From positions 1 to 64,000 of the IMG/VR virus record IMGVR_UViG_3300030102_001905: a stretch of DNA of 64,000 bases; one strand, 5' to 3'. The translations under genes and the position numbers were made by a program. Of the stretch, positions 1 to 64,000 are shown in pieces (the first letter of the stretch is position 1; the number at the start of each line of letters is the position of its first letter). The notes under the pieces were generated by a model that ran no database searches, was not told where the DNA came from, and was given only the letters and a program-made list of their open reading frames with translations. The stretch comes from a virus.

Positions 1-1857
1 GCAGCTCAATCTGTAGCAGGACTAAATGCACCAGAAGTATATGGTAGAGTATATTTAAAAGATGATGCAAAATTAGGTTTCAAAAAAGAGTTTACAAGCG
101 TACCGTTAGATGAAAGGGGAAAAGGTGGATCAGTCAGCTGGCAATGGAAAGGTAAAACTTATTCAGGCACACTCATTCCTAGTATGGAAGATGAAAAGAA
201 TAGATATGCTAGAACTAAGAATGGTAAAATTAAAACATTACCTAAAGCAAATGAAGGTGGAGATCCTCCTGTAAAAGAAAAGAAAAGAACAAGATTAGAC
301 ATATACGGAGATATTGTCAAATTAAATGAACAACTAAGAGATACTGATTCTCAGCTAGAACAATTCCGTCAAAATATAGGTACAATATACAAAGGTTTTC
401 AGCAAGCTGGAGATGAAACTTTAACAGATGAACAAAGACAGACTGAAATAGATACTTTATTAACTAATAGTTCTATAAACCCTGGTTTATTTGTTGCTAA
501 TACATCTAATCCTAATGAAGGTAGAGTAGTTGGTTTAGATAGTGTACCAAAAGTTACAAGAGATTGGTTACGTAGTATTGGAGGATATGGTTGTACAACT
601 TATGGTTGTGGTCTATTAAGACAAGCTGGTGCTGTAACAGAAGATGGAAGTCCTTTTCCAATGATATCAGGTAATAGCCAACTTAATAGTATGATTGAAA
701 GAAATGAAGGGGGTCTTCAAATGAAGTTAATGGATCCTGGATTTACAGATTTAAAAGCTGGTGATAGAATTGTATCTAATTATAGCACAAGTGGTGGGGA
801 TGGTGAGGCACATACAATGATATTTACAGGAGAGTATGATGATGATGGTTCACCTCTAATGATGGAGAATAGTGGTGGATACGTACCTGGAGGGGTAAGT
901 ATTAGATCATTACAAGACATTAAAGGTTTTAAAGATACAAGTGATCCTAACTCAGGGTTAAGAGTAACAAGATATAATTTAGGTAGAGATAACTTAGTAT
1001 CTCAATTGGACAAGCTAAAAGAAGAATATATGGCTGCTGATCCTGTAGAAGTAGCTGGTCCACCAAAGATAGAAATACAACCTGTTACTGTAGCTCCAAT
1101 AGAAGAACAATTAAAAGGTATATCAGGTTTAAATATACCTATAACTGCAACACAAAGAATAAAATCTAAACAGTTTGCTGGTGAAATATCTGGTGATGTA
1201 TTATTAAGACAAGTATTTGCTGAATCAAGTTTAGATCCTGATGCTGTATCACCAGCAGGTGCAAGAGGTATAGCACAATTTATGCCTAATACAGAAAAAG
1301 AACTTCAAAGATTAAATCTTGTTAATGATAAGTTTGATCCTTTAGATCCATCACAAGCAAGAAATGCACAAGAAGCATATATGAATTACTTAAGTGAAAG
1401 ACCATATTTAGCTAAGGGAAGCCCAGAAGTTCAGCTAGCAAAAGTTTTATATGCTTATAATAGAGGGCCCAATGCAGCCAAAAGAAATTTATCACAACTA
1501 AAAAGCAGTTATGATATATATAATAGTCTTGATTGGTTAGAAGGTATTAACTCTGAGTCAAGAAATTATATAAATAAAATACTTGGCAAAGATGAAAAGT
1601 TTTCTAAAGAATATGAAAATATACTTCTAGATTCTACCAAATCAGATATAGTTAAGTTATATAAAAAGTTTGGTGGTGATGTTGATCTAAAAAGAATATA
1701 TAAAAATTTCTTAGATGGTACCTATGATGGCACAGGTAATGAAAAAAGAGCCAAGGATATATATGATAAGTTAAACAGAATGTATTATAGAGAGGCTAAA
1801 TCAGCTGGAATGAGTATGCCTAATTATGTAATGACTTACATAATTGGAAATTCTTAA
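1..1857 (+). CDS. Virion-associated peptidoglycan hydrolase with CHAP/NlpC-like peptidase and lytic transglycosylase (SLT) domains; 5' end cut by the window edge
   Basis: Frame 1 has no stop from nt 1 to the track ORF start at 184, so the gene begins upstream of the window. The SLT signature VFAESSLDPDAVSPAGARGIAQFMPNT (catalytic Glu-Ser plus AGA.GI.Q) lies at nt ~1200-1560. Upstream, GYGCTTYGCG...AGDRIV...GEAHTMIF...MMENSGG (nt ~570-890) fits a Cys/His/Glu-Asn papain-fold peptidase. Confidence 0.7.
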   Translation, partial: AAQSVAGLNAPEVYGRVYLKDDAKLGFKKEFTSVPLDERGKGGSVSWQWKGKTYSGTLIPSMEDEKNRYARTKNGKIKTLPKANEGGDPPVKEKKRTRLDIYGDIVKLNEQLRDTDSQLEQFRQNIGTIYKGFQQAGDETLTDEQRQTEIDTLLTNSSINPGLFVANTSNPNEGRVVGLDSVPKVTRDWLRSIGGYGCTTYGCGLLRQAGAVTEDGSPFPMISGNSQLNSMIERNEGGLQMKLMDPGFTDLKAGDRIVSNYSTSGGDGEAHTMIFTGEYDDDGSPLMMENSGGYVPGGVSIRSLQDIKGFKDTSDPNSGLRVTRYNLGRDNLVSQLDKLKEEYMAADPVEVAGPPKIEIQPVTVAPIEEQLKGISGLNIPITATQRIKSKQFAGEISGDVLLRQVFAESSLDPDAVSPAGARGIAQFMPNTEKELQRLNLVNDKFDPLDPSQARNAQEAYMNYLSERPYLAKGSPEVQLAKVLYAYNRGPNAAKRNLSQLKSSYDIYNSLDWLEGINSESRNYINKILGKDEKFSKEYENILLDSTKSDIVKLYKKFGGDVDLKRIYKNFLDGTYDGTGNEKRAKDIYDKLNRMYYREAKSAGMSMPNYVMTYIIGNS

Positions 1858-1891
1858 ACCCTAAAGATTAGTGAATCTCCTTAATTATTTG

Positions 1892-1907
1892 TATATTAAT
1901 AATATAA
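1892..1907 (+). promoter_or_regulatory. Copy of the recurrent AT-rich motif TATATTAT-NN-ATATAG (here TATATTAA-TA-ATATAA), preceded by TTTG
   Basis: It lies in the 51-nt gap directly upstream of the ATG at 1909. The same core occurs at 29423-29437, 35355-35370 and 35442-35457, always in intergenic DNA upstream of + strand genes. Confidence 0.3.
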
Positions 1908-1908
1908 T

Positions 1909-4026
1909 ATGAGTAAAGTGAATCTAAACAAAATAAGTTTAAAACAAGACGGTGGAGGTATGATGCAACAACCTGCACAACAAGTTGATCCAGCTCTTAA
2001 ACAGATTGGGTCATTCTTCACTACGGCTGTACAACAAGGTCAGCAGCCAGAACAAGTTGTTATGTCTTTGATGCAGCAAGAAGTTGATCAACAAACTATT
2101 GCTCAAGCTCTTATGCTTGTTGGTTATCAAGAAAAACAACTTACTCAATTATTTAACAATATTGCAGATATGCAAGTAAAAGATAATCAGCCTGCATCAG
2201 CTGAAGAAATTACTTCTAATCCACAAGAACTTGCTAGAGCTGAAGAAATAGAAGATGAGTCTATGGGCTTACCTTTATTAGATGAGATAGATCCTATGGC
2301 TAAGTCTGGTATTGAAATTAAACCAGAGAACAAAGGTAAGTTTACAAGATGGGCTAAGTCACGTGGTATGACTGTTAAAGAAGCATACAGAAAGGTTTTA
2401 GCAAATAAAGATAGGTACCCTGCATCAGTTGTAAAGATGGCTAATTTTGCACGTAATGCAGCTGGTTGGGATAAAGGTAAAAAAGCAGAGACTGGCCAAG
2501 AAATGCTTGATGCAGCAAATCAGTTTGCTAATGTAGCTAACTCAAGAATTGTTGATCAAGATAATGTTATCCTTGCAGGTAATGCACCTAAACAAGAAGA
2601 TGAAGGGTTTATCCAACCAAGTCCATTTTATGTAGATCCTAATGCGTTTAAAGTTGGTAACAATTTTAGTCTAGGTAAAGCAGCTAATGTGCTTCTTGAG
2701 GGTTATGAAGATATGTTTAGTGGTAAAGATAAAGATGGTGATGGATTAAAGGATGGTTCATTTAGAGATTGGGGAAATAAAGCATTAGCTAATAAAGCTA
2801 ACAAATATGCCAATGCAGATTATACTTTTAAGTTTGACCTTAGTGATGAAAACTTAAAAAATATAGAAGCATACAGAGATAGTTTAGGAGAAGATGCAAA
2901 AGTATCTGATGTAGCAGAAGATGCAGGTATTCAAGTTGATCAAGACTTACTTCAGCAAACAACAGGTGCAGTTAGTAATTTCTTAGAACAGAATGTAGAA
3001 AATTTATCTGGTGCTGCATTAGAAACATATAATGCTCTTAAAAAGAAATTGCAAGGTAACAAACGTTATGGAGGAGAAGAATTACCTCAAGCATTATTTG
3101 GTTTTGGCAAAAGAGGTAGACAAGCTAAACAAAAAATAAAAGAAGATCCTATAGCATTTGCAAGACTAATGGCAGGAGATGTTTCAGCAATACCAGGAAT
3201 GATGGCTAAGGTTGGTGTTGAATTACCTACAGCTCAATTTGCTGGTCAGCCTGGTTTTATGGACTTTGATCCATATGATCCAAATTTTGATATGGGTGAT
3301 TATTTACAACAGTTTACTCAGACTGATTATCAAAGAGACATGAACAGTATTATACCTCCAGTACAACAAAGATCTGCAAGTTCAGATGTTGTAGATAATA
3401 GTACAGTAGAACAAGAAGGACCAAGTAGTGAAGAACTGTTTGCTAGGATAAATCAACCAACTGTTGATATTAATACAGGCGGTGTAGGTGGATTTTTAGA
3501 TAGACTTAAAAATAGTAATGTAGCTAGAGCTTTTGGAGATGTATCTAATTTTGCAGTAAAAGCAGCTGATGTTGTAAATGATTTCTTTGAAGATGAAAAA
3601 ATAGCAAAAGCAAAAATAGATTTAAGAAATTCAATGGTTGCTGATAATATTTATGGTACAAAAACAGACCCATTTAATTCTAGAGGTACATTTGATATTA
3701 ATAGTGGATTGATGGGAAGTGAAGGAGATGCAACAACTGGTCTTTATCTAACTAAGGAAGGAAAAGAACTTCCAGCAAGTGTGGATAATCCAGGATTCAG
3801 AGCATTACCCCCAAGTGCTCAGAAAAATATCTTAGATAATATGCCTAAGAAAAAATATGGTGGACCAAAAGGAGAGGACGCTTATCTTGCTAGAAGAGAT
3901 GCTGCTATAAAAGCTTCTATAGCACAACAAAATGCAATGATGGGCGGAGAGAAAAACATTGTTAACGTAGACTCAGACACATTAGCTAAACTTATAGCTG
4001 CAGGTGCTGATATTGAAATGTTATAA
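1909..4026 (+). CDS. Large hypothetical virion/ejection-type protein (705 aa)
   Basis: Long uninterrupted ORF in a run of giant ORFs. It is Gln/Ala-rich with no catalytic motif recognised. The N-terminus MSKVNLNKI resembles that of the next ORF. It also has NKRYGG and KKKYGG motifs. Confidence 0.85.
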   Translation: MSKVNLNKISLKQDGGGMMQQPAQQVDPALKQIGSFFTTAVQQGQQPEQVVMSLMQQEVDQQTIAQALMLVGYQEKQLTQLFNNIADMQVKDNQPASAEEITSNPQELARAEEIEDESMGLPLLDEIDPMAKSGIEIKPENKGKFTRWAKSRGMTVKEAYRKVLANKDRYPASVVKMANFARNAAGWDKGKKAETGQEMLDAANQFANVANSRIVDQDNVILAGNAPKQEDEGFIQPSPFYVDPNAFKVGNNFSLGKAANVLLEGYEDMFSGKDKDGDGLKDGSFRDWGNKALANKANKYANADYTFKFDLSDENLKNIEAYRDSLGEDAKVSDVAEDAGIQVDQDLLQQTTGAVSNFLEQNVENLSGAALETYNALKKKLQGNKRYGGEELPQALFGFGKRGRQAKQKIKEDPIAFARLMAGDVSAIPGMMAKVGVELPTAQFAGQPGFMDFDPYDPNFDMGDYLQQFTQTDYQRDMNSIIPPVQQRSASSDVVDNSTVEQEGPSSEELFARINQPTVDINTGGVGGFLDRLKNSNVARAFGDVSNFAVKAADVVNDFFEDEKIAKAKIDLRNSMVADNIYGTKTDPFNSRGTFDINSGLMGSEGDATTGLYLTKEGKELPASVDNPGFRALPPSAQKNILDNMPKKKYGGPKGEDAYLARRDAAIKASIAQQNAMMGGEKNIVNVDSDTLAKLIAAGADIEML

Positions 4027-4028
4027 TT

Positions 4029-6899
4029 ATGGCAAAAATTAAAATAAATAAATTACCAAAAGGTTTCAAGCTTGTTGATGGCAAGGTTGTACAGGAAATG
4101 AACTATGGTGGCATGGTTTATACCGGTGATCAAGCTAATTATGGTTTGGTTACAACTCCTCAAGAATTCTATGGTGAGACAAACTTTAATAATACACGTG
4201 ATGAAGATGTAAGATATAGTTTGTCTGCAGTCCCTAGAGATAATGCAAATATAGAAGCAGAAGGTGGAGAAACTGTACTAACAGATCTCAACAATGATGG
4301 TATGTTTGGTTTGTATAATATAAACGGACCAAGACATTCACAAGGTGGTGTGCCTATGTTTTTGCCAGAACAATCATTTATTTATAGTGATACACCAAAA
4401 CTTAGATTTACAAAAGAAGAAATGAAAGAATTTGATATGGGAGGTCAAAGAAAAACTCCTGCACAAATTTCTAAAAAGTTTCAGTTGAATGATTACTATG
4501 CAGAATTAGATAGTCAGTATGCAGATAACATATCTTCAAGAAGTGCTGAGCTTATGCTTAGAAAAAATATGCAAGATTTGTCTAAGTTAGGTTTTATGCA
4601 AGAAGCAAAGAAGAACTTTGAGGATGGTGTGCCTTTAGTATCACATCCTTACTTAGTTCAAAATGGTATTGACCCACTACAGTTTACAGCACAAGTTGAG
4701 GGAATAACTGAAAGACAAGCTGCAGAGAATGCTATTTCTCAATTACCACAAGATCAGCAAGATCAATTAAGAATGCTACAACAAATGTTAGTAGCAGCAG
4801 AACAACAAGCAAATCAGGCTGCTGAAAATACAATGAATACTCCAGCAACTTCTGCAATGCAATCTAATCTTGCACAAGGTGATGATGCACTTATGCAAAG
4901 CTTAATGGCTAAAGATGGTTTGGAGATGAAAAACTTTCTTATGAAAGCTCAAGACGGTAATGCAGAGCAGAGTAATGTAACTAGTACATATACAATAAAT
5001 GGGCAAATTGTAGATAGAGCTACTTATGTTGATTATGCAATTAGAAATAATATGCATAGAAAGTTTGATGGAAAACTAGATCAAGACTTTATTGATGGAC
5101 TTTCTGCAGATGAGCTTAAGCTTTATGGTAAAGCTTTTGAAGATATAGATGACTGGGATGTATTTGAGGCTGCAACAAATCCTCTAGTGGGTGATTTAAG
5201 TATTAGTGATGAGGTCTTTGCAGAAAGGTATTCTGATGCATCAAGCAGTGGATCAGAAGAAATAGTTGAGGTAGTGCAGAAAAATGAAGAAAAAATCAAT
5301 CAAGAGATTCAAAAAGAAGCACCAAAAGAAACAGATAAAATTTTAAGTAGATACCCAGAAGGTAGTGATACACGTAATAAATTAGAAGAATTACAAAATA
5401 GTGGTTATGAATTATCTATTGTAGATGGTAGAGTTAGAGCATACAAACCTTTTGAATCAAGATTCCAAAATGTAGAAGCGGGAGAAAGAAGAGAAGCTGA
5501 AGGATCTGGGACAGGATCAGTACCTATTTATAGTGAAGATATAGAAGGTCAAGGTCAAGTATTACAAGGATCACCTATTGGTCAATATAGATATGGTATC
5601 TTATCAGGTGGTAACAGACCTGAGAATCAAGCAGTTACAGGTGAAGGTAGCTTTGGGTCAGCAGAAATAGAAAGTGATGAGGCTAAGGCAGACTTCATGA
5701 ATAGATGGGGTGATGTTGTAAGTCAAATAGAGGGCTTTGATTATAATGCAGGTAGAAGTGATCCACAGTGGTTAGAGTTCCAAAAGCTTGCAGAAAAAAC
5801 AAGAAAAGAAGAAGCAGAAAAATTTGGTATCCCTTATGTTCCATACTTTATGGACAGTGATGATGAAAATTTTGTTAAGGGATCTGGCTTTGACGGTGAC
5901 TTTGGATTACACACATTTAACACACCTAGGTTAGATGTTGACTTTAGTTCTTCAGATGAGCAATTCTTTGACATACCAGAAGAGCCAGAAGAAATAATAC
6001 CACCACAAATAACTCCAGCACCTCTGCCAGAAAAAGAAATGTTTATACAAGATATAAATAATCTAAATGCTTTAGGGTTTATTGATGATAATTTATATCT
6101 ACCATTCCAACCAGTAATGGAAGATCAGAAAATAGATTATGTATTAGATGATTATACTGGTAGAGTAAATGCAAATCTTGCTGCACAAAATACTATGGCA
6201 CAAGCACTAGGTGCATATGGACCACAGGCTATAGCACGTAGTAATATACAAGGTAAAACTTTAGATGCTAATGCTAAAGCTATAAACCAAGTAAATCAGA
6301 ATAATGTTAGAACTATGAATAGGGTAGCTGCATTACAACCTCAATTAGATATGAGGGTTGATGCTATTAATAATAAAAGAGCTAAAGATTTATATGATAA
6401 TACAATAGTAGCATTACAAAACAAAGATAATTTTGACAATTGGAAGACAGCTAAAAATGCAGAACTATTTAATACAGCTATTACAAATGCATCTAATGCA
6501 TATAATATGAATACTTTGTATGACTATTATAATGTAGATCCAAGTGCTGGTGGAGATGTTGTATTTACACCTGGTGGTAGACAACTATATAAGCAAAGCC
6601 AAGCAGATGGTCAACAAAAAATGCTTGATGACTATATTGACCTTAAAAAGAATTTAGGACCAGATGTTGAAATTGATGAAGATTTCTTAAAAATGTATAT
6701 GGGTATGGGTAGTAATCAAGTTATGCCTGGTACAACAGCAGGACAGAATGAATTACAGCAAAGAGGTATACCAGGATACCCAGGTTCTAATAACATAATG
6801 ACTAATAATCAACAAGTAGAATCAGGTAAACTAGGTAACAAAGAAAAAAGATTAAAGAAGTTTGTAGTGCCCTTTTATAGTGGCAAGATGGGTTCATAA
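4029..6899 (+). CDS. Large hypothetical virion/ejection-type protein (956 aa)
   Basis: It starts 2 nt after the previous stop. The N-terminus is MAKIKINKL. It contains the motif NINGPRHSQGGVPMF and Gln-rich linkers. No assignable enzymatic signature. Confidence 0.85.
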   Translation: MAKIKINKLPKGFKLVDGKVVQEMNYGGMVYTGDQANYGLVTTPQEFYGETNFNNTRDEDVRYSLSAVPRDNANIEAEGGETVLTDLNNDGMFGLYNINGPRHSQGGVPMFLPEQSFIYSDTPKLRFTKEEMKEFDMGGQRKTPAQISKKFQLNDYYAELDSQYADNISSRSAELMLRKNMQDLSKLGFMQEAKKNFEDGVPLVSHPYLVQNGIDPLQFTAQVEGITERQAAENAISQLPQDQQDQLRMLQQMLVAAEQQANQAAENTMNTPATSAMQSNLAQGDDALMQSLMAKDGLEMKNFLMKAQDGNAEQSNVTSTYTINGQIVDRATYVDYAIRNNMHRKFDGKLDQDFIDGLSADELKLYGKAFEDIDDWDVFEAATNPLVGDLSISDEVFAERYSDASSSGSEEIVEVVQKNEEKINQEIQKEAPKETDKILSRYPEGSDTRNKLEELQNSGYELSIVDGRVRAYKPFESRFQNVEAGERREAEGSGTGSVPIYSEDIEGQGQVLQGSPIGQYRYGILSGGNRPENQAVTGEGSFGSAEIESDEAKADFMNRWGDVVSQIEGFDYNAGRSDPQWLEFQKLAEKTRKEEAEKFGIPYVPYFMDSDDENFVKGSGFDGDFGLHTFNTPRLDVDFSSSDEQFFDIPEEPEEIIPPQITPAPLPEKEMFIQDINNLNALGFIDDNLYLPFQPVMEDQKIDYVLDDYTGRVNANLAAQNTMAQALGAYGPQAIARSNIQGKTLDANAKAINQVNQNNVRTMNRVAALQPQLDMRVDAINNKRAKDLYDNTIVALQNKDNFDNWKTAKNAELFNTAITNASNAYNMNTLYDYYNVDPSAGGDVVFTPGGRQLYKQSQADGQQKMLDDYIDLKKNLGPDVEIDEDFLKMYMGMGSNQVMPGTTAGQNELQQRGIPGYPGSNNIMTNNQQVESGKLGNKEKRLKKFVVPFYSGKMGS

Positions 6900-6923
6900 A
6901 CTTAAAGAGTTTATTTTCAATCT

Positions 6924-6954
6924 TTTGTAAACTTAAAAAATAAAACTAATTTTG
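6924..6954 (+). promoter_or_regulatory. Bacteroidota-type sigma-A promoter candidate (TTTG-N19-TAATTTTG)
   Basis: TTTG at 6924-6927, a 19-nt spacer, then TAATTTTG at 6947-6954 match the published Bacteroides/Flavobacterium consensus TTTG-N19-21-TAnnTTTG. It sits in the 59-nt gap before the 1080-aa ORF, 4 nt from its ATG. Confidence 0.35.
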
Positions 6955-6958
6955 AACT

Positions 6959-9900
6959 ATGGCAACATATATTAAAGGAGCAGATACATATTTACCAGAA
7001 ATTACTCCGTTTACACCGGATTTTAAATTTCTGTCTGCTGTTTTAGATACTAGAACAGATAAATATGATGCTAATTTCCAAGCAACTAATGACCTTTATA
7101 ATAAGGTTGTGTATGCTGATCTATCTAGACAAGATACAAAAGATAGAAGAGATCAGTATGCAGAGACTATTGCACCACAAATTCAACAGATTTCAGGTCT
7201 AGATTTATCATTACAACAAAATGTTGATCAAGCAAAGTCTGTATTTGCCCCTTTTTATGATGATGATCTTACTGTAAAAGATATTGTTTATACTAAGCAG
7301 TATAGAGATGAGATGGCATATGCCAATAGATTATTAGATAATCCTGACCAAGTGCAAAGAGAAAAATACTGGGAGACTGGTATTAGAAAGATGCAGTATG
7401 AAATGGATGACTTTATAAATGGAAGTGAATCAGCAGCATTATCTGCACCACTACCAAAGTATATTGAAGACGCAGACTTAAATGAACTAGCTCAACAGAT
7501 TTTATCTGAAATGGATCCTCCACTTAAAATGAAGATGGACCGTTTTGCTACTGATGAAGATGGTAATGTCCAAACAGACTTTATTATTACAGAACAAAAT
7601 GGTAGACTTGTTACTGGAGCAGCATTAAATATTATAAAGAATAGATTACTAGATGATCCAAGAGTACAAAGAGCATATTATGCAGATGCATTTGTAAAGA
7701 GCAGGGATTTTGCAGCAGCGGGTATGAATGCTGGTCAGTTTAATACTGTTGATCAAGGTCAACAAGCATGGGCTGATGAAACTATATCAAGAATTAATGC
7801 ACTTAATGAGCAAAGAACTCAAGAAACTATAAAAGAAGTAAAAAAACTTGATGATGCAAATGTACGTTGGTCAAACTATAAAGCTAATAATGGAGTAGTA
7901 CCTGATTCTGATGAAGCAGAAGCAATAGAAGAACAACTATCTGTTGCAGAACAAACACAGCAAGCACTTGATGATATGCTTAATATAAATCAAGAAGCTA
8001 GAACACCAAGTAAAAGTGTACAGGGTAGTCTTAATAAAGCATATAATCTACTAATGAACTATAACATTATGGATGATATGCAGAAAGCTGCTACTGACTT
8101 TGCTGCAAGAGATCAAGAGTATACTATTAGAGAGAATAGATTTGCTCTGGCTGAAAAGGAGTTTAAATATGATTTAGCATTAGAAAGAGCAAGAGCTGCA
8201 AATGCATTAAATCTTGAAGCATTAAAACAAAAAAATAGACTTGATTTAGCTGCAGCAAAAGGTGAGCTCATGCAAGTTGACCCACTTGCTAGTATATTAA
8301 CTAAGCCTGGAGTAGAAGTTGGAGATGGTTCTTCTACAGTAGTTGCTGTTGATGATGATGGAGAAATCAGCCCTAATACAGATATGGTATTATTAAATCA
8401 GCAACAATTCCAAAATGAAGATAATAAAATACATAATAATCAAGTTAATGGTATATTAGAGTCATTACAAATTTTAGATCCAAAAGGTAATACAGCAGCA
8501 CAAGATCAAACATACCAACTTAAAGGTAGTGATGGTAACGTTTTAATGATAGGTGGTGTACCATTAGAAGGTAATATAGAAACGCTTAGAAATTTACTTA
8601 CTCAAGCTAATACAAATGAAGAGGATGGCTCTGTTATTAGTTATATAAATAGAGAGATTGTAGATCAAGTATATGATATACAAGCTGATAGAGTAAAAGA
8701 TACTAAACAAGTTACCATGAATGATCCTAATGTAACTCTTAGTGAGGATCAAAGAACACAATATGATGATCTATATAACGCATTTTTTGGTCTAAATGGT
8801 ATTGAGACACAAAGAAATACTTTAGCAGTACATACAAAAAAAATAAATGATCTAACATTACAGGCATATGATCTAATGGAATCTGAAGCATTAGCTGAAA
8901 GTAAAGGAAAAAATAATATTAATTTACTTACTCAAGCAGGATTTCCAAGAATTGTAGATGCAAACGGTAGTGTATTAAGCAAAGAAGAGTATACTAATTT
9001 AGTTATACAAGGTGTTGAAAATGGAACTATTGAAAACCCAGATTTATATGGGTATGATAGTGGTACAGGAAATAAAAACTATAAGGTTCATGCTTATACT
9101 ACTCAGTATTATGAATTTGGTCCACAGAAAACATATCAATATGATAGTCAAGGTAAACCAGTAATGGAAATTGACAGATCAGCAGTAGCAAATGATGTTA
9201 ATGCTATATATGATCAAATGTATAATATGCTTAATCAAGCTAGAACAGGTGCTAAGGGTGATATACCTACTGCAACATACAATTCTTTAAGATATGGTGC
9301 TGATCAGAATCCATCAGATGCAATTAGCATGCCTACATATACATATCCTATAAATCCATTGGCTGGTCTTGATCCAAATGCACGTGCTGAAATGGTTAAT
9401 TTATTTAATCAACTAAATACATTTGATAAAAAGGGACAAGTTTATGGTATATTACCAGGTGATTTAGATAATGTAGATGTAGAAGATTTACTTACAAAGA
9501 ATCCTTTAGCTGTAAGAGCACTAGAGCTTTATAAAGAAGATTTAGCAACATATTTAAATGATCCTAAACAAAGCCGTACAGATAAAATAGCACCAATAGC
9601 TACATTAAAATATAAACCAGTATACGGCCCAGCAGGAGAGGCTGTAAAAACAACAGCCGGATATCAGATTATATTTAGTCCTGAGTGGCTAGCTTCTAAA
9701 AAAGCAGGAACAACAGATGCACCAGTTGGAGCATTTACTACTGCAGAAATTAGACAGCTACAAGGATTAGATGATGAATCAGAAACATCAGCTGGAATTT
9801 CTATAGTATTTGAGCAAAGGCTTGATAATAATACTAAAGGGACAAACAACTCTTATTACTCTTTTGTAGAGTCTGATATACTTGCAAGTGAGAATGGATT

Positions 9901-10201
9901 TGCAGATTATACTATACCTGATGGTTTAGTTAATACTGCAGAATACAGAATCATAAAAGCTGGAACTGGAGATTATAAAATAAACTATACTGTAAATAGA
10001 TATGTACCATATGATCCTAATGCTGCACAAGGCACAACAGGAATATATGTACCCGAAACAGCAACTGCACCTGTAGATTTTTCATTAGGTTTACCTGGTG
10101 TAGATAGACAAGTAAAAGAACTACAATCTTATTTTGAAGGCATACGTAATTCAAATAGACTTGCCAAGAAAAAAGATACAGAGCAATACGGAGAGAGATA
10201 A
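6959..10201 (+). CDS. Large hypothetical virion protein (1080 aa)
   Basis: Uninterrupted ORF. Its stop overlaps the ATG of the giant ORF (TAATG at 10199-10203), implying translational coupling. No recognisable motif. Confidence 0.85.
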   Translation: MATYIKGADTYLPEITPFTPDFKFLSAVLDTRTDKYDANFQATNDLYNKVVYADLSRQDTKDRRDQYAETIAPQIQQISGLDLSLQQNVDQAKSVFAPFYDDDLTVKDIVYTKQYRDEMAYANRLLDNPDQVQREKYWETGIRKMQYEMDDFINGSESAALSAPLPKYIEDADLNELAQQILSEMDPPLKMKMDRFATDEDGNVQTDFIITEQNGRLVTGAALNIIKNRLLDDPRVQRAYYADAFVKSRDFAAAGMNAGQFNTVDQGQQAWADETISRINALNEQRTQETIKEVKKLDDANVRWSNYKANNGVVPDSDEAEAIEEQLSVAEQTQQALDDMLNINQEARTPSKSVQGSLNKAYNLLMNYNIMDDMQKAATDFAARDQEYTIRENRFALAEKEFKYDLALERARAANALNLEALKQKNRLDLAAAKGELMQVDPLASILTKPGVEVGDGSSTVVAVDDDGEISPNTDMVLLNQQQFQNEDNKIHNNQVNGILESLQILDPKGNTAAQDQTYQLKGSDGNVLMIGGVPLEGNIETLRNLLTQANTNEEDGSVISYINREIVDQVYDIQADRVKDTKQVTMNDPNVTLSEDQRTQYDDLYNAFFGLNGIETQRNTLAVHTKKINDLTLQAYDLMESEALAESKGKNNINLLTQAGFPRIVDANGSVLSKEEYTNLVIQGVENGTIENPDLYGYDSGTGNKNYKVHAYTTQYYEFGPQKTYQYDSQGKPVMEIDRSAVANDVNAIYDQMYNMLNQARTGAKGDIPTATYNSLRYGADQNPSDAISMPTYTYPINPLAGLDPNARAEMVNLFNQLNTFDKKGQVYGILPGDLDNVDVEDLLTKNPLAVRALELYKEDLATYLNDPKQSRTDKIAPIATLKYKPVYGPAGEAVKTTAGYQIIFSPEWLASKKAGTTDAPVGAFTTAEIRQLQGLDDESETSAGISIVFEQRLDNNTKGTNNSYYSFVESDILASENGFADYTIPDGLVNTAEYRIIKAGTGDYKINYTVNRYVPYDPNAAQGTTGIYVPETATAPVDFSLGLPGVDRQVKELQSYFEGIRNSNRLAKKKDTEQYGER

Positions 10202-13200
10202 TGGAAGATAACAATAACACATCTTTGGATACTACTATTAAAAGTAGTGAGAGACAGGCTAGCGTAATTCCTCAAGAACAATTTAACTTTGTTCCAATTG
10301 AGAGCATGTTTGAAACACCTGAGACAGACTTAGCTGCAGCTATAGCAACTAATCCTGATGAGATCTCTCTGATAGATCAACATAAAGTTGATATAGATAG
10401 ATATGGTATTGATGCTATGGCTAATCTTGGTGTAGCACGTCCTACCTTAGCTACTGATACATTTGATCCTGTACTTCAACAGAATCCTCCACAGAATACA
10501 TATAGCAACGTTAGAAACATATTACAAGCAAGATCAGATGGTCCTGCAGCAGATGAAGTTGCACCTACATTTTCTGGTATTAGAGCTAATAACTTTCTTA
10601 GATACTTTGAGCATCCAGAGTTTGAAGAATTAGGTTACAGACCATACTCTAACATAGAAGAGTATTATAATGCTAACTCTACAGTATGGGATGACATGGC
10701 TAGAATGAGTGGTCAGTTTAGTAGTCTTGTTGGTTCTGGATTTACTAGTGTATATAGGTCTATAGGTGATATTTTTGATGATGATGCATATTTTACTGCA
10801 CCTGATTTAAATACAGCTACAGAGTTTGAGGATGCTATGGCAATAGGTAACTCAAGTAGAGGTGGTGCGTTGGCTTGGACTAATAACTTATTACTAAATA
10901 GTGGTTATACATTTGGTATTATTGGTTCTATTGCTGTAGAAGAACTTGCATTAGCAGGTGCAACAGTACTAACAGGTGGTGGTGCAGCTCCAGCTGCAGC
11001 AACAAGAACTGGTTATAATGTTTTAAGACTTGGTAAGCTTGGTTTACAAGTACCTAAGTTCTTTTCTAAGAGTAGAGAGTTCTTAAATACACTAAGAAAT
11101 GTAGAAGCAGCTAAAGATTTCTGGTCTGCTGCAAGTACAGGTGGTAAAGTTTTAGGACAGATGTTTACTCCAAATACAATTTATGCAATTAAAAATTTAA
11201 AGACAGCAAAGAATGTATCTCAAAATGCTGTCAACTTAGCTAAAATGAGAGCCGGTTTTGGTGGCTTTTATAGAGATCTAAGAGCTGTAAACCTTGCTAT
11301 AGCTGAAAGCAAGCTAGAAGGTGGTATGGTTTACAATGAAATTGTAAGAGAAGGAGTAGATATAATGCAAAACAAATCAGGTGGTACAGTTACTCCTGAT
11401 GAAATGGCTACTATACAAAGTGAAGCTGCTAAAGGTGCATACTATACATCATTAGCTAATGCACCTATTATTTATGCTAGTAACTGGTTTGTACTAGGAA
11501 ATGCATTAGGAGGTTTTAATAGATCACTAGGTAGAGTATTTAATGATAGTTTTAGAAAAGGCTTTGCTGGTAGAATTATAAAAACAAAAGCAACAAGAGA
11601 TGCTGCAGGTAAATTAAATAAAAATGTATTTAGTGATGCAGGAGCAGGATTCAAAGGTTGGTTAAAGAAAGTTAGAGCAGGTGGTATAAAAGGTAATGCT
11701 GGTATGGCTGCTGCTGCAACCTTAAGATATTTTGCTGCTAATGTTGCTGAGGGTATACAAGAAGTATCACAAGAAGCTGTGTCATCAGCAACAAGAGGTT
11801 ACTTTACAACTGTACTTGAAGATCCTATGGCTGGTGGTATAGAGTTACGAAATGATATGATTCTATCTGGCATGGGTGATCAGCTTAGTGGAGAAGGCTT
11901 TAGTGTGTTTATGTCTGGATTCTTAATGGGTGGTATTGTACAAGGACCACAAAAGTTGTTTTTCCAAGGAGTTCCTGCAATTTATGATTATGGTCTTAAT
12001 CCTTTAGGTATAAATGTTGGTACGCAAAAACAAAAAGATGCTTTTGCAGAATATAAAAAGAACAAAGAAGAATTAATTAAGAGTCTTGTAGAAACACATA
12101 ACAATGCATGGAATACTCAAGTAGATGATCCAACAGCTATGTTTGATCCTAATAAGCTAAACTTTATGGTTCAAAAACAAGTAGCGGATGCTATGAAGAG
12201 TAATGTATTTGACCAAGATAAGTTTGGGTTTATAGATCAAAAAGATTTTGCTAAGTTTCAGCAGATGTATACCATATTCCAAATGGGTACATCTAATATA
12301 TTTAGAGGTCAGTTACAAGACTATCTGACTATGACTGATGAAGAATTAGCAGAAGCATTCCCATCATCTAAAACAGATATTAAACAGGGTAAAATTAGAG
12401 GTAGGATTCAGGATATGATTAACAACATAGATAAGGTTGAGAATCAATATAATGAAGCTAAGAATAGATTCCAAAACCCTTTTGATAGAACTCAATATAA
12501 AAAAGGTACAAGAGAGTATATACAAGAAGCACTTAAAGAATCAGCATATGAACATGCTAGATATCTTTATATGTTTACTCAAGATGGATTTACACGTGCA
12601 TTAGAAAGATCTAATTCTATATTTCAGAATCTTGCAAATGATCCACTATTTGAGAACATGGCAGCTAGTGATATGACAGTGTTATTAGATCTAGATGCTA
12701 TAGATAATGAGTTAAGGCTACTTGCTACTGAGATTATAATCAATGAGGGTGATAATGCTACAACTAGAAAGGATAAAAAGAAGAAAGAAGAAAAGTTAAA
12801 AAGACTTACAGCTATCAAAGCTATTCTTACAGACCCAAAAAATTTAACAAAGAGTGGTGCTTTTGATAGAAGAAAGATAAGTAGCCTTAGAAAAGAGTTT
12901 TATAACTATGTAAGATATATGGCATCTTCTGCCGGATCTTTTGTAGATAATACAAAGATAGATGAGGCACTAAAAGAAGTGGTAGATTATCATGCATTAA
13001 AAGATAGAGCTAAGGTCTATGATAAAGCTATTGAGTATTTACAAAACCCAGAAAGATTTAATGAGATTGTTGATAGACAATTAGAAATCAACAAAGAAAT
13101 ATATAAAAATCTTCAAAAGAGACACAAACAAAATATTGAAAAGTATATAGAAATTGTTGAGGCAAATCAATTAGTAAATGAATTAGCTGAGCTTGGTGTC

Positions 13201-16200
13201 TATGGAGATCCTACAGAAGTCAAGAATTTCTTGATGAGCGGTAATGCAAACTATCTAAAGAGTTTTTATACAGAGCAAGGTTTAGTTGATAAGAGAGTTG
13301 ATAAAGCAAAGTATGAGCAAATTCAAAGAAAACTTGATACATATAGAAAGGCTACTGAAGTTGATACAACAGAAGCAACAGAAACTAGTGAGAAACAAGC
13401 TCAGGTTGATGCACAAGAAACAAAAAATACCCAAGACCAAATCTTAGAAGAAAACGAGGTTGATGTAATATTACCTGAAACTAATAATACTCCTATGCTT
13501 AATGAGTTATTAGAGAGAAGATATAAAAGGTATGCATCTACACAGGCTGTAATTGGAGAAAAAGTGTTACCCTTTGAAGAGTGGAGAAATACAGAAGAAG
13601 GCCTTACATTACAAAATACATTTAATGCTATAAAGAAAGTATGGGCACAAGGATACTATACTACTGATGCAAAAGGTAATGCGGTATTTGTAGAAGTATC
13701 AGAAGCAGATTTAAAATCAGAAAAAGGCTTTAAGGAATATTTAAATTCAAGAGAGGCTAGAGAAAGTGATTTAATAGCTAGTGTTTTAAAATCTGCTGGT
13801 TTAGAAATTTCTGATATTGTAGAGCAAGAAGAAACATTACCAGAAGAAGGTGATATAGTAAAAGGTGATAAGAATAAAACTATTTATAAGAAAGGTATAA
13901 TTGCTAATGTTGTTAAGATTACTACAATAGATCCTGTATCAGGAGATGCAGTAGCTTTATTCAAGTTAGTAGATAGCCAAGGTAATAATTTACCATCAGC
14001 ACTATTAGACCTAGTTAGTTCCCAATATGGTACATTTGATAATGCTAGTTCTGCAGTAGCAGCACTTAAGAAGATAGAAAAAACAGCACCGGACTCAGCA
14101 GACTTTTTGTTTGATGATGTTGTACTAAATCAAGGTATGCTTGTATATGACAAGAATGGTAAAGAATTTGTTGTGTTAAGCACACCAAAGCAAATACAAG
14201 GTGGTTACTTACGTTTAGTTGCATCAGAAGACAACATTGCTAACGTAAAAGAAAGAGAGAAAAAAGTAATCAAGTTACAAGAGGGTCAGTTTGCAAATAA
14301 CTATTCTGTACAGGAACTTAAGTTTGAGGTGCTACCTAAGAATGTATCTAGACTGAACATTAGTGAGCCTATTACACCATATCCTCATATGAATTTTACT
14401 ACTGGAGAAAGTAGAGAAGGTGCATTATCTAGATACAACGCTATAATCTCTGAGCTAACTCCTGCTGAGATAGCAGCATTAGAGCTTGTTGTTACATTAG
14501 ATCCACAAGGTGGTACAGAAAGTGGTTTCTACACTATACCCGGTAACCCCTCTAATCCTTATATAAAGATTAAAAGAAGTAAGTATGTTATTGGTCTTAG
14601 AATAAATAACCCAGATACTCAAGCAAGAGTTAATTTAGTTCTTGAAAGAAATGGTATACCACAAGTAGATAGTGATCAAAATATATTTGCATACCTGCCA
14701 AATCAAAATGTTGAGATGGTAGATCCGCAAGGTAATATTATAGATCCTAGAAACATGTCTAGAGATCAAGCTAATAATACAATATTTGTAAGCAACACAC
14801 TTAGTCAACAGATGAGTAAGCCAGATATATTAAAACTTGCTCAAAACAATTTTGCACTAAATGCACTATTAGTATCTACACTTGACTCCCTAGGTATTAC
14901 ATCAGAAACTACAGCTGTTTTATCTGCTAATGATTTACCGTTTAGTATGTCTATTATTATAGAGGGCGGTGTAATGGATTATGATAATAGTTCTACAAGG
15001 TCTCTAAGAGATTTAAATTATCAGTCTGCAGATAACCAAGGTAACTTCTTAGTCTATGATTTAAAGATGGGCAAGGATGGTAAGAGAACAGAACAATCAA
15101 TAACTAATCTAGAAGGCTCTGAGGCACGTGCTTTAAGAGATCAGGTAGAAGCAGGATTGAAAGCTCAAGGTTTATGGAATCAAATGATAGAAGGTACAGA
15201 CAGATATGTAGCTGCTGTATTATTACCAAATGGTACATATGGTTTAGTAAACTTAAAGGCAGAACAGTTTAGTGCAGAAGACTTGACTGGTTTAGCTACA
15301 GACTTGGTAGAAAGAGCACAGCTTACACAAAAAGAAAATCTTGATGATAAAGGGAAAGAGAAAGATCTAGCTTATAATAGTGAATATAATGCACAGTTAG
15401 GAGAAAGTTTATTTATTAGTACTATCCCTGGATATACAGTACAATTACAAGTAAATCCTTTTGGTAAAATACAGATGCAGCTCTTTGATAAGACAAGTCA
15501 GCAGCAAGTTGGTAAGACTGTAGAGCTATCTAAGGATAAGATTAATGACACATCTTTAAGTGTATCTGATAAGATGCAAACATTAATAGATTCATTCAAT
15601 GAAGAAGCTGACATCAAAGCATCAGGTGTAAGTGTCAGTGGTAAGAACTTTAGAAACTCATTTCCTGATGGGACTACTGTAGAAGAAATTATTAGTAAAA
15701 CAAGTACTAATGTTACACCGCAGGTCATCAAGCAACAGAAATTAAGACTTACTGCTGACTCAGCAGCAATACAAGCATCAAGAGATGTTGATGCAAATAC
15801 AGATAGAAAAGTAGAGCCTATTGCAAGACCAGAGCCTACAGTAACTATTGCTGAAGAAGCTGAAGAAAGTATATTAGATCTTAGTGAAGAAGAGTTTAAT
15901 GATTATGCAGCTGATGACTTTGTTAATATGCCATCAGAGTTTATGGAGCATATTGTAAATAAAAAGCTAAGAGGTGAAGAACTTAATGATAGAGAAAAAC
16001 AAGTAGAAAGAATAAAGCTTAGTGAAATTACACTGGCTGTTGCTAAACGTGGTGGAGAAGGTTCAGTTACTATTGAGACTGAGACAGAAACAGTTGAGAA
16101 AAAAGATTCTCTATCACAAGTTATTAGGCAACTTGATGAGTTAAAAGCTCAATTACTTGAAGGAGTTGATGGTAGAAGCAGAAACAAAGTACTAAGAGAA

Positions 16201-19200
16201 AATAAAGAGTACCAAGATCTTTTAAAGATACGGAAGGCACTTGAGAAAGAAGCAAACAAAGTATTGCCAGCTGAACTATCTAATGAAGATATAGAAGACA
16301 TAAATGCATTTACAGTATGGGCAAGTGATAACTTACCAGACTATATAGATATACAAGACATTGCTACTTTAGGTGATAATCTTAAGGCAGGTGGTGTACG
16401 TGTTGGTGCATTTGTTCTTGGTTTAAATAATATTGCAGGTAATGTAAAAGTATCAGGTACAATATATACAGGTGCAAGAAGCCCATTTAAATATCATGAG
16501 GCTTTCCACGGTGTATTTAGAATGTTGTTATCTGATCAAGATATAGCAAGATACCGTAGCATTGCTAGAAAAGAAGTACGTGCAAAACTTAGAGCAGAAG
16601 GTAAAAGCTTTGAGAAAGAACTACAAAGATTTAGAAACTCTGCTGATACATATACTAATATGAGCAGAAAGGAACTTGAGAATGAGTACTATGAAGAGTA
16701 TATGGCAGATGAGTTTGAGAAGTTTAAGACAAATCCAAAGAGCACTAAGACAGATGCTAGTGTCAAGTCTTTATTTACTAGGATTTTGGATTGGATTAGA
16801 TCTGTATTTAGTTCATATAACAAGAACGAGTTACAAACATTATTTGAAAAAATTGACTCAGGTAAATTTAAGGGTGCATCAATAGCATCAAATGAGTTTA
16901 CTGCACCATTAGTAGAAGGTATAAGTGTAGAAGCAAACGCATTGATACCTTATGCATCAGAAAGATCAGGTGATAAAGTTGGTTATATTTATTTAGATAG
17001 TGATATAGCAGACCCAATGATCCGTAGTATAGCAGCAATGTTTTTAAACAGAACGGCAGCTATAGAAGGAGCATATAATCCACAAGCTGTTCTAAATGAG
17101 CTTATGGATGATTTTGCTTGGTTATATAGTCCTGACAACCCAACTAACCAAAACAAAGATGAGTTACAAAAGAAAAGACTATCTGAAATAGAATTAGCTT
17201 TTGATAATTACTCACAAGAAATATTAGAAGAAACTGTTAAGCTTTTAAATATTATTAGTGATCAAGATGTAGATCAAGAATTTACAGTTGATGAATTCCA
17301 AGATGATACAGGTCTAAGAACTACATCACAGTATGACAAGGATGCATCACTAATTGGAGGATTTAGATCATTATCTTCTAAATTAAGAGCTTATATTGCA
17401 ACAACAACTGTTGCGTCAACAGACTACTTTGGTAATGAAGAGCTGGTTGATGGTGAAAAATTAATTGTAGCTGTCAACTTTGTAGATGCATATAATGGAT
17501 TATTAAAGTCTGTAAAAAGTATAGAGGATCCATTGAAGATCTTACAGAGCATGTACTTCTTTGGTCAAGACAATCCACAAGCTGGAGCTGTTGTAAATAG
17601 AATTTTACAAGATGTAGGAATATCAGAAGAAGAATTACTATCTGGTGCTTCATTACCAGTAGAGTTGAAAAATGCACCATTATTACAGTCTATTCTAAAA
17701 GGTTTTGAAAACTTTAGAGTTGACTATATATTTAATGAAAGAGATTCACAAGGTAATATAAGAATCTACAGTGCATCTGAAAGAGATGATATTAACTCAC
17801 AACTTGATAGATGGAGCCAAGCTTTTATTAGTAAAAGAAAACAACTGGTATCTAACCCAAAAAGAAAGAGATCAACAAAGACCTTATTAGAAGATATATC
17901 ATCTGATCTACAAGTATCTGAAAAAGCAATCACTAACGTTAGAATGGAAAATGACTCTAAAAAATACTCAGAGTTATTATTTGATTTAGTTGGTATAAAG
18001 CTTAGTCCTATGTATTTGCAGTTTAGTATGGTGGCTAATAGACCATCTAATAAACTTACTGTAAAACAAAAAGCATTAGTTAATTTATATGCACAAGAAA
18101 CACCTTTATCTGTAGATGATGTAAATCAGTTAAACTTATTACTGCAACAAGATGAGAATATTTTTGCAACAGATGACTCAGGAATGAGCTCAAGACTAAA
18201 AGTAATGAGTATAAATAATGCTCCTTTTGATGAAACAATTGGTGCATCAGTATTTAAAAATCCAAATGGTGATTTGGTATATGCACATCAGCTGCCTACA
18301 TACCATCTTAAAAAAGTAGCATCATTAAATAACCAGGTTGAGTTAGAAAAAATTAAAGACTCTGACCCATATATGGACAACAATTACCTGCTTAATAATA
18401 GTGCCTTTAATAAAATGTCTGAAGAGAATAGACTAAAAGTAACTAGAGTTGCTGGTAGTAAAGTAGGACAGTCATTGCAGAGTGAGTCTGATATTAATGA
18501 TAACATATCTGGTGTTACATCAACATCTACATATGGTGATTTTACTCCACAAGAGTTTGCACTTAGTGTTATAAATAATTACACTGCTTTATTCAATACA
18601 AAAAGTAATAAAGTACAAACTGTAGAAAGCTTAGATGAAGAGGGTAAAGCTATTGTCACAGCACTAGCTCCTGTATTAATTAGAGTTATGGAAGCTTCTA
18701 ACACAGGGGATATGATTAATCTTCCTGTAATCAAAGCTGTTGATTTTGTAAATGGTGAAGCGGTATTAACAGAGGAAGCTGTAGATGTATATGTAAATCA
18801 AATAAGAACTGAATTCTCTAGAATAAACAGAGAATCAAATGAAGCAACACTTACAGGAGAAGAGATACTTGGTTATAATAGTATTGATGGTAGAGCTTAT
18901 AAGCTTCACAATACTAGACTTCTATTAAGCAATGAAACTAAAACAAAATTAGAAGGCATTGCAGTATCACAAGGTAAAGACGGTAATCCTATAACTCTTG
19001 ATGAGTCACTAAAGTTTGCAGGTATTACTATGACACAACTAAGAAAAGAAGTTGTAGATAATTTAGAAATACAATTTAATGAGTTCCAAGAACTAATTAC
19101 AGAACTTAAGATAAAAGATCAGATATCTAAAAACATAACAGATGGTTTAGTTGTTGCACAAGGTGTATCTAGAAAGAATACTATAGCATCTGCAAAGGCA

Positions 19201-22200
19201 CTGAACCTAAACTTTGATGAGACACATAACCTAAAACAGATATTCTTTAATGATTGGATTAATAGTAATGCAATAAATGAAATACTGCTTGGTGATCAGG
19301 CTGTATCTCTAAAAGATTCTGTTGATCAAGTTAAAAGAGCTAAGATGCAAAATGCATCATACTATAGTGCATATAGTGCTGTTACTGCTCCTGAACTAGG
19401 TGTAACTCATCCAGTAGAAGATATTAGTTTAGTTACATTAGAAGAGCCTAAGTCAGGTAATATAGATGTTGCGGATGCACAAATGTATATTACTACTAAA
19501 GCATTCAGATATATGTTCTTTGGTTTTGGTAAGTTAAGTCCAGCACAAGCAAAGCTGATAACAGATGTAGAAAACGGTATACCAATTAGCTCAGATAGAA
19601 TATTTGGTACAGTTGAAACACCTGAAGGTTTAGCTAAAATGCAGGCTATGCTTAACTCTAAAAAGCTTGTTTATGGTGATGGTAGTACATTCTTAAAGAT
19701 GTCTGCTTTTGTACTTACACCTGACTATACTTCAAACTGGGATGGTTCTAAATGGGTTCCTAAACCTAATAGAGTAGCACTTCACAATCTAAGAGTAAAG
19801 CTTGAGGCTATTGAGGATACAAAGGACACCATAAGTATTGCAGCTCCATTGAGTGCAATCAAAATGAAAAAACAGCGTATTAACTCTCTTGATGATCTAA
19901 AAACAGATAGTCCATTCAGTAATGGTCATACTACACTAGATGCAAGATTTATGGGATTACAAGTTCTAAATCCATCTAATAAGTTAGAAATAGTAGATCC
20001 TACACAGATAAAAGAAATTGCAACATCAGAGCAAAAAGATGATGTGTTTGTTGATGGACTTAACATGACTGTTGGGGAAATCAGACAAGCATATAATGAT
20101 GCTGTCTCAAGAAGAGTTGTACTAAAATATAAAAACAAAAGAAATTTAATCTTCAGTTTGGATACCGCTCTTGATGAGTTTAGAGTATCTAAAGAAGAAG
20201 GAGCTATAACTCCAAATCTTTCTGCATTCTTAAATTATGCAGTTGCTGGATTAAAAGCATCACAAGCTAGTAGTAACTTATTAGAGTTCTTTTCTACTAC
20301 AGACGGTGTTCAAAATTATAATCTTAATAACCCTATTACTATTAAGAAGTTTGAGCAGTTGTTCTTTAGTTACTTCAGTAGAGGTGTATTATCTGAAAGA
20401 ACACCAGGTGTTTCATTAACTCTTGTTTCTGACTTTGGTAATAGTGTATATAGAAGAGTATTTGAAATAGATGAGAATGGAGTACCAGTAAGATCAGAAG
20501 TTATAAGACAAGATGTTTGGGAAAGAATGGGTAACAAGCCTGAGCTTTCTAACATAGAAGATCTTACAAATAACAATATACCCAAAGAAGGTGTAGTTGT
20601 ATTAGATAGATTAAGATCTGGCCTTATAGAGTATGATGCACAAGGAAAACCTACAGGGCAGAGATATACTGAGATGATGATGCCAGCTCACCAGAAAGAG
20701 GTTATGGACTTAATACAAAATACTGATGCACCTATTCCTGATGTAGTAGCTAAAATGTTTGGTGTAAGAATACCATCACAAGATAATCATTCTACAGTAA
20801 ATATGAAGATGGTTGATTTCTTACCTGTATATTTTGGATCATCAGCAATGTTTGCAGAAGAGCTAATAGAAATATCAGGTGCTGACTTTGATATTGATAA
20901 AGTGTTTGCACAGATAAAAGAGTTCTATGTAAAAGATGATCAGTTTATTGAGTATGGTAAAGGTAAAAATGTAAGTGAAAAATACAGTGAGTATGTTCAA
21001 TATGTAAATAACAAAGTAGAACAGAAAGGAACTCAGTACTCAGAAGCATTAGGTATCTATAACAATAGAGAAGGAGCTGCAAGAATTCAAAACTCAGTTG
21101 ATGATGTTGAACAAGATATTGCAACTGATGCAGGCTTATCAGAAAATGCACTAAATGCATTAAAGATTCTTGGCTTACCTATTACACAAAAACAGTATGG
21201 GGAGTATGTAGCTAAACATGGAGAGCCATATGAGGCACCTATGAATAATGATGTACTTGACTATAGATATGCACTTATGGGCAACCGTGGTGTTACAGAA
21301 GGAAGTAATCCTATATCATATCAACCAGCAACAACAGATGTACTTACAGATACCCTTGACTTCTTAGCAAGTCAGTCTGAAGTTTTTGCTGAAAGAGTTC
21401 AAGAAGACAACGTTGATGTAGATAATTTATCAGGTAAGATAAAAGCATTTAGAGCTAACAAGGGTGCTTCTATTGGTGCTATTGTATTACCTAACTTATA
21501 TTTAAGTTTATTAACTGAGTACAACATCAAACTGAATGAAAGCATAAGTATTAATAGTAAATCATATAATAACTTTGGTAGAACGCTAGATGATAATGGT
21601 CAAAGAAAACAAGATACATTATCAGCACTAATTACTATGGCAACAGACAATGCAAAAGATAGACTTGTTGCTAAGTTAGGATTAAATAGACATGCAATGG
21701 GTGTTGTTGCTAACTTGACAGCATTAGGTGTACCTATACAAACTTCTATACTATTAATCAATCATCCAGTCATACAAGATTTATACTCAGAAGCTCTTAA
21801 TAAAAAAGATAAGCTTGATCCTGGTATGGATACTTTAGTAAGGAACAAACTTGCAGAGATTAAGAAAGAAGTCAAGGCAGAGCCTGTTAATGATAGATTC
21901 TTGTTAGATGTTATAGATAACCCACAAGATGAAAGTGCAGGAGAACTTAAAGGTGTTCTTTCATTATTTAGCCAAGTATTGAGAATTAAAAATTACACTG
22001 GTAAGATGGGAGCTGTTACAAGTTTATCTAAAGGTTTAGGTAAAAATGTAGCTAGCATTAGAGAAAAATCTACTGATATAAAATCACTATTTGCTCAAGA
22101 TGCACCTATGGATTTATCTCCTATATATAAAGGTAAGACTTGGCAAAATCAATACTTAAAAATATTCTATCAGATTACAGATGATTTATTACCTGCAACA

Positions 22201-23676
22201 TTCTTAACTGCAAGTGCATCTTTTAATACTATATTATCAAGTGTTCTAGACAATATGGATACTAGAGGTATTAGCTTTAATGAAGAGGTAATAGAAAGTA
22301 TTTCTACAGATCTATTGTCTTACTTAACAATAAAAGCATACCAACAAAATCAATTAGAGAATGATCAACAAAGAGTTGCTACACTAAGTAATGATATATT
22401 ATATCCAACAGATTATGAATCTATAAATGATATAATAAATAGATTAAAGGGTACAGAAGAAGGTGCAAACAACTTCTTCCTAGACAACTTTATAATTAGC
22501 CTGCGTGCTAATGAAGTTGATAACCAAACAGGTCTTAATCTTGCAAATGCAAATACTTTTAGAAATCTATCAGCTGCACAAAAAGTTGACTTACAAAGTG
22601 ACTTTGCAAAACTGTTTGGCTCAGTAAAAACTAAGAATGATGCAATGTCAATTGTAAACTATATAATGGTTAAAGATGGATTGCAAGTTAAATATGCATC
22701 ACTTTTAGAAGCTATCAGTCCTTTTGTTATAGGTAATTACCTTGATCAAATTAACAGTGTAGAGAAGGCCCTAAGAGGTGAAGCAAGTTTTGAGTCTGTA
22801 TTTGGTATTAGCCAAGAAGAATTACAACAAGAGTTTGAGAATGGATATCTTTTGTCTAATGTTTCTGGTGCAAAGTTATACACGTTTGTACGTAATGAAG
22901 TTACTGGTAGTTTACCTCAAGGTGTATCAGTAAAAGATGATGTTGTAACTGTAGCTTGGGAAAAAATGGGAATAGAAAACCCACCAAAATATTTAAGAGT
23001 AGGTGTTACAAATATTTTATCAGGTGTTACAAATTATAAAACCTATGGTAGAATAGAAGAATCAAATAAGTATGAGGTTGTAGAGACTATGGGATCAAAT
23101 CAACAGACTGCTATTGGATTTATGTTTGGTGATAGACCTACTTATAAAAGTGTAAGAGACTATGTAAAAAAGAAGAACCAAGATACTTCTGTAACAGACA
23201 TAACAGATAGCGTTGCTATTGATGAAACCAAAGGTATTCAAGAGCAGGTTCTTAAAAATGATAACAGTAATATTGAAGCAACAGAAAGTTCAGTAGAAGT
23301 ACAATTAGATCCTGAAGCAGAAGCTGTAAACTTAGCTAATACAGCAGCATTGCTTGAACAACTTGGCATGGACACTGAAGCACAAGATAGAGGTGAGGCA
23401 GAGGCCAATGTTATTGATGATGTTGATCAGTCATTACCAGAAGTCAGTCAAGTTGAAGAACAACTTATGCTTGATTTTGAAACTGAAATAGATGAGCAAT
23501 ATCCAGAGATAGCAAATTTCTGGGATGCAAACATCCAAGGAAATAAAGACGCAATGAGATTGCTAAGAGCTCAAAAAATATTATCTTTAGAAGACTTTAT
23601 AGGGAAATATGAAGAAGGCGTTTATGATGATACAGAACAATATTTAGACTTTATTAAGTCTTGTATATTAAAATAA
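10201..23676 (+). CDS. Giant polyvalent virion protein (4491 aa) with a C-terminal crAss-like two-barrel RNA polymerase signature, an HExxH motif and an N-terminal hydrophobic region
   Basis: A 13,476-nt ORF with no stop. GVRIPSQDNHS...ISGADFDIDKVF (DFDID = nt 20884-20898, residues 3562-3566) parallels NRAPTLH...NADFDGDQM of RNAP beta'. HEAFH lies at nt 16495-16509 (residue 2099). Gly/Ala-rich hydrophobic stretches lie at nt ~10861-11970. Confidence 0.7.
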   Translation: MEDNNNTSLDTTIKSSERQASVIPQEQFNFVPIESMFETPETDLAAAIATNPDEISLIDQHKVDIDRYGIDAMANLGVARPTLATDTFDPVLQQNPPQNTYSNVRNILQARSDGPAADEVAPTFSGIRANNFLRYFEHPEFEELGYRPYSNIEEYYNANSTVWDDMARMSGQFSSLVGSGFTSVYRSIGDIFDDDAYFTAPDLNTATEFEDAMAIGNSSRGGALAWTNNLLLNSGYTFGIIGSIAVEELALAGATVLTGGGAAPAAATRTGYNVLRLGKLGLQVPKFFSKSREFLNTLRNVEAAKDFWSAASTGGKVLGQMFTPNTIYAIKNLKTAKNVSQNAVNLAKMRAGFGGFYRDLRAVNLAIAESKLEGGMVYNEIVREGVDIMQNKSGGTVTPDEMATIQSEAAKGAYYTSLANAPIIYASNWFVLGNALGGFNRSLGRVFNDSFRKGFAGRIIKTKATRDAAGKLNKNVFSDAGAGFKGWLKKVRAGGIKGNAGMAAAATLRYFAANVAEGIQEVSQEAVSSATRGYFTTVLEDPMAGGIELRNDMILSGMGDQLSGEGFSVFMSGFLMGGIVQGPQKLFFQGVPAIYDYGLNPLGINVGTQKQKDAFAEYKKNKEELIKSLVETHNNAWNTQVDDPTAMFDPNKLNFMVQKQVADAMKSNVFDQDKFGFIDQKDFAKFQQMYTIFQMGTSNIFRGQLQDYLTMTDEELAEAFPSSKTDIKQGKIRGRIQDMINNIDKVENQYNEAKNRFQNPFDRTQYKKGTREYIQEALKESAYEHARYLYMFTQDGFTRALERSNSIFQNLANDPLFENMAASDMTVLLDLDAIDNELRLLATEIIINEGDNATTRKDKKKKEEKLKRLTAIKAILTDPKNLTKSGAFDRRKISSLRKEFYNYVRYMASSAGSFVDNTKIDEALKEVVDYHALKDRAKVYDKAIEYLQNPERFNEIVDRQLEINKEIYKNLQKRHKQNIEKYIEIVEANQLVNELAELGVYGDPTEVKNFLMSGNANYLKSFYTEQGLVDKRVDKAKYEQIQRKLDTYRKATEVDTTEATETSEKQAQVDAQETKNTQDQILEENEVDVILPETNNTPMLNELLERRYKRYASTQAVIGEKVLPFEEWRNTEEGLTLQNTFNAIKKVWAQGYYTTDAKGNAVFVEVSEADLKSEKGFKEYLNSREARESDLIASVLKSAGLEISDIVEQEETLPEEGDIVKGDKNKTIYKKGIIANVVKITTIDPVSGDAVALFKLVDSQGNNLPSALLDLVSSQYGTFDNASSAVAALKKIEKTAPDSADFLFDDVVLNQGMLVYDKNGKEFVVLSTPKQIQGGYLRLVASEDNIANVKEREKKVIKLQEGQFANNYSVQELKFEVLPKNVSRLNISEPITPYPHMNFTTGESREGALSRYNAIISELTPAEIAALELVVTLDPQGGTESGFYTIPGNPSNPYIKIKRSKYVIGLRINNPDTQARVNLVLERNGIPQVDSDQNIFAYLPNQNVEMVDPQGNIIDPRNMSRDQANNTIFVSNTLSQQMSKPDILKLAQNNFALNALLVSTLDSLGITSETTAVLSANDLPFSMSIIIEGGVMDYDNSSTRSLRDLNYQSADNQGNFLVYDLKMGKDGKRTEQSITNLEGSEARALRDQVEAGLKAQGLWNQMIEGTDRYVAAVLLPNGTYGLVNLKAEQFSAEDLTGLATDLVERAQLTQKENLDDKGKEKDLAYNSEYNAQLGESLFISTIPGYTVQLQVNPFGKIQMQLFDKTSQQQVGKTVELSKDKINDTSLSVSDKMQTLIDSFNEEADIKASGVSVSGKNFRNSFPDGTTVEEIISKTSTNVTPQVIKQQKLRLTADSAAIQASRDVDANTDRKVEPIARPEPTVTIAEEAEESILDLSEEEFNDYAADDFVNMPSEFMEHIVNKKLRGEELNDREKQVERIKLSEITLAVAKRGGEGSVTIETETETVEKKDSLSQVIRQLDELKAQLLEGVDGRSRNKVLRENKEYQDLLKIRKALEKEANKVLPAELSNEDIEDINAFTVWASDNLPDYIDIQDIATLGDNLKAGGVRVGAFVLGLNNIAGNVKVSGTIYTGARSPFKYHEAFHGVFRMLLSDQDIARYRSIARKEVRAKLRAEGKSFEKELQRFRNSADTYTNMSRKELENEYYEEYMADEFEKFKTNPKSTKTDASVKSLFTRILDWIRSVFSSYNKNELQTLFEKIDSGKFKGASIASNEFTAPLVEGISVEANALIPYASERSGDKVGYIYLDSDIADPMIRSIAAMFLNRTAAIEGAYNPQAVLNELMDDFAWLYSPDNPTNQNKDELQKKRLSEIELAFDNYSQEILEETVKLLNIISDQDVDQEFTVDEFQDDTGLRTTSQYDKDASLIGGFRSLSSKLRAYIATTTVASTDYFGNEELVDGEKLIVAVNFVDAYNGLLKSVKSIEDPLKILQSMYFFGQDNPQAGAVVNRILQDVGISEEELLSGASLPVELKNAPLLQSILKGFENFRVDYIFNERDSQGNIRIYSASERDDINSQLDRWSQAFISKRKQLVSNPKRKRSTKTLLEDISSDLQVSEKAITNVRMENDSKKYSELLFDLVGIKLSPMYLQFSMVANRPSNKLTVKQKALVNLYAQETPLSVDDVNQLNLLLQQDENIFATDDSGMSSRLKVMSINNAPFDETIGASVFKNPNGDLVYAHQLPTYHLKKVASLNNQVELEKIKDSDPYMDNNYLLNNSAFNKMSEENRLKVTRVAGSKVGQSLQSESDINDNISGVTSTSTYGDFTPQEFALSVINNYTALFNTKSNKVQTVESLDEEGKAIVTALAPVLIRVMEASNTGDMINLPVIKAVDFVNGEAVLTEEAVDVYVNQIRTEFSRINRESNEATLTGEEILGYNSIDGRAYKLHNTRLLLSNETKTKLEGIAVSQGKDGNPITLDESLKFAGITMTQLRKEVVDNLEIQFNEFQELITELKIKDQISKNITDGLVVAQGVSRKNTIASAKALNLNFDETHNLKQIFFNDWINSNAINEILLGDQAVSLKDSVDQVKRAKMQNASYYSAYSAVTAPELGVTHPVEDISLVTLEEPKSGNIDVADAQMYITTKAFRYMFFGFGKLSPAQAKLITDVENGIPISSDRIFGTVETPEGLAKMQAMLNSKKLVYGDGSTFLKMSAFVLTPDYTSNWDGSKWVPKPNRVALHNLRVKLEAIEDTKDTISIAAPLSAIKMKKQRINSLDDLKTDSPFSNGHTTLDARFMGLQVLNPSNKLEIVDPTQIKEIATSEQKDDVFVDGLNMTVGEIRQAYNDAVSRRVVLKYKNKRNLIFSLDTALDEFRVSKEEGAITPNLSAFLNYAVAGLKASQASSNLLEFFSTTDGVQNYNLNNPITIKKFEQLFFSYFSRGVLSERTPGVSLTLVSDFGNSVYRRVFEIDENGVPVRSEVIRQDVWERMGNKPELSNIEDLTNNNIPKEGVVVLDRLRSGLIEYDAQGKPTGQRYTEMMMPAHQKEVMDLIQNTDAPIPDVVAKMFGVRIPSQDNHSTVNMKMVDFLPVYFGSSAMFAEELIEISGADFDIDKVFAQIKEFYVKDDQFIEYGKGKNVSEKYSEYVQYVNNKVEQKGTQYSEALGIYNNREGAARIQNSVDDVEQDIATDAGLSENALNALKILGLPITQKQYGEYVAKHGEPYEAPMNNDVLDYRYALMGNRGVTEGSNPISYQPATTDVLTDTLDFLASQSEVFAERVQEDNVDVDNLSGKIKAFRANKGASIGAIVLPNLYLSLLTEYNIKLNESISINSKSYNNFGRTLDDNGQRKQDTLSALITMATDNAKDRLVAKLGLNRHAMGVVANLTALGVPIQTSILLINHPVIQDLYSEALNKKDKLDPGMDTLVRNKLAEIKKEVKAEPVNDRFLLDVIDNPQDESAGELKGVLSLFSQVLRIKNYTGKMGAVTSLSKGLGKNVASIREKSTDIKSLFAQDAPMDLSPIYKGKTWQNQYLKIFYQITDDLLPATFLTASASFNTILSSVLDNMDTRGISFNEEVIESISTDLLSYLTIKAYQQNQLENDQQRVATLSNDILYPTDYESINDIINRLKGTEEGANNFFLDNFIISLRANEVDNQTGLNLANANTFRNLSAAQKVDLQSDFAKLFGSVKTKNDAMSIVNYIMVKDGLQVKYASLLEAISPFVIGNYLDQINSVEKALRGEASFESVFGISQEELQQEFENGYLLSNVSGAKLYTFVRNEVTGSLPQGVSVKDDVVTVAWEKMGIENPPKYLRVGVTNILSGVTNYKTYGRIEESNKYEVVETMGSNQQTAIGFMFGDRPTYKSVRDYVKKKNQDTSVTDITDSVAIDETKGIQEQVLKNDNSNIEATESSVEVQLDPEAEAVNLANTAALLEQLGMDTEAQDRGEAEANVIDDVDQSLPEVSQVEEQLMLDFETEIDEQYPEIANFWDANIQGNKDAMRLLRAQKILSLEDFIGKYEEGVYDDTEQYLDFIKSCILK

Positions 23677-23682
23677 TAAGTT

Positions 23683-26600
23683 ATGGCTACGTGTTTAAAT
23701 GTAAATTTACCGGAATACAAAGCACTAAAAGATGTGTATAAAACAGATGTTGATACTGCTAATGTTGTAAATAACTGGCAGAAACTCAACAATGTAGATA
23801 CATTTCCTACAGTTTTAGAAGCACAAGACTTTGTTAGTAATCAAAAACTTGCCTTTTCATTAAGACAAAGACAGTTTAGTGATGCATTGCTGAACAACTT
23901 GCGTAGAGAAAGAATTGGACATAGTTATCAGGGTAGCTTTTATGTTAATAACTCAAACCCAACTACAAGAGAATATGATGAGATGTACTTAGCATCTAAT
24001 CTAAAAAGACTTAAGAGATATCTGCAGATAAATAATATACCAGAAAATAGAGTTACACTAGAAAGAACAGCAAAAACATATAGAGTTACTGTAAATGAAG
24101 ATATGTTTTCAGCTAAAGATATGATAGAGTCTTCTAGATCATGGGATACTCCAAGAGCTAGAGCTGTTGTAATGCATCTTAAGAGAATGTTCCCACAGAT
24201 AAATGTACAAATGTTATCTGTAAGTCAGGCAAGACAAATGTATGAAGGCTTTCCAGAGTGGAAGAAAAACAATGTGCCATTTGATCAGATGAGATCTTTT
24301 TATGTAGATGGCGTAGCATATTTAATAAAAGGAAGAGTAACTGATGAAGTAGCAATAGAAGAAATGTTACACCCTTTTGTAGATGCAATTAAAATAGATA
24401 ATGAAGGATTATTTAATAGCTTACTAGCAGAAGCAAGAAGCAACTTTCCAGAGATGGTTCAAGAAATTGAAGATTCTTACAATGAGGAGAGAAGTTTTAA
24501 TGATGTAGAAAGAGATTTAGAAATTGTAACACAGGCTTTATCTAGACACTTTAATAAGGAGTATGAGAATCAGCCAACCAAAAGATTCTTAGATAGAGTT
24601 AAGGAGGTACTTGAGTGGTTTAGAAATATAATAAACAACTTAAATGAATACCTTACTGGTAGAGCTATACCTGTATCAGAGATAAATGCTAATACAAGTA
24701 TGAGTGATATTGCCAAACTTCTTAATACAGAAGGAATACAATTTAAACTTGAGAGTAGAGTAAATGGTAAAGTAAGATATAGCTTAAGCCCTGAAAAGAA
24801 AAAGGTTGTTGATGCAGCTCTTGCTGAGGCAAACGGATTACAGGCAGAGATTATAGACAGACTATTTTTCCAAGCAAGAGCAAGTGAGCAAGAGATTGAT
24901 TCTTTGTCAGCTAACTTAAATGATACGTCATCAGGTACAATTGTTACTCTTAATGAAGAGAATCATACATATGTAGATATTACTAATGGTGAAATATATA
25001 CATCAGTAACAACTGCCATCAAAGGTGAGCTTAAGAACCAAGAAGATGTTCAGCTTAATTTAGATATAGGTAATGATGTAGATGCATTGCTAGATGCTAT
25101 AGTAACACATAGAAAACTAGAAGATGTTATTCCTGAGATGAAAATTCTTAGTGAAGAAACAGCTAAAGAAACTTATAACAATCTTTCTACAACTCTTGCT
25201 AACATAATGCCAGAGGGATCTGTTGCTCTGTCACAGGTTGTAGTATTTGATGAAGCTACAAAACTTGCAGGTACAGCAGACTTAGTAATTATAGATAAGA
25301 ATGGTAAGATAAAAATAGTAGATCTTAAGACCACAAAGAATTCATTAAAAACATTGTCTTATACAGATACTATATCTGGCAGAAGACAAAGAAAGTTATA
25401 TGATAAAGAATGGGACCTTTCAGAGGATAGCTTACTAAAACAAGCTGGTGTTGATACACTATCTACAAGAGGTCAACACAATTTACAAGTCAACTTATAC
25501 AGGAGAATGTTTGAGAACATGGGTTATACTGTATATGATGGAGACTATGCTGCATCTACAATACACTTTGTAGCCGGCATTACTGGTAAGGGTAAAAATC
25601 AAAAGTTTGATGGTAATATAAAAGCAGATCAATGGGTAGATCATCCAGCTTCTCAGAACGCTCTTTATGTTGACAAGCTTGTACCAAGAATTACAGATAA
25701 TGTTGAGTCAGAAAAATTAGAGAGTGCTATTGAAAATGCAGAAGATGCAATTTACAAAGGAGAAAAAGAATTCCAAGAAGATGAGTTTGTTGCAGACTCT
25801 ATTGATCCAAATGAATATCCTGAATACAATACAATCTTAGGTGCTTTAGAGAACTATAGAATTGGTTTATTAGATAGAAAGAAAGCTCTTGAGCAAATTA
25901 AGAGTAGTATTTTTATGGATAGAACAAAGGAACAAACTCAAGAAAATATTGCAAGCACATTAGCATATATAGGTATTGCAATAAGTGAGGGTCCTATCTC
26001 TAGGTCTCAAGCTTATTCTTCATTATTAAGAGATGCTTTAAAACAAGTTAAGTCTTTTTCTGACTATATACAAGATCCTAAAAACTTTGGTAAGTCAGAG
26101 TATATTACCTATGCTCTTAACTTTGATAGATTTATCAAAACCTTTGAGGGGCTCTATGCTATTGCAGATTCAAAAGAATTAAATGCTACACAAAGATCCT
26201 TAGTGCTTTCTTTACAACTAGAACTAAATAAACTAAGTGGAGGTAGTACAAATCAGCCTGGATTGATAGATACAGCAATTGATAACTATGTAAAAGAGAT
26301 TATAAAAACTAGATCTGGTAGAGACTTTGGAGGAGAAGGAAGTGTATTTACTATGGAAGATCTAGATGAGCTTATGAAGATTGCTCCTGATATCAATGGT
26401 ACAGAGTATATGACAAGAGACATGGCAACATCTCCTGATGTCATACTTGCACTAATGGATAAGATTTATAAAGCAAAGAAACAAGAATTACTTGACAGGA
26501 TTGGTGACAGAGAAGCACTAATTAGAGCAGCTGGAGCAAAGCTTTTAAAACTATCATCAGAGAGTGATGTTGAAAAGCTTTATGATTTTATGCTTGAGAG

Positions 26601-29367
26601 AGATTCAGAAGGAAACTTTACTGGGTTTTATACACAAAAAATAGGACAGCAGTATTATAACCTACAACAGGAACTAAGAAATGAGTTGTATGATAATGAT
26701 GGACATCCTTATGAGTATAGAGATATAAAGAATCTTGATGAGGCAAGTGAAGAAGATATAAAGTATAATAAAGCATTAGCTGAAAAGAAAAGCAGGTTAT
26801 CAGAATTTTTTAGAGCAGAGACTAAAGATGAGAATGGTGATCTTGCTGACGGAGAATATCATAGATATACAGATGAATTCAAGGCTGAAAGAGATAAGTT
26901 TGAGTTCTGGGTTCCTGGTAGTGAGGCTAGTCCAAATGGTACTTGGTATAGAAAACCTAGAATATCAGATAGAGACTATGCAATCTATGAAGCAAAGTAC
27001 TATGACTTTATTGGATACACAAAAGCAGTTAGAGTAAATGGTCAACCTACCGGTGCTATAGTAAAAGATCAAACATTTAGATCTCCAAAGCCGGAATATA
27101 GAGAGGCAAGAGAAATAACTAGCAAAGGTGAAGATATGCGTAATGCAAAGTATGTAGAGATCATGAGTCCTACAGATGCATTAGGTCAAGCTAAAAAAGA
27201 ATTCTATGAGTTATTTATAGACTTATATGAGAATGATTTACTTAATAAATTACCAGTGGGTGTAAGAACGCAGATGCTTGGACGTGTGCCTTTAGTTAAA
27301 AATAATGTTATTGATGATCTTAAAGGCAAACCAAATCTAGTTACTAAACTATATGCTAAGACTATTGGTAGTAATGCATGGAATATGTTTAAGCAAACAT
27401 CTCAACAAAAGGGTGTTGTAACTGATGAGAATGGTAATATGATTAGTACTCTTCCTATCTTCTATACAGGTAGACCAAAGGTTGACGGTGAAATGGAAGT
27501 TGTAGAAAAAGAGATTAGTAATCTACAAGCAGAGTATAAAAAGGGCAGGATAGTTAAAGACAAGTATGATAAAGAACTAGCAATACTTAATGGTAAGTTA
27601 TCAAGACTTAGAGCTACACCATCCCTAGGTCAAATTAGTACTGATATGACTACAAGTCTTTTGAAGTTTAGTGCTATGGCACAGAACTATGAGACTATGG
27701 GTACCATTGAAGATACTCTTAATGCTATGATTAAAGTATTAGAGAATAGAGAGTATACTCCTGCTGATACTTCTATAGAGACAGGTAAATGGTTAGATGG
27801 TCAATTCAAAAAAATTGGTAAGAAAAAAGGAGAGGGTGTTGAAGCAAATGTTGTAAGAAGAGCTAAGAAGTTTATGTCTATGGTTTATTATGACAATGAA
27901 CTTGTATCTAAAGGCTTCTTTGATAAACTTGCTGATGGTTTAATTCAGCTATCTTCTTTGTCATATGTTGCATTTAACCCTTTTGGTAACTTTAATAACT
28001 ACGTTATTGGTAGAATAAACAATAACATAGAGCTTCTTGGTGGTAGATTCTTTGGTAAGGCTGCTTTTATGAGAGCAAGTCTAGAGTTTAATAAAAGAGC
28101 AATACCGGATCTAATAAAGAGAACAAGTTATAATACTACAGATCTTGCTGACATAGCAACATTAGGTGTTATACCAGGTTTAAATAAATCAGATTATGAT
28201 CCAAAGAAACCAAATAGTAAGTACGAGGCATTTGTAGATCTATTTAGAATGATGGATAAGATGTCTGATATACGTGAGCAGTCTGCTGCAACTACAGGAG
28301 AAAGAAGTTGGTTTGCACGAGCTGCTGAATGGGGATATGTTCTTCAGGATTCTGCAGAATATAATGTACAGACTAAGGTGGGTATGGCCCTTCTTATGGA
28401 TACTACAATAAAAAATAGCACAACTGGTGAGACCTTATCTTTATATGATGCATTTGACTATGATGCTAAGACGCATAAGAATGTTCTTAAAGAAGGATAT
28501 GATACTATTGTTAAGAAGAATGGTACTGAAGTAGAGTATACAGATCAGTTTAGATATGAATTAAGAAATCAAATCAGAGAGGTTAACAAACAAATACATG
28601 GTAACTATGCAAGAGAAGATAGAATGGTTATGCAAAGCACAACTATTGGTAATCTTGCGGCTCAGTTCCATAAGTGGGTTGCTCCAGCTATTAGAGCAAG
28701 ATACCAAAGAGAATACTTTGATGAGAACTTAGGATGGATGGAAGGTAGATATATATCATTCCTTAAGTTTTTATCTTATATGAAGAATGAAATATCTAAA
28801 GGTAACCTACAGATGAGTAGTTATGGTAAAGGTTTCTTAAAAGAGTATGGCTTTACTGGTGAAGGAGGAAACAGAGATCAGAGAGCAAAGAATAAATTGT
28901 TTGGTTTCTACAGAACTATGGGTGAGATTGGTATTATGTCATCCGTATTCTTACTGAGTCAGATATTAAACTCAATATTAGCAGGAGAAGATGATGATGA
29001 TGAGGTAACTAAGAGATTTAAAAATATGGCCAAGTATCAAGCGGATAGAACATATAAAGAACTTATTATGTTTACACCACTTCCTCCGGGGTTACAGCAA
29101 CAATTCCAGATGTTAAAATCACCTATAGCTTCTACTAGAACATTGGGTGAAATAGGTGAGGCATTATCATTAACTGTAATGACACCTCTTGCATACATGG
29201 TACAAAGTGAAAAAGATTTCTACGCTAACTCTGAGTATGTGTACCAGAACAAGCCTAGAAAGGGAGAGCTCAAGGTTTATAAGAACTGGAAAGATGCTGT
29301 TCCTATTTTATATACTATTCAGAAATGGGATGCTTACTTAAACATGGAAGATTTCTTTATTAAGTAA
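23683..29367 (+). CDS. Giant virion-type protein (1894 aa) containing a RecB-like PD-(D/E)XK nuclease motif set
   Basis: GTADLVIIDKNGKIKIVDLKTTK (nt ~25270-25335: D...D-x-K) is followed by QVNLY (QxxxY, nt 25486-25500). A hydrophobic segment IGIMSSVFLLSQILNSILAG lies near the C-terminus. Confidence 0.6.
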   Translation: MATCLNVNLPEYKALKDVYKTDVDTANVVNNWQKLNNVDTFPTVLEAQDFVSNQKLAFSLRQRQFSDALLNNLRRERIGHSYQGSFYVNNSNPTTREYDEMYLASNLKRLKRYLQINNIPENRVTLERTAKTYRVTVNEDMFSAKDMIESSRSWDTPRARAVVMHLKRMFPQINVQMLSVSQARQMYEGFPEWKKNNVPFDQMRSFYVDGVAYLIKGRVTDEVAIEEMLHPFVDAIKIDNEGLFNSLLAEARSNFPEMVQEIEDSYNEERSFNDVERDLEIVTQALSRHFNKEYENQPTKRFLDRVKEVLEWFRNIINNLNEYLTGRAIPVSEINANTSMSDIAKLLNTEGIQFKLESRVNGKVRYSLSPEKKKVVDAALAEANGLQAEIIDRLFFQARASEQEIDSLSANLNDTSSGTIVTLNEENHTYVDITNGEIYTSVTTAIKGELKNQEDVQLNLDIGNDVDALLDAIVTHRKLEDVIPEMKILSEETAKETYNNLSTTLANIMPEGSVALSQVVVFDEATKLAGTADLVIIDKNGKIKIVDLKTTKNSLKTLSYTDTISGRRQRKLYDKEWDLSEDSLLKQAGVDTLSTRGQHNLQVNLYRRMFENMGYTVYDGDYAASTIHFVAGITGKGKNQKFDGNIKADQWVDHPASQNALYVDKLVPRITDNVESEKLESAIENAEDAIYKGEKEFQEDEFVADSIDPNEYPEYNTILGALENYRIGLLDRKKALEQIKSSIFMDRTKEQTQENIASTLAYIGIAISEGPISRSQAYSSLLRDALKQVKSFSDYIQDPKNFGKSEYITYALNFDRFIKTFEGLYAIADSKELNATQRSLVLSLQLELNKLSGGSTNQPGLIDTAIDNYVKEIIKTRSGRDFGGEGSVFTMEDLDELMKIAPDINGTEYMTRDMATSPDVILALMDKIYKAKKQELLDRIGDREALIRAAGAKLLKLSSESDVEKLYDFMLERDSEGNFTGFYTQKIGQQYYNLQQELRNELYDNDGHPYEYRDIKNLDEASEEDIKYNKALAEKKSRLSEFFRAETKDENGDLADGEYHRYTDEFKAERDKFEFWVPGSEASPNGTWYRKPRISDRDYAIYEAKYYDFIGYTKAVRVNGQPTGAIVKDQTFRSPKPEYREAREITSKGEDMRNAKYVEIMSPTDALGQAKKEFYELFIDLYENDLLNKLPVGVRTQMLGRVPLVKNNVIDDLKGKPNLVTKLYAKTIGSNAWNMFKQTSQQKGVVTDENGNMISTLPIFYTGRPKVDGEMEVVEKEISNLQAEYKKGRIVKDKYDKELAILNGKLSRLRATPSLGQISTDMTTSLLKFSAMAQNYETMGTIEDTLNAMIKVLENREYTPADTSIETGKWLDGQFKKIGKKKGEGVEANVVRRAKKFMSMVYYDNELVSKGFFDKLADGLIQLSSLSYVAFNPFGNFNNYVIGRINNNIELLGGRFFGKAAFMRASLEFNKRAIPDLIKRTSYNTTDLADIATLGVIPGLNKSDYDPKKPNSKYEAFVDLFRMMDKMSDIREQSAATTGERSWFARAAEWGYVLQDSAEYNVQTKVGMALLMDTTIKNSTTGETLSLYDAFDYDAKTHKNVLKEGYDTIVKKNGTEVEYTDQFRYELRNQIREVNKQIHGNYAREDRMVMQSTTIGNLAAQFHKWVAPAIRARYQREYFDENLGWMEGRYISFLKFLSYMKNEISKGNLQMSSYGKGFLKEYGFTGEGGNRDQRAKNKLFGFYRTMGEIGIMSSVFLLSQILNSILAGEDDDDEVTKRFKNMAKYQADRTYKELIMFTPLPPGLQQQFQMLKSPIASTRTLGEIGEALSLTVMTPLAYMVQSEKDFYANSEYVYQNKPRKGELKVYKNWKDAVPILYTIQKWDAYLNMEDFFIK

Positions 29368-29407
29368 GTTTAAACAAGACAAATTTTCATTAAAAAGATT
29401 TGTACAC

Positions 29408-29449
29408 ACCAACAAGAATGGTTATATTATTATATAGACCAACAAGAAT
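29408..29449 (+). repeat. Exact 12-nt direct repeat ACCAACAAGAAT x2 (30-nt period) bracketing a TATATTATTATATAG motif
   Basis: ACCAACAAGAAT occurs at 29408-29419 and 29438-29449. The AT motif copy lies at 29423-29437. All sit in the 107-nt intergenic region upstream of the envelope-protein operon. Confidence 0.6.
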
Positions 29450-29474
29450 TTAGATTAATTATTAAACTTTAAAT

Positions 29475-30719
29475 ATGAAAAACTATTTAAGTCTGTTGGT
29501 ACTTATACTTTTATTGTGCATACCAAACTTTTCTTATGGACAGGGAGATAAGGGTAAATTTTTCAAAGCACTATATAAAGATTTCTTACAATATGGAACT
29601 ATCTATGGTGCAGGAGATGCACGAAGTTCATATGAATCAAGCAGACAAGACTTTTTTGTAGAGAGACCAGCAGATGGTGATCTTTATGGTATTCCAAGAG
29701 TAATTAATGTAACAGAATACTATGACTTTGATTATAGAATTGGATTGGGAATCAGAAAACTAGCTAGGTTTGACTATGAAAGAAAGCCTAGAAACTGGTA
29801 TGATGGAACAGAGCAACAATTAGCATTTACTGCACCTAGCTCAGCACTAGCGGGATTAGAATATCAATTTCATTTTGAAAAAGAAAGACTACGTGGAGAG
29901 GACTTTGAGAATCATAGATACTTTATTAAGCATACAGGTAAACATCATATTGTTAAAGCTGAGTCAAGAGAAGTTGGTAGTATAAACTTAAACTATAAAT
30001 CAGCAGAAGTAAGACTAAGACTTCCAATAGGTAAAAAGTTTAGCATATCTGCGGGTACAATCTTCCGTACTCATGAACGTGCTTATGGGTATAACCCAAT
30101 TGAAATTTGGTTAAATGAAACTGAAGAATGGACTAATCCTCAGACAGGGGAAGTAATTGAATATCCAGCTAATCCTTGGTACTCTTTAGGATATGAATAT
30201 GGATATTATGATGTAGCCTATGAGTCAACAAGTATTAATCCTAATACAGGAGAAGAAGTAGAAAACTTTGATTGGTATTGGTATAATCCACAAGATCAAA
30301 TAGTAGCATACTCTGATCTACAGTTTAGAAATACTGTGTTTAGAGATTTAATTAATAGATATAATAATGAACAATGGGATCTTATTGATCCGTTTGGTGA
30401 GATTGCTCCTATTGTTGGATTTGATTTCTATCATTATAAAAATAATTTCTGGTTGCATGCTTATGCTAATTACATACTTCCATATCATAAATATATTATG
30501 GGAGATGAAGACTTTAGTTATTTAAATAGAAATAACTGGGGTAAAGGAGGTTTAAAAAAAGATTCAGAACCAGAACAATGGGATGATTATAATCTAGGTG
30601 TAAATTTTGGCTGGAGACTCAGCAAAAACTTTGGATTATATATAGAAGGTGAATATGGTAAATTTTGGGATAGTGAGCTATTTCAAAGCAGTGTAGGAGT
30701 AAATTATACATTTAGATAA
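29475..30719 (+). CDS. Secreted outer-membrane beta-barrel-like protein (414 aa)
   Basis: N-terminal signal peptide (LLVLILLLCIPNFSYG/QG). The protein is rich in aromatic/Gly alternating strands. Its C-terminus ...GLYIEGEYGKFWDSELFQSSVGVNYTFR resembles an OMP terminal beta-strand signature. Confidence 0.5.
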   Translation: MKNYLSLLVLILLLCIPNFSYGQGDKGKFFKALYKDFLQYGTIYGAGDARSSYESSRQDFFVERPADGDLYGIPRVINVTEYYDFDYRIGLGIRKLARFDYERKPRNWYDGTEQQLAFTAPSSALAGLEYQFHFEKERLRGEDFENHRYFIKHTGKHHIVKAESREVGSINLNYKSAEVRLRLPIGKKFSISAGTIFRTHERAYGYNPIEIWLNETEEWTNPQTGEVIEYPANPWYSLGYEYGYYDVAYESTSINPNTGEEVENFDWYWYNPQDQIVAYSDLQFRNTVFRDLINRYNNEQWDLIDPFGEIAPIVGFDFYHYKNNFWLHAYANYILPYHKYIMGDEDFSYLNRNNWGKGGLKKDSEPEQWDDYNLGVNFGWRLSKNFGLYIEGEYGKFWDSELFQSSVGVNYTFR

Positions 30720-30720
30720 A

Positions 30721-31281
30721 ATGAAAAAATTATTATTACTTATATCTATTTTCTTTTTATTGGGTTGTGAAAAAGAAGAAGAGGTTGTATTAGAACAAGT
30801 GTTTGAAATAACTTTAAATGGTGAAACATTTGACCCATATGAAAGATATGCTAAAGTAAATTCATTTGCGGGAAGTAAATATGTAGATGGATTTCTTAAG
30901 AAGATATTTATATTGTATCTACAAATAGATGATGGTGAAATTAGATTAGATAGACAACACTTTGCATTATATTGTTTAGACTCAGATGCAAATGATGATG
31001 GAGAACTATTAGATATTGGAACTTATACCTGGGAAAACCCAGACAATAAATATGCTGGTGTTGAAATACCGGGAGATCAAGAGTATGTAGTTTGGAATGA
31101 AGTAATAGTACAAGATGCAGGTCAATTAGGAGGACCACATACAGGCTTAATCTGTTTAACTGCTGAAGGTGCGTTTTATAATCCTTACATACAAGATACA
31201 ATGACTGTATCTATGAGACTAGAAAACTTTCCAATTGGGCAAGACATTGAATCAACTCCATATGGATACTTATTAAATTAA
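30721..31281 (+). CDS. Lipoprotein (186 aa), possibly surface-exposed
   Basis: Signal peptide with lipobox LLG-C (MKKLLLLISIFFLLGC). The residues after the Cys are acidic (CEKEEEV), like the Bacteroidota lipoprotein export signal. The ATG lies 1 nt after the previous stop. Confidence 0.65.
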   Translation: MKKLLLLISIFFLLGCEKEEEVVLEQVFEITLNGETFDPYERYAKVNSFAGSKYVDGFLKKIFILYLQIDDGEIRLDRQHFALYCLDSDANDDGELLDIGTYTWENPDNKYAGVEIPGDQEYVVWNEVIVQDAGQLGGPHTGLICLTAEGAFYNPYIQDTMTVSMRLENFPIGQDIESTPYGYLLN

Positions 31282-31298
31282 AAACTAAATAATTAAAA

Positions 31299-31589
31299 AT
31301 GGCACAGAACGCACCTCAGATTGGAGAACAAACTAAAGTTACTTTAGATCTAAAAACAATAGGTATGATTATAGGTTTTACAATAACCTTAGCTACTATG
31401 TGGTTTACTCTAAAAGCAGATATAGCACTAGCAATGGAAAAACCAGAACCACCTATTGATAGAGTAGAGTATGATCTTAAAGATGAACTAATTAGGGAAA
31501 CAATTATGAACACTCAAGAAGACGTTGAAGAAATAAAGGGTACATTAGAGAAGGTAGAGCAACGTCTTTATGAATTGAGTACTAAATAA
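31299..31589 (+). CDS. Small bitopic membrane protein with a C-terminal coiled coil (96 aa), spanin-like architecture
   Basis: One TM helix (IGMIIGFTITLATMWFTL) is followed by a charged heptad-like tail (EDVEEIKGTLEKVEQRLYEL). Confidence 0.5.
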   Translation: MAQNAPQIGEQTKVTLDLKTIGMIIGFTITLATMWFTLKADIALAMEKPEPPIDRVEYDLKDELIRETIMNTQEDVEEIKGTLEKVEQRLYELSTK

Positions 31590-31594
31590 AAGAC

Positions 31595-31993
31595 ATGAAA
31601 AAAGTACTACTAATACTATTATTACTAGTAGGTACAACTGCATCAGCCCAAGATTGGGTAACAGATGATGGATTTGATAGTGCAATCTCAGGTAAAAGTG
31701 CATTTGGAGAAGACCAAGACATTATAGTTATAGAGTTTTATGCAGAGTTTAATAAGGACAATGCATTTGCAGATTGGAATAAACTTGAAGGAGTTAAATA
31801 TTATAGGTGTGATATTGCTAAATCACCTGGAGCTAAGAAAAAATATAAAGTAAGAATGGCTCCTACTATTATTGTATTCAAAGAAGGATTCAAAGAATTC
31901 ACTTACAAAGCTGGTCTTGATCTAGAGTGTCCAGTAACATTAGAAGAGCTACAATCAGATATAGAAGAACTATCTAAAGCTAGCCAGTTTTAA
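31595..31993 (+). CDS. Secreted thioredoxin-fold protein lacking the CxxC active site (132 aa)
   Basis: Signal peptide MKKVLLILLLLVGTTASA/Q. IIVIEFYAEFNKDNAF...YKVRMAPTIIVFKEG aligns with TrxA ILVDFWAEWCGPCKMI...YGIRGIPTLLLFKNG. WCGPC is replaced by FNKDN, while the cis-Pro (APT) is retained. Confidence 0.65.
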   Translation: MKKVLLILLLLVGTTASAQDWVTDDGFDSAISGKSAFGEDQDIIVIEFYAEFNKDNAFADWNKLEGVKYYRCDIAKSPGAKKKYKVRMAPTIIVFKEGFKEFTYKAGLDLECPVTLEELQSDIEELSKASQF

Positions 31994-31998
31994 TAATC

Positions 31999-32409
31999 AT
32001 GGAAAAGTACATATACAAAGCTAAGTTGGTCAGAGTTGTTGACGGTGATACTGTTGACGCTATGATAGATTTAGGTTTTGATACTTGGATAAAGAAAAGA
32101 ATTAGATTTCACGGAGTAGATACTTGGGAGTGTAGGACGAAGAACTTAGAAGAGAAGAAGAAAGGCTTAGCAGCAAAGGCACGAACTAAAGAATTACTAT
32201 CAGATGTATCAGAAAAGAAGATGTTCTTCCGAATTAGATCTTATGGCACAGGTAAATATGGTAGAGTGCTAGCAGAGATCTTTATACTGAATGATCAGGG
32301 TATAGAGATAGACGTGTGTAAAACTTTAATAGAGGAAGGACATGCATATGTATACCACGGGGGTAAGAAACAAACGCTTGTCCCTCCTAATAGAGCAGCA
32401 GGTCTTTAA
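31999..32409 (+). CDS. Staphylococcal nuclease (SNase/thermonuclease)-like nuclease (136 aa)
   Basis: VRVVDGDTVDA...IRFHGVDTWE...GKYGRVLAEI...EEGHAY matches SNase motifs (DGDT, RL.GIDAPE, D.YGR.LA). No signal peptide. The 3' end overlaps the nrdA 3' end by 4 nt (convergent). Confidence 0.7.
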   Translation: MEKYIYKAKLVRVVDGDTVDAMIDLGFDTWIKKRIRFHGVDTWECRTKNLEEKKKGLAAKARTKELLSDVSEKKMFFRIRSYGTGKYGRVLAEIFILNDQGIEIDVCKTLIEEGHAYVYHGGKKQTLVPPNRAAGL

Positions 32410-34031
32410 CCTTCACAACTTGCACAATCCAATATATTTCTAGAGAATGCTTGAGCTGAGCTTTGACTGAATTGATAGTACAAAGTTTTTACACCTTCTT
32501 CATAAGCATATATATAAAGAGCATTTATATCTTTTGCTGGTACTGATGGATGTATCATCAAGTTTAGTGACTGTGACTGATCAATATACTTCTGTCTTTG
32601 TGCCGCCTGAAGAACTAACTCTTTTGGTGTTATTTCTACAAATGACTTAAACACTGCTTTAGTTGGAAAGTCTAGATGCTGTACAGATCCATCTTTCTTT
32701 AATATACTATCCCAGGTCTTCTTGTTATTTAAACCATACTTTTCTAACTCACATTCTAAAAATGGATTCTTGTATATAGTTTTAGACTTTGCAAGATCCT
32801 TGATAAAGTAATTAGACTTGATTGGTTCAATACCCATTGACACAGCACCATGTATAAATGAACTAGATTTAGTAGGTGCTATAGCCATCAGTGTGGTGTT
32901 TGCAAAACCTTCACGTAAGGATCTATAACCTCTGTGTTCATATAACCATCTAGATGCAGCATCTGATGTTTCTTTTAGGTGTTTAAATATATGATTGTTT
33001 AACTGCTTAGCCGCAAGAGATTCAAACTCAATTAGCTTTGACTGAAACAAACTATGATATCCTAACACTCCTAAACCAATTGCTCTATGATCCTTTGCAA
33101 AGTTATAAGCTCTTTTAAGGCCTGCTTTTACTTCAGCCTTCTTAATGAATTCATCCATAACAGCATTAAGGAAGAATACATAAGTTTCTATTGCATCAGT
33201 CTTTATAATATCATCCCAGTGTAATAGGTTGATAGAACCAAGACAACAAACAAAAGAGTTATAAGTATCTGTAGGCAATTGAATCTCAGAGCATAAATTA
33301 GATGCAGTGATCTCCATACCTATTTCTTTATAAGGACTATTGTCATTAGAGTTATCTTTAAACATTATATATGGAAATCCAAACTCACTTCTTCTTTGAA
33401 TAACTTTGGCCCATATCTTACGTTTATCTTTATCTCCAGACCTCATCTGCTCCATCCAGTTATTAGTTACGGTAACACCATACTGCAAGTTTTGTATTGG
33501 GTTTCCCTCAGTACCAATATCTAAGAACTCCATGATATCTGGGTGCTCTAAAGGTAAGTATGCAGCACAAGCACCACGTCTAGCTTCAGATTGTTTACAC
33601 ACATCAACAACTGTATCATATATTCTGGCATAGTGTACAGGTCCATCTGCATGTCCTCCTGTTGATATTACAGATCCTCTAGGTCTTATATTACCTAAGT
33701 AGCAACTAGTACCACCGCCATACTTAGACATCATACCAATCTCACGCCCAGCATTTAATATGCTATCTAAGTTATCATCTATATTTGATCCGTAACAACT
33801 GATAGGTAAACCTTTTTGTTTACCAAAGTTTATCCAAACAGGTGTAGATAAACTATAGAAACCTCTAGACATGTAGTCTTCAAACTTTTGTGCAAAGCCC
33901 GGCATGTGTAAATACTTCTCTGCAGTATTTGCTATGTCTTTTATTCTTTGTTCTGGTTCCTCTGATATATATCCTCTTGATAAAAATTTACGGCTATCTT
34001 CATTTAGCCAATAGTATTTACTATATTCCAT
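32406..34031 (-). CDS. nrdA: Ribonucleotide reductase class I alpha subunit, short form without ATP-cone (541 aa)
   Basis: Active-site NLCSEIQLP, an APTKSSS loop, and a C-terminal redox-shuttle Cys pair (DCASCEG). It is paired with a ferritin-like beta subunit immediately downstream. Confidence 0.85.
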   Translation of the reverse strand: MEYSKYYWLNEDSRKFLSRGYISEEPEQRIKDIANTAEKYLHMPGFAQKFEDYMSRGFYSLSTPVWINFGKQKGLPISCYGSNIDDNLDSILNAGREIGMMSKYGGGTSCYLGNIRPRGSVISTGGHADGPVHYARIYDTVVDVCKQSEARRGACAAYLPLEHPDIMEFLDIGTEGNPIQNLQYGVTVTNNWMEQMRSGDKDKRKIWAKVIQRRSEFGFPYIMFKDNSNDNSPYKEIGMEITASNLCSEIQLPTDTYNSFVCCLGSINLLHWDDIIKTDAIETYVFFLNAVMDEFIKKAEVKAGLKRAYNFAKDHRAIGLGVLGYHSLFQSKLIEFESLAAKQLNNHIFKHLKETSDAASRWLYEHRGYRSLREGFANTTLMAIAPTKSSSFIHGAVSMGIEPIKSNYFIKDLAKSKTIYKNPFLECELEKYGLNNKKTWDSILKKDGSVQHLDFPTKAVFKSFVEITPKELVLQAAQRQKYIDQSQSLNLMIHPSVPAKDINALYIYAYEEGVKTLYYQFSQSSAQAFSRNILDCASCEG

Positions 34032-34042
34032 TTATTTTGGTT

Positions 34043-35023
34043 TTAAAATAAGTCATCAACTGTGATGCTTTTACTCTTTTTATTATAATCTACAGACTTC
34101 TTATAAAAGAAATCTCCTTCTTTGGTAGATGTAATTTCAACATCAAACCATTCAGTTACTTTTAATGCTTCACTATCCACATCAAAGATGGGAGACATTC
34201 CAATCTTTACAAGTGAATTATTAAATCTATTCTTGATAAAATTGTAAATAGTATACTTTGGTAAGAATGGTAGTTCACCACTCTCAAATATCCAATCAAG
34301 AATACCACATTCAGCACTGTAAGCCTTCCTACATGCAGAATATACTAACTCCTCAAAATCTTCATCAAACCACTCTGGGTTCTCTTTCTTAATTATATTG
34401 ATGAGCTCAGCACCAAAGTTACCATGTATCTCTTCTTCTTTACTAGTAGCTTCAACTACATTAGAGATACCCTTAAGTACATTCTTTTCTTTGTTAAAAC
34501 TCATCATGATTAAGAACTGACTAAACAAACTAACATGTTCTATGAAGAGTGAGAACAATAAAACAGATTTAGTGTACATTTTATTGTCTCTAGATCTTGT
34601 ACCGTCTAAGTACTTTTTTAAATACTTAATTCTATTTGCAATAGCTGGTACTTCAACTACATTCTCAAATTCTTTTTCTAGCCCAAGAATCCTAAGTAGT
34701 CTTGCATATGCATCTTTGTGTCTTACTTCTGACTCAGCAAAAGTAAAACCTACATCACCAATTTCTGTGATAGGCATGCGTTTATATAGATCACCCCAGA
34801 AAGTTTTTACATTAACTTCAATCTGTGCAATTGCTAACATTGTTTTCTTAATAACATCTTTCTCCCCAGGAGTAATATGAATCTTAAAATCTTGTACGTC
34901 TTCTGTAAAATTAAATTCTGTATCTATCCAATAAGAGTGTCTTATTGCATCTTTATATTCTAATAATTGTGGGTATTCATAAGGCAGAATATTTACTCTG
35001 GGTTTAAAAATGTTTTTGTTCAT
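34043..35023 (-). CDS. nrdB: Ribonucleotide reductase class I beta (radical-generating) subunit (326 aa)
   Basis: Di-metal ligand motifs ESEVRHKDAY (E-x2-H-x3-Y), FIEHVSLF and EEEIHGNFG (E-x2-H). The candidate first ligand lies in IAQIEVNV (Glu rather than Asp). Confidence 0.85.
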   Translation of the reverse strand: MNKNIFKPRVNILPYEYPQLLEYKDAIRHSYWIDTEFNFTEDVQDFKIHITPGEKDVIKKTMLAIAQIEVNVKTFWGDLYKRMPITEIGDVGFTFAESEVRHKDAYARLLRILGLEKEFENVVEVPAIANRIKYLKKYLDGTRSRDNKMYTKSVLLFSLFIEHVSLFSQFLIMMSFNKEKNVLKGISNVVEATSKEEEIHGNFGAELINIIKKENPEWFDEDFEELVYSACRKAYSAECGILDWIFESGELPFLPKYTIYNFIKNRFNNSLVKIGMSPIFDVDSEALKVTEWFDVEITSTKEGDFFYKKSVDYNKKSKSITVDDLF

Positions 35024-35127
35024 AATAATCTATTTACGGTTATAGGATAAAATAGCCGCACCCTCTCTGATGAAAGTGCAGCTGTCAAGTAATTATAATG
35101 TAAGAAAAATTAAGGAGACATAAAAGC

Positions 35128-35316
35128 CTAATTAATTAAATTTACATAAGAGATAGTAAAAAATATAAATCCTAATTCAAAGCCAACTACATGATGATAT
35201 TGTTTATCATCACACAAGACTTCACAATTAATAATTTTGACACCTATCAAAGTTTCAGTTGGTAAAATTTCCAAACTAAATTTATGCTTAAATGTCATAG
35301 GATTAGGTTGTTCCAT
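35128..35316 (-). CDS. Hypothetical small protein (62 aa)
   Basis: Track ORF upstream of nrdB on the same strand. No motif. Coding status uncertain. Confidence 0.3.
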   Translation of the reverse strand: MEQPNPMTFKHKFSLEILPTETLIGVKIINCEVLCDDKQYHHVVGFELGFIFFTISYVNLIN

Positions 35317-35354
35317 ATATTCAATTCTTAAGGTTAAACTTCACATAATTTTTG

Positions 35355-35370
35355 TATATTATGTATATAG
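35355..35370 (+). promoter_or_regulatory. Motif copy TATATTAT-GT-ATATAG preceded by TTTG
   Basis: TTTGTATATTATGTATATAG lies at 35351-35370 in the divergent intergenic region 35317-35477. It is 18/20 identical to the copy 87 nt downstream. Confidence 0.35.
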
Positions 35371-35441
35371 CGTATCTGCCTCAGCCACACAAATATAGCA
35401 TTTATATGCCGTATTCTGTTGCTAAAGTGATACAAAATTTG

Positions 35442-35457
35442 TATATTATTCATATAG
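35442..35457 (+). promoter_or_regulatory. Motif copy TATATTAT-TC-ATATAG preceded by TTTG
   Basis: TTTGTATATTATTCATATAG lies at 35438-35457, ending 20 nt before the ATG at 35478. Confidence 0.35.
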
Positions 35458-35477
35458 TACTATTAAAATACTTTATT

Positions 35478-35726
35478 ATGTTTAAAAAATTTGTAAATAT
35501 TATTTGGACCTATAGCCCACAAGACTATTGGGTAGGCTTATGGTCTAAAACTTCTATTGATGAGAAAGCAGTGAAGACACTGAAAGAAATCAAGAAGAGA
35601 TATAAACTTACTGCAGCTGAGTTAGCAGATGTTGGTAAGGCTATAAAACAAGTTGGTAATCAACTTGGTGATATTGATGATGCTTTAAAAGGCAAAGCAA
35701 GAAAAGGCAGAAAGAAAAATGGCTAG
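35478..35726 (+). CDS. Hypothetical protein (82 aa from the ATG; the track ORF starts at a TTG at 35352)
   Basis: The first ATG with a clean downstream protein (MFKKFVNIIWTYSPQDYW...) is at 35478 (Met43 of the track ORF). The upstream part is low-complexity and overlaps the repeated intergenic motifs. Confidence 0.55.
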   Translation: MFKKFVNIIWTYSPQDYWVGLWSKTSIDEKAVKTLKEIKKRYKLTAAELADVGKAIKQVGNQLGDIDDALKGKARKGRKKNG

Positions 35727-35853
35727 ATACGTAGTAAAAGCATATGAGAAGCCTCCTAAGAAAAAAAGGCCAGGTGTTCATGCTAAAACTAAGACCAGTA
35801 AGGGGAAAGGAAGTAAAAATTATATTAAACCATATAGAGGTCAAGGAAGATGA
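35719..35853 (+). CDS. Very basic miniprotein (44 aa, MARYVVKAYEKPPKKKRPGVHAKTKTSKGKGSKNYIKPYRGQGR)
   Basis: Hand-translated ORF below the track cutoff. Its ATG overlaps the end of the previous ORF, and its stop overlaps the next ATG (ATGA at 35850-35853). Confidence 0.45.
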   Translation: MARYVVKAYEKPPKKKRPGVHAKTKTSKGKGSKNYIKPYRGQGR

Positions 35854-35954
35854 GAAACATATGTGTACTAATAAAATGGTTAACTTTTGGTAAAGTCTGT
35901 TTAGGGTGGTGCCGTGAGGGTGTGTGCTCTAAAAAAGACTCTAAGCAAAAGTAA
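35850..35954 (+). CDS. Cys-rich miniprotein (34 aa, MRNICVLIKWLTFGKVCLGWCREGVCSKKDSKQK)
   Basis: Hand-translated. Translationally coupled with the preceding mini-ORF. Confidence 0.3.
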   Translation: MRNICVLIKWLTFGKVCLGWCREGVCSKKDSKQK

Positions 35955-35956
35955 CT

Positions 35957-36100
35957 ATGGATTGGCATTTAGAAATAGCATTCCATTGGCCGCATGATAG
36001 ATTGGCTTTGGGATGGGAGTGTATCAAACCAGATGAAGAGAATAATTATTATACCTTCAAGCTGTATTTGTTATTTATAACATTAACGTTAGATATCTAA
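35957..36100 (+). CDS. Hypothetical miniprotein (47 aa, MDWHLEIAFHWPHDRLALGWECIKPDEENNYYTFKLYLLFITLTLDI)
   Basis: Hand-translated. Starts 2 nt after the previous stop. Confidence 0.35.
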   Translation: MDWHLEIAFHWPHDRLALGWECIKPDEENNYYTFKLYLLFITLTLDI

Positions 36101-36103
36101 GAG

Positions 36104-36277
36104 ATGAAATATAAGAAGTTACCAAAGCAAAAAATGAGTAGGCAAAAGTTTAAATTACTTTTAGGCAAGGGCGGTGAGCTTGATGAGATAATGGAAAAGT
36201 CTATGTTAGAAAAATATAATAAGGGTGGTAAGAAAGCTAAGTTAGGTGGAGGTACCCATAATACATACAGTGGATAA
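36104..36277 (+). CDS. Lys-rich miniprotein (57 aa, MKYKKLPKQKMSRQKFKLLLGKGG...KGGKKAKLGGGTHNTYSG)
   Basis: Hand-translated. Its stop overlaps the ATG of the fibre-like gene (TAATG at 36275-36279). Confidence 0.45.
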   Translation: MKYKKLPKQKMSRQKFKLLLGKGGELDEIMEKSMLEKYNKGGKKAKLGGGTHNTYSG

Positions 36278-37281
36278 TGAATATTTTAACTGACGTATTA
36301 AGTTTAATAAGAAGAAGCCAGTTTGTCAAGAAGGCAGAACTGAATGATGTTCTTGTTCTAGGTACTAATGAGGAACCAGAAATGACAGGTGTTGCCTCAC
36401 CAATACCTTATAAAAGTATTAAGATCATAAAAGTAAGGGATCTTAAGGTTGCTGCAGAACACTGTGCTCACGCAAATTCTCCAGCTACTCCAGCTGCTGG
36501 CACTGGTCAAGTATATCAGAAAACAGTATCTGATGAAGTTCTTGAGACATGTACTGTATTTTACAGATCTCTGAAGTCTCTGAGCAGCAACCTCACCCTT
36601 GCTACATCTGCTGATGATGATTATATAGAGATAACCACATCAGGAGAGCCAAACACTGCTGCTAATGTTGGTAGTGGATTTGGTATTTGGAAAGATAAAG
36701 TTGGTGAAACATTAAACTTTAGATCTCTAGTAGGAGGTTCTAATGTTAATATTAGCCAAAGTGGTAATGAAATTACCATAAGTGCAACAGGCGGTGGTAG
36801 TGGAGAAGCTAATACTGCAAGTAATGTTGGTCATGGTGGTGGCTTCTTTAAGCAGAAGACAGGAGTTGATTTAGAATTTAGAAGTCTAACTTCACCTGAT
36901 AATACTTTAAGTATTGCACAGAATAGTAATACTGTTGACATAACATTGCCATATGTATATGCTGAGATGTTGATAGAGCAAACTGGTAGTTCAGCTCCAA
37001 CAGCTAATATACTGCATAATTCAACAGGTAAAACATTTTCTTTTGCCCGTACAAATGCAGGAATGTATGATTTAACATATAGTTCAGCTGTTGCTGACGC
37101 AGACAAAGTAGTCATAAATATAGGTATGGCATTTAAAAACAGATATGCATATGCACATGTTTATGATGCAGCTAATGATGGATTTAAAATTAGTTCAATG
37201 ACGCATTCACCTAGTGGAGGGTCAACTTTGGCAGATGATTTATTATATAGAACACCATTAACAATAAAAATATATCCGTAA
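36277..37281 (+). CDS. Tail fibre / receptor-binding-like protein with two ~53-aa repeats (334 aa)
   Basis: The repeats are ANVGSGFGIWKDKVGETLNFRSLVGGSNVNISQSGNEITISA (nt ~36661-36790) and SNVGHGGGFFKQKTGVDLEFRSLTSPDNTLSIAQNSNTVDITL (nt ~36820-36950). This is an NVG.G..[WF]K.K.G..L.FRSL pattern that I recall from phage fibre proteins. Confidence 0.55.
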   Translation: MNILTDVLSLIRRSQFVKKAELNDVLVLGTNEEPEMTGVASPIPYKSIKIIKVRDLKVAAEHCAHANSPATPAAGTGQVYQKTVSDEVLETCTVFYRSLKSLSSNLTLATSADDDYIEITTSGEPNTAANVGSGFGIWKDKVGETLNFRSLVGGSNVNISQSGNEITISATGGGSGEANTASNVGHGGGFFKQKTGVDLEFRSLTSPDNTLSIAQNSNTVDITLPYVYAEMLIEQTGSSAPTANILHNSTGKTFSFARTNAGMYDLTYSSAVADADKVVINIGMAFKNRYAYAHVYDAANDGFKISSMTHSPSGGSTLADDLLYRTPLTIKIYP

Positions 37282-37751
37282 TGAGTACAAAACCTAAAAA
37301 GAAGTTCAAAGAAACCAAGGTGGGACAATTTCTCACTGAAAAAGTACCTAGTATATTAGGCGTTGTTGGTGATGTATTGCCTGATGCAGGAGTACTGGGT
37401 GTTGTAAAAGGTTTGATAGAGGGACAAGATCCAAAAGTTCTATCAGCTGAAGACAAAGAATACGCATTAAAGCTGCTAGAACAAGACATGGTTGAGCAGC
37501 AAGAAGTAAGTAAGAGATGGGAGGCTGATATGAAGTCTGACTCATACCTTTCTAAAAATACAAGACCTCTAACTTTGATATTTTTAACTGTTTCATTAGT
37601 TATATTTATCTTGTTAGATGGCTTTAATATAGACTTTAGTATAGATAGTGGTTGGGTAGATTTACTCAAGTCACTTTTAATTACTGTCTATGTGGCTTAT
37701 TTTGGTTCCAGAGGGGCTGAAAAATTTAAAACAATTAGTAATAACAAATAA
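37281..37751 (+). CDS. Holin-like membrane protein (156 aa)
   Basis: A charged/coiled N-terminal half is followed by C-terminal hydrophobic helices (PLTLIFLTVSLVIFILL; LLKSLLITVYVAYFG). The architecture is reminiscent of the '3TM holin' family. ATG overlaps the previous stop. Confidence 0.45.
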   Translation: MSTKPKKKFKETKVGQFLTEKVPSILGVVGDVLPDAGVLGVVKGLIEGQDPKVLSAEDKEYALKLLEQDMVEQQEVSKRWEADMKSDSYLSKNTRPLTLIFLTVSLVIFILLDGFNIDFSIDSGWVDLLKSLLITVYVAYFGSRGAEKFKTISNNK

Positions 37752-37763
37752 AATTTAGAAATC

Positions 37764-37967
37764 ATGGGTAAAGATAAAGTATACATGAAAACAAGAGGTG
37801 CCGGAGATGGTGACCTTACTGCCGGTTTATTAGGAATGATGGACGGTGGAGACGTAACAGAAATGTACGGCTCAATGGGTGGAGCAGAAATGGGAAAAGA
37901 AATATATAAGAGAGGTGGCTCCATGAAGAAGAAAAAGAAAAAAATGAAAAAATCTAAAAGATATTAA
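37764..37967 (+). CDS. Gly/Met-rich miniprotein with a poly-Lys tail (67 aa)
   Basis: Track ORF. ...GLLGMMDGGDVTEMYGSMGGAEMGKEIYKRGGSMKKKKKKMKKSKRY. Confidence 0.5.
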   Translation: MGKDKVYMKTRGAGDGDLTAGLLGMMDGGDVTEMYGSMGGAEMGKEIYKRGGSMKKKKKKMKKSKRY

Positions 37968-37969
37968 TC

Positions 37970-38050
37970 ATGAAGAATAATCAATGCATATGTGGACATA
38001 CAGAAGATCCAAATGGAAACTGTGATGGTTCACACATAACTTGTAAATAA
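37970..38050 (+). CDS. 26-aa miniprotein with a CDGSH-type iron-sulfur-like signature (MKNNQCICGHTEDPNGNCDGSHITCK)
   Basis: Hand-translated ORF, packed between neighbours (2 nt after the previous stop, 7 nt before the next ATG). C-I-C-G-H-T-x2-P-x3-C-D-G-S-H is close to the CDGSH consensus C-x-C-x2-[ST]-x3-P-x-C-D-G-[SAT]-H. Confidence 0.4.
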   Translation: MKNNQCICGHTEDPNGNCDGSHITCK

Positions 38051-38057
38051 TAGAACA

Positions 38058-38255
38058 ATGAAAGAACATATGGAAAACTCCTACTATGATCCTACTTCTA
38101 TTGCACAAGCTATTCAACAAAAAAAGAATAGAAAGCAAGTAGAAGCAAGGATTAGAATGGCAAAAAAAAGTAATTTAAATCCTCCTCAAAAGTCAACTAG
38201 AGCAGCAGAACCTGTTCAGTCAGCAGCTTTTAAGAAAGGATATAGAAAAGGATAA
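38058..38255 (+). CDS. Basic miniprotein (65 aa)
   Basis: Track ORF. Lys/Arg/Gln-rich (QQKKNRKQVEARIRMAKKSN...FKKGYRKG). Confidence 0.5.
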   Translation: MKEHMENSYYDPTSIAQAIQQKKNRKQVEARIRMAKKSNLNPPQKSTRAAEPVQSAAFKKGYRKG

Positions 38256-38266
38256 AATAATTAACT

Positions 38267-38614
38267 ATGGCACAATTAACAGCACAACAAATAACACAAG
38301 CAGGTCTAGAGCCTGTCTACGTGACTCCTACTGTAACTGAAGGAGACAAGGTTGCTAATACAGGCAAACAGTTCTTCCACGTACAAAATGATAGTGGATC
38401 AGCAATTACAGCAACTGTTGTGCCTGAGATTACAACTGTAGTGGATCCTTTATTAGGAACATTAAAAAAAGAAAATGCAGTCTTAAATTTAGCTGCGGGT
38501 GAAGAAGGTTTCTTAGGACCTTTTGAGACTAAAGCATTTAATGACTCATCTGGTAATATTAAAATAACTTGCTCAGCTGTAAGCTCAGTAAAACTGGCTG
38601 CACTGTTTTTATAA
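38267..38614 (+). CDS. Hypothetical, probably structural beta-rich protein (115 aa)
   Basis: Track ORF immediately upstream of the large fibre gene. No motif. Confidence 0.6.
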   Translation: MAQLTAQQITQAGLEPVYVTPTVTEGDKVANTGKQFFHVQNDSGSAITATVVPEITTVVDPLLGTLKKENAVLNLAAGEEGFLGPFETKAFNDSSGNIKITCSAVSSVKLAALFL

Positions 38615-38624
38615 AATTTGAATC

Positions 38625-41600
38625 ATGAGTGTATATACACAAGAAGTCTTAGGACTCTTAAAGAGAAATAAAAAGAAGATCAAACTTGATAGAATTAGGG
38701 ATCATTTTGAGTTTGGTAAGCTGTACAGAAACAGTTCCTTAAATACGGGGGCTGCTTATAATCCAACTATGGAGCCCTTTGTTATTAAATGGGGAGACTT
38801 CAAGTGTGCTACAGAAGAAGGTATGGTTAGACAAGACCCTACTGGAACAGAAGAACGTCATATCACTATGTGGACTGATCCCGTCTTTCAAGGTGAGTGT
38901 CAAACAGCTACTATTACTAAAACAATTATATCACAGAATATAGCAGGAAATGAAATTAATATTGCTGGTGATTTAGATGTAGATAATAACTTAAATGTTG
39001 ATGGTAATGCACTTATTGATTTGCAATTAACAGCAGGCTCAGCAAATATTCTAGATCTTACAGAAGACCGCATTGTCATAGTAGGACCTAATGGAGAACT
39101 AGAAGATGATGGTAATCTTACTTTTAATGGATCATTCTTTAATATAGGTCAAGGTAACTTTACTGTGCAAGTAAGCACAGGTAATACTCAAATTGTTGGA
39201 ACTTTAGATGTTGATAGTCAAGCTACTCTTGCTAGTGCAAATGTAGAAGATCTAACTGAAGATAGAATAGTTATTGTAGGTCCAAATGGTGAGTTAGAAG
39301 ATGATGCTAACTTCACAATGGATGGAACTACTTTTACAGCAAATGTGAATGTAGTACATGGTACTGATGTCCCTGGAGGTACTCCAGCTGAGACAACAAC
39401 CATAAACTCTAATTTAAAACTAGAAGGCCCTGTATATGATTCATTAGGTAATATAGGTAGCCTTAACAAAGTACTTGTTGGTTTAGCTGATGGTAGAGTA
39501 AAATGGCAAGATGATGACGTAGTAGAAGCACTTACATATGGTGCACTATGGCAAGGAGATCCAACAAACTACAAAGTAGAATTACCTATTGGTACTGCAG
39601 GCCAGATTCTTATTTCTGATGGTACTACTTTTTCATGGCAAGATGATCCTTATGTAGATGGTAATGGTACACTATACAGATTACCTTTATGGACTCCTGA
39701 TGGAGATTCATTAGGAGATTCTCTTTTAATACAAGATGGAGATGTAAATACTCCAGCCACCCAAGTGCAAAATGATGGTATGCTAAAGAATGTTGGCATA
39801 GTTAAATTAGATAGTGTTGCACAAGATGATACACTTACTCAAGTACTTGTTAGAGATACAGGTAATGCAAACGAAGTAAAATTTAGAGATGCAGCATCAA
39901 TCAAACCTGCAGTTGGTTTTGATACATTAGATATGACACCTGATGGCTGGGCATCTACTGATGGTAACTTTAATGCATACGTAAAACTGGATGACTCAAC
40001 TACACCTATTAAGAATATCAAAGATATGAATTGGCTTGTTGATGGTGATAGAGTTCTTGTAATTGCAGAAAATGTCAAGACTGGTAGTTTGCTAGCAGAT
40101 AATGTTCTTAGATTCCCAACATGGGGAACTGGACAGCAAGTATTTAATCAAACATCTTGGAATCAAGCAAGTATAGGTACTGGTTGGACTGGGGCAATTG
40201 ATAATGGATATCAGACCTCAACTCTTCTATACGGAGAAAAGCTTAAGATTAGGGGTGAAATGTATGATACTCCCGGTGTTTCAGATAGACAAATGAACTG
40301 GGATGCATGCTGTAAAATATATTCTAATAATGCATGTCCTGTTGCAAATAATTTAAACTTTACTATAGATGAAGATACAGGATTATCAAATACTGTAAAC
40401 GTTTCAGATGATGGATATGGTGGTTATGGTTTAACATATACTGTTATTCAGCAACCAAATAATGCAAAAACATTTACTTTTGATACTGCTACTGGTGGAT
40501 TTACACTTACACCAGATCTTAATTTCTTTGGTACAATAACATTTACTTATCAAGCAAATGATGGATACTGTGATAGTAACGTAGCTACAGTAACTGTAAC
40601 AGTTAATGCTGTTGATGATGCTCCAGAATGGACATCTACCGACCCTGTAACTGCTAATACATATCCTAACCTAACAGGTGGTGATACATGGACATACAAC
40701 TGGACAGTTGCAGATGCAGATACACCTTGTGGTAGTTTAACATTCCCATCTCAGACTATTCCAAGCTGGTTAACCTTTACTAATAACGGTAACTGTACTG
40801 GAACATTAACTGGTACTTTTCCTAATACTGGTGGTAATTTCCCAGTTCAATTAAATGTTAGTGATGGAACAAGTACAGCCTCACAATCATTTACAATTGG
40901 TGGTTTAGCTGTAACAAAAGATACATATTTTGTATTTTGGAGTGATACTTCTGGATCTATGAATACTACTATTAGTGTAATGTCTAGAATGGTAAGTGCT
41001 GCAGAAGTTAAGGTACAAGCTACTACTATTTCAGGTTCTAGTGTTACTTTAACAAATGGTGCTAATACTAGAAAAATAAATGATTCTACAGGTACATGTT
41101 CTAAAGCATTCTTAGCTATTCATGATGGAATGGAAGTAACTGCAGGTGGAAGTGGTGTACCAAGTGGAACTACTGTAGTAAGTGGTGGTGGTACACAAAA
41201 CCTTACACTAAGTAACAGTATTACTAGTACATCTGGTACAGTCCTTACATTTAAGCCAACACAAGCTATGAAAGATGCAGACTATGCTGACACAACTAAT
41301 TTAAGAAACTTGTTACAAGATTTCTATGCAACAGGTGGTACTAAAGGAAGTGGTAATACTGATCCGGCAACTAATGGTCAAGACTTTTATGACTCTCATA
41401 TATATTGGTGCCATGACCCTGTTGAAAGACAAATTGATCATTTAGGAAATAGAGGTCAAGGTAATACAATTGGTCCAAGTGGATATTTTCCTGATGCTGA
41501 TGGAGTAGTTGTAATGGGATTTGCTGATGAGTCTAGTGATTATGGATTAGCAGGAACCGGTGGTGGTACTTGGGCTGACCGTGCAAGTAGTACAGTAGGT

Positions 41601-41966
41601 AACATTACTACAGATGTTAATACTGTAAAGAACTTTATAAATGCTCTAGAAACAGCTGCTGGAAATAATACTATATATAGAGGTATTTTCTTTAATGTTC
41701 TTGGAGGTTATACTCCTGGTCACGATAATCTTGAACCTTTATTAGGGCCAACAGGATTGAACGCTACAGGTGGTGTAATTGCAAATGGATTTGGATATCC
41801 TCCTGCAGCATCAGCTTATGATCCTGTAAATGATACATTATATCCAGAGTCACACGGGTCTCCAACTAGAATTAAATATAGACCTGATATGACAGATGGT
41901 GCTTCTCAATCTTATTACTATAATGAGGTTAGAGCAGGGCTTAACAGTGTAGGATTTAGCTTGTAG
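38625..41966 (+). CDS. Large tail fibre / adhesin (1113 aa) with tandem repeats, a cadherin/VCBS-like segment and a C-terminal vWA-like MIDAS motif
   Basis: The ~64-aa repeats are LDLTEDRIVIVGPNGELEDDGNLTF (nt ~39051-39125) and VEDLTEDRIVIVGPNGELEDDANFTM (nt ~39243-39320). VTVTVNAVDDAPEW lies at nt ~40600-40631. YFVFWSDTSGSM (DTSGS = nt 40944-40958) and VVVMGFADES also occur. Confidence 0.6.
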   Translation: MSVYTQEVLGLLKRNKKKIKLDRIRDHFEFGKLYRNSSLNTGAAYNPTMEPFVIKWGDFKCATEEGMVRQDPTGTEERHITMWTDPVFQGECQTATITKTIISQNIAGNEINIAGDLDVDNNLNVDGNALIDLQLTAGSANILDLTEDRIVIVGPNGELEDDGNLTFNGSFFNIGQGNFTVQVSTGNTQIVGTLDVDSQATLASANVEDLTEDRIVIVGPNGELEDDANFTMDGTTFTANVNVVHGTDVPGGTPAETTTINSNLKLEGPVYDSLGNIGSLNKVLVGLADGRVKWQDDDVVEALTYGALWQGDPTNYKVELPIGTAGQILISDGTTFSWQDDPYVDGNGTLYRLPLWTPDGDSLGDSLLIQDGDVNTPATQVQNDGMLKNVGIVKLDSVAQDDTLTQVLVRDTGNANEVKFRDAASIKPAVGFDTLDMTPDGWASTDGNFNAYVKLDDSTTPIKNIKDMNWLVDGDRVLVIAENVKTGSLLADNVLRFPTWGTGQQVFNQTSWNQASIGTGWTGAIDNGYQTSTLLYGEKLKIRGEMYDTPGVSDRQMNWDACCKIYSNNACPVANNLNFTIDEDTGLSNTVNVSDDGYGGYGLTYTVIQQPNNAKTFTFDTATGGFTLTPDLNFFGTITFTYQANDGYCDSNVATVTVTVNAVDDAPEWTSTDPVTANTYPNLTGGDTWTYNWTVADADTPCGSLTFPSQTIPSWLTFTNNGNCTGTLTGTFPNTGGNFPVQLNVSDGTSTASQSFTIGGLAVTKDTYFVFWSDTSGSMNTTISVMSRMVSAAEVKVQATTISGSSVTLTNGANTRKINDSTGTCSKAFLAIHDGMEVTAGGSGVPSGTTVVSGGGTQNLTLSNSITSTSGTVLTFKPTQAMKDADYADTTNLRNLLQDFYATGGTKGSGNTDPATNGQDFYDSHIYWCHDPVERQIDHLGNRGQGNTIGPSGYFPDADGVVVMGFADESSDYGLAGTGGGTWADRASSTVGNITTDVNTVKNFINALETAAGNNTIYRGIFFNVLGGYTPGHDNLEPLLGPTGLNATGGVIANGFGYPPAASAYDPVNDTLYPESHGSPTRIKYRPDMTDGASQSYYYNEVRAGLNSVGFSL

Positions 41967-42249
41967 ACTTTTCATTTTCTAGTTCTTTTTGTAAGCATGC
42001 TAATGCACGCCATGCTACTTTTGCAGTATGACGAATTCCGTCATCATCTACAGTACCAGCATCAATAAGATGTCTAGCGAGAGCATCATAGTCATCAGTT
42101 GATTTACTACGATCCCAGTGTAATGGTTTATCAGGGTGGTGTTGCTTATTACCAGCTAACGATACCCTTGCTATTTCCATAATAGCATCAGGGAAATATT
42201 TAAGTACACCAGTAAATACTGGCCTTTCTTTTCTTTCTTTGGCATTCAT
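41956..42249 (-). CDS. Small phage protein resembling the DUF5664 / dATP-dGTP diphosphohydrolase N-terminal domain (97 aa)
   Basis: The pattern KERPVFTGVLKYFPDAIMEIARVSLAGNKQH...HWDRS...DDYDALARHLIDAG..DDDGIRHTAKVAWRALACLQ matches my recollection of that family (LDLLP..AL.EVARV...GA.KY...NW..G......LDAL.RHL.....GE..D.ESG..HLAH...). The 3' end overlaps the fibre gene 3' end by 11 nt. Confidence 0.35.
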   Translation of the reverse strand: MNAKERKERPVFTGVLKYFPDAIMEIARVSLAGNKQHHPDKPLHWDRSKSTDDYDALARHLIDAGTVDDDGIRHTAKVAWRALACLQKELENEKSTS

Positions 42250-42299
42250 GCGTTATTCTTTTATAGGGTGGACATATAACAAAAATGTTATAAGAGAGT

Positions 42300-42327
42300 G
42301 GGCCCAAGAATGCAAAAACTTGGACCC
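42300..42327 (-). terminator. Hairpin downstream of the DUF932 gene (possible terminator)
   Basis: GGGCCCAAG-N10-CTTGGACCC gives a 9-bp stem with one mismatch in a 172-nt non-coding gap. There is no clean U-tract. Confidence 0.25.
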
Positions 42328-42421
42328 ATGTTGGTTTTACTCTCCATTTAATAATCAAGGTTATTCTTACTACATATGTAAAAACAAACTATGGCTAATA
42401 CTATTACAATATATATTCCCA

Positions 42422-43339
42422 CTATCTACCCATGTAAACATCTTGTAATAGTCTATTGTAGTTGATTTCAGTATCAACCTCTACTGGCTCAAATGTTTCT
42501 ACTTCAACATCAATACCATGCTCTGTATCAGCATTGGTAATACCTAAATCTTCATTATCAAAGTTTAGTATCCATTCTTCATATGGTTTTACAGTAGAAA
42601 GATTGAGAATCTCAGCTGTTATAAAATCATGAAAGTTTTTCTGATCTACCATCCAATCTCTTGGGTGAGCTTTTTTCAATGCATGCGTAACATGATTGTA
42701 GTAAGCCCAGGCAGTTCCTGTCCCTCCTTTATACTTAAAAGAAGGCTTATCTATTTCTTTCTTGATGCAGGTTACTTGTTGTGAGTCAAGCATGTCTTCA
42801 TCTATAAACAACCTTCCTGTCAACTCTGACATTTGTGTAGTAGATAAATCAATCTGCTTCATTGTTTCCTTATCACTAATTAACCTTTTATAATACTTCT
42901 CAGCATTTTTAATCTGACTAGATATATGATTTCTTACATCAGTATCCGCAGCTCCAGTATGTTTTCTTTTATAGTGGTACATGTCTCCTGCACACATACC
43001 ATTACTACATACTTTTACATATGCTCCAATTGTACAATTAAACATTGTACTCTTGTCATATGAATTCACCCAGGTAAACATCATACCCAACTCTTTCTCA
43101 TCATTAATCTGTTGATCTGTTGATGTAGGTTGAATATAATATACTCCCTGTGCAACATTAGCATTCATATTAGTTCTATACTTTTCTTCTAGAACTTTGA
43201 ATCCACTATTCTTAAGTAGGTCTAATGTATTGTCTATCACTGTTTTATGTGATATTACTGTATAACTCTTACCGTGATTTGGTAAAGGTGCATTTTCCAG
43301 ATATGCTCTGGTTGTATTTATTGGTTTTTTATATCCCAT
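42422..43339 (-). CDS. DUF932-family phage/plasmid protein (305 aa)
   Basis: FTWVNSYDKSTMFNCTIGAYVKVCSNGMC resembles the NSHDGS...G..R.VCSNG core of DUF932. Confidence 0.55.
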   Translation of the reverse strand: MGYKKPINTTRAYLENAPLPNHGKSYTVISHKTVIDNTLDLLKNSGFKVLEEKYRTNMNANVAQGVYYIQPTSTDQQINDEKELGMMFTWVNSYDKSTMFNCTIGAYVKVCSNGMCAGDMYHYKRKHTGAADTDVRNHISSQIKNAEKYYKRLISDKETMKQIDLSTTQMSELTGRLFIDEDMLDSQQVTCIKKEIDKPSFKYKGGTGTAWAYYNHVTHALKKAHPRDWMVDQKNFHDFITAEILNLSTVKPYEEWILNFDNEDLGITNADTEHGIDVEVETFEPVEVDTEINYNRLLQDVYMGR

Positions 43340-43390
43340 ATCTTAAACTTTTAAAGTGTAAATATAATAAAAAATACTGACTCACCAAAA

Positions 43391-44224
43391 TTAAAATATA
43401 TATCTAATGGTATCTAATGGAAAAAATTCTTTGTATATGTCTTTGAATTCATTTAGGAGTCTGGTTTTATGCTGTAAAGGATAACGCATAACACCTGATG
43501 CATTTTTTATTTCAGAAGACCTTCTCATTAGTTCTTTTGCAAGCTCTGATGCTCTGGCCATCTGTTGTTTATGATTTGTGAGTGCTATCACCTCACATTT
43601 ATTTATCCCGGCTATTTCTTTTACCTTACTAAACAGTTCATAATATAGCTCTTTCCAATAAAAATGAAATACAAGCGGGCTATAGTTAATATGAACTTGC
43701 CATCCTAAATCCTTGAGACGGTTTACATCTTCAATACGGCTCAATATATTTTGCATTTTAGGCTCAAGTATATTTGAATACTTCTGAGGCATAAGGCTTA
43801 CACGTACTCTAGGTGGTTTATTAAAATGATTTACATCTAATTTTAGTAATCCTGGATACTTAGTAGCCATAGTACTGTTAAGCCGGGGGTGATCATCATA
43901 TCTTTTTAGATAATCAATAAGTGGTTCTGGCATATGTCTTTGCATAAGAACTAAGTCTGAGTTACATGCAACATCTACCATAGTATATATAGGGTCCTGC
44001 TGATCCGGTTCTTTATAAAAAGTTTTTTCCCATTCAACTACAGACTGAAAAATCTGATCAACATTCTTATTTACAAAAACTCTACGTCCATTATAACGAG
44101 ACATATAACAATAAGTGTTTACACAGCCGCCCATGCAACCATAGATTACATTGGGGGCTATGCAGTTTGCACTATTGTTATTGGGTTTTGTAATTAAGGT
44201 TTTAGTATTCTGTACCTTAATCAT
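43391..44224 (-). CDS. Spore-photoproduct-lyase-like radical SAM family protein with atypical Cys spacing (277 aa)
   Basis: NVIYGCMGGCVNTYCYMSR resembles SplB-type GCMGHCHYCY, but the spacing is C-x3-C-x4-C rather than C-x3-C-x2-C. Confidence 0.45.
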   Translation of the reverse strand: MIKVQNTKTLITKPNNNSANCIAPNVIYGCMGGCVNTYCYMSRYNGRRVFVNKNVDQIFQSVVEWEKTFYKEPDQQDPIYTMVDVACNSDLVLMQRHMPEPLIDYLKRYDDHPRLNSTMATKYPGLLKLDVNHFNKPPRVRVSLMPQKYSNILEPKMQNILSRIEDVNRLKDLGWQVHINYSPLVFHFYWKELYYELFSKVKEIAGINKCEVIALTNHKQQMARASELAKELMRRSSEIKNASGVMRYPLQHKTRLLNEFKDIYKEFFPLDTIRYIF

Positions 44225-44615
44225 TTATTATTGGTTTATTTATCACATATGCAGCCTCTGTGCCAGCTATTATCTCTACTCCGTTTACTGTAATATCTTT
44301 TACATCTACTTCATAGAGAGAATACTGTGTGGTAATCTCATCTCCAGACTTAACATCTTTAATTAATTGAAGATGCAGAATTCCACAATCTATATCTCTT
44401 GATTCTTTACAACCAATGAGTTTTGCATTAGGCTCTTTACCATGATTAATAAAACCACCCAATGGAGTTCTAACGTAACGGTTTTCAAATCTTTGGTCAT
44501 ATACATGGGTTACACCTAAATCTGTTCCAGAAGCAATATCTTCTGTAGCAAATAGGCCTAACCCATCTATAACTGATTGTCTAACCGTAACTGAAGGTGG
44601 TAACGGTCTATACAT
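44217..44615 (-). CDS. Minimal SET-domain protein, putative lysine methyltransferase (132 aa)
   Basis: IDGLGLFATEDIASGTDLG (GxG SAM pocket), GGFINHGKEPNAKL (NH..PN) and SGDEITTQYSLY (catalytic Tyr region). The start overlaps the polB stop. Confidence 0.65.
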   Translation of the reverse strand: MYRPLPPSVTVRQSVIDGLGLFATEDIASGTDLGVTHVYDQRFENRYVRTPLGGFINHGKEPNAKLIGCKESRDIDCGILHLQLIKDVKSGDEITTQYSLYEVDVKDITVNGVEIIAGTEAAYVINKPIIND

Positions 44616-46606
44616 TAAAATAATTTTAATTGATTACTACTAACTGCAAGAATATCATTTATCTCTTTTTCTATAGCAGATAAATAATAGGCTTTATTAA
44701 TGTCATATGTTTCCCATTTAGGAGCTATATCCATTTTATTATATACAGTTTGTAACCATTTACCAGATTCTAACTGTATCTCACGCCCATCATTCTTGTT
44801 TACTTTGATAATCTTTACACCTCCATTAGATATATAGTATCTATTTATCTTTTGTAGATGCTCTTCTGTGTAGTTACCTGATTCCACAAACCTAGCTACT
44901 TGTTGCCAATCACCCTTTGATTTACCACCTATACAATAATCAAGTATGTTTTTATTCTTATCCAGATAGTCTTCCGGTAGAATATTATTTACAAAATATT
45001 GATAGATAGCTTTTTTAATAACAAGCTTTGATTTGTTTTTGTGTAACTGAAGATTATGAAAATCAAAACGGCCCTTGAGTTTTACGGGTGCAAATGAAAA
45101 TTTATCATTGTCCACTTTATAAATATAATGTGGTTGTGATTGCTTTAATTCTCTCCACGTGGTTATATCAACATCTTTATAGTTATTCACACCAATATAG
45201 TTATTGACATCCGCAAGGACCAGTTTTTGATATTCATCATGTTCAAGCTGGAGATTAGTAATATCTTCCCACTCTTCACATATTTTCATATAATCATCAT
45301 AGTATTGTCTTGGTATCATTGTCTCAATACCATCTGTATTATGTAATAATGCTACAGCATCAGGTATCCTTTCCATGATTTGCTCATAGAGCATCATCAA
45401 AGTAAGTTGACCGTTTACTGTAATCTTCATACATAACTCTGGATCATAAAAGAAACTATTCTCATCATTACTAAGACCAAAGGTAGAATTGAGTATAATC
45501 TTGTATACATAATTCATTGGGTTGCTCTTAGGAATCTTCTTTCTTTCATTAAAGAACCATTCATACTGATCACAAAACTCCTCTTTAGGAAAGTGACCAG
45601 GTGAAAATTTATTTCTAATAGCTAGATTAGGATAGAAACTAGTGACATCTGATGATATAATAACCATATCATCATCACTTTCATACACACCTTTCTCTCT
45701 AGCACCATGAACACCGCCAAGGCCAAAGTCAGTTTTAACATTTTTATATGTTACACTGTATCTAAAACTGCCTTTTAATCTACTAGGATCTATCTCTAAT
45801 GAGTTAAATCTATCTAGTAGTGTTTGGAATTCTGGTGAAGTAAAATTTACATATGGTAGGATTATATCTTTCATAGCTATAGTATCCCTAAAAGTTCTCA
45901 TCTTTCTGATTTCACTTTTATGAATGTTAAGCTTTTTAGATAGATAGTATCCAAACAATTCTTTACTGATCCGTGGTTCTGAGGCACTAAATAAATTAAT
46001 GCCATATGCTTTAGTAAGTTCTTTTCTTAATTGTATCTGTGATTTAGATCTATTAAAGATTTCTTTTGTTGACTCAACGTCATTAACACAGTACTCTATA
46101 ATAGTATCTAACTCTTCTTGTTTAGTAATTTCTGTATCATGATGAATAGGCATATCTAAAATGTTTTGCCAGTCCATACTATACTGTATCCACTTAAGAC
46201 TAGAACGCTTAGCAGGATTATCCCAGTGGTGCATCTTGAATATATCAATCTGACCTATACTGAGTTTCCATAGTGGATAGTCTGACCATTCTTTATTATT
46301 TGCTTTATGTATACATTTCTGTGCATACCTGAAAATAGTTCTAGCAATCTGATCAGCTGAGTAATCCTCCCATTGAGAGTGATTTTCTATAATATATTGA
46401 GTGACCTGTGAATCAAAGGCCAATCCATTGTAAGAGATATGCCATTGTTTATCATTAACATTCTCTCTAAGAAATTCTATGAAGCTATCAAAATCATTTT
46501 GTAGCTCATGTACAACAAAAACTTTTTTCTCATTTGTCTTATAATGTACAAAGACGCCAACAAAACAATTGGATAGTGTTTCATAGTCCATTACCCAGTG
46601 TTTCAT
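44615..46606 (-). CDS. Family B DNA polymerase with 3'-5' exonuclease (663 aa)
   Basis: Exo I VMDYETLSN, Exo II SYNGLAFDSQ, Exo III YCVNDVEST. Pol motif A SSDVTSFYPNLA, motif B KIILNSTFGL, motif C LHNTDGIE. Confidence 0.85.
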   Translation of the reverse strand: MKHWVMDYETLSNCFVGVFVHYKTNEKKVFVVHELQNDFDSFIEFLRENVNDKQWHISYNGLAFDSQVTQYIIENHSQWEDYSADQIARTIFRYAQKCIHKANNKEWSDYPLWKLSIGQIDIFKMHHWDNPAKRSSLKWIQYSMDWQNILDMPIHHDTEITKQEELDTIIEYCVNDVESTKEIFNRSKSQIQLRKELTKAYGINLFSASEPRISKELFGYYLSKKLNIHKSEIRKMRTFRDTIAMKDIILPYVNFTSPEFQTLLDRFNSLEIDPSRLKGSFRYSVTYKNVKTDFGLGGVHGAREKGVYESDDDMVIISSDVTSFYPNLAIRNKFSPGHFPKEEFCDQYEWFFNERKKIPKSNPMNYVYKIILNSTFGLSNDENSFFYDPELCMKITVNGQLTLMMLYEQIMERIPDAVALLHNTDGIETMIPRQYYDDYMKICEEWEDITNLQLEHDEYQKLVLADVNNYIGVNNYKDVDITTWRELKQSQPHYIYKVDNDKFSFAPVKLKGRFDFHNLQLHKNKSKLVIKKAIYQYFVNNILPEDYLDKNKNILDYCIGGKSKGDWQQVARFVESGNYTEEHLQKINRYYISNGGVKIIKVNKNDGREIQLESGKWLQTVYNKMDIAPKWETYDINKAYYLSAIEKEINDILAVSSNQLKLF

Positions 46607-46627
46607 TCTTTTACATTTTTAATTTAC

Positions 46628-46659
46628 AAAAAAAAGGCACGCAGTGTGCATGCCTTTTT
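46628..46659 (-). terminator. Intrinsic terminator (bidirectional shape) between the 138-aa ORF and polB
   Basis: A8 (46628-46635), stem GGCACGCA-GTG-TGCATGCC (8 bp with 1 mismatch), then T5. On the minus strand the hairpin is followed by a U8 tract. Confidence 0.6.
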
Positions 46660-46698
46660 GACCAGTACCAATAAGGAGTTGGACGGATATAGGAAACC

Positions 46699-47115
46699 CT
46701 ATTGACCTGGCATGATTATAGGTGATGTTTTAGTTTCATCAACATCAACCACGTACTGTTTCCAATCAAACTGCTCTGCATTCACAGCAAACATATTTAT
46801 GAAAAGATCTATATCATCTTTATCAGCAATATAAAATTCTGAGAATGTTTCAACTTGAGCTCTTTGCTCTTTAACAGTCTTCCCGGTTTGTTTATTAGGA
46901 ACTTTTAGCCTCATAGGTTGTCCGTTGTCATCTAACCTGGGCATCATATGAAAAGATTTTTTCATAACTTTACTAATAACAGCTAGTATCCCTGATGATG
47001 GGTCATACATAGCTTCAACATAAGGTGAGTCTAAACTCACCGGTATAAGTGTAAAAGATTTAGCATTTCTGAAGCTAGAGTGAACTAGCAACATATTCTG
47101 TCCAATTTGTGCCAT
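46699..47115 (-). CDS. Hypothetical protein (138 aa)
   Basis: Track ORF with no motif. Followed by the terminator hairpin. Confidence 0.7.
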   Translation of the reverse strand: MAQIGQNMLLVHSSFRNAKSFTLIPVSLDSPYVEAMYDPSSGILAVISKVMKKSFHMMPRLDDNGQPMRLKVPNKQTGKTVKEQRAQVETFSEFYIADKDDIDLFINMFAVNAEQFDWKQYVVDVDETKTSPIIMPGQ

Positions 47116-47127
47116 ATAATTATTGAT

Positions 47128-47706
47128 TTATTTTTCCAAAGATATGGAATCATTTTTTAATAATTGATAAATTATAGAATTATTATCAACTAATGTTTCT
47201 TTAACTAGGTCAGGTGGACTACAAACTTCATATACTTCTTCAAGTAGTTCCTTTTTTACACCAAGAAAATCTGCATAGTTCTCATGCACATCTGGAGGAG
47301 AAAGAAAACCTTGTATATAGTCTGCAATCTTACCTTTGTCACCAAAGAAGTCTATTATGTGGATCTTACTATCTAAACTAAACTTTGAGTATCTGCCTTG
47401 TACAAATGCATTAAAATCATGTTTATATTGTGTAAAATCAAATATGACCAAGTGTCTACCGTCATCTAGCTCTACGGAGCCTTCATACAATGGATGTCTT
47501 TCTAAAGTTTTATGACTGAAAAGTTTAAACTTATTTACATTATTGTATTTATATTCACACAGAAATCTAGTACTTTCAAAAGTATACATATTCTCCCAAG
47601 CAACATAAGTTTCTTGAGGAACATAGGTTATGCCTTTCTGCAACCTTAATAAAGGATACAGAAAGACTTTACTCTTTTGAAAATAGTCTGTGTAAACACC
47701 CTTCAT
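47128..47706 (-). CDS. Hypothetical protein (192 aa)
   Basis: Track ORF, tightly packed, no motif. Confidence 0.7.
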   Translation of the reverse strand: MKGVYTDYFQKSKVFLYPLLRLQKGITYVPQETYVAWENMYTFESTRFLCEYKYNNVNKFKLFSHKTLERHPLYEGSVELDDGRHLVIFDFTQYKHDFNAFVQGRYSKFSLDSKIHIIDFFGDKGKIADYIQGFLSPPDVHENYADFLGVKKELLEEVYEVCSPPDLVKETLVDNNSIIYQLLKNDSISLEK

Positions 47707-47707
47707 A

Positions 47708-48694
47708 CTATAAGTTAATCTTATTTACCAAGAAATCATAGGGTAAAGAGTAGTTTTTCTCCTCAAAATGATACTTAGCAGTCTTTAAAGTGCCTCCTAA
47801 CCCCTCTGCCCAAGCAGCTAAGGTTGTTTGAGATACATCAAAGACATATACCTGTTTATACTGATCTATCACTATAAACTTAAATTCAATTGTATATTCA
47901 TCCGCATCATCCCCTAGAAAATCATACACTAGTTTACTATATATAGCAGCTTGTAACCAGTAATTATAAAAGTCAACTGTCTCAGTAAAATCTGCAATAG
48001 TTTTACTAGTTGTTTTTAAATCACATATAGTTGCTATTTTCTTGTCTGTATCTATCTTTAAGTAATCTACATAACCATGTAATCCAAAAGGGTAACCATC
48101 CATTTCAGAACGTAAATAATGTTCTTTATAAGTTGTAATAGGATCCAAATCAAAGTCCGTTGAGGTCTCTGCAAATATAGACATTACATCATCATTATTT
48201 TTTAGATATGTAATATCTTCTGAACATTTGTCATAAGTTGCACGATCTATTACATCTACATTATTATTAGATAAGAATGCCCAATAAGGTTCATTATCCT
48301 CAGTTCTGATTTTTGCTATTCTTTGTTCATCTGTCTTCAGAGATTGATATAAGTTTAGATCTTTTAAAGAATCTAAAATTATAAAGTCTTCACAGTCAAC
48401 TAAAGTTTTAGCATCAGTATGTAAAGACATATCTTTTAAGACTTTCCTTACATTATCACTTGGTGTCTTACCTGGTACCAGGTTAAACTTCTTATCAAAG
48501 TTCTCAGGCTCAAACAATAAACAGTGTATAAGCTTACCTTCAATAAGATGCTTATCTGTTCTTAGTTCTCTATCCTGTAAAATATAATCTTTGTAAAACA
48601 AAGAGGGTGAAAAAATTAATTTATTAAGAGAAGAGTAGCTGAAGTTAAACGCTTCAGCATAAAACTCTTCTTCTTTCTGATGATCTCTATTCAT
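47708..48694 (-). CDS. PD-(D/E)XK (RecB/Cas4-like) exonuclease (328 aa)
   Basis: HGYVDYLKID...KIATICDLKTTSK (D...D-x-K) and LQAAIYSKL (QxxxY). Confidence 0.7.
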   Translation of the reverse strand: MNRDHQKEEEFYAEAFNFSYSSLNKLIFSPSLFYKDYILQDRELRTDKHLIEGKLIHCLLFEPENFDKKFNLVPGKTPSDNVRKVLKDMSLHTDAKTLVDCEDFIILDSLKDLNLYQSLKTDEQRIAKIRTEDNEPYWAFLSNNNVDVIDRATYDKCSEDITYLKNNDDVMSIFAETSTDFDLDPITTYKEHYLRSEMDGYPFGLHGYVDYLKIDTDKKIATICDLKTTSKTIADFTETVDFYNYWLQAAIYSKLVYDFLGDDADEYTIEFKFIVIDQYKQVYVFDVSQTTLAAWAEGLGGTLKTAKYHFEEKNYSLPYDFLVNKINL

Positions 48695-49835
48695 CTATAA
48701 CTTGCTTTTCAAATTTTTCATTTAATTTTAAATCATCCAAATCTACTGCAAAGACCTGAGCAGATTTTCCAACATACTGACCTAAGAAATCTTTCATAAG
48801 CTTTTCTCTTGTCCTATCTACTGCAAATTTAGTTAATTTTCCGTCTTTTGCAAGCTTTTCTATGTATGCATTGTAAGACCAGATACCACTATTACTATGG
48901 CCACCTTCATAATCTTTCAATTGCTGACGCATAGCTTTAACATTTACACTATTCCAGTGATCAGTATCTTTAAACCAATCATAGTGCCACCAATAAATAC
49001 CAGAAACAACGTCAAATGATTTGTTAATATTACAATTAGCAATCATTTCTACCGCCATATTTCTGTTATCTCTGTCACTACTATTGATCATCTTTTCTAT
49101 TTGCTCATACTGAGTATTATCTATTACTGCCAGATCTTCATCAATAATATCAAGCAATTGCCCATCCATTATTAATTTTTTAGAGCCAACCATATCTTTA
49201 AATGAGTTTACCTCACTTGGATTAACAGAAAAAATTCTATTAGTTTCATATGGTTTTTTAGCAGCTGAAACTGGTTCTAATACATTATCACAAAACTTAT
49301 CATAGTCATCACTTTTACTACCATAATAATATCCCGGTCTATGGATTAAGAACATTGCATCTCTTTCAAGCTCTAATATATCTCTACACTTTAATAAAGC
49401 AGTTTCTCCTAATAAGTTATTCTCTTTCCATGTTTGAAATACTTTATAAAGATCTTTAAATGATATAGCAGTGTTCCAATTATTATGGAATAAACTTCCT
49501 AAAAATTTATGTGATATAACATGATAATCTGCTTTGTCTTTGTTTCTAACGACTTTCAAATTAAACTTATCCTTAAGTAGATCTACCTTTTGTCTAGGTA
49601 AATTTAATTTTGGATATCTATATAATGACTTATCTTGTAAATCAATAGTATCTTTATTAGCTACTATATCACAATACTTTAAGTCTTCAGCTGTTATATT
49701 CCAGCTATTTGTGTTTGCTATAAATATACCTCCGTCTATTAACTCAATGCCGGTGCTAATGACATAGTTGCCATTAGCATCCATAGCAATTGAATTTTCT
49801 TCAAGAGATATCTTAATTTCATAATACTTTTTCAT
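48687..49835 (-). CDS. Hypothetical protein (382 aa), paralogue of the adjacent 342-aa ORF
   Basis: It shares three collinear motifs with the neighbouring ORF: LP..(K/P)V....K...(V/I)(V/T).N....AD..(V/I)I(S/T)H; Q(I/V)..M.N...D.R..A; and KD..HW. Confidence 0.7.
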   Translation of the reverse strand: MKKYYEIKISLEENSIAMDANGNYVISTGIELIDGGIFIANTNSWNITAEDLKYCDIVANKDTIDLQDKSLYRYPKLNLPRQKVDLLKDKFNLKVVRNKDKADYHVISHKFLGSLFHNNWNTAISFKDLYKVFQTWKENNLLGETALLKCRDILELERDAMFLIHRPGYYYGSKSDDYDKFCDNVLEPVSAAKKPYETNRIFSVNPSEVNSFKDMVGSKKLIMDGQLLDIIDEDLAVIDNTQYEQIEKMINSSDRDNRNMAVEMIANCNINKSFDVVSGIYWWHYDWFKDTDHWNSVNVKAMRQQLKDYEGGHSNSGIWSYNAYIEKLAKDGKLTKFAVDRTREKLMKDFLGQYVGKSAQVFAVDLDDLKLNEKFEKQVIDE

Positions 49836-50860
49836 ATTAAATATTTTTGATATTCTTTTTTAACTGATACTTTGAATACATATAGTTCTCTATTATGGAT
49901 AGTTATATCTTTACGAACTATAGGTTCTAGATATTTGAAGCTTATCTTATTAAGATGACCTTCTTCTTCCATCCATTGTATCATAGATTCTGCATTCTGG
50001 TTATAATAAAACTCCCACCTGCTAGCTGTCATCCAGTGGTTGAGATCTTTATTATGGTGATTATAATGTATACTACCTAACTCTTGAGTCAACTTCCACA
50101 TCAAATGATGATTTGTTGTATAGTCAAGTGTAGTTAATAACTGCGTAGCAACTTCTCTATCATCTCCCCCTGCATTCCACATTCTAATAACCTGGTCAAC
50201 AACATCTTCATTTAGAGGCTGTCTTGTTGCAGATGTGTGTAGTACAGTTTCAATTGACACAGTGCTTTTATTACCAACATATATTTCATATGCTAGATTA
50301 AGTGCAAGACCTGTAATAGCCCAAGTATCATAGAGACTATCTTCAACATCTAAAGCATAATAACGCATGTTATTTGTGATCTTTGGAGTTATAATCACAT
50401 GACGCCCACAATTCTGAATCATTTGATTAAGACTTAAATTACTAGTAGGATCACCTGAAGTAGTTTCATAGTTCCAAAGTTTATACATCATTTTAGTTGT
50501 CTTAATTGTCTCACTATTTTCAAACTTGTCATCAAATTCATCATGAGTTATAATTAAGTCTGCCTGTGTATAATCATTAGTTACAGTAATCTTATGTTCT
50601 TTTAGTGCTGCCTTTATCTTATCATTAGATACCGGGCTACTAGGAAGAACAAAAGCTTTCTTCTTATTTATAAATGTTTGATCCGTTTCAGTTGGCTTTG
50701 CAATTATCTCACGGATATTACTATATGTTGTTTCATCTTGTGTAACTAATACATCTTCAACATTTGATCCAGCAATGACCCCATAAATAGGGTCACTTGC
50801 CAAATCAAAATAATCCAATGCATCAGTATCATATTTCTGAAATACTGATTTACTTGCCAT
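49832..50860 (-). CDS. Hypothetical protein (342 aa), paralogue of the adjacent 382-aa ORF
   Basis: See the previous entry. The segment KKAFVLPSSPVSNDKIKAALKEHKITVTNDYTQADLIITH is loosely BRCT-like in pattern. Confidence 0.7.
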   Translation of the reverse strand: MASKSVFQKYDTDALDYFDLASDPIYGVIAGSNVEDVLVTQDETTYSNIREIIAKPTETDQTFINKKKAFVLPSSPVSNDKIKAALKEHKITVTNDYTQADLIITHDEFDDKFENSETIKTTKMMYKLWNYETTSGDPTSNLSLNQMIQNCGRHVIITPKITNNMRYYALDVEDSLYDTWAITGLALNLAYEIYVGNKSTVSIETVLHTSATRQPLNEDVVDQVIRMWNAGGDDREVATQLLTTLDYTTNHHLMWKLTQELGSIHYNHHNKDLNHWMTASRWEFYYNQNAESMIQWMEEEGHLNKISFKYLEPIVRKDITIHNRELYVFKVSVKKEYQKYLI

Positions 50861-50861
50861 A

Positions 50862-52133
50862 TTACTTCATTGTCATTTGAATGATCTCAGGGATCATCAT
50901 TAGTTTATTAAACTTCTTTTTATTACCATTAAAGATTGTTCTGACAATTAAATACTTAAGATCATTAGTAAAATAATCTGCAGTACATAAAGTCTTCAAT
51001 CTATCAGTAATCTTCTGTGTTACTGTATTCTCTTTAGAGTATACCACAGCATAGTTACCAAGCCTTGTAGCTAGAGTAGAAGCAATATCTGCACGGTAAG
51101 TATCATCCTTACCAATACAACTTCTTAACTCATTAAGAATGTATTGCTCATTATCATGAGTCAATAAATCTACAGGTGTTACAAGCTTGTCTAACTTATT
51201 ATTAATAAAGGTGGTAAACATAGATGCAAAAGCATCACCAACACTACCTTCACCAATCATTTGGATCATAGGTAGACTGTCTTCAAACTTTTCAAAGCTA
51301 GAAATAGCATTAAAGAAAGTTGTGATGGATCTTGCATTTGTTTCTTGTGTCACAAGCTCTGGGTGTAGCAACAAGAAGTTAATACATCTTGTATCTATAC
51401 CTGCTCCTTCTGCCCATTGTGCCCAAACATTTACATCAAACTTAAGATTTGCTGTAATATATCTAGTCTTCTGTGCTGAGTCAACACTATTTACCATATA
51501 GTCTCCATTATCTGGATTTGCTGTGAGAATAATATGCCAGTCTTTTGGAAGAGTCCATGAGATATAAGTTTGTCTATCTATCAGTTCCATAACTGCTTGG
51601 ATAAATCTTGTATCTGCACGGTTCCAATCATCTAGTAATAGAATGCCTCCTTCTTTCTTATCAGCAATCCATTCTGGTGCACAATAAGACATTCTGTTCT
51701 TACCTGTCATTTTGTATCCATTCTTTAGATACTCTTGTACGGCAAGTTCATCTACCCACTGACCAACCTTTTTGGTTACTGTTGTGTTTAGATTAGCTAG
51801 ACTAGCACCAGCTGCTCTTTGAGTTGCTGTTACCATGGCTAAGTTATCAGGTGTGTTTTTTACAGTGACCTGCTTCTCTTTATACATTTGGAATTGACGA
51901 ACAGGAAAACCTACAAGATCACCTATCTCCTCAATCTGAGCAAGGTTAAGCTTTACAAAGTTTAAGTTATTATCCTTTGCTAGCTCAACAATTGTAGATG
52001 TTTTACCAATACCTGATTCACCTACAACTTCTACTGATACTGGGCCTTTACCCTGCTCTTGTAAAAATCTATTATTCTCAATAATGTGGTTAATAAAACC
52101 TTTTAGTTCCGTTACATTTAAATTTACTTGCAT
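50862..52133 (-). CDS. MoxR-like AAA+ ATPase (423 aa)
   Basis: Walker A VGESGIGKTS, Walker B GGILLLDDWNRAD, sensor-1-like IILTANPDNG. It sits immediately downstream of a vWA partner. Confidence 0.75.
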   Translation of the reverse strand: MQVNLNVTELKGFINHIIENNRFLQEQGKGPVSVEVVGESGIGKTSTIVELAKDNNLNFVKLNLAQIEEIGDLVGFPVRQFQMYKEKQVTVKNTPDNLAMVTATQRAAGASLANLNTTVTKKVGQWVDELAVQEYLKNGYKMTGKNRMSYCAPEWIADKKEGGILLLDDWNRADTRFIQAVMELIDRQTYISWTLPKDWHIILTANPDNGDYMVNSVDSAQKTRYITANLKFDVNVWAQWAEGAGIDTRCINFLLLHPELVTQETNARSITTFFNAISSFEKFEDSLPMIQMIGEGSVGDAFASMFTTFINNKLDKLVTPVDLLTHDNEQYILNELRSCIGKDDTYRADIASTLATRLGNYAVVYSKENTVTQKITDRLKTLCTADYFTNDLKYLIVRTIFNGNKKKFNKLMMIPEIIQMTMK

Positions 52134-52139
52134 TTTTAT

Positions 52140-53306
52140 TTAATTTAATTTTATTTTTAATCCTGGTAATTCATCATTTATACTAGAAACACTGCTATGT
52201 ACCCATAAGGTATTTTTTGGGCAGTCTTCTGGTGTATAAGCTTCACCATCTGTTAAGTATATAAGGGCAGTATATCTCCCCTTCTTTTCATTATAGTGAT
52301 CAATTACTGGTTGAAAACTAGTTCCACCACGACCATGTATCTCCCAATCTTTATTTGGATTAAACTCTTTAACACTTTTCAATTCAGTATCACACTGTGC
52401 TACTGTAATCTTATGTCCTGTTTTATGCATATGTGTAAGTTCACCAAAGAATTCCTTTAGCTCTTCACTATTTACAGATCCACTTGTGTCAACACCAACA
52501 AGGATGTGATTCTTAAATTTAATCTTAAGTCCTGGATTTGCTGAGTATCTTTTATTATACTTACGTCTCAGCTTTTTTGTATATACTACACTTGAGTTTC
52601 CTACAAATCTTCTTAAGTAACCTTTCCAATCAAACTTAGGTGGTTCTACATTTAAGAGTCTATTAATAAGCTCTGCTAGCTCACCAGGCACTGTACCATG
52701 TTTCTTCTGTGTTTGTTCAGCACTCTCTTTAATCTGATGTTCTATTTGCTTTTGTAATAGTTTCTTATCTGCTTCTGATAGATCTTCTATCTCATCCCAA
52801 CCTGGATGACAATAACAAGAGTTACCATCCATTTGACTCATCAAGTTATCTAAACTTGGACATGTACCATCTTCTCTAGCCTGTTGTAATAAATCATAAT
52901 ATGTTTTAGTACCGGCTCTCTCAGGAAGATTAAGTTCAGGAAAACTACCAAGCATCAGCCCGCCTTCAGGTAAATGATGATTTGCTATATACTGATTGAT
53001 CTCTAGATCTGCAGCTATATTAAATAACTTTTTATCACTATATAAATCTCTCATAATCATATGCCCGAAACTAATATGTAGTATTTCATGTTTTATAAGA
53101 CCATATCTATGATCTTCACTAAGCTCTGTAAAGAACTCAGGGTTTATAGATAATTGGACACCTATATTTCTTTTACTTACACCTGCAGTAGGTATAGTAG
53201 TAATGTACTCTTTATTAAGTCCAATCAAAAAGAGCCCGTAAAAGGGCTCAGAAAAAATTAATGTTTTAGTAGTTCTAGAAACTAACTCTTGAATATTATT
53301 TGTCAT
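52140..53306 (-). CDS. vWA-domain protein with an N-terminal HExxH metallopeptidase-like domain (DUF2201-like, 388 aa)
   Basis: KHEILHISFGH (HExxH). ILVGVDTSGSVNSEEL (MIDAS DxSxS). ALIYLTDGEAY. Confidence 0.7.
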   Translation of the reverse strand: MTNNIQELVSRTTKTLIFSEPFYGLFLIGLNKEYITTIPTAGVSKRNIGVQLSINPEFFTELSEDHRYGLIKHEILHISFGHMIMRDLYSDKKLFNIAADLEINQYIANHHLPEGGLMLGSFPELNLPERAGTKTYYDLLQQAREDGTCPSLDNLMSQMDGNSCYCHPGWDEIEDLSEADKKLLQKQIEHQIKESAEQTQKKHGTVPGELAELINRLLNVEPPKFDWKGYLRRFVGNSSVVYTKKLRRKYNKRYSANPGLKIKFKNHILVGVDTSGSVNSEELKEFFGELTHMHKTGHKITVAQCDTELKSVKEFNPNKDWEIHGRGGTSFQPVIDHYNEKKGRYTALIYLTDGEAYTPEDCPKNTLWVHSSVSSINDELPGLKIKLN

Positions 53307-53610
53307 ATCCCATATCTCTTAAAATTTTATAGTATACTTCTTCTGCTTCATATTCCTCCATATAAGCATGTATTTCCTTATTAGAGGGCAGATTAAATGT
53401 GAACTTTATTGCATCACAAAACTTTCTCCTGGGTTCAAAGACTAATGCTTTAGCCATTAATAGATCTACAATTTCTTTATCTGCAAATCCACTATTTTTA
53501 TATACTTCTACTGCTATAGCTTGGTCTTCTTCAATACCCATAAACATTTCTTTGAGTCTAAAAAACTCTTCAGCTGTAATTATTTTTCTTTTAAAATTCT
53601 TCTTTGTCAT
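53296..53610 (-). CDS. Hypothetical protein (104 aa)
   Basis: Track ORF. It overlaps both neighbours by a few codons. Confidence 0.65.
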   Translation of the reverse strand: MTKKNFKRKIITAEEFFRLKEMFMGIEEDQAIAVEVYKNSGFADKEIVDLLMAKALVFEPRRKFCDAIKFTFNLPSNKEIHAYMEEYEAEEVYYKILRDMGYDK

Positions 53611-53986
53611 TTTCTATTATTAATTCTATCCATACGCCTGGGTTCTTTTTATCATAAGAGTATTGTTCAAATGCTGGTATAATAAACTCAGCATTATCAT
53701 CTTCAATCCATCCATGCTTAACCATATCATCCTGTACTGTTTGTGCGGGATTAATATAATCAAACTTATGTCTTGTACCTCTTATAAACTCAAAACAAAT
53801 TTTTACTGGTAACTCTTGTTTTGCTACTTCACTTTTAAAATCATCTGCATATTTAGCATAATATTCTTTAGTAGCCTTTCTATAGTTAACTACAGCCTTG
53901 CTAGCAATAAAATATTTACCGGTCCATCTTCTACCATTCTTGCTACTAGGAACATTACCTGGTATGAACCATCTATGTTTATGCAT
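53591..53986 (-). CDS. RusA-like Holliday junction resolvase (131 aa)
   Basis: PGNVPSSKNGRR...ASKAVVNYRK and PVKICFEF...FDYINPAQTVQDDMVKHGWIEDDNAEFI parallel E. coli RusA PPSNNRYYR...SAEGQAYRD and PVKIRIEC...[27 protein letters not shown]. Confidence 0.55.
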   Translation of the reverse strand: MHKHRWFIPGNVPSSKNGRRWTGKYFIASKAVVNYRKATKEYYAKYADDFKSEVAKQELPVKICFEFIRGTRHKFDYINPAQTVQDDMVKHGWIEDDNAEFIIPAFEQYSYDKKNPGVWIELIIENDKEEF

Positions 53987-53987
53987 A

Positions 53988-54965
53988 TTATTTATTTAGT
54001 GTTTCCTTTAATAAAGGCTTAAGCATTGCATGAACTTCTTTTAGTCCGTGCTCTTTCATTGCATCTGATATATCTTTACTTAGTGTAGGATATACACCAT
54101 GTATACCATATGTATCATGATACCTTTTAATTGCATGCTTACCTGCCTCATCATTATCAAAAACTGTTATTACCTTTTTATACTTCTTCTTCAGGTATTC
54201 TACTATGTGTGGTTTAATCATAGTATTTTCTGAGTCAGGGCTAATTACCTCAATATTATAACCTATACCTTTGAGACACATTGCATCTTTAAGTGATGAA
54301 CATATTACAAGATATGGTTTATTATATTCAAGTTGATCATACCCTTGAAGATGAGATTTAACTTTAAAGAATTTGTTCTTCTTACTCTTAGGCTGATATA
54401 TCTTATAGACATTACCATCCTTATCAAAGTAACCATAGCACCACTTGCTACCTATCTTTAACTTTTTTATACCATCTTCTTCTTCCTTAACTAGATTATA
54501 ATAATCTATAGGTTTAACATTATACTTTTCTAATATAGTTTTACCTATCCTGAAAGATAACCAAAACTTTCTATCTTCAATAGTCCAACCTCTTTCTTTG
54601 ATGTAATCTACTTTCCATCTAGCTGCTGGTTTTATCTTGATATCTTTATAATCAGATGATTTAATGTACGTATTGTAATCTTGTACTATCTTATTCATAG
54701 CCTCATGGAATTCTAGATTAAATAGTTCTTTAACTAAATCAACCTTACTCCCATTCTTACCAGTTGAGAAATCTTTAAACTTATACTGCATTATAGTTTT
54801 ATCTACATATATGCAAAAGCTTGGTGTTCTCTCATTAGGATTAAATATAGACTTAATCTTAATGTCTTGTCCTGTTAGACTTTCTGGTAGCTCTAAATAG
54901 TATTGAAATACCCACGTGCTTGGAACATCTGAACCTTCTAATACAAAGTTTTTAGTGTTAAACAT
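53988..54965 (-). CDS. DnaG/Toprim-type DNA primase (325 aa) with a Cys-less zinc-binding-domain remnant
   Basis: NPNERTPSFCIYVDKTIMQYKFKDFSTGKNG resembles H.EKTPSF.V....Y.CFGCG..G but lacks the Cys ligands. Toprim motifs are LVICSSLKDAM and ITVFDNDEAGKHA. Confidence 0.7.
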   Translation of the reverse strand: MFNTKNFVLEGSDVPSTWVFQYYLELPESLTGQDIKIKSIFNPNERTPSFCIYVDKTIMQYKFKDFSTGKNGSKVDLVKELFNLEFHEAMNKIVQDYNTYIKSSDYKDIKIKPAARWKVDYIKERGWTIEDRKFWLSFRIGKTILEKYNVKPIDYYNLVKEEEDGIKKLKIGSKWCYGYFDKDGNVYKIYQPKSKKNKFFKVKSHLQGYDQLEYNKPYLVICSSLKDAMCLKGIGYNIEVISPDSENTMIKPHIVEYLKKKYKKVITVFDNDEAGKHAIKRYHDTYGIHGVYPTLSKDISDAMKEHGLKEVHAMLKPLLKETLNK

Positions 54966-54989
54966 GATCCAAATATATTAAAAAGAAAT

Positions 54990-55011
54990 GGGCCCAGCGT
55001 TAACTGAGCCC
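54990..55011 (-). terminator. Hairpin after the SSB-like gene (candidate intrinsic terminator)
   Basis: GGGCCCAG-CGTTAA-CTGAGCCC gives 8 bp with 1 mismatch. On the minus strand it is followed by the T-rich CATTTCTTTTT, and then by TATATTTG 4 nt before the primase ATG. Confidence 0.4.
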
Positions 55012-55027
55012 ACTCTTTTGGTTTATA

Positions 55028-55702
55028 TTAGAGATCAAAGTCATCCCCTGCAGCTGCTGCAGGTTCAAATGTAGATGTTGCTACTGCCTCCTTTTTCTCT
55101 AATTTTCTTAGATGATTAGTATTATTACTGTCAAATGTAAGAAGTCTAGAACTCTCTTTGCCTACGGCTTCCAATGGAATTCCATCCTTACTCATTCTTG
55201 GTAAGAATAAATCATTATTAATATAACCTTCTTTATTTTCCCACTCACGTGCACCCAAACATGCATTGAAGAACTCACTATTAGAGAATAACTTATTGCA
55301 CTCTACCATAAAGTCTTCAATTGTTTGTGCCTCAATCTTATCAAGAGCTTCTCTTTTATCAAGAACCTCTGATAAATATACCATAGCTTTCAATACCTCT
55401 GTATCTCTAGATACTTCTCTACCGCTTGGTAATGTAGCATCTTTGTATGGATAAGGAGAGAATCTAACTCTACCAACTTGACCTTCATAACGTGGGCCAT
55501 TTGGATTATTCATATCTTTCAAGAAACCTTGAAATTCTCCTTGTACTGGCTCTGACTCAACATGCAATATAATATTGTATGCATTTACATCATATGGTGT
55601 TTGATCAAATGAAATTGAATTGATTCTAACAACTTGGTTACCTGGACCAAGAACTGGCTTAATACTGCCTGACCCTGCAGACATGTCTTTTGTACTTAAC
55701 AT
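55028..55702 (-). CDS. Putative ssDNA-binding protein (224 aa)
   Basis: The acidic/aromatic C-terminal tip ...AAAAGDDFDL is typical of SSB interaction tails. It lies between the recombination ATPase and the primase. The OB fold was not verifiable by eye. Confidence 0.4.
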   Translation of the reverse strand: MLSTKDMSAGSGSIKPVLGPGNQVVRINSISFDQTPYDVNAYNIILHVESEPVQGEFQGFLKDMNNPNGPRYEGQVGRVRFSPYPYKDATLPSGREVSRDTEVLKAMVYLSEVLDKREALDKIEAQTIEDFMVECNKLFSNSEFFNACLGAREWENKEGYINNDLFLPRMSKDGIPLEAVGKESSRLLTFDSNNTNHLRKLEKKEAVATSTFEPAAAAGDDFDL

Positions 55703-55734
55703 AATTTACTTTTTAAAATTTATTTATTAATTAA

Positions 55735-56418
55735 TTACTCTTCATATTTCTGTATGCACTCTTTCACATACTGTAGGTCATTAGGAATGAAGAAATCCTC
55801 AAACATACCCATTGGTGATTTACATGTGTTCTCTCCATTGTTTTGTGTTTCAAAACCATAGTCAAGACCATCATCATCATTTTTCTTAGCTCTACCAAAT
55901 AATACAATAGAGAATAGACCTTCCAAAGTTAAAGCATTATCAATCATTTTACCAATTGTTTTTGCTTTCACTTTCCTATTACCATTGATATCTGTTGAGT
56001 CCTCTGAATGAGTTAAGAAGAAAACTGTTAAGTCCTCTCTCAGATCTTTTGGAAGCTTTGCAACCATGGCTAAGTTGGATGCAATCTGAGTAAACTTATC
56101 ATAACCTTTCTCTTGTGCTCTATCAAAATACTCAAAAGAACTCATATATTGCCAGTCATCAACAACAATTGTTTTGACTTCTGGCATTTTATCATTAACA
56201 TGCTTCATAGCTTTAATGATACCAGCAGCTGTAGCAGCTGAAGTAAGATTACCTTTTGGGTTATCTTTACTTATTTGTGTATACTTGCTTTTCCAACCTT
56301 TAAAAGGCAAAGGTTTGTTAGCAATGTTTATAATGAAAGTCTCTTTTGGATCTAAATTTCTGATAGAGGTAGACTTTCCTGTACCTGAATCAGCAATAAC
56401 TAAAATACTTTGTGCCAT
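55735..56418 (-). CDS. Sak4-like / RecA-core P-loop ATPase (227 aa)
   Basis: N-terminal Walker A VIADSGTGKST and Walker B KTIVVDDWQ. Its size and position are typical of phage Sak4-type annealing/recombination ATPases. Confidence 0.55.
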   Translation of the reverse strand: MAQSILVIADSGTGKSTSIRNLDPKETFIINIANKPLPFKGWKSKYTQISKDNPKGNLTSAATAAGIIKAMKHVNDKMPEVKTIVVDDWQYMSSFEYFDRAQEKGYDKFTQIASNLAMVAKLPKDLREDLTVFFLTHSEDSTDINGNRKVKAKTIGKMIDNALTLEGLFSIVLFGRAKKNDDDGLDYGFETQNNGENTCKSPMGMFEDFFIPNDLQYVKECIQKYEE

Positions 56419-56966
56419 TATTTAATTAATTTATTTATTACTTTTGTTAATGTTATTATTGACTGATTAATATCTTCTAACTTATCAATCAGTTTACTAT
56501 CTTCTGAAACTATATTTTCATCAGGGTTAGGTAAGTTTGGATTTGCAAAGTCAATTATCTGACTGCCTGATCTACTTGTTACATCATTAATAACTTTCAG
56601 TTCACTTACAGGTATGATATGTCTTTGAAATCCTGAGCTAGATGTAATCATTTCATATTCATCTTTCCAATGTGGGTTATATTTTACTAGGTATAAAGTC
56701 CTTTTTGGATCTTCACTTTCATAATCTATACTCACGAACTCAGTATATATATCTTCATTTTTCTCAAGTTCACTTGGAAAGAATGATACATGTAAGTCAT
56801 CTTTACCTGTTGGCCTGTAAGCCATCTTAGGTATATATAGTGCATTTATCTTACCTTCTGTTTGAAAGTAATCCTCATGCTCTTCTTTTAATTTTGCAAC
56901 TTTTACTTTGCGTTGCTCTGGTGTTAGTCCCATCTTATTTTTATTTATGTTCTTAGTATTTATCAT
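56418..56966 (-). CDS. Hypothetical protein (182 aa)
   Basis: Track ORF with ATG/stop overlaps to both neighbours. Confidence 0.7.
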   Translation of the reverse strand: MINTKNINKNKMGLTPEQRKVKVAKLKEEHEDYFQTEGKINALYIPKMAYRPTGKDDLHVSFFPSELEKNEDIYTEFVSIDYESEDPKRTLYLVKYNPHWKDEYEMITSSSGFQRHIIPVSELKVINDVTSRSGSQIIDFANPNLPNPDENIVSEDSKLIDKLEDINQSIITLTKVINKLIK

Positions 56967-57919
56967 CTTCTTTCTTGTTGTCCTGGAGTTGGCATCTCTT
57001 CTATTTGCATTTGTTCAAACTTTGCTCTAAAGAATGACATTCTTGCATCACCATTTCTGGCTTTTAAGAAGTGTAATACCAATGTCCTATCATTTTCAAT
57101 TATATATCTATCAGGACCATAGTATCTAATCTTCTGCTTTGCTGGCCTGTTAATACCTATTAAAGTATCAGCATGCTGTAGCATTGCATCTGAGCCAAAT
57201 ATGTCTGACTCAAGAATATAGTTACCATACTTGCCATCTATAGCTCTATCTGGATTATCAATGTTACGGTTTAACTGTGATAAACAAATAAACAAACACG
57301 GATAGTCCCTCTTACACTGTGTAAAGAATTCACCTAACTCAAATAGCATATCTAATGTACTATTCTGATATGGTGCTCTCTTAACAAGCATACTATGGTC
57401 TAATGTTACCATTGTTGGTATACCCTTATGATGGTTCATATATCTATCTATCTGTTCACGCATTTGATTTACAGTCATAGGTGTAGATACAATATCTACA
57501 GGATACTTAACTCTTTCTTTTGCATATAAATGACATTGATTTAATACATCTGAAGAAAGTGTTGACCCTGCACTACATAGTTCTTTATAGGTTTTACCTG
57601 TAATAGAACTAAACTCTCTAATAGCTGAGGTTCTTCCTACCATCTCAAACTGAAATTCTAAAACTCTGAACTTATCATTTGGATTAAGTAAGAATGATTC
57701 CCTTACTATCTGATCTTTTATTAGTGTTTTACCTGAGCCAGGTCTACCACCAATAACAGTTAGTGTATTCCATTCTAAACCATCAGTAGTAGCATCATTG
57801 AACTTTGGCCAGGGTGTATATATAGATTTTTCCTCACCGGTAGATCTAGCATACATATATTTAAGTGCCTCATTAAAGGCTGCATATTGTCCAATCCATG
57901 CATCTGTGGTTTTTTTCAT
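56963..57919 (-). CDS. DnaB-like replicative helicase, RecA-fold C-terminal domain (318 aa)
   Basis: Walker A IGGRPGSGKTL, VTLDHS Walker B-like, and the DnaB motif LSQLNRNIDNPDR. Confidence 0.75.
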   Translation of the reverse strand: MKKTTDAWIGQYAAFNEALKYMYARSTGEEKSIYTPWPKFNDATTDGLEWNTLTVIGGRPGSGKTLIKDQIVRESFLLNPNDKFRVLEFQFEMVGRTSAIREFSSITGKTYKELCSAGSTLSSDVLNQCHLYAKERVKYPVDIVSTPMTVNQMREQIDRYMNHHKGIPTMVTLDHSMLVKRAPYQNSTLDMLFELGEFFTQCKRDYPCLFICLSQLNRNIDNPDRAIDGKYGNYILESDIFGSDAMLQHADTLIGINRPAKQKIRYYGPDRYIIENDRTLVLHFLKARNGDARMSFFRAKFEQMQIEEMPTPGQQERR

Positions 57920-58506
57920 ACAACGTTTTCTTTAAAGTGTTCATCTTCTGTATTGATACCTTCTAGTATCATATCACAGTAGTCAGCTAATGTAGAATGC
58001 TTTACTCTATGCTTATCTTGTTTGCATATGAAGTACTGACTAGTTTGCATATACATATACTCTTTGTCTCTGTATTCATTTACATACATTTTAGTAGCAT
58101 TTATTATATCATCCCATGTGTAATCATATGTTTCAAAGAACCATCTAAATGCTTCACCAAGAGCTTTTACATTATTCCTTGCTGGTTTACCACTAGGTAG
58201 TTTCTTAGCAGGGAATATCTCTCTGTATGCATTTATCTTATCTACATGATTCTTACCCATAAGCTGGATATCAGTCTTCTTCTTAGCTTTTATAAAATAA
58301 TTATCAAGTGACACTATCAGAAGCTTAGCTTCTCTTGTCAGTGTATATTGTCCATCTTCTAGGTTTAAATATCCTAAGTTTACTAATTCAGTTTTATCTT
58401 TATCAGTTGTCTTGGGCAATGAAACGCCTTGCTTCATCCCAAATAGGATCAGAACTTGATTTGGACTTAAGTTTCTCTTTAAGATTCTTTGGAATAGTTC
58501 CCACAT
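57916..58506 (-). CDS. Hypothetical protein, possible replication-organiser/helicase-loader partner (196 aa)
   Basis: Track ORF upstream of the helicase (ATGA overlap). The N-terminal wHTH-like segment is only an impression. It overlaps the upstream ORF by 35-104 nt depending on the start used. Confidence 0.55.
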   Translation of the reverse strand: MWELFQRILKRNLSPNQVLILFGMKQGVSLPKTTDKDKTELVNLGYLNLEDGQYTLTREAKLLIVSLDNYFIKAKKKTDIQLMGKNHVDKINAYREIFPAKKLPSGKPARNNVKALGEAFRWFFETYDYTWDDIINATKMYVNEYRDKEYMYMQTSQYFICKQDKHRVKHSTLADYCDMILEGINTEDEHFKENVV

Positions 58507-58912
58507 CTTGTAAAATTTGTTTTAATATTTCTCTATAAGCATACAAGAAATCTTTATCTTCTGCAAAGAAGAAGTTCTCAGCCTGCCTAATAGCATTTAT
58601 TATTGAGGCATGATTTTTTCTTAAATGAGTTGCTATATAGTTTTTCCTGTGACCATCTACCCAAGCTAATTGACACATTGCTTGATAATAACCCATGAAT
58701 CTTCTAAGTCTAACTCTATCTTTCATAGACTTAATATGTTTTAGATCAGGATTATTTTTGATAAATGCTTTGTATGTACAGCGTTCAAGTAGGTTAAGAT
58801 CTATTTTATATTGTGATTCCTTTGGTAAGAATACATATACATCAACACCATGTTCTGTTTTGAACTGACGTTTGAACGCTTCTATTGCACTATGTTTCTG
58901 ATAATCAGACAT
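58403..58912 (-). CDS. Hypothetical protein with a DnaA domain IV-like HTH (169 aa)
   Basis: RLRRFMGYYQAMCQLAWVDG...YIATHLRKNHASIINAIRQAENF resembles DnaA C-terminal R..I..ARQIAMYL......IG..FG.RDHTTV.HA..KI. Confidence 0.35.
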   Translation of the reverse strand: MSDYQKHSAIEAFKRQFKTEHGVDVYVFLPKESQYKIDLNLLERCTYKAFIKNNPDLKHIKSMKDRVRLRRFMGYYQAMCQLAWVDGHRKNYIATHLRKNHASIINAIRQAENFFFAEDKDFLYAYREILKQILQDVGTIPKNLKEKLKSKSSSDPIWDEARRFIAQDN

Positions 58913-58950
58913 TTATATGTTGGTTTTGAGGTTTATAAATATAGGAAAAA

Positions 58951-59670
58951 TTACCAAGTTATACAAGTTCTATCTTGCTTTTTTAGGATTTCATTTGCCT
59001 TATTAAAGACATCATTACAATCCCATTCTCCACCTCTATATGCAGCTGATGCTGGGTGAGCACATTTTAGAACTTTACAATTTGTTAAATAGGTTTGCCA
59101 TTCCTCTGCTTTCTTACCCATAAGGATAAAAATAGTATCAGGACAACATCTATTTAATCCTTCAAACAAATACTCATCAAAACTTTTCCATAAATGATAA
59201 TGTGATCCAATCTTATTGACCTCTACAGTTAGTGCTGTATTTATTAATAGCACACCCTGGTTAGCCCAACGTCTTAAGTCACATTCTTCTGGTGTATACA
59301 TAACTCTTCCTGTCTCAGTATAATCACCAATGGTTTGTTTTAGTATGTATTGTAAGGATTTTTCTGCTTTTCCTTTGTTGGAGCAACTAAATGCTATACC
59401 ATCAGCCACTCCAAGCTGAGGATACGGGTCTTGTCCTACCATGACAACCTTAAGATCATCATATGGACACTCTTTAAATGCATTAAATATGTTTTTAAAT
59501 TTTGGGGTAAATCTTTTACCTTGATTAACATTATCTACTAAAGCATTTACTATATAGTCAAAGTTCAAACCATTCACATAAGGTGATAACATCTTGTCCC
59601 AACCTGATGATTCCAGTTTTTCATTTAAATTTTCTCTTAATTTTACTATGTCAACGCTAATTTTTTCCAT
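58951..59670 (-). CDS. ung: Family 1 uracil-DNA glycosylase (239 aa)
   Basis: KVVMVGQDPYPQ (GQDPY water-activating loop), GVLLINTALTV and CAHPASAAY (HPSP-type loop). Confidence 0.8.
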   Translation of the reverse strand: MEKISVDIVKLRENLNEKLESSGWDKMLSPYVNGLNFDYIVNALVDNVNQGKRFTPKFKNIFNAFKECPYDDLKVVMVGQDPYPQLGVADGIAFSCSNKGKAEKSLQYILKQTIGDYTETGRVMYTPEECDLRRWANQGVLLINTALTVEVNKIGSHYHLWKSFDEYLFEGLNRCCPDTIFILMGKKAEEWQTYLTNCKVLKCAHPASAAYRGGEWDCNDVFNKANEILKKQDRTCITW

Positions 59671-59695
59671 ATATTTGTTTTAAATTACTATAATT

Positions 59696-60169
59696 ATGTC
59701 AGAAAATACTAGAAAGCAGCAAATAGACTCTTATAACTTTGATAAAGATATGAAGGGTCTAGTTATTAATCCTAGATATATTATTGGTCTTCAGCAAATT
59801 GTATCAAAATTAATTCTTGACGCCTCTGAAGAACAGCAGATGCAGATTCCTGACATTATAGCTAAGATTGAAAAAATACTTACATATACTGCTGAGGGTA
59901 AAGAAATAACAGATGACATGAGTCTTAGTAATGACTTTGAAAGACACCTATATTTCTTAATGTCCCTAATTCAATATTTTAGATATGAAGCAAGAGAGCA
60001 AGGTCTAGTCAAAAAAGTTGATGTTGATTTACCTCCTGATCTACTTGAAACTATAACAGCAAATGCTAAAGCTATTAATGAAGGTAATAAAGATCAAGAC
60101 TTACTTGATACTGAAGCCTGGAAAAAGATAGTTGATATAGCAGATAAAATTGGTGTAAGCTCATCTTAA
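59696..60169 (+). CDS. Hypothetical protein (157 aa), the only + strand gene inside the minus-strand block
   Basis: Track ORF. TATATTTG (59670-59677) lies 18 nt upstream. The 3' end overlaps the convergent ORF by 9 nt. Confidence 0.6.
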   Translation: MSENTRKQQIDSYNFDKDMKGLVINPRYIIGLQQIVSKLILDASEEQQMQIPDIIAKIEKILTYTAEGKEITDDMSLSNDFERHLYFLMSLIQYFRYEAREQGLVKKVDVDLPPDLLETITANAKAINEGNKDQDLLDTEAWKKIVDIADKIGVSSS

Positions 60170-60544
60170 TTGCATACCACTAAAGTCTCCTATTTCTAAG
60201 GCTGCTTGTATAGCTAAGTTTAATTCTTCTTTATCACATTTAGCAAAGGATTTACAAAACTCTACATTATTTTTAACAAAGCATAGTCCTGCTCTACGTT
60301 TTACTTGTAGTTTTACCTCTTCAAATGTATGACCTATTTCATTAGCTATCTCTCTTATCATAGCATGAACTCTAGCTAACTGCGGGTTACTACCCTTACC
60401 ATCATTCACTCCTATGAATATATCTAGCCTTACGCTTTCAGGCTGCTCTTTGAGAAAGTTTTTAAACTTTAACTCATAAGCTTTTATAGGGAAATGTAAT
60501 TCACCATCCTTCACACGTGCCTCTACAAACAATTGATCTTTCAT
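60161..60544 (-). CDS. Hypothetical protein (127 aa from the internal Met), weak NinB/Orf-like pattern
   Basis: The ATG at 60544 forms an ATGA overlap with the stop of the upstream 60-aa ORF. The N-terminal 21 aa of the track ORF look non-coding. SNPQLARVHAMIREIANEIG...CKSFAKCDKEEL loosely resembles lambda NinB. Confidence 0.5.
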   Translation of the reverse strand: MKDQLFVEARVKDGELHFPIKAYELKFKNFLKEQPESVRLDIFIGVNDGKGSNPQLARVHAMIREIANEIGHTFEEVKLQVKRRAGLCFVKNNVEFCKSFAKCDKEELNLAIQAALEIGDFSGMQLR

Positions 60545-60723
60545 AGTGTACAGTGTGAGAATAAAGCAATTAATATAAAACAAACAAGGCAACCCACGAT
60601 GCTCCATCCAGCCACCTTTTCAGTTTGTTCCACCCGAAATTTGGATCTGCCTTGTCTGTATTTTTTGTCTTCTTCTGTCATTTTTAAATATTCTTTTGCG
60701 TTATTATAAAAGTGTTTCATCAC
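60541..60723 (-). CDS. Small membrane protein (60 aa)
   Basis: C-terminal TM helix WSIVGCLVCFILIALF. Coupled to neighbours. Confidence 0.5.
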   Translation of the reverse strand: MMKHFYNNAKEYLKMTEEDKKYRQGRSKFRVEQTEKVAGWSIVGCLVCFILIALFSHCTL

Positions 60724-60865
60724 ATATGTTTTTTATCTCATTTAATAAGATAATAGCTGTATCCAGCTTCCTTCCATCAGAACTTGGGTGTATATCAATA
60801 TCAATCAGCATATCTAATGCGTGATTAATCTTGAGACACACCAAGTTTTTCACATGTTCATCCAT
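60704..60865 (-). CDS. Hypothetical miniprotein (53 aa from MDEHVKN...)
   Basis: The ATG at 60865 overlaps the stop of the upstream 48-aa ORF (TAATG). Confidence 0.45.
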   Translation of the reverse strand: MDEHVKNLVCLKINHALDMLIDIDIHPSSDGRKLDTAIILLNEIKNICDETLL

Positions 60866-61011
60866 TATCTTCTGTTTTCTAGATCCCAATCCCAACTATA
60901 ATCTGGGTCATGTGGATCTAATTCTGTAGACGGGGCTTTTACCCATCTACCATTCTCTAATATATACTTTGTTCCTTTGATTGTTCTTTCTTTTTTTTCA
61001 TTATGGTTCAT
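60865..61011 (-). CDS. Hypothetical miniprotein (48 aa, MNHNEKKERTIKGTKYILENGRWVKAPSTELDPHDPDYSWDWDLENRR)
   Basis: Hand-translated. Its start overlaps the end of the acidic 90-aa ORF. Confidence 0.4.
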   Translation of the reverse strand: MNHNEKKERTIKGTKYILENGRWVKAPSTELDPHDPDYSWDWDLENRR

Positions 61012-61273
61012 TATCTTCAATGATTTGTTCTTCTATACTATCTAAATCTATATGAGGTTCAAGTACATCTAGAATATCTACATATACTTGAGACCCATTC
61101 TTATCTTCAACTACAGCATATGCTGCTGTAACTGTAACGTCTGGCCCTGTTGGAGGCACTCCAGGATCTCCATTAGGATACGTGTGTATTCCTGGATCTC
61201 CTGCTTCATAAGTATAATGGAACTCTACTTCAGTTCCTTCTACGTCAATTTCTATTGTTCCTTTTGTTGTCAT
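61001..61273 (-). CDS. Highly acidic small protein (90 aa)
   Basis: Track ORF. Asp/Glu-rich throughout (…EIDVEGTEVEF…VVEDKNGSQVYVDILDVLEPHIDLDSIEEQIIEDNEP). Confidence 0.6.
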   Translation of the reverse strand: MTTKGTIEIDVEGTEVEFHYTYEAGDPGIHTYPNGDPGVPPTGPDVTVTAAYAVVEDKNGSQVYVDILDVLEPHIDLDSIEEQIIEDNEP

Positions 61274-61422
61274 CCTACTAAAAGTATTACACCCATAACT
61301 AATATCATAGCTATAAATATTATACCTACTATATTAACTATTTGCATTTCCATTTCTTTTTTTCTCCTACGCTCTGCCAATGTTATATAACGCTTGGGAA
61401 CTTTTTTAAATATATTTCTCAT
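61270..61422 (-). CDS. Small membrane protein (50 aa, MRNIFKKVPKRYITLAERRRKKEMEMQIVNIVGIIFIAMILVMGVILLVG)
   Basis: Hand-translated. TGATG overlap with the upstream ORF and ATGA overlap with the downstream ORF. Basic N-terminus plus one TM helix. Confidence 0.5.
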   Translation of the reverse strand: MRNIFKKVPKRYITLAERRRKKEMEMQIVNIVGIIFIAMILVMGVILLVG

Positions 61423-61655
61423 CATTTAAATCTTTTACTTCCATTTACATATACATATTCTACACCGCAAGCTTCACAGATTGCAGTACTTTCATTCCTA
61501 ACTATAACTGGTGTATCACAATTGCTACAACCTTCTTCTGGTGCAGATATAAACTCTTCACAAGTTTGTCTAGCAAGTTCTTGTATGTGTGCATCATAAT
61601 CACCATTATATTCATGCTCTATCATTTGCATGTATATTTCTTTCATTTTTCCCAT
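61422..61655 (-). CDS. Zinc-ribbon miniprotein (77 aa)
   Basis: GCSNCDT...(x14)...CEACG gives two CxxC knuckles. Confidence 0.6.
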   Translation of the reverse strand: MGKMKEIYMQMIEHEYNGDYDAHIQELARQTCEEFISAPEEGCSNCDTPVIVRNESTAICEACGVEYVYVNGSKRFK

Positions 61656-61657
61656 AA

Positions 61658-62788
61658 TTATCTATTTAGTGGATTATACCTTTGAATTTTATTACTATCA
61701 AATGAATTTAAAGCTTGATCAACCCATCTTTCATCTTGTGTTCCTTTGTAACACAATATGTGACATACTGCTGTCTCAGTTGGATTTAGCCTTAGTAATC
61801 TACCTATACGTTGTGCAGTCTTACGTTCATTACCATATGCATGCATAATAATCCCCTGTTTTAAGTTGGGTATTGTAACACCTTCTGATAATTGTAACAC
61901 ACAAGATAATTTATCTATCCTACCGTCAGAGAATAACTCAAGGTTCTCCTCTGACTTAGGATTCTGAGAATGATAACTATGCTTACATATTCTGTCTGCT
62001 TGTTTCTGAGTATTTGCAAATACAATACACTTAGTGGAAATGTTACTGATCATACTCTTTACATAGCTCTCTTTACTTGTATAGTCCATTAATGCTCTCA
62101 TACGCATGATTCTAGCAAACTGTATTTGCTTTTGAGTCTGTGCTTCCCTGCATCTTGACGTTACATAGTCATAATCTTTCTTCTCAGATGTATACCAAAA
62201 GCCACCGGCTTTGTTCTTTTTCTTTAAAGTTGGTAGTTTAGATAACTCTAACTCATGTACAATAATCTTATAGTCATTTAATATCTTTGAGTCAGTAGCT
62301 TTATCTACATTGAATAGGTATTTCATGGGACAATACTTTTGCACAAGTCTACCCTTTTCTGAGTTCTTATGCTTAGGTGGTGTCCCTGTTAAGCCTAATA
62401 TCTTACCAGAGAACTGGTTTAAGAATGTCTCATGAGACTCTTTTAGGCTGTGGCATTCATCTAAATATACTATATCATAATCATTTGGATTATGTTTATT
62501 AAGTGATAGATAAGTAGTGAATGTAATATGATCTAATAGATCACTGTATTTTGTGCTAATATTTAGTTCATCTATCCAGCTGTCTCTGATAGAGAGTTTT
62601 GGTACTACAACTAGTGCACATATAAGAGGGTTATAATTACTGTAAAGATGTTCAATAGCAATACGTGTTTTACCAACACCCATTGATATACCCAAGCCAC
62701 ATCTTTTATTTGCTAATGCAACTTTAAGTGCATCAGATTGGACTATATCCCTATTAGAAACATTATCCAATGTATTAGGTTGTACCAT
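61658..62788 (-). CDS. Superfamily 2 (DEAH/SNF2-like) helicase (376 aa)
   Basis: Motif I SMGVGKTRIA, motif II VYLDECHS, motif III LGLTGTP, motif VI AQRIGRLLR. Confidence 0.75.
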   Translation of the reverse strand: MVQPNTLDNVSNRDIVQSDALKVALANKRCGLGISMGVGKTRIAIEHLYSNYNPLICALVVVPKLSIRDSWIDELNISTKYSDLLDHITFTTYLSLNKHNPNDYDIVYLDECHSLKESHETFLNQFSGKILGLTGTPPKHKNSEKGRLVQKYCPMKYLFNVDKATDSKILNDYKIIVHELELSKLPTLKKKNKAGGFWYTSEKKDYDYVTSRCREAQTQKQIQFARIMRMRALMDYTSKESYVKSMISNISTKCIVFANTQKQADRICKHSYHSQNPKSEENLELFSDGRIDKLSCVLQLSEGVTIPNLKQGIIMHAYGNERKTAQRIGRLLRLNPTETAVCHILCYKGTQDERWVDQALNSFDSNKIQRYNPLNR

Positions 62789-62880
62789 ATAAATATTGTT
62801 ATTCCTGTTATTAATGACCAGGCTAATATCCTTATCATTATAATTTTAGTTCTTTTGTTCATATCATTTCTTTTCCAAGG

Positions 62881-62954
62881 TGCACCCTACAGGGCTTGAA
62901 CCTGTGACCTACCGGTTATGAGCCGGTTGCTCTGACCAACTGAGCTAAGAGTGC
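62881..62954 (-). tRNA. tRNA-Met (anticodon CAT; elongator or Ile2-type)
   Basis: The minus-strand sequence GCACTCT-TA-GCTC-AGTTGGTCA-GAGC-A-ACCGG-CTCATAA-CCGGT-AGGTC-ACAGG-TTCAAGC-CCTGT-AGGGTGC-A folds as a canonical cloverleaf. G1-C72 are paired, and there are no 3 G-C pairs at the base of the anticodon stem, so it is not an initiator. Confidence 0.85.
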
Positions 62955-62957
62955 AAG

Positions 62958-63042
62958 TAGCCGGAGTGGGACTTGAACCCACACGGGCTTACAGCCCAAC
63001 AGATTTTAAGTCTGTCATGTCTACCAATTCCATCATCCGGCC
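62958..63042 (-). tRNA. tRNA-Leu (anticodon TAA), class II with a long variable arm
   Basis: GGCCGGA-TG-ATG-GAATTGGTAGA-CAT-G-ACAGA-CTTAAAA-TCTGT-TGGGCTGTAAGCCCGT-GTGGG-TTCAAGT-CCCAC-TCCGGCT-A. There is a G1-U72 wobble. Confidence 0.85.
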
Positions 63043-63047
63043 ATATG

Positions 63048-63121
63048 TGATCCCACTAGGACTTGAACCTAGAACCTACAGCTTAGAAGGCTGTTGCTCT
63101 ATCCAGTTGAGCTATGGGACC
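63048..63121 (-). tRNA. tRNA-Arg (anticodon TCT)
   Basis: GGTCCCA-TA-GCTC-AACTGGATA-GAGC-A-ACAGC-CTTCTAA-GCTGT-AGGTT-CTAGG-TTCAAGT-CCTAG-TGGGATC-A. Confidence 0.85.
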
Positions 63122-63127
63122 ATAAAT

Positions 63128-63397
63128 TTATGATCTTGAGCCTGAAAAACCTAATTCATAGGCTTCAGCTGGATGTTCTTCTATCCACATATGGCAGTTT
63201 CTACAAACTGGTAACCATGTGGATTCATCTAAGTGGTATACACCACGGCCATTTTTGTGATGAACATCTGTGGCATGCAAAGAACATTTATAGATCTTTG
63301 CATGACAGATAGGATTGTTAGACAAATACTCTTTACGCTGTTTAGCATACTTAGCATTGATCCTTGACATTTTATTTGAGACTTTTTTGATACTCAT
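63128..63397 (-). CDS. Small HNH endonuclease (89 aa)
   Basis: C-HAKIYK-C...ATDVHHKNGRG...WLPVCRNCHMWIEEH shows an HNH/His-Me finger with flanking Cys pairs. Confidence 0.6.
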   Translation of the reverse strand: MSIKKVSNKMSRINAKYAKQRKEYLSNNPICHAKIYKCSLHATDVHHKNGRGVYHLDESTWLPVCRNCHMWIEEHPAEAYELGFSGSRS

Positions 63398-63914
63398 TTG
63401 GTTTTATACTAAAGTAATTACGTGGTAATAATCCCAGTGACAAGAATTTAAGTATAACATCTTCATATGTTAGACCTAAGTCTCTGAATGTCATTGTGTT
63501 ATTGTAATCTTCTAAAGTTTCTTCAGCTGGTATATTTGCAATATACTGTGCTAAAGGACTGTGTTTAAAAGTTTCCCTAAGATACTGATTTATTTTCTTA
63601 TTGCAAAGGTATTGTTTCCAAGCATTGATTTCTCTTTGCCCACGTTTCCATACCCTTGTAATCCTTCTTCTCTTATCCCAGTGTAACTTCTTAACTTCTT
63701 CAGGTTTATACACATTAAGACCATGAAGCACACGTTTAAATAAAAAATGTTGATACGGGTTTAACTTCTGGTAGTTTAGTGTATTTACTATTGAAGGTGG
63801 ATGTAATTGATACTCAGACAATAAGCCTAAGTATTCATAACGCTCTCTGCGTTTGCTTAATTCTAATTCTCTTTCATTAAGTTTTAATTTTTGGATTTGA
63901 TCTTGAGATAACAT
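63372..63914 (-). CDS. Hypothetical protein (180 aa)
   Basis: Track ORF. Basic, no assignable motif. Confidence 0.65.
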   Translation of the reverse strand: MLSQDQIQKLKLNERELELSKRRERYEYLGLLSEYQLHPPSIVNTLNYQKLNPYQHFLFKRVLHGLNVYKPEEVKKLHWDKRRRITRVWKRGQREINAWKQYLCNKKINQYLRETFKHSPLAQYIANIPAEETLEDYNNTMTFRDLGLTYEDVILKFLSLGLLPRNYFSIKPNEYQKSLK

Positions 63915-63965
63915 ACATGTTTATTTAAAAGTTTAGTAAATGATTATAGTGGAATTGATGTCCAG

Positions 63966-64000
63966 GGATAGCAAGTGGGTCCTGAGCCACTTAACTATCC
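63966..64000. other. Strong interrupted hairpin at the window edge
   Basis: GGATAG-C-AAGTGG-GTCCTGAG-CCACTT-AA-CTATCC gives 12 bp in two helices. It is relatively GC-rich in AT-rich surroundings, and its context is cut by the window end. Confidence 0.4.

Follow-up and report, generated by a model that had tools for sequence, protein, structure and literature searches.

A phage MoxR-class ATPase and metallopeptidase-vWA protein encoded among members of a putative new protein family in a replication/recombination operon

The window, the whole 64,000-nucleotide stretch analysed here (IMG/VR record IMGVR_UViG_3300030102_001905), carries five contiguous ORFs on the minus strand, encoding in transcription order a vWA/peptidase protein (52140-53306, 388 aa), an AAA+ ATPase (50862-52133, 423 aa), two proteins designated unkA (49832-50860, 342 aa) and unkB (48687-49835, 382 aa), and a RecB-family nuclease (47708-48694, 328 aa). 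On the same strand, they are preceded by a RusA-like gene (53591-53986) and a 104-aa ORF, g104 (53296-53610), whose last 11 nt overlap the start of the vWA gene, and are followed by g192 (47128-47706). Successive junctions from the vWA gene to the nuclease gene measure +6, +1, -4, and -8 nt, matching the overlapping or abutting ends described in the initial annotation, but gaps of ≤12 nt extend across ten consecutive genes, from the primase (54965) to g138 (46699), and tight packing is not peculiar to these five. At least 88 loci conserve all five ORFs, which show dN/dS values of 0.04-0.23 in close pairs and are real genes under purifying selection. The phage lineage is uncultured, marine, and abundant, with contigs of relatives reaching 92-120 kb and replication genes akin to those of the crAss-like Cellulophaga phage phi14:2. 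All five genes form part of a single long and tightly packed operon for replication and recombination, the phage replication setting originally proposed.

The vWA protein matches DUF2201_N (1.6e-18) and DUF2201 (3.5e-15) in Pfam and phrog_1314 (8e-66) in PHROGs, and has homologues in 425 phage records; the phage Pollock copy is annotated 'N4 gp25-like'. Among solved structures, its profile matches minigluzincin MJ1213 (0.011) and the integrin alpha-X I-domain (0.03). The HExxH motif and the MIDAS motifs DxSGS, GGT, and TDGE are essentially invariant in 78 clade members. Across lineages with identity as low as 27%, the peptidase-domain residues H73, E74, H77, H82, and N96/A98/D100/N104 and the MIDAS residues D273/S275/G276/S277, G327-G328-T329, and D353 are invariant, which argues that both activities are under selection. 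The protein is predicted to be a zincin-like metallopeptidase fused to a vWA/MIDAS domain and homologous to N4 gp25. Domain searches found no C-terminal effector domain on it.

The ATPase matches phrog_1297 (5.7e-35) and midasin (1.2e-5 as a single sequence and 6.4e-19 as a profile, its best solved-structure match), with further matches to the MoxR structure 2r44 (2e-3, as a profile) and McrB (7e-3); Pfam AAA_5 falls just under its cut-off (6.7e-4; 20.1 versus 22 bits). Its tblastn matches include phage genes annotated 'MoxR-like ATPase'. GESGIGKTS (Walker A) and LLLDDWNRAD (Walker B) are invariant in 81 sequences; the Walker B/NRA, NP, and R motifs are also invariant. With ~90% identity across the clade and a dN/dS of 0.04, the gene is among the most conserved of the block. 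These features point to a MoxR/midasin-class (AAA_5) AAA+ ATPase homologous to N4 gp24. Both assignments agree with those made initially.

The phage role of this pair had been presented as unfamiliar, but the pair is already known. N4 gp24 and gp25 both belong to the 14-gene core of N4-like phages (Schitoviridae), and the N4 homologues are middle genes of the replication class (PMC4193335). HMM searches match both Pollock genes, tblastn gives 27-30% identity across >90% of the vWA protein, and the pairs share HExxH, MIDAS, and Walker motifs, adjacency amid replication-class genes, and the lack of an assigned function (PMC4193335, PMC2784036). The pair here differs in its reversed order (vWA, then ATPase), an arrangement shared with Alteromonas phage AD45-P1, in a clade-specific ~45-aa insertion in the ATPase, and in its bracketing by a family comprising g104, unkA, and unkB that is not detectable in N4-like phages. 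Jumbo phages of group 2.2 likewise encode a MoxR ATPase and a vWA co-chaperone bearing a metallopeptidase at its N-terminus, characterised, as here, from sequence alone; virion assembly was proposed there, whereas the pair here occupies a replication/recombination operon with extra family-specific partners (Iyer et al., 2021, PMC7824862). The new element is the bracketing by an undescribed family.

The initial annotation described unkA and unkB as paralogs, but direct comparison fails (BLASTP E 1.2; hhalign probability 6.8%). Their relationship emerges through a third, intermediate group, A3, which links the unkA group (A1) and the unkB group (A2), aligning with A1 at 100% hhalign probability (E 2.7e-39) and with A2 at 98.4% (E 9e-15, 296 columns); the A3 HMM scores unkA at E 7e-41 and unkB at E 4e-13. 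Because this intermediate matches both, unkA and unkB are assigned, through A3 only, as ancient tandem paralogs of an unannotated family. Searches of Pfam (even at E ≤10), PHROGs, NCBIfam, and PADLOC returned no match for unkA, and its four full-length BFVD matches (A0A8S5TKB2, A0A8S5TL70, A0A8S5QMV2, and A0A6J5LXR8; E 5e-7 to 4e-6) are uncharacterised proteins of crAss-like or podovirus metagenomic phages. The AF2 model of unkA (pLDDT 85, pTM 0.71) has no whole-fold match in the PDB and shows partial BRCT matches (PARP1 probability 0.85-0.89), while that of unkB (pLDDT 87) shows a partial BRCT match (PARP1 probability 0.82) and weak ARM/HEAT matches. The BRCT domains partially matched include those of PARP1, RFC1, and phage NAD+ ligase, with BRCT/HEAT scores of E >0.07 in Foldseek and 0.032 in PDB HMM searches and nothing in Pfam. 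As modelled, unkA comprises an N-terminal beta region, a weakly BRCT-like segment (~residues 65-110), a variable middle, and a helical C-domain with weak HEAT likeness. The dN/dS values of unkA (0.22) and unkB (0.23) compare with 0.007-0.10 elsewhere in the block, and unkB, at ~41% identity across the clade, diverges fastest; rapid evolution that remains under purifying selection fits specificity subunits. More distant relatives carry a single family member at the unkB/unkA position.

The small ORF g104, omitted from the initial annotation, has no match in Pfam or PHROGs and alone scores weakly against the A3 HMM (E 0.014). Its clade profile aligns with A3 over 88 columns (hhalign 56%, E 1e-4), in the same region as A1 and A2. 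ORFs at the same position in relatives (L087_143, L088_136, L091_131, and L093_137) score 1e-10 to 4e-4 against the A3 HMM, and a joint profile of these ORFs and g104 aligns with A3 positions 230-344 at 96.8% (E 2.5e-10). g104 probably belongs to the unkA/unkB family, with the helical domain alone, and opens the cassette. By these profile comparisons, unkA, unkB, and probably g104 constitute a previously undescribed protein family with three copies bracketing the pair.

The nuclease matches DUF3799 (2.3e-6) and PDDEXK_1 (3.6e-5), both over cut-off, and phrog_412 'exonuclease VIII' (1.8e-17), and retains conserved D...DLK...QxxxY motifs, upholding its earlier identification as a RecB-like PD-(D/E)XK enzyme. 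It shares D, (D/E)xK, and QxxxY with RecE/lambda-Exo/DUF3799 exonucleases and, as in RecE-type modules, lies alongside an AAA_24 (Sak4-like) ATPase, a putative SSB, and RusA, with DnaB_C and UDG also in its recombination context. It is only distant kin of RecE itself (NCBIfam 17.5 bits versus a cut-off of 1269), and, unlike in RecE-type modules, no canonical annealing protein adjoins it.

Phage phi14:2 separates this nuclease from its upstream neighbors. There, gp057 is the nuclease homologue (E 8e-11), followed directly by gp058, a homologue (E 6e-9) of g192, which has no family match in Pfam or PHROGs and follows the nuclease in all relatives. The RusA-like protein (phrog_1682 1.2e-19, Pfam RusA 6e-4) is 50% identical to the product of a phi14:2 ORF at 28554-28931. 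The phi14:2 order runs RusA, a small ORF, the nuclease, and the g192 homologue with nothing of the cassette between, and the vWA gene, the ATPase, and the family members are absent from the whole phi14:2 genome, which also retains polymerase, primase, and AAA_24. Because phi14:2 has the nuclease, RusA, and g192 without the cassette, the nuclease belongs to the backbone, grouping with RusA, g192, the AAA_24 ATPase, the putative SSB, and DNA polymerase. It is predicted to be an ordinary RecB-family PD-(D/E)XK recombination exonuclease (RecE/DUF3799-like) that abuts the cassette and is not a member of it. The predicted RusA-like Holliday-junction resolvase gene is likewise a backbone gene, at the upstream edge of the cassette, and g192 is one that travels with the nuclease.

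The cassette extends from 53610 down to 48687 and comprises g104, the vWA gene, the ATPase gene, unkA, and unkB, in place of the five genes initially treated as one unit. Its order (small paralog, vWA, ATPase, and one or two full-length paralogs) recurs in ~90 related metagenomic loci and holds in all relatives found; it is identical in 80 close loci and kept over the parts covered in 8 more distant ones, where ATPase identity falls to 53-57%. All loci carrying the family come from a single broad phage lineage whose replication module is colinear throughout, so that adjacency could reflect inherited order instead of function, and the absence side of the co-occurrence pattern consists of one genome, phi14:2. 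Pollock, Moorella MTATph1, AD45-P1, and S-TIM5 carry the pair only; since in N4-like and other phages the pair does without the family, that partnership is not obligate.

A cassette of a remodel-and-cleave pair and a new family, set beside a separate backbone exonuclease, is the explanation we favour for the whole locus, at somewhat better than even confidence. CbbQ-CbbO, RavA-ViaA, NorQ-NorD, CoxD-CoxE, and midasin/Rea1 similarly combine an AAA_5-class ATPase with a complete-MIDAS partner. In the cellular MoxR-vWA and midasin systems, the MIDAS captures an acidic residue and ATP-driven remodelling follows, and the same logic is likely here. By analogy with CbbQO, RavA-ViaA, and NorQD, and with midasin and its MIDAS domain, the cassette most likely would encode a machine that uses ATP to remodel and cleave proteins, with adaptors or clients specific to the lineage. 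The ATPase would assemble into a ring, the vWA MIDAS site would grip a client protein by an acidic residue, hydrolysis of ATP would remodel or extract the client, and the fused zinc peptidase would then cut it. The new-family proteins may be client-selecting adaptors or the clients themselves, docking via their common helical domain, and the BRCT-like module of the full-length forms may contact DNA-associated or phosphorylated partners. The analysis identifies the genes and shows paralogy, co-occurrence, conserved catalytic motifs, and the limits of the cassette, whereas a physical complex, substrates for the protease, an adaptor role, and expression alongside replication are inferred. Cellular MoxR-vWA machines differ in having no zincin peptidase on the vWA protein; the pair here is phage-encoded, and no candidate metalloenzyme client adjoins it.

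Alternatively, unkA, unkB, and g104 may be replication/recombination accessory proteins, for example factors that use the BRCT-like module to bind DNA ends or the replisome; they would cooperate with the nuclease, polymerase, and RusA and lie beside the pair only by inherited order. This reading, unlikely but the best-surviving alternative, draws on their location in an operon for DNA metabolism, flanked by RusA and the exonuclease, on the BRCT-like partial matches in both models, and on the colinearity of the module in every relative, by which adjacency is not independent evidence. It is weakened by phi14:2, which keeps the backbone yet misses the family and the pair together, by the presence of family members on both flanks of the pair, and by BRCT scores that are not significant.

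The MoxR/vWA proteins p618 and p892 of Acidianus two-tailed virus have reportedly been shown to act in virion assembly, a precedent for viewing the pair as a virion-assembly chaperone and maturation protease with the paralogs as unrelated neighbors. Such a role, which Iyer et al. (2021) put forward in the case of jumbo phages (PMC7824862), would suit cyanophage S-TIM5, whose pair adjoins Hsp20 and genes annotated as virion structural, and the giant virion-type proteins encoded here (4491 and 1894 aa) might require processing. Second among the alternatives, it is also rather doubtful, given that the pair is part of the replication/recombination operon, with the structural genes on the other strand, and that its N4 homologues are of replication class (PMC4193335); the repeated bracketing by one family would be left unexplained.

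The initial interpretation, partly supported by the assignments above, also linked the block to conflict systems. The five genes would then form one conflict or anti-defence system, with the pair as regulatory core, the paralogs as sensors, and the nuclease as effector, as in the ternary systems of Kaur, Burroughs, Iyer, and Aravind (2020, PMC7159879), which add a further conserved protein to a MoxR-vWA core. The genes are contiguous, co-oriented, and syntenic in all relatives, with overlapping stops and starts, and the further protein here is duplicated, fast-evolving, and largely helical in a rapidly diverging region, its variable middle resembling VMAP-M in concept (PMC7159879). However, the third component is unlike VMAP, iSTAND, FtsH, or beta-propeller proteins at detectable similarity, the vWA protein is without a C-terminal effector, and the host genome is that of a phage and not a multicellular bacterium (PMC7159879). 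A defence-system or Kaur-type third component was sought in the block and not found: PADLOC returned no real match (just a 15.7-bit P-loop) and domain searches found no VMAP, iSTAND, FtsH, or beta-propeller component. The reading is quite improbable, since the phi14:2 nuclease and g192 adjoin RusA without the other members, N4-like phages, the Moorella phage, AD45-P1, and S-TIM5 have the pair but not the nuclease, the tight packing takes in the primase and RusA, and the nuclease is of the RecE/DUF3799 type, which typifies recombination modules in phages.

Metalloenzyme maturation is often the job of characterised MoxR-vWA pairs, and both the large and small RNR subunits are encoded in the window. 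A chaperone that inserts metal into, or activates, a phage enzyme such as the class I RNR at 32406-35023, in the manner of NorQD, CobST, or CbbQO and as suggested initially, is nonetheless very improbable because gp24/gp25 are present in N4 without an rnr (PMC2784036) and an RNR is present in phi14:2 without the pair; it would also leave the invariant HExxH peptidase domain unexplained, and the RNR genes form a separate block ~15 kb away.

The MoxR-class ATPase and the vWA/peptidase protein encoded in the window form a core pair that is already known in phages and functionally uncharacterised. What is new is an undescribed accessory family (g104, unkA and unkB) bracketing the pair, together with a corrected boundary of the system. 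In transcription order, the vWA/peptidase gene (52140-53306, minus strand, 388 aa) is followed by the genes for the ATPase (50862-52133, minus, 423 aa), unkA (49832-50860, minus, 342 aa), unkB (48687-49835, minus, 382 aa) and a RecB-like nuclease (47708-48694, minus, 328 aa), with junctions of +6, +1, -4 and -8 nt, and all five ORFs listed in the initial annotation were recovered at their positions. The small ORF g104 (53296-53610, minus) overlaps the start of the vWA gene by 11 nt. The window is AT-rich (~33% GC) with a strand skew that inverts at ~42 kb, and long ORFs between 42.4 and 62.8 kb are nearly all on the minus strand. No gap exceeds 12 nt in the run of ten genes that opens with the primase (start 54965) and finishes with ORF g138 (end 46699); the tight packing is general to this run and nothing peculiar to the five genes. 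The sole convincing terminator-like hairpin in 18 kb (55015-54986, minus; 13-bp stem, 6 GC pairs, T-rich tail) sits upstream of this block, where 62 nt separate the putative SSB gene (g224) from the primase; it could be an attenuator or delimit a transcript. A scan for Sigma-70-like promoters returned matches at chance level (101 sites versus 96±10 expected) and thus defined no transcription units. No near-identical DNA was found among GenBank phages.

The vWA/peptidase is composed of an N-terminal putative metallopeptidase domain (Pfam DUF2201_N, 1.6e-18, 67.7 bits versus a cut-off of 23.2) and a vWA-like domain (DUF2201, 3.5e-15, 56.6 bits versus 26.4), with weak profile matches to the minigluzincin MJ1213 (E 0.011) and an integrin I-domain (0.03). 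It matches PHROG 1314 at 8e-66; the 'HNH endonuclease' label of that PHROG is at odds with the Pfam domains found. The HExxH motif and the MIDAS motifs DxSGS, GGT and TDGE are invariant or nearly so among ~78 clade members, and MIDAS residues D273-T-S275-G-S277, G327-G-T329 and T-D353-G are invariant across seven lineages plus these members. Across lineages sharing 27-30% identity, the invariant positions are H73, E74, H77, H82 and N96/A98/D100/N104 in the peptidase domain and D273/S275/G276/S277, G327-G328-T329 and D353 in the MIDAS. H82 and N96/A98/D100/N104 are candidates for the third zinc ligand of the putative peptidase.

The ATPase matches PHROG 1297 'ATPase' (5.7e-35) and scores just below the curated cut-off for Pfam AAA_5 (20.1 bits versus 22). 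Its closest solved structures are midasin AAA domains (1.2e-5 with the single sequence, 6.4e-19 with the profile), followed in the profile search by the MoxR structure 2r44 (2e-3) and McrB (7e-3); because of these matches, we place it in the MoxR/midasin/dynein-related clade. Walker A (GESGIGKTS) and Walker B with NRA (LLLDDWNRAD) are intact, as are the sensor-1 N and conserved arginines; of 81 sequences, 77-81 keep these two motifs and the NP and AQKTRY motifs unchanged, and residues G41, G43, K44, A173, N206, R224 and R268 are invariant across lineages. The invariance of catalytic residues across lineages suggests selection on all three functions, ATPase, MIDAS and peptidase. An insertion of ~45 residues between Walker A and Walker B (residues ~88-130) has no counterpart in the homologues from L093, L091 and L088, the three compared from more distant members of the lineage.

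Homologues of the vWA/peptidase occur in 425 GenBank phage records, mostly N4-like. Those of the pair in Escherichia phage Pollock are annotated as 'N4 gp24-like ATPase' and 'N4 gp25-like metallopeptidase', and gp24 and gp25 are two of the 14 core genes of N4-like phages, middle-class and listed as of unknown function (PMC4193335, PMC2784036). The ATPase clade HMM detects the Pollock gp24-like fragment (1.7e-7) and proteins of Moorella phage MTATph1 (1.3e-8), Alteromonas phage AD45-P1 (3.7e-9) and cyanophage S-TIM5 (3.4e-16), each adjoining a vWA gene. Their neighbourhoods differ: in Pollock the ATPase gene is split by an HNH gene and followed by the vWA gene; MTATph1 has ATPase, vWA, a 353-aa ORF and then a helicase; AD45-P1 has vWA, MoxR and a 669-aa ORF, with the pair ordered as in the window; and S-TIM5 has Hsp20, MoxR and vWA. 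No family member was found beside the pair in these four phages, and the 669-aa neighbour in AD45-P1, considered as a fusion of two paralogs, was ruled out (E 1.9). Our literature searches found no functional study of a phage MoxR-vWA pair and nothing relevant on crAss-like phages with MoxR or vWA. The same MoxR and metallopeptidase-vWA pair was described in group 2.2 jumbo phages and proposed, by analogy with Acidianus two-tailed virus, to act in virion assembly and processing (Iyer et al. 2021, PMC7824862); such a role may apply here but fits poorly with the replication-operon setting of the window pair. Homing-endonuclease ORFs interrupt the most conserved genes in relatives. In L087, a related locus, a GIY-YIG+NUMOD1 ORF (6833-7648) splits the ATPase gene and a LAGLIDADG ORF (14052-14864) the polymerase gene; in both L088 (5955-6788) and L089 the vWA gene is interrupted by a LAGLIDADG ORF; an HNH ORF splits the Pollock ATPase gene (L001, 4529-5089); and L090 has a GIY-YIG ORF (4038-4787) immediately before its vWA gene. 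This pattern would be expected if the pair were conserved as a target to the same degree as the polymerase.

Comparison of related loci defines the extent of the cassette. The order DnaB, g182, AAA_24, g224, primase, RusA, g104, vWA, ATPase, unkA, unkB, nuclease, g192, g138, polymerase is constant in 80 of the 80 closest viral contigs, over the stretch that each covers. These contigs derive from marine metagenomes, the longest measuring 92-116 kb, and protein identity to the window grades from ~91% (DnaB) and ~90% (ATPase) through ~79% (vWA) and ~68% (nuclease) to ~51% (unkA) and ~41% (unkB). Eight more distant loci (L087-L094; L088, L091 and L093 at 53-66% ATPase identity) read small helical ORF, vWA, ATPase, one family member (two in L087), nuclease and g192, then g138 in most, the polymerase and, in two, DUF932. 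Synteny holds in both the closest contigs and the distant loci. As the distant loci mostly carry a single family member, the tandem duplication is lineage-specific. In L087, the place right after the primase, filled by RusA in the window, is taken by a RuvC-like resolvase ORF (3432-3878), apparently a case of non-orthologous Holliday-junction resolvase replacement.

Among cultured phages, Cellulophaga phage phi14:2 (Crassvirales) comes nearest to this replication backbone and shares with the window phage the polymerase, RusA (50% identity), AAA_24, primase, UDG, SF2 helicase and RNR. Its RusA gene (28554-28931) precedes a 92-aa ORF and then homologues of the nuclease (gp057, E 8e-11) and of g192 (E 6e-9), and its whole genome lacks the vWA and ATPase genes and any family member. 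The family co-occurs with the pair in about 88 loci, all belonging to one colinear phage lineage, and both are missing from one related backbone, the single genome of phi14:2 forming the absence side of the comparison; a search for related loci with gp057 brought back gp057 alone. Relative to that backbone, g104, vWA, ATPase, unkA and unkB behave as one insertion/deletion unit, and the nuclease is a backbone gene outside the cassette. Of the five-gene unit first proposed, the vWA, ATPase, unkA and unkB genes stand; the nuclease belongs with the phi14:2 backbone, and g104 had been left out. The phyletic pattern also bears on the earlier suggestion that the pair matures or metal-loads RNR. This is unlikely: the pair occurs in N4, which lacks rnr (PMC2784036), and is missing from phi14:2, which encodes RNR.

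The excluded gene does encode a RecB-like PD-(D/E)XK nuclease, as annotated: it exceeds the Pfam cut-offs for PDDEXK_1 (24.2 bits versus 22) and DUF3799 (28 versus 26), matches PHROG 412 'exonuclease VIII' (1.8e-17), and its motifs GY[IV]D, DLK and QAAIY (D, (D/E)xK, QxxxY) are conserved across the clade. The same operon encodes an AAA_24 (Sak4-like) ATPase, the RusA resolvase and a protein with an acidic DDFDL tail, a putative SSB; together with the nuclease, these constitute an ordinary phage recombination set.

unkA and unkB each have hundreds of marine-metagenome homologues, with no functional name from any source. Neither matched Pfam (even at E<=10), PHROGs, NCBIfam or PADLOC, and tblastn of unkA, unkB and a consensus of the intermediate group A3 against 50,697 phage records returned nothing, even at E<=1. 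Compared directly, the two proteins show no relationship (BLASTP E 1.2; hhalign profile-profile probability 6.8%; no significant HMM-against-sequence cross-match). Exhaustive HMM search with the unkA profile recovered 245 cluster representatives, including a diverse group of 360-399-aa proteins, 32 of which were aligned as A3. The A3 profile aligns with that of unkA over 310 columns (probability 100%, E 2.7e-39) and with that of unkB over 296 columns (98.4%, E 9e-15), and the A3 HMM detects both window proteins (unkA 7e-41, unkB 4e-13). Because A3 matches both profiles, we call unkA and unkB paralogs, as the initial annotation did; the paralogy is ancient and visible only transitively.

The probable third member is g104, which has no Pfam match. 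In distant relatives, the small ORF directly upstream of the vWA gene (L087_143, L088_136, L091_131, L093_137 and L090_218/265) matches the helical C-domain of A3 at E 1e-10 to 4e-4. Alone, g104 matches weakly (A3 HMM E 0.014; clade profile versus A3, probability 56%, E 1e-4). It can be aligned with these upstream ORFs, and a profile that combines them with g104 matches A3 at positions 230-344 (probability 96.8%, E 2.5e-10). g104 is thus a probable helical-domain-only paralog of the unkA/unkB family.

AlphaFold2 models of unkA and unkB are confident (pLDDT 85 and 87), and a whole-fold PDB search with both gave no significant match. Both models contain a segment, at about residues 65-110, with partial and individually non-significant Foldseek matches to BRCT domains of PARP1 (probability 0.82-0.89, 40-58 columns, E 0.2-0.4), 53BP1, MCPH1 and RFC1, and in our reading KGDKVYvLPG..lp..riKE.lK.iGA..T.Di.kAT.iiG, a motif of the family, is similar to the opening half of a BRCT domain and recalls the LigA type. 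The C-terminal helical region bears the motif ML.S.D..N..lA.E.L.NCD; the top PDB match of the A3 profile is a weak one to a 'HEAT repeat domain-containing protein' (E 0.032), and the unkB model weakly matches COPI-gamma, importin and designed armadillo proteins (E 0.07-0.2). Both the BRCT and the HEAT assignments are weak. Among predicted viral structures (BFVD), four match unkA over the full length (E 5e-7 to 4e-6), each of them an uncharacterised protein of a metagenomic phage: A0A8S5TKB2 and A0A8S5TL70 from one genome (Podoviridae sp. ctz6O13), A0A8S5QMV2 from CrAss-like virus sp. ctYsL76, and A0A6J5LXR8. Between close pairs, unkA and unkB have dN/dS values of 0.22-0.23 and the other genes 0.007-0.10, indicating that purifying selection on the two is relaxed or diversifying in part. 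In two close relatives (L004 and L005), unkA is 90-91% identical to the window protein and the remaining proteins 98-100% (ATPase 99-100%; nuclease 100% in L004), suggesting localised recombination or accelerated change in one gene.

By analogy with characterised MoxR-vWA systems, we infer that the ATPase ring and the MIDAS/peptidase protein would form a remodel-and-cleave machine, with the family proteins as adaptors or clients docking via their shared helical domain. In other phages, the pair functions without this accessory family. A more specific version, to which we assign a low probability, is a phage 'ternary' MoxR-vWA machine acting on DNA-bound proteins, with BRCT-like plus HEAT-like adaptors and a stand-alone HEAT-like subunit. 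The adaptors would direct the AAA+ ring with its zinc protease to DNA-bound or DNA-cross-linked proteins, with host nucleoid or replisome proteins and defence nucleases as candidates. If true, bacterial viruses would have an analogue of the eukaryotic pairing of the SPRTN/Wss1 protease with the p97/Cdc48 ATPase, and the same logic would account for the long-unexplained N4 core genes gp24 and gp25.

A conflict system of the MoxR-vWA ternary type (Kaur et al.) predicts a third component and a variable effector C-terminal to the vWA domain. unkA, unkB and g104, lacking Pfam matches and judged without a VMAP profile, gave no sign of a VMAP, iSTAND, FtsH or beta-propeller component, and fold searching with unkA and unkB matched neither STAND nor FtsH nor propeller proteins. 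No domain follows vWA in the window protein (DUF2201 spans residues 269-372 of 388), whose sole extra domain is the N-terminal peptidase. With no Kaur-type third component, no vWA-fused effector, nothing useful from PADLOC and a nuclease that separates from the remaining genes, the initial reading of the five genes as one such system is not supported.

The original observation is confirmed and its interpretation retained only in part. The pair is among the few N4-like core genes and recurs in jumbo phages, cyanophages and abundant marine phages. The window lineage supplies candidate partners, as the family stands beside the pair in all its loci, is duplicated around it and is absent where the pair is absent; with candidate partners or clients defined, the role of the pair is open to experiment. 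The family itself spans at least 245 sequence clusters without Pfam, PHROGs or NCBIfam annotation and has structural relatives in gut crAss-like phages. Correcting the boundary (nuclease out, the 104-aa ORF in) spares misdirected experimental design.

Several other ORFs characterise the phage. A 132-aa ORF directly downstream of the DNA polymerase (44217-44615, minus) has a SET (lysine methyltransferase) domain above the Pfam cut-off (1.4e-6), uncommon for a phage. The replication operon ends with a spore-photoproduct-lyase-like radical SAM ORF (43391-44224, minus; Pfam SPL 2.7e-15) and a DUF932 ORF (42422-43339, minus; 8.5e-17). On the plus strand, a 557-aa ORF with an endolysin-like domain (184-1857) is probably a virion-associated lysin, and a 1113-aa ORF with bacterial Ig (Big_9)/cadherin-like domains (38625-41966) is probably a receptor-binding or tail protein. 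Two giant plus-strand ORFs of 4491 aa (10201-23676) and 1894 aa (23683-29367) matched no Pfam or PHROG family, save a weak PDDEXK_1 match in the latter. Residues 3471-4042 of the 4491-aa ORF match phi14:2 gp077 (E 1e-5), a 2180-aa virion protein that we take to be the crAss-like virion RNA polymerase, and the 1894-aa ORF matches phi14:2 gp076. These similarities suggest that the phage is a distant crAss-like relative with a virion-packaged polymerase.
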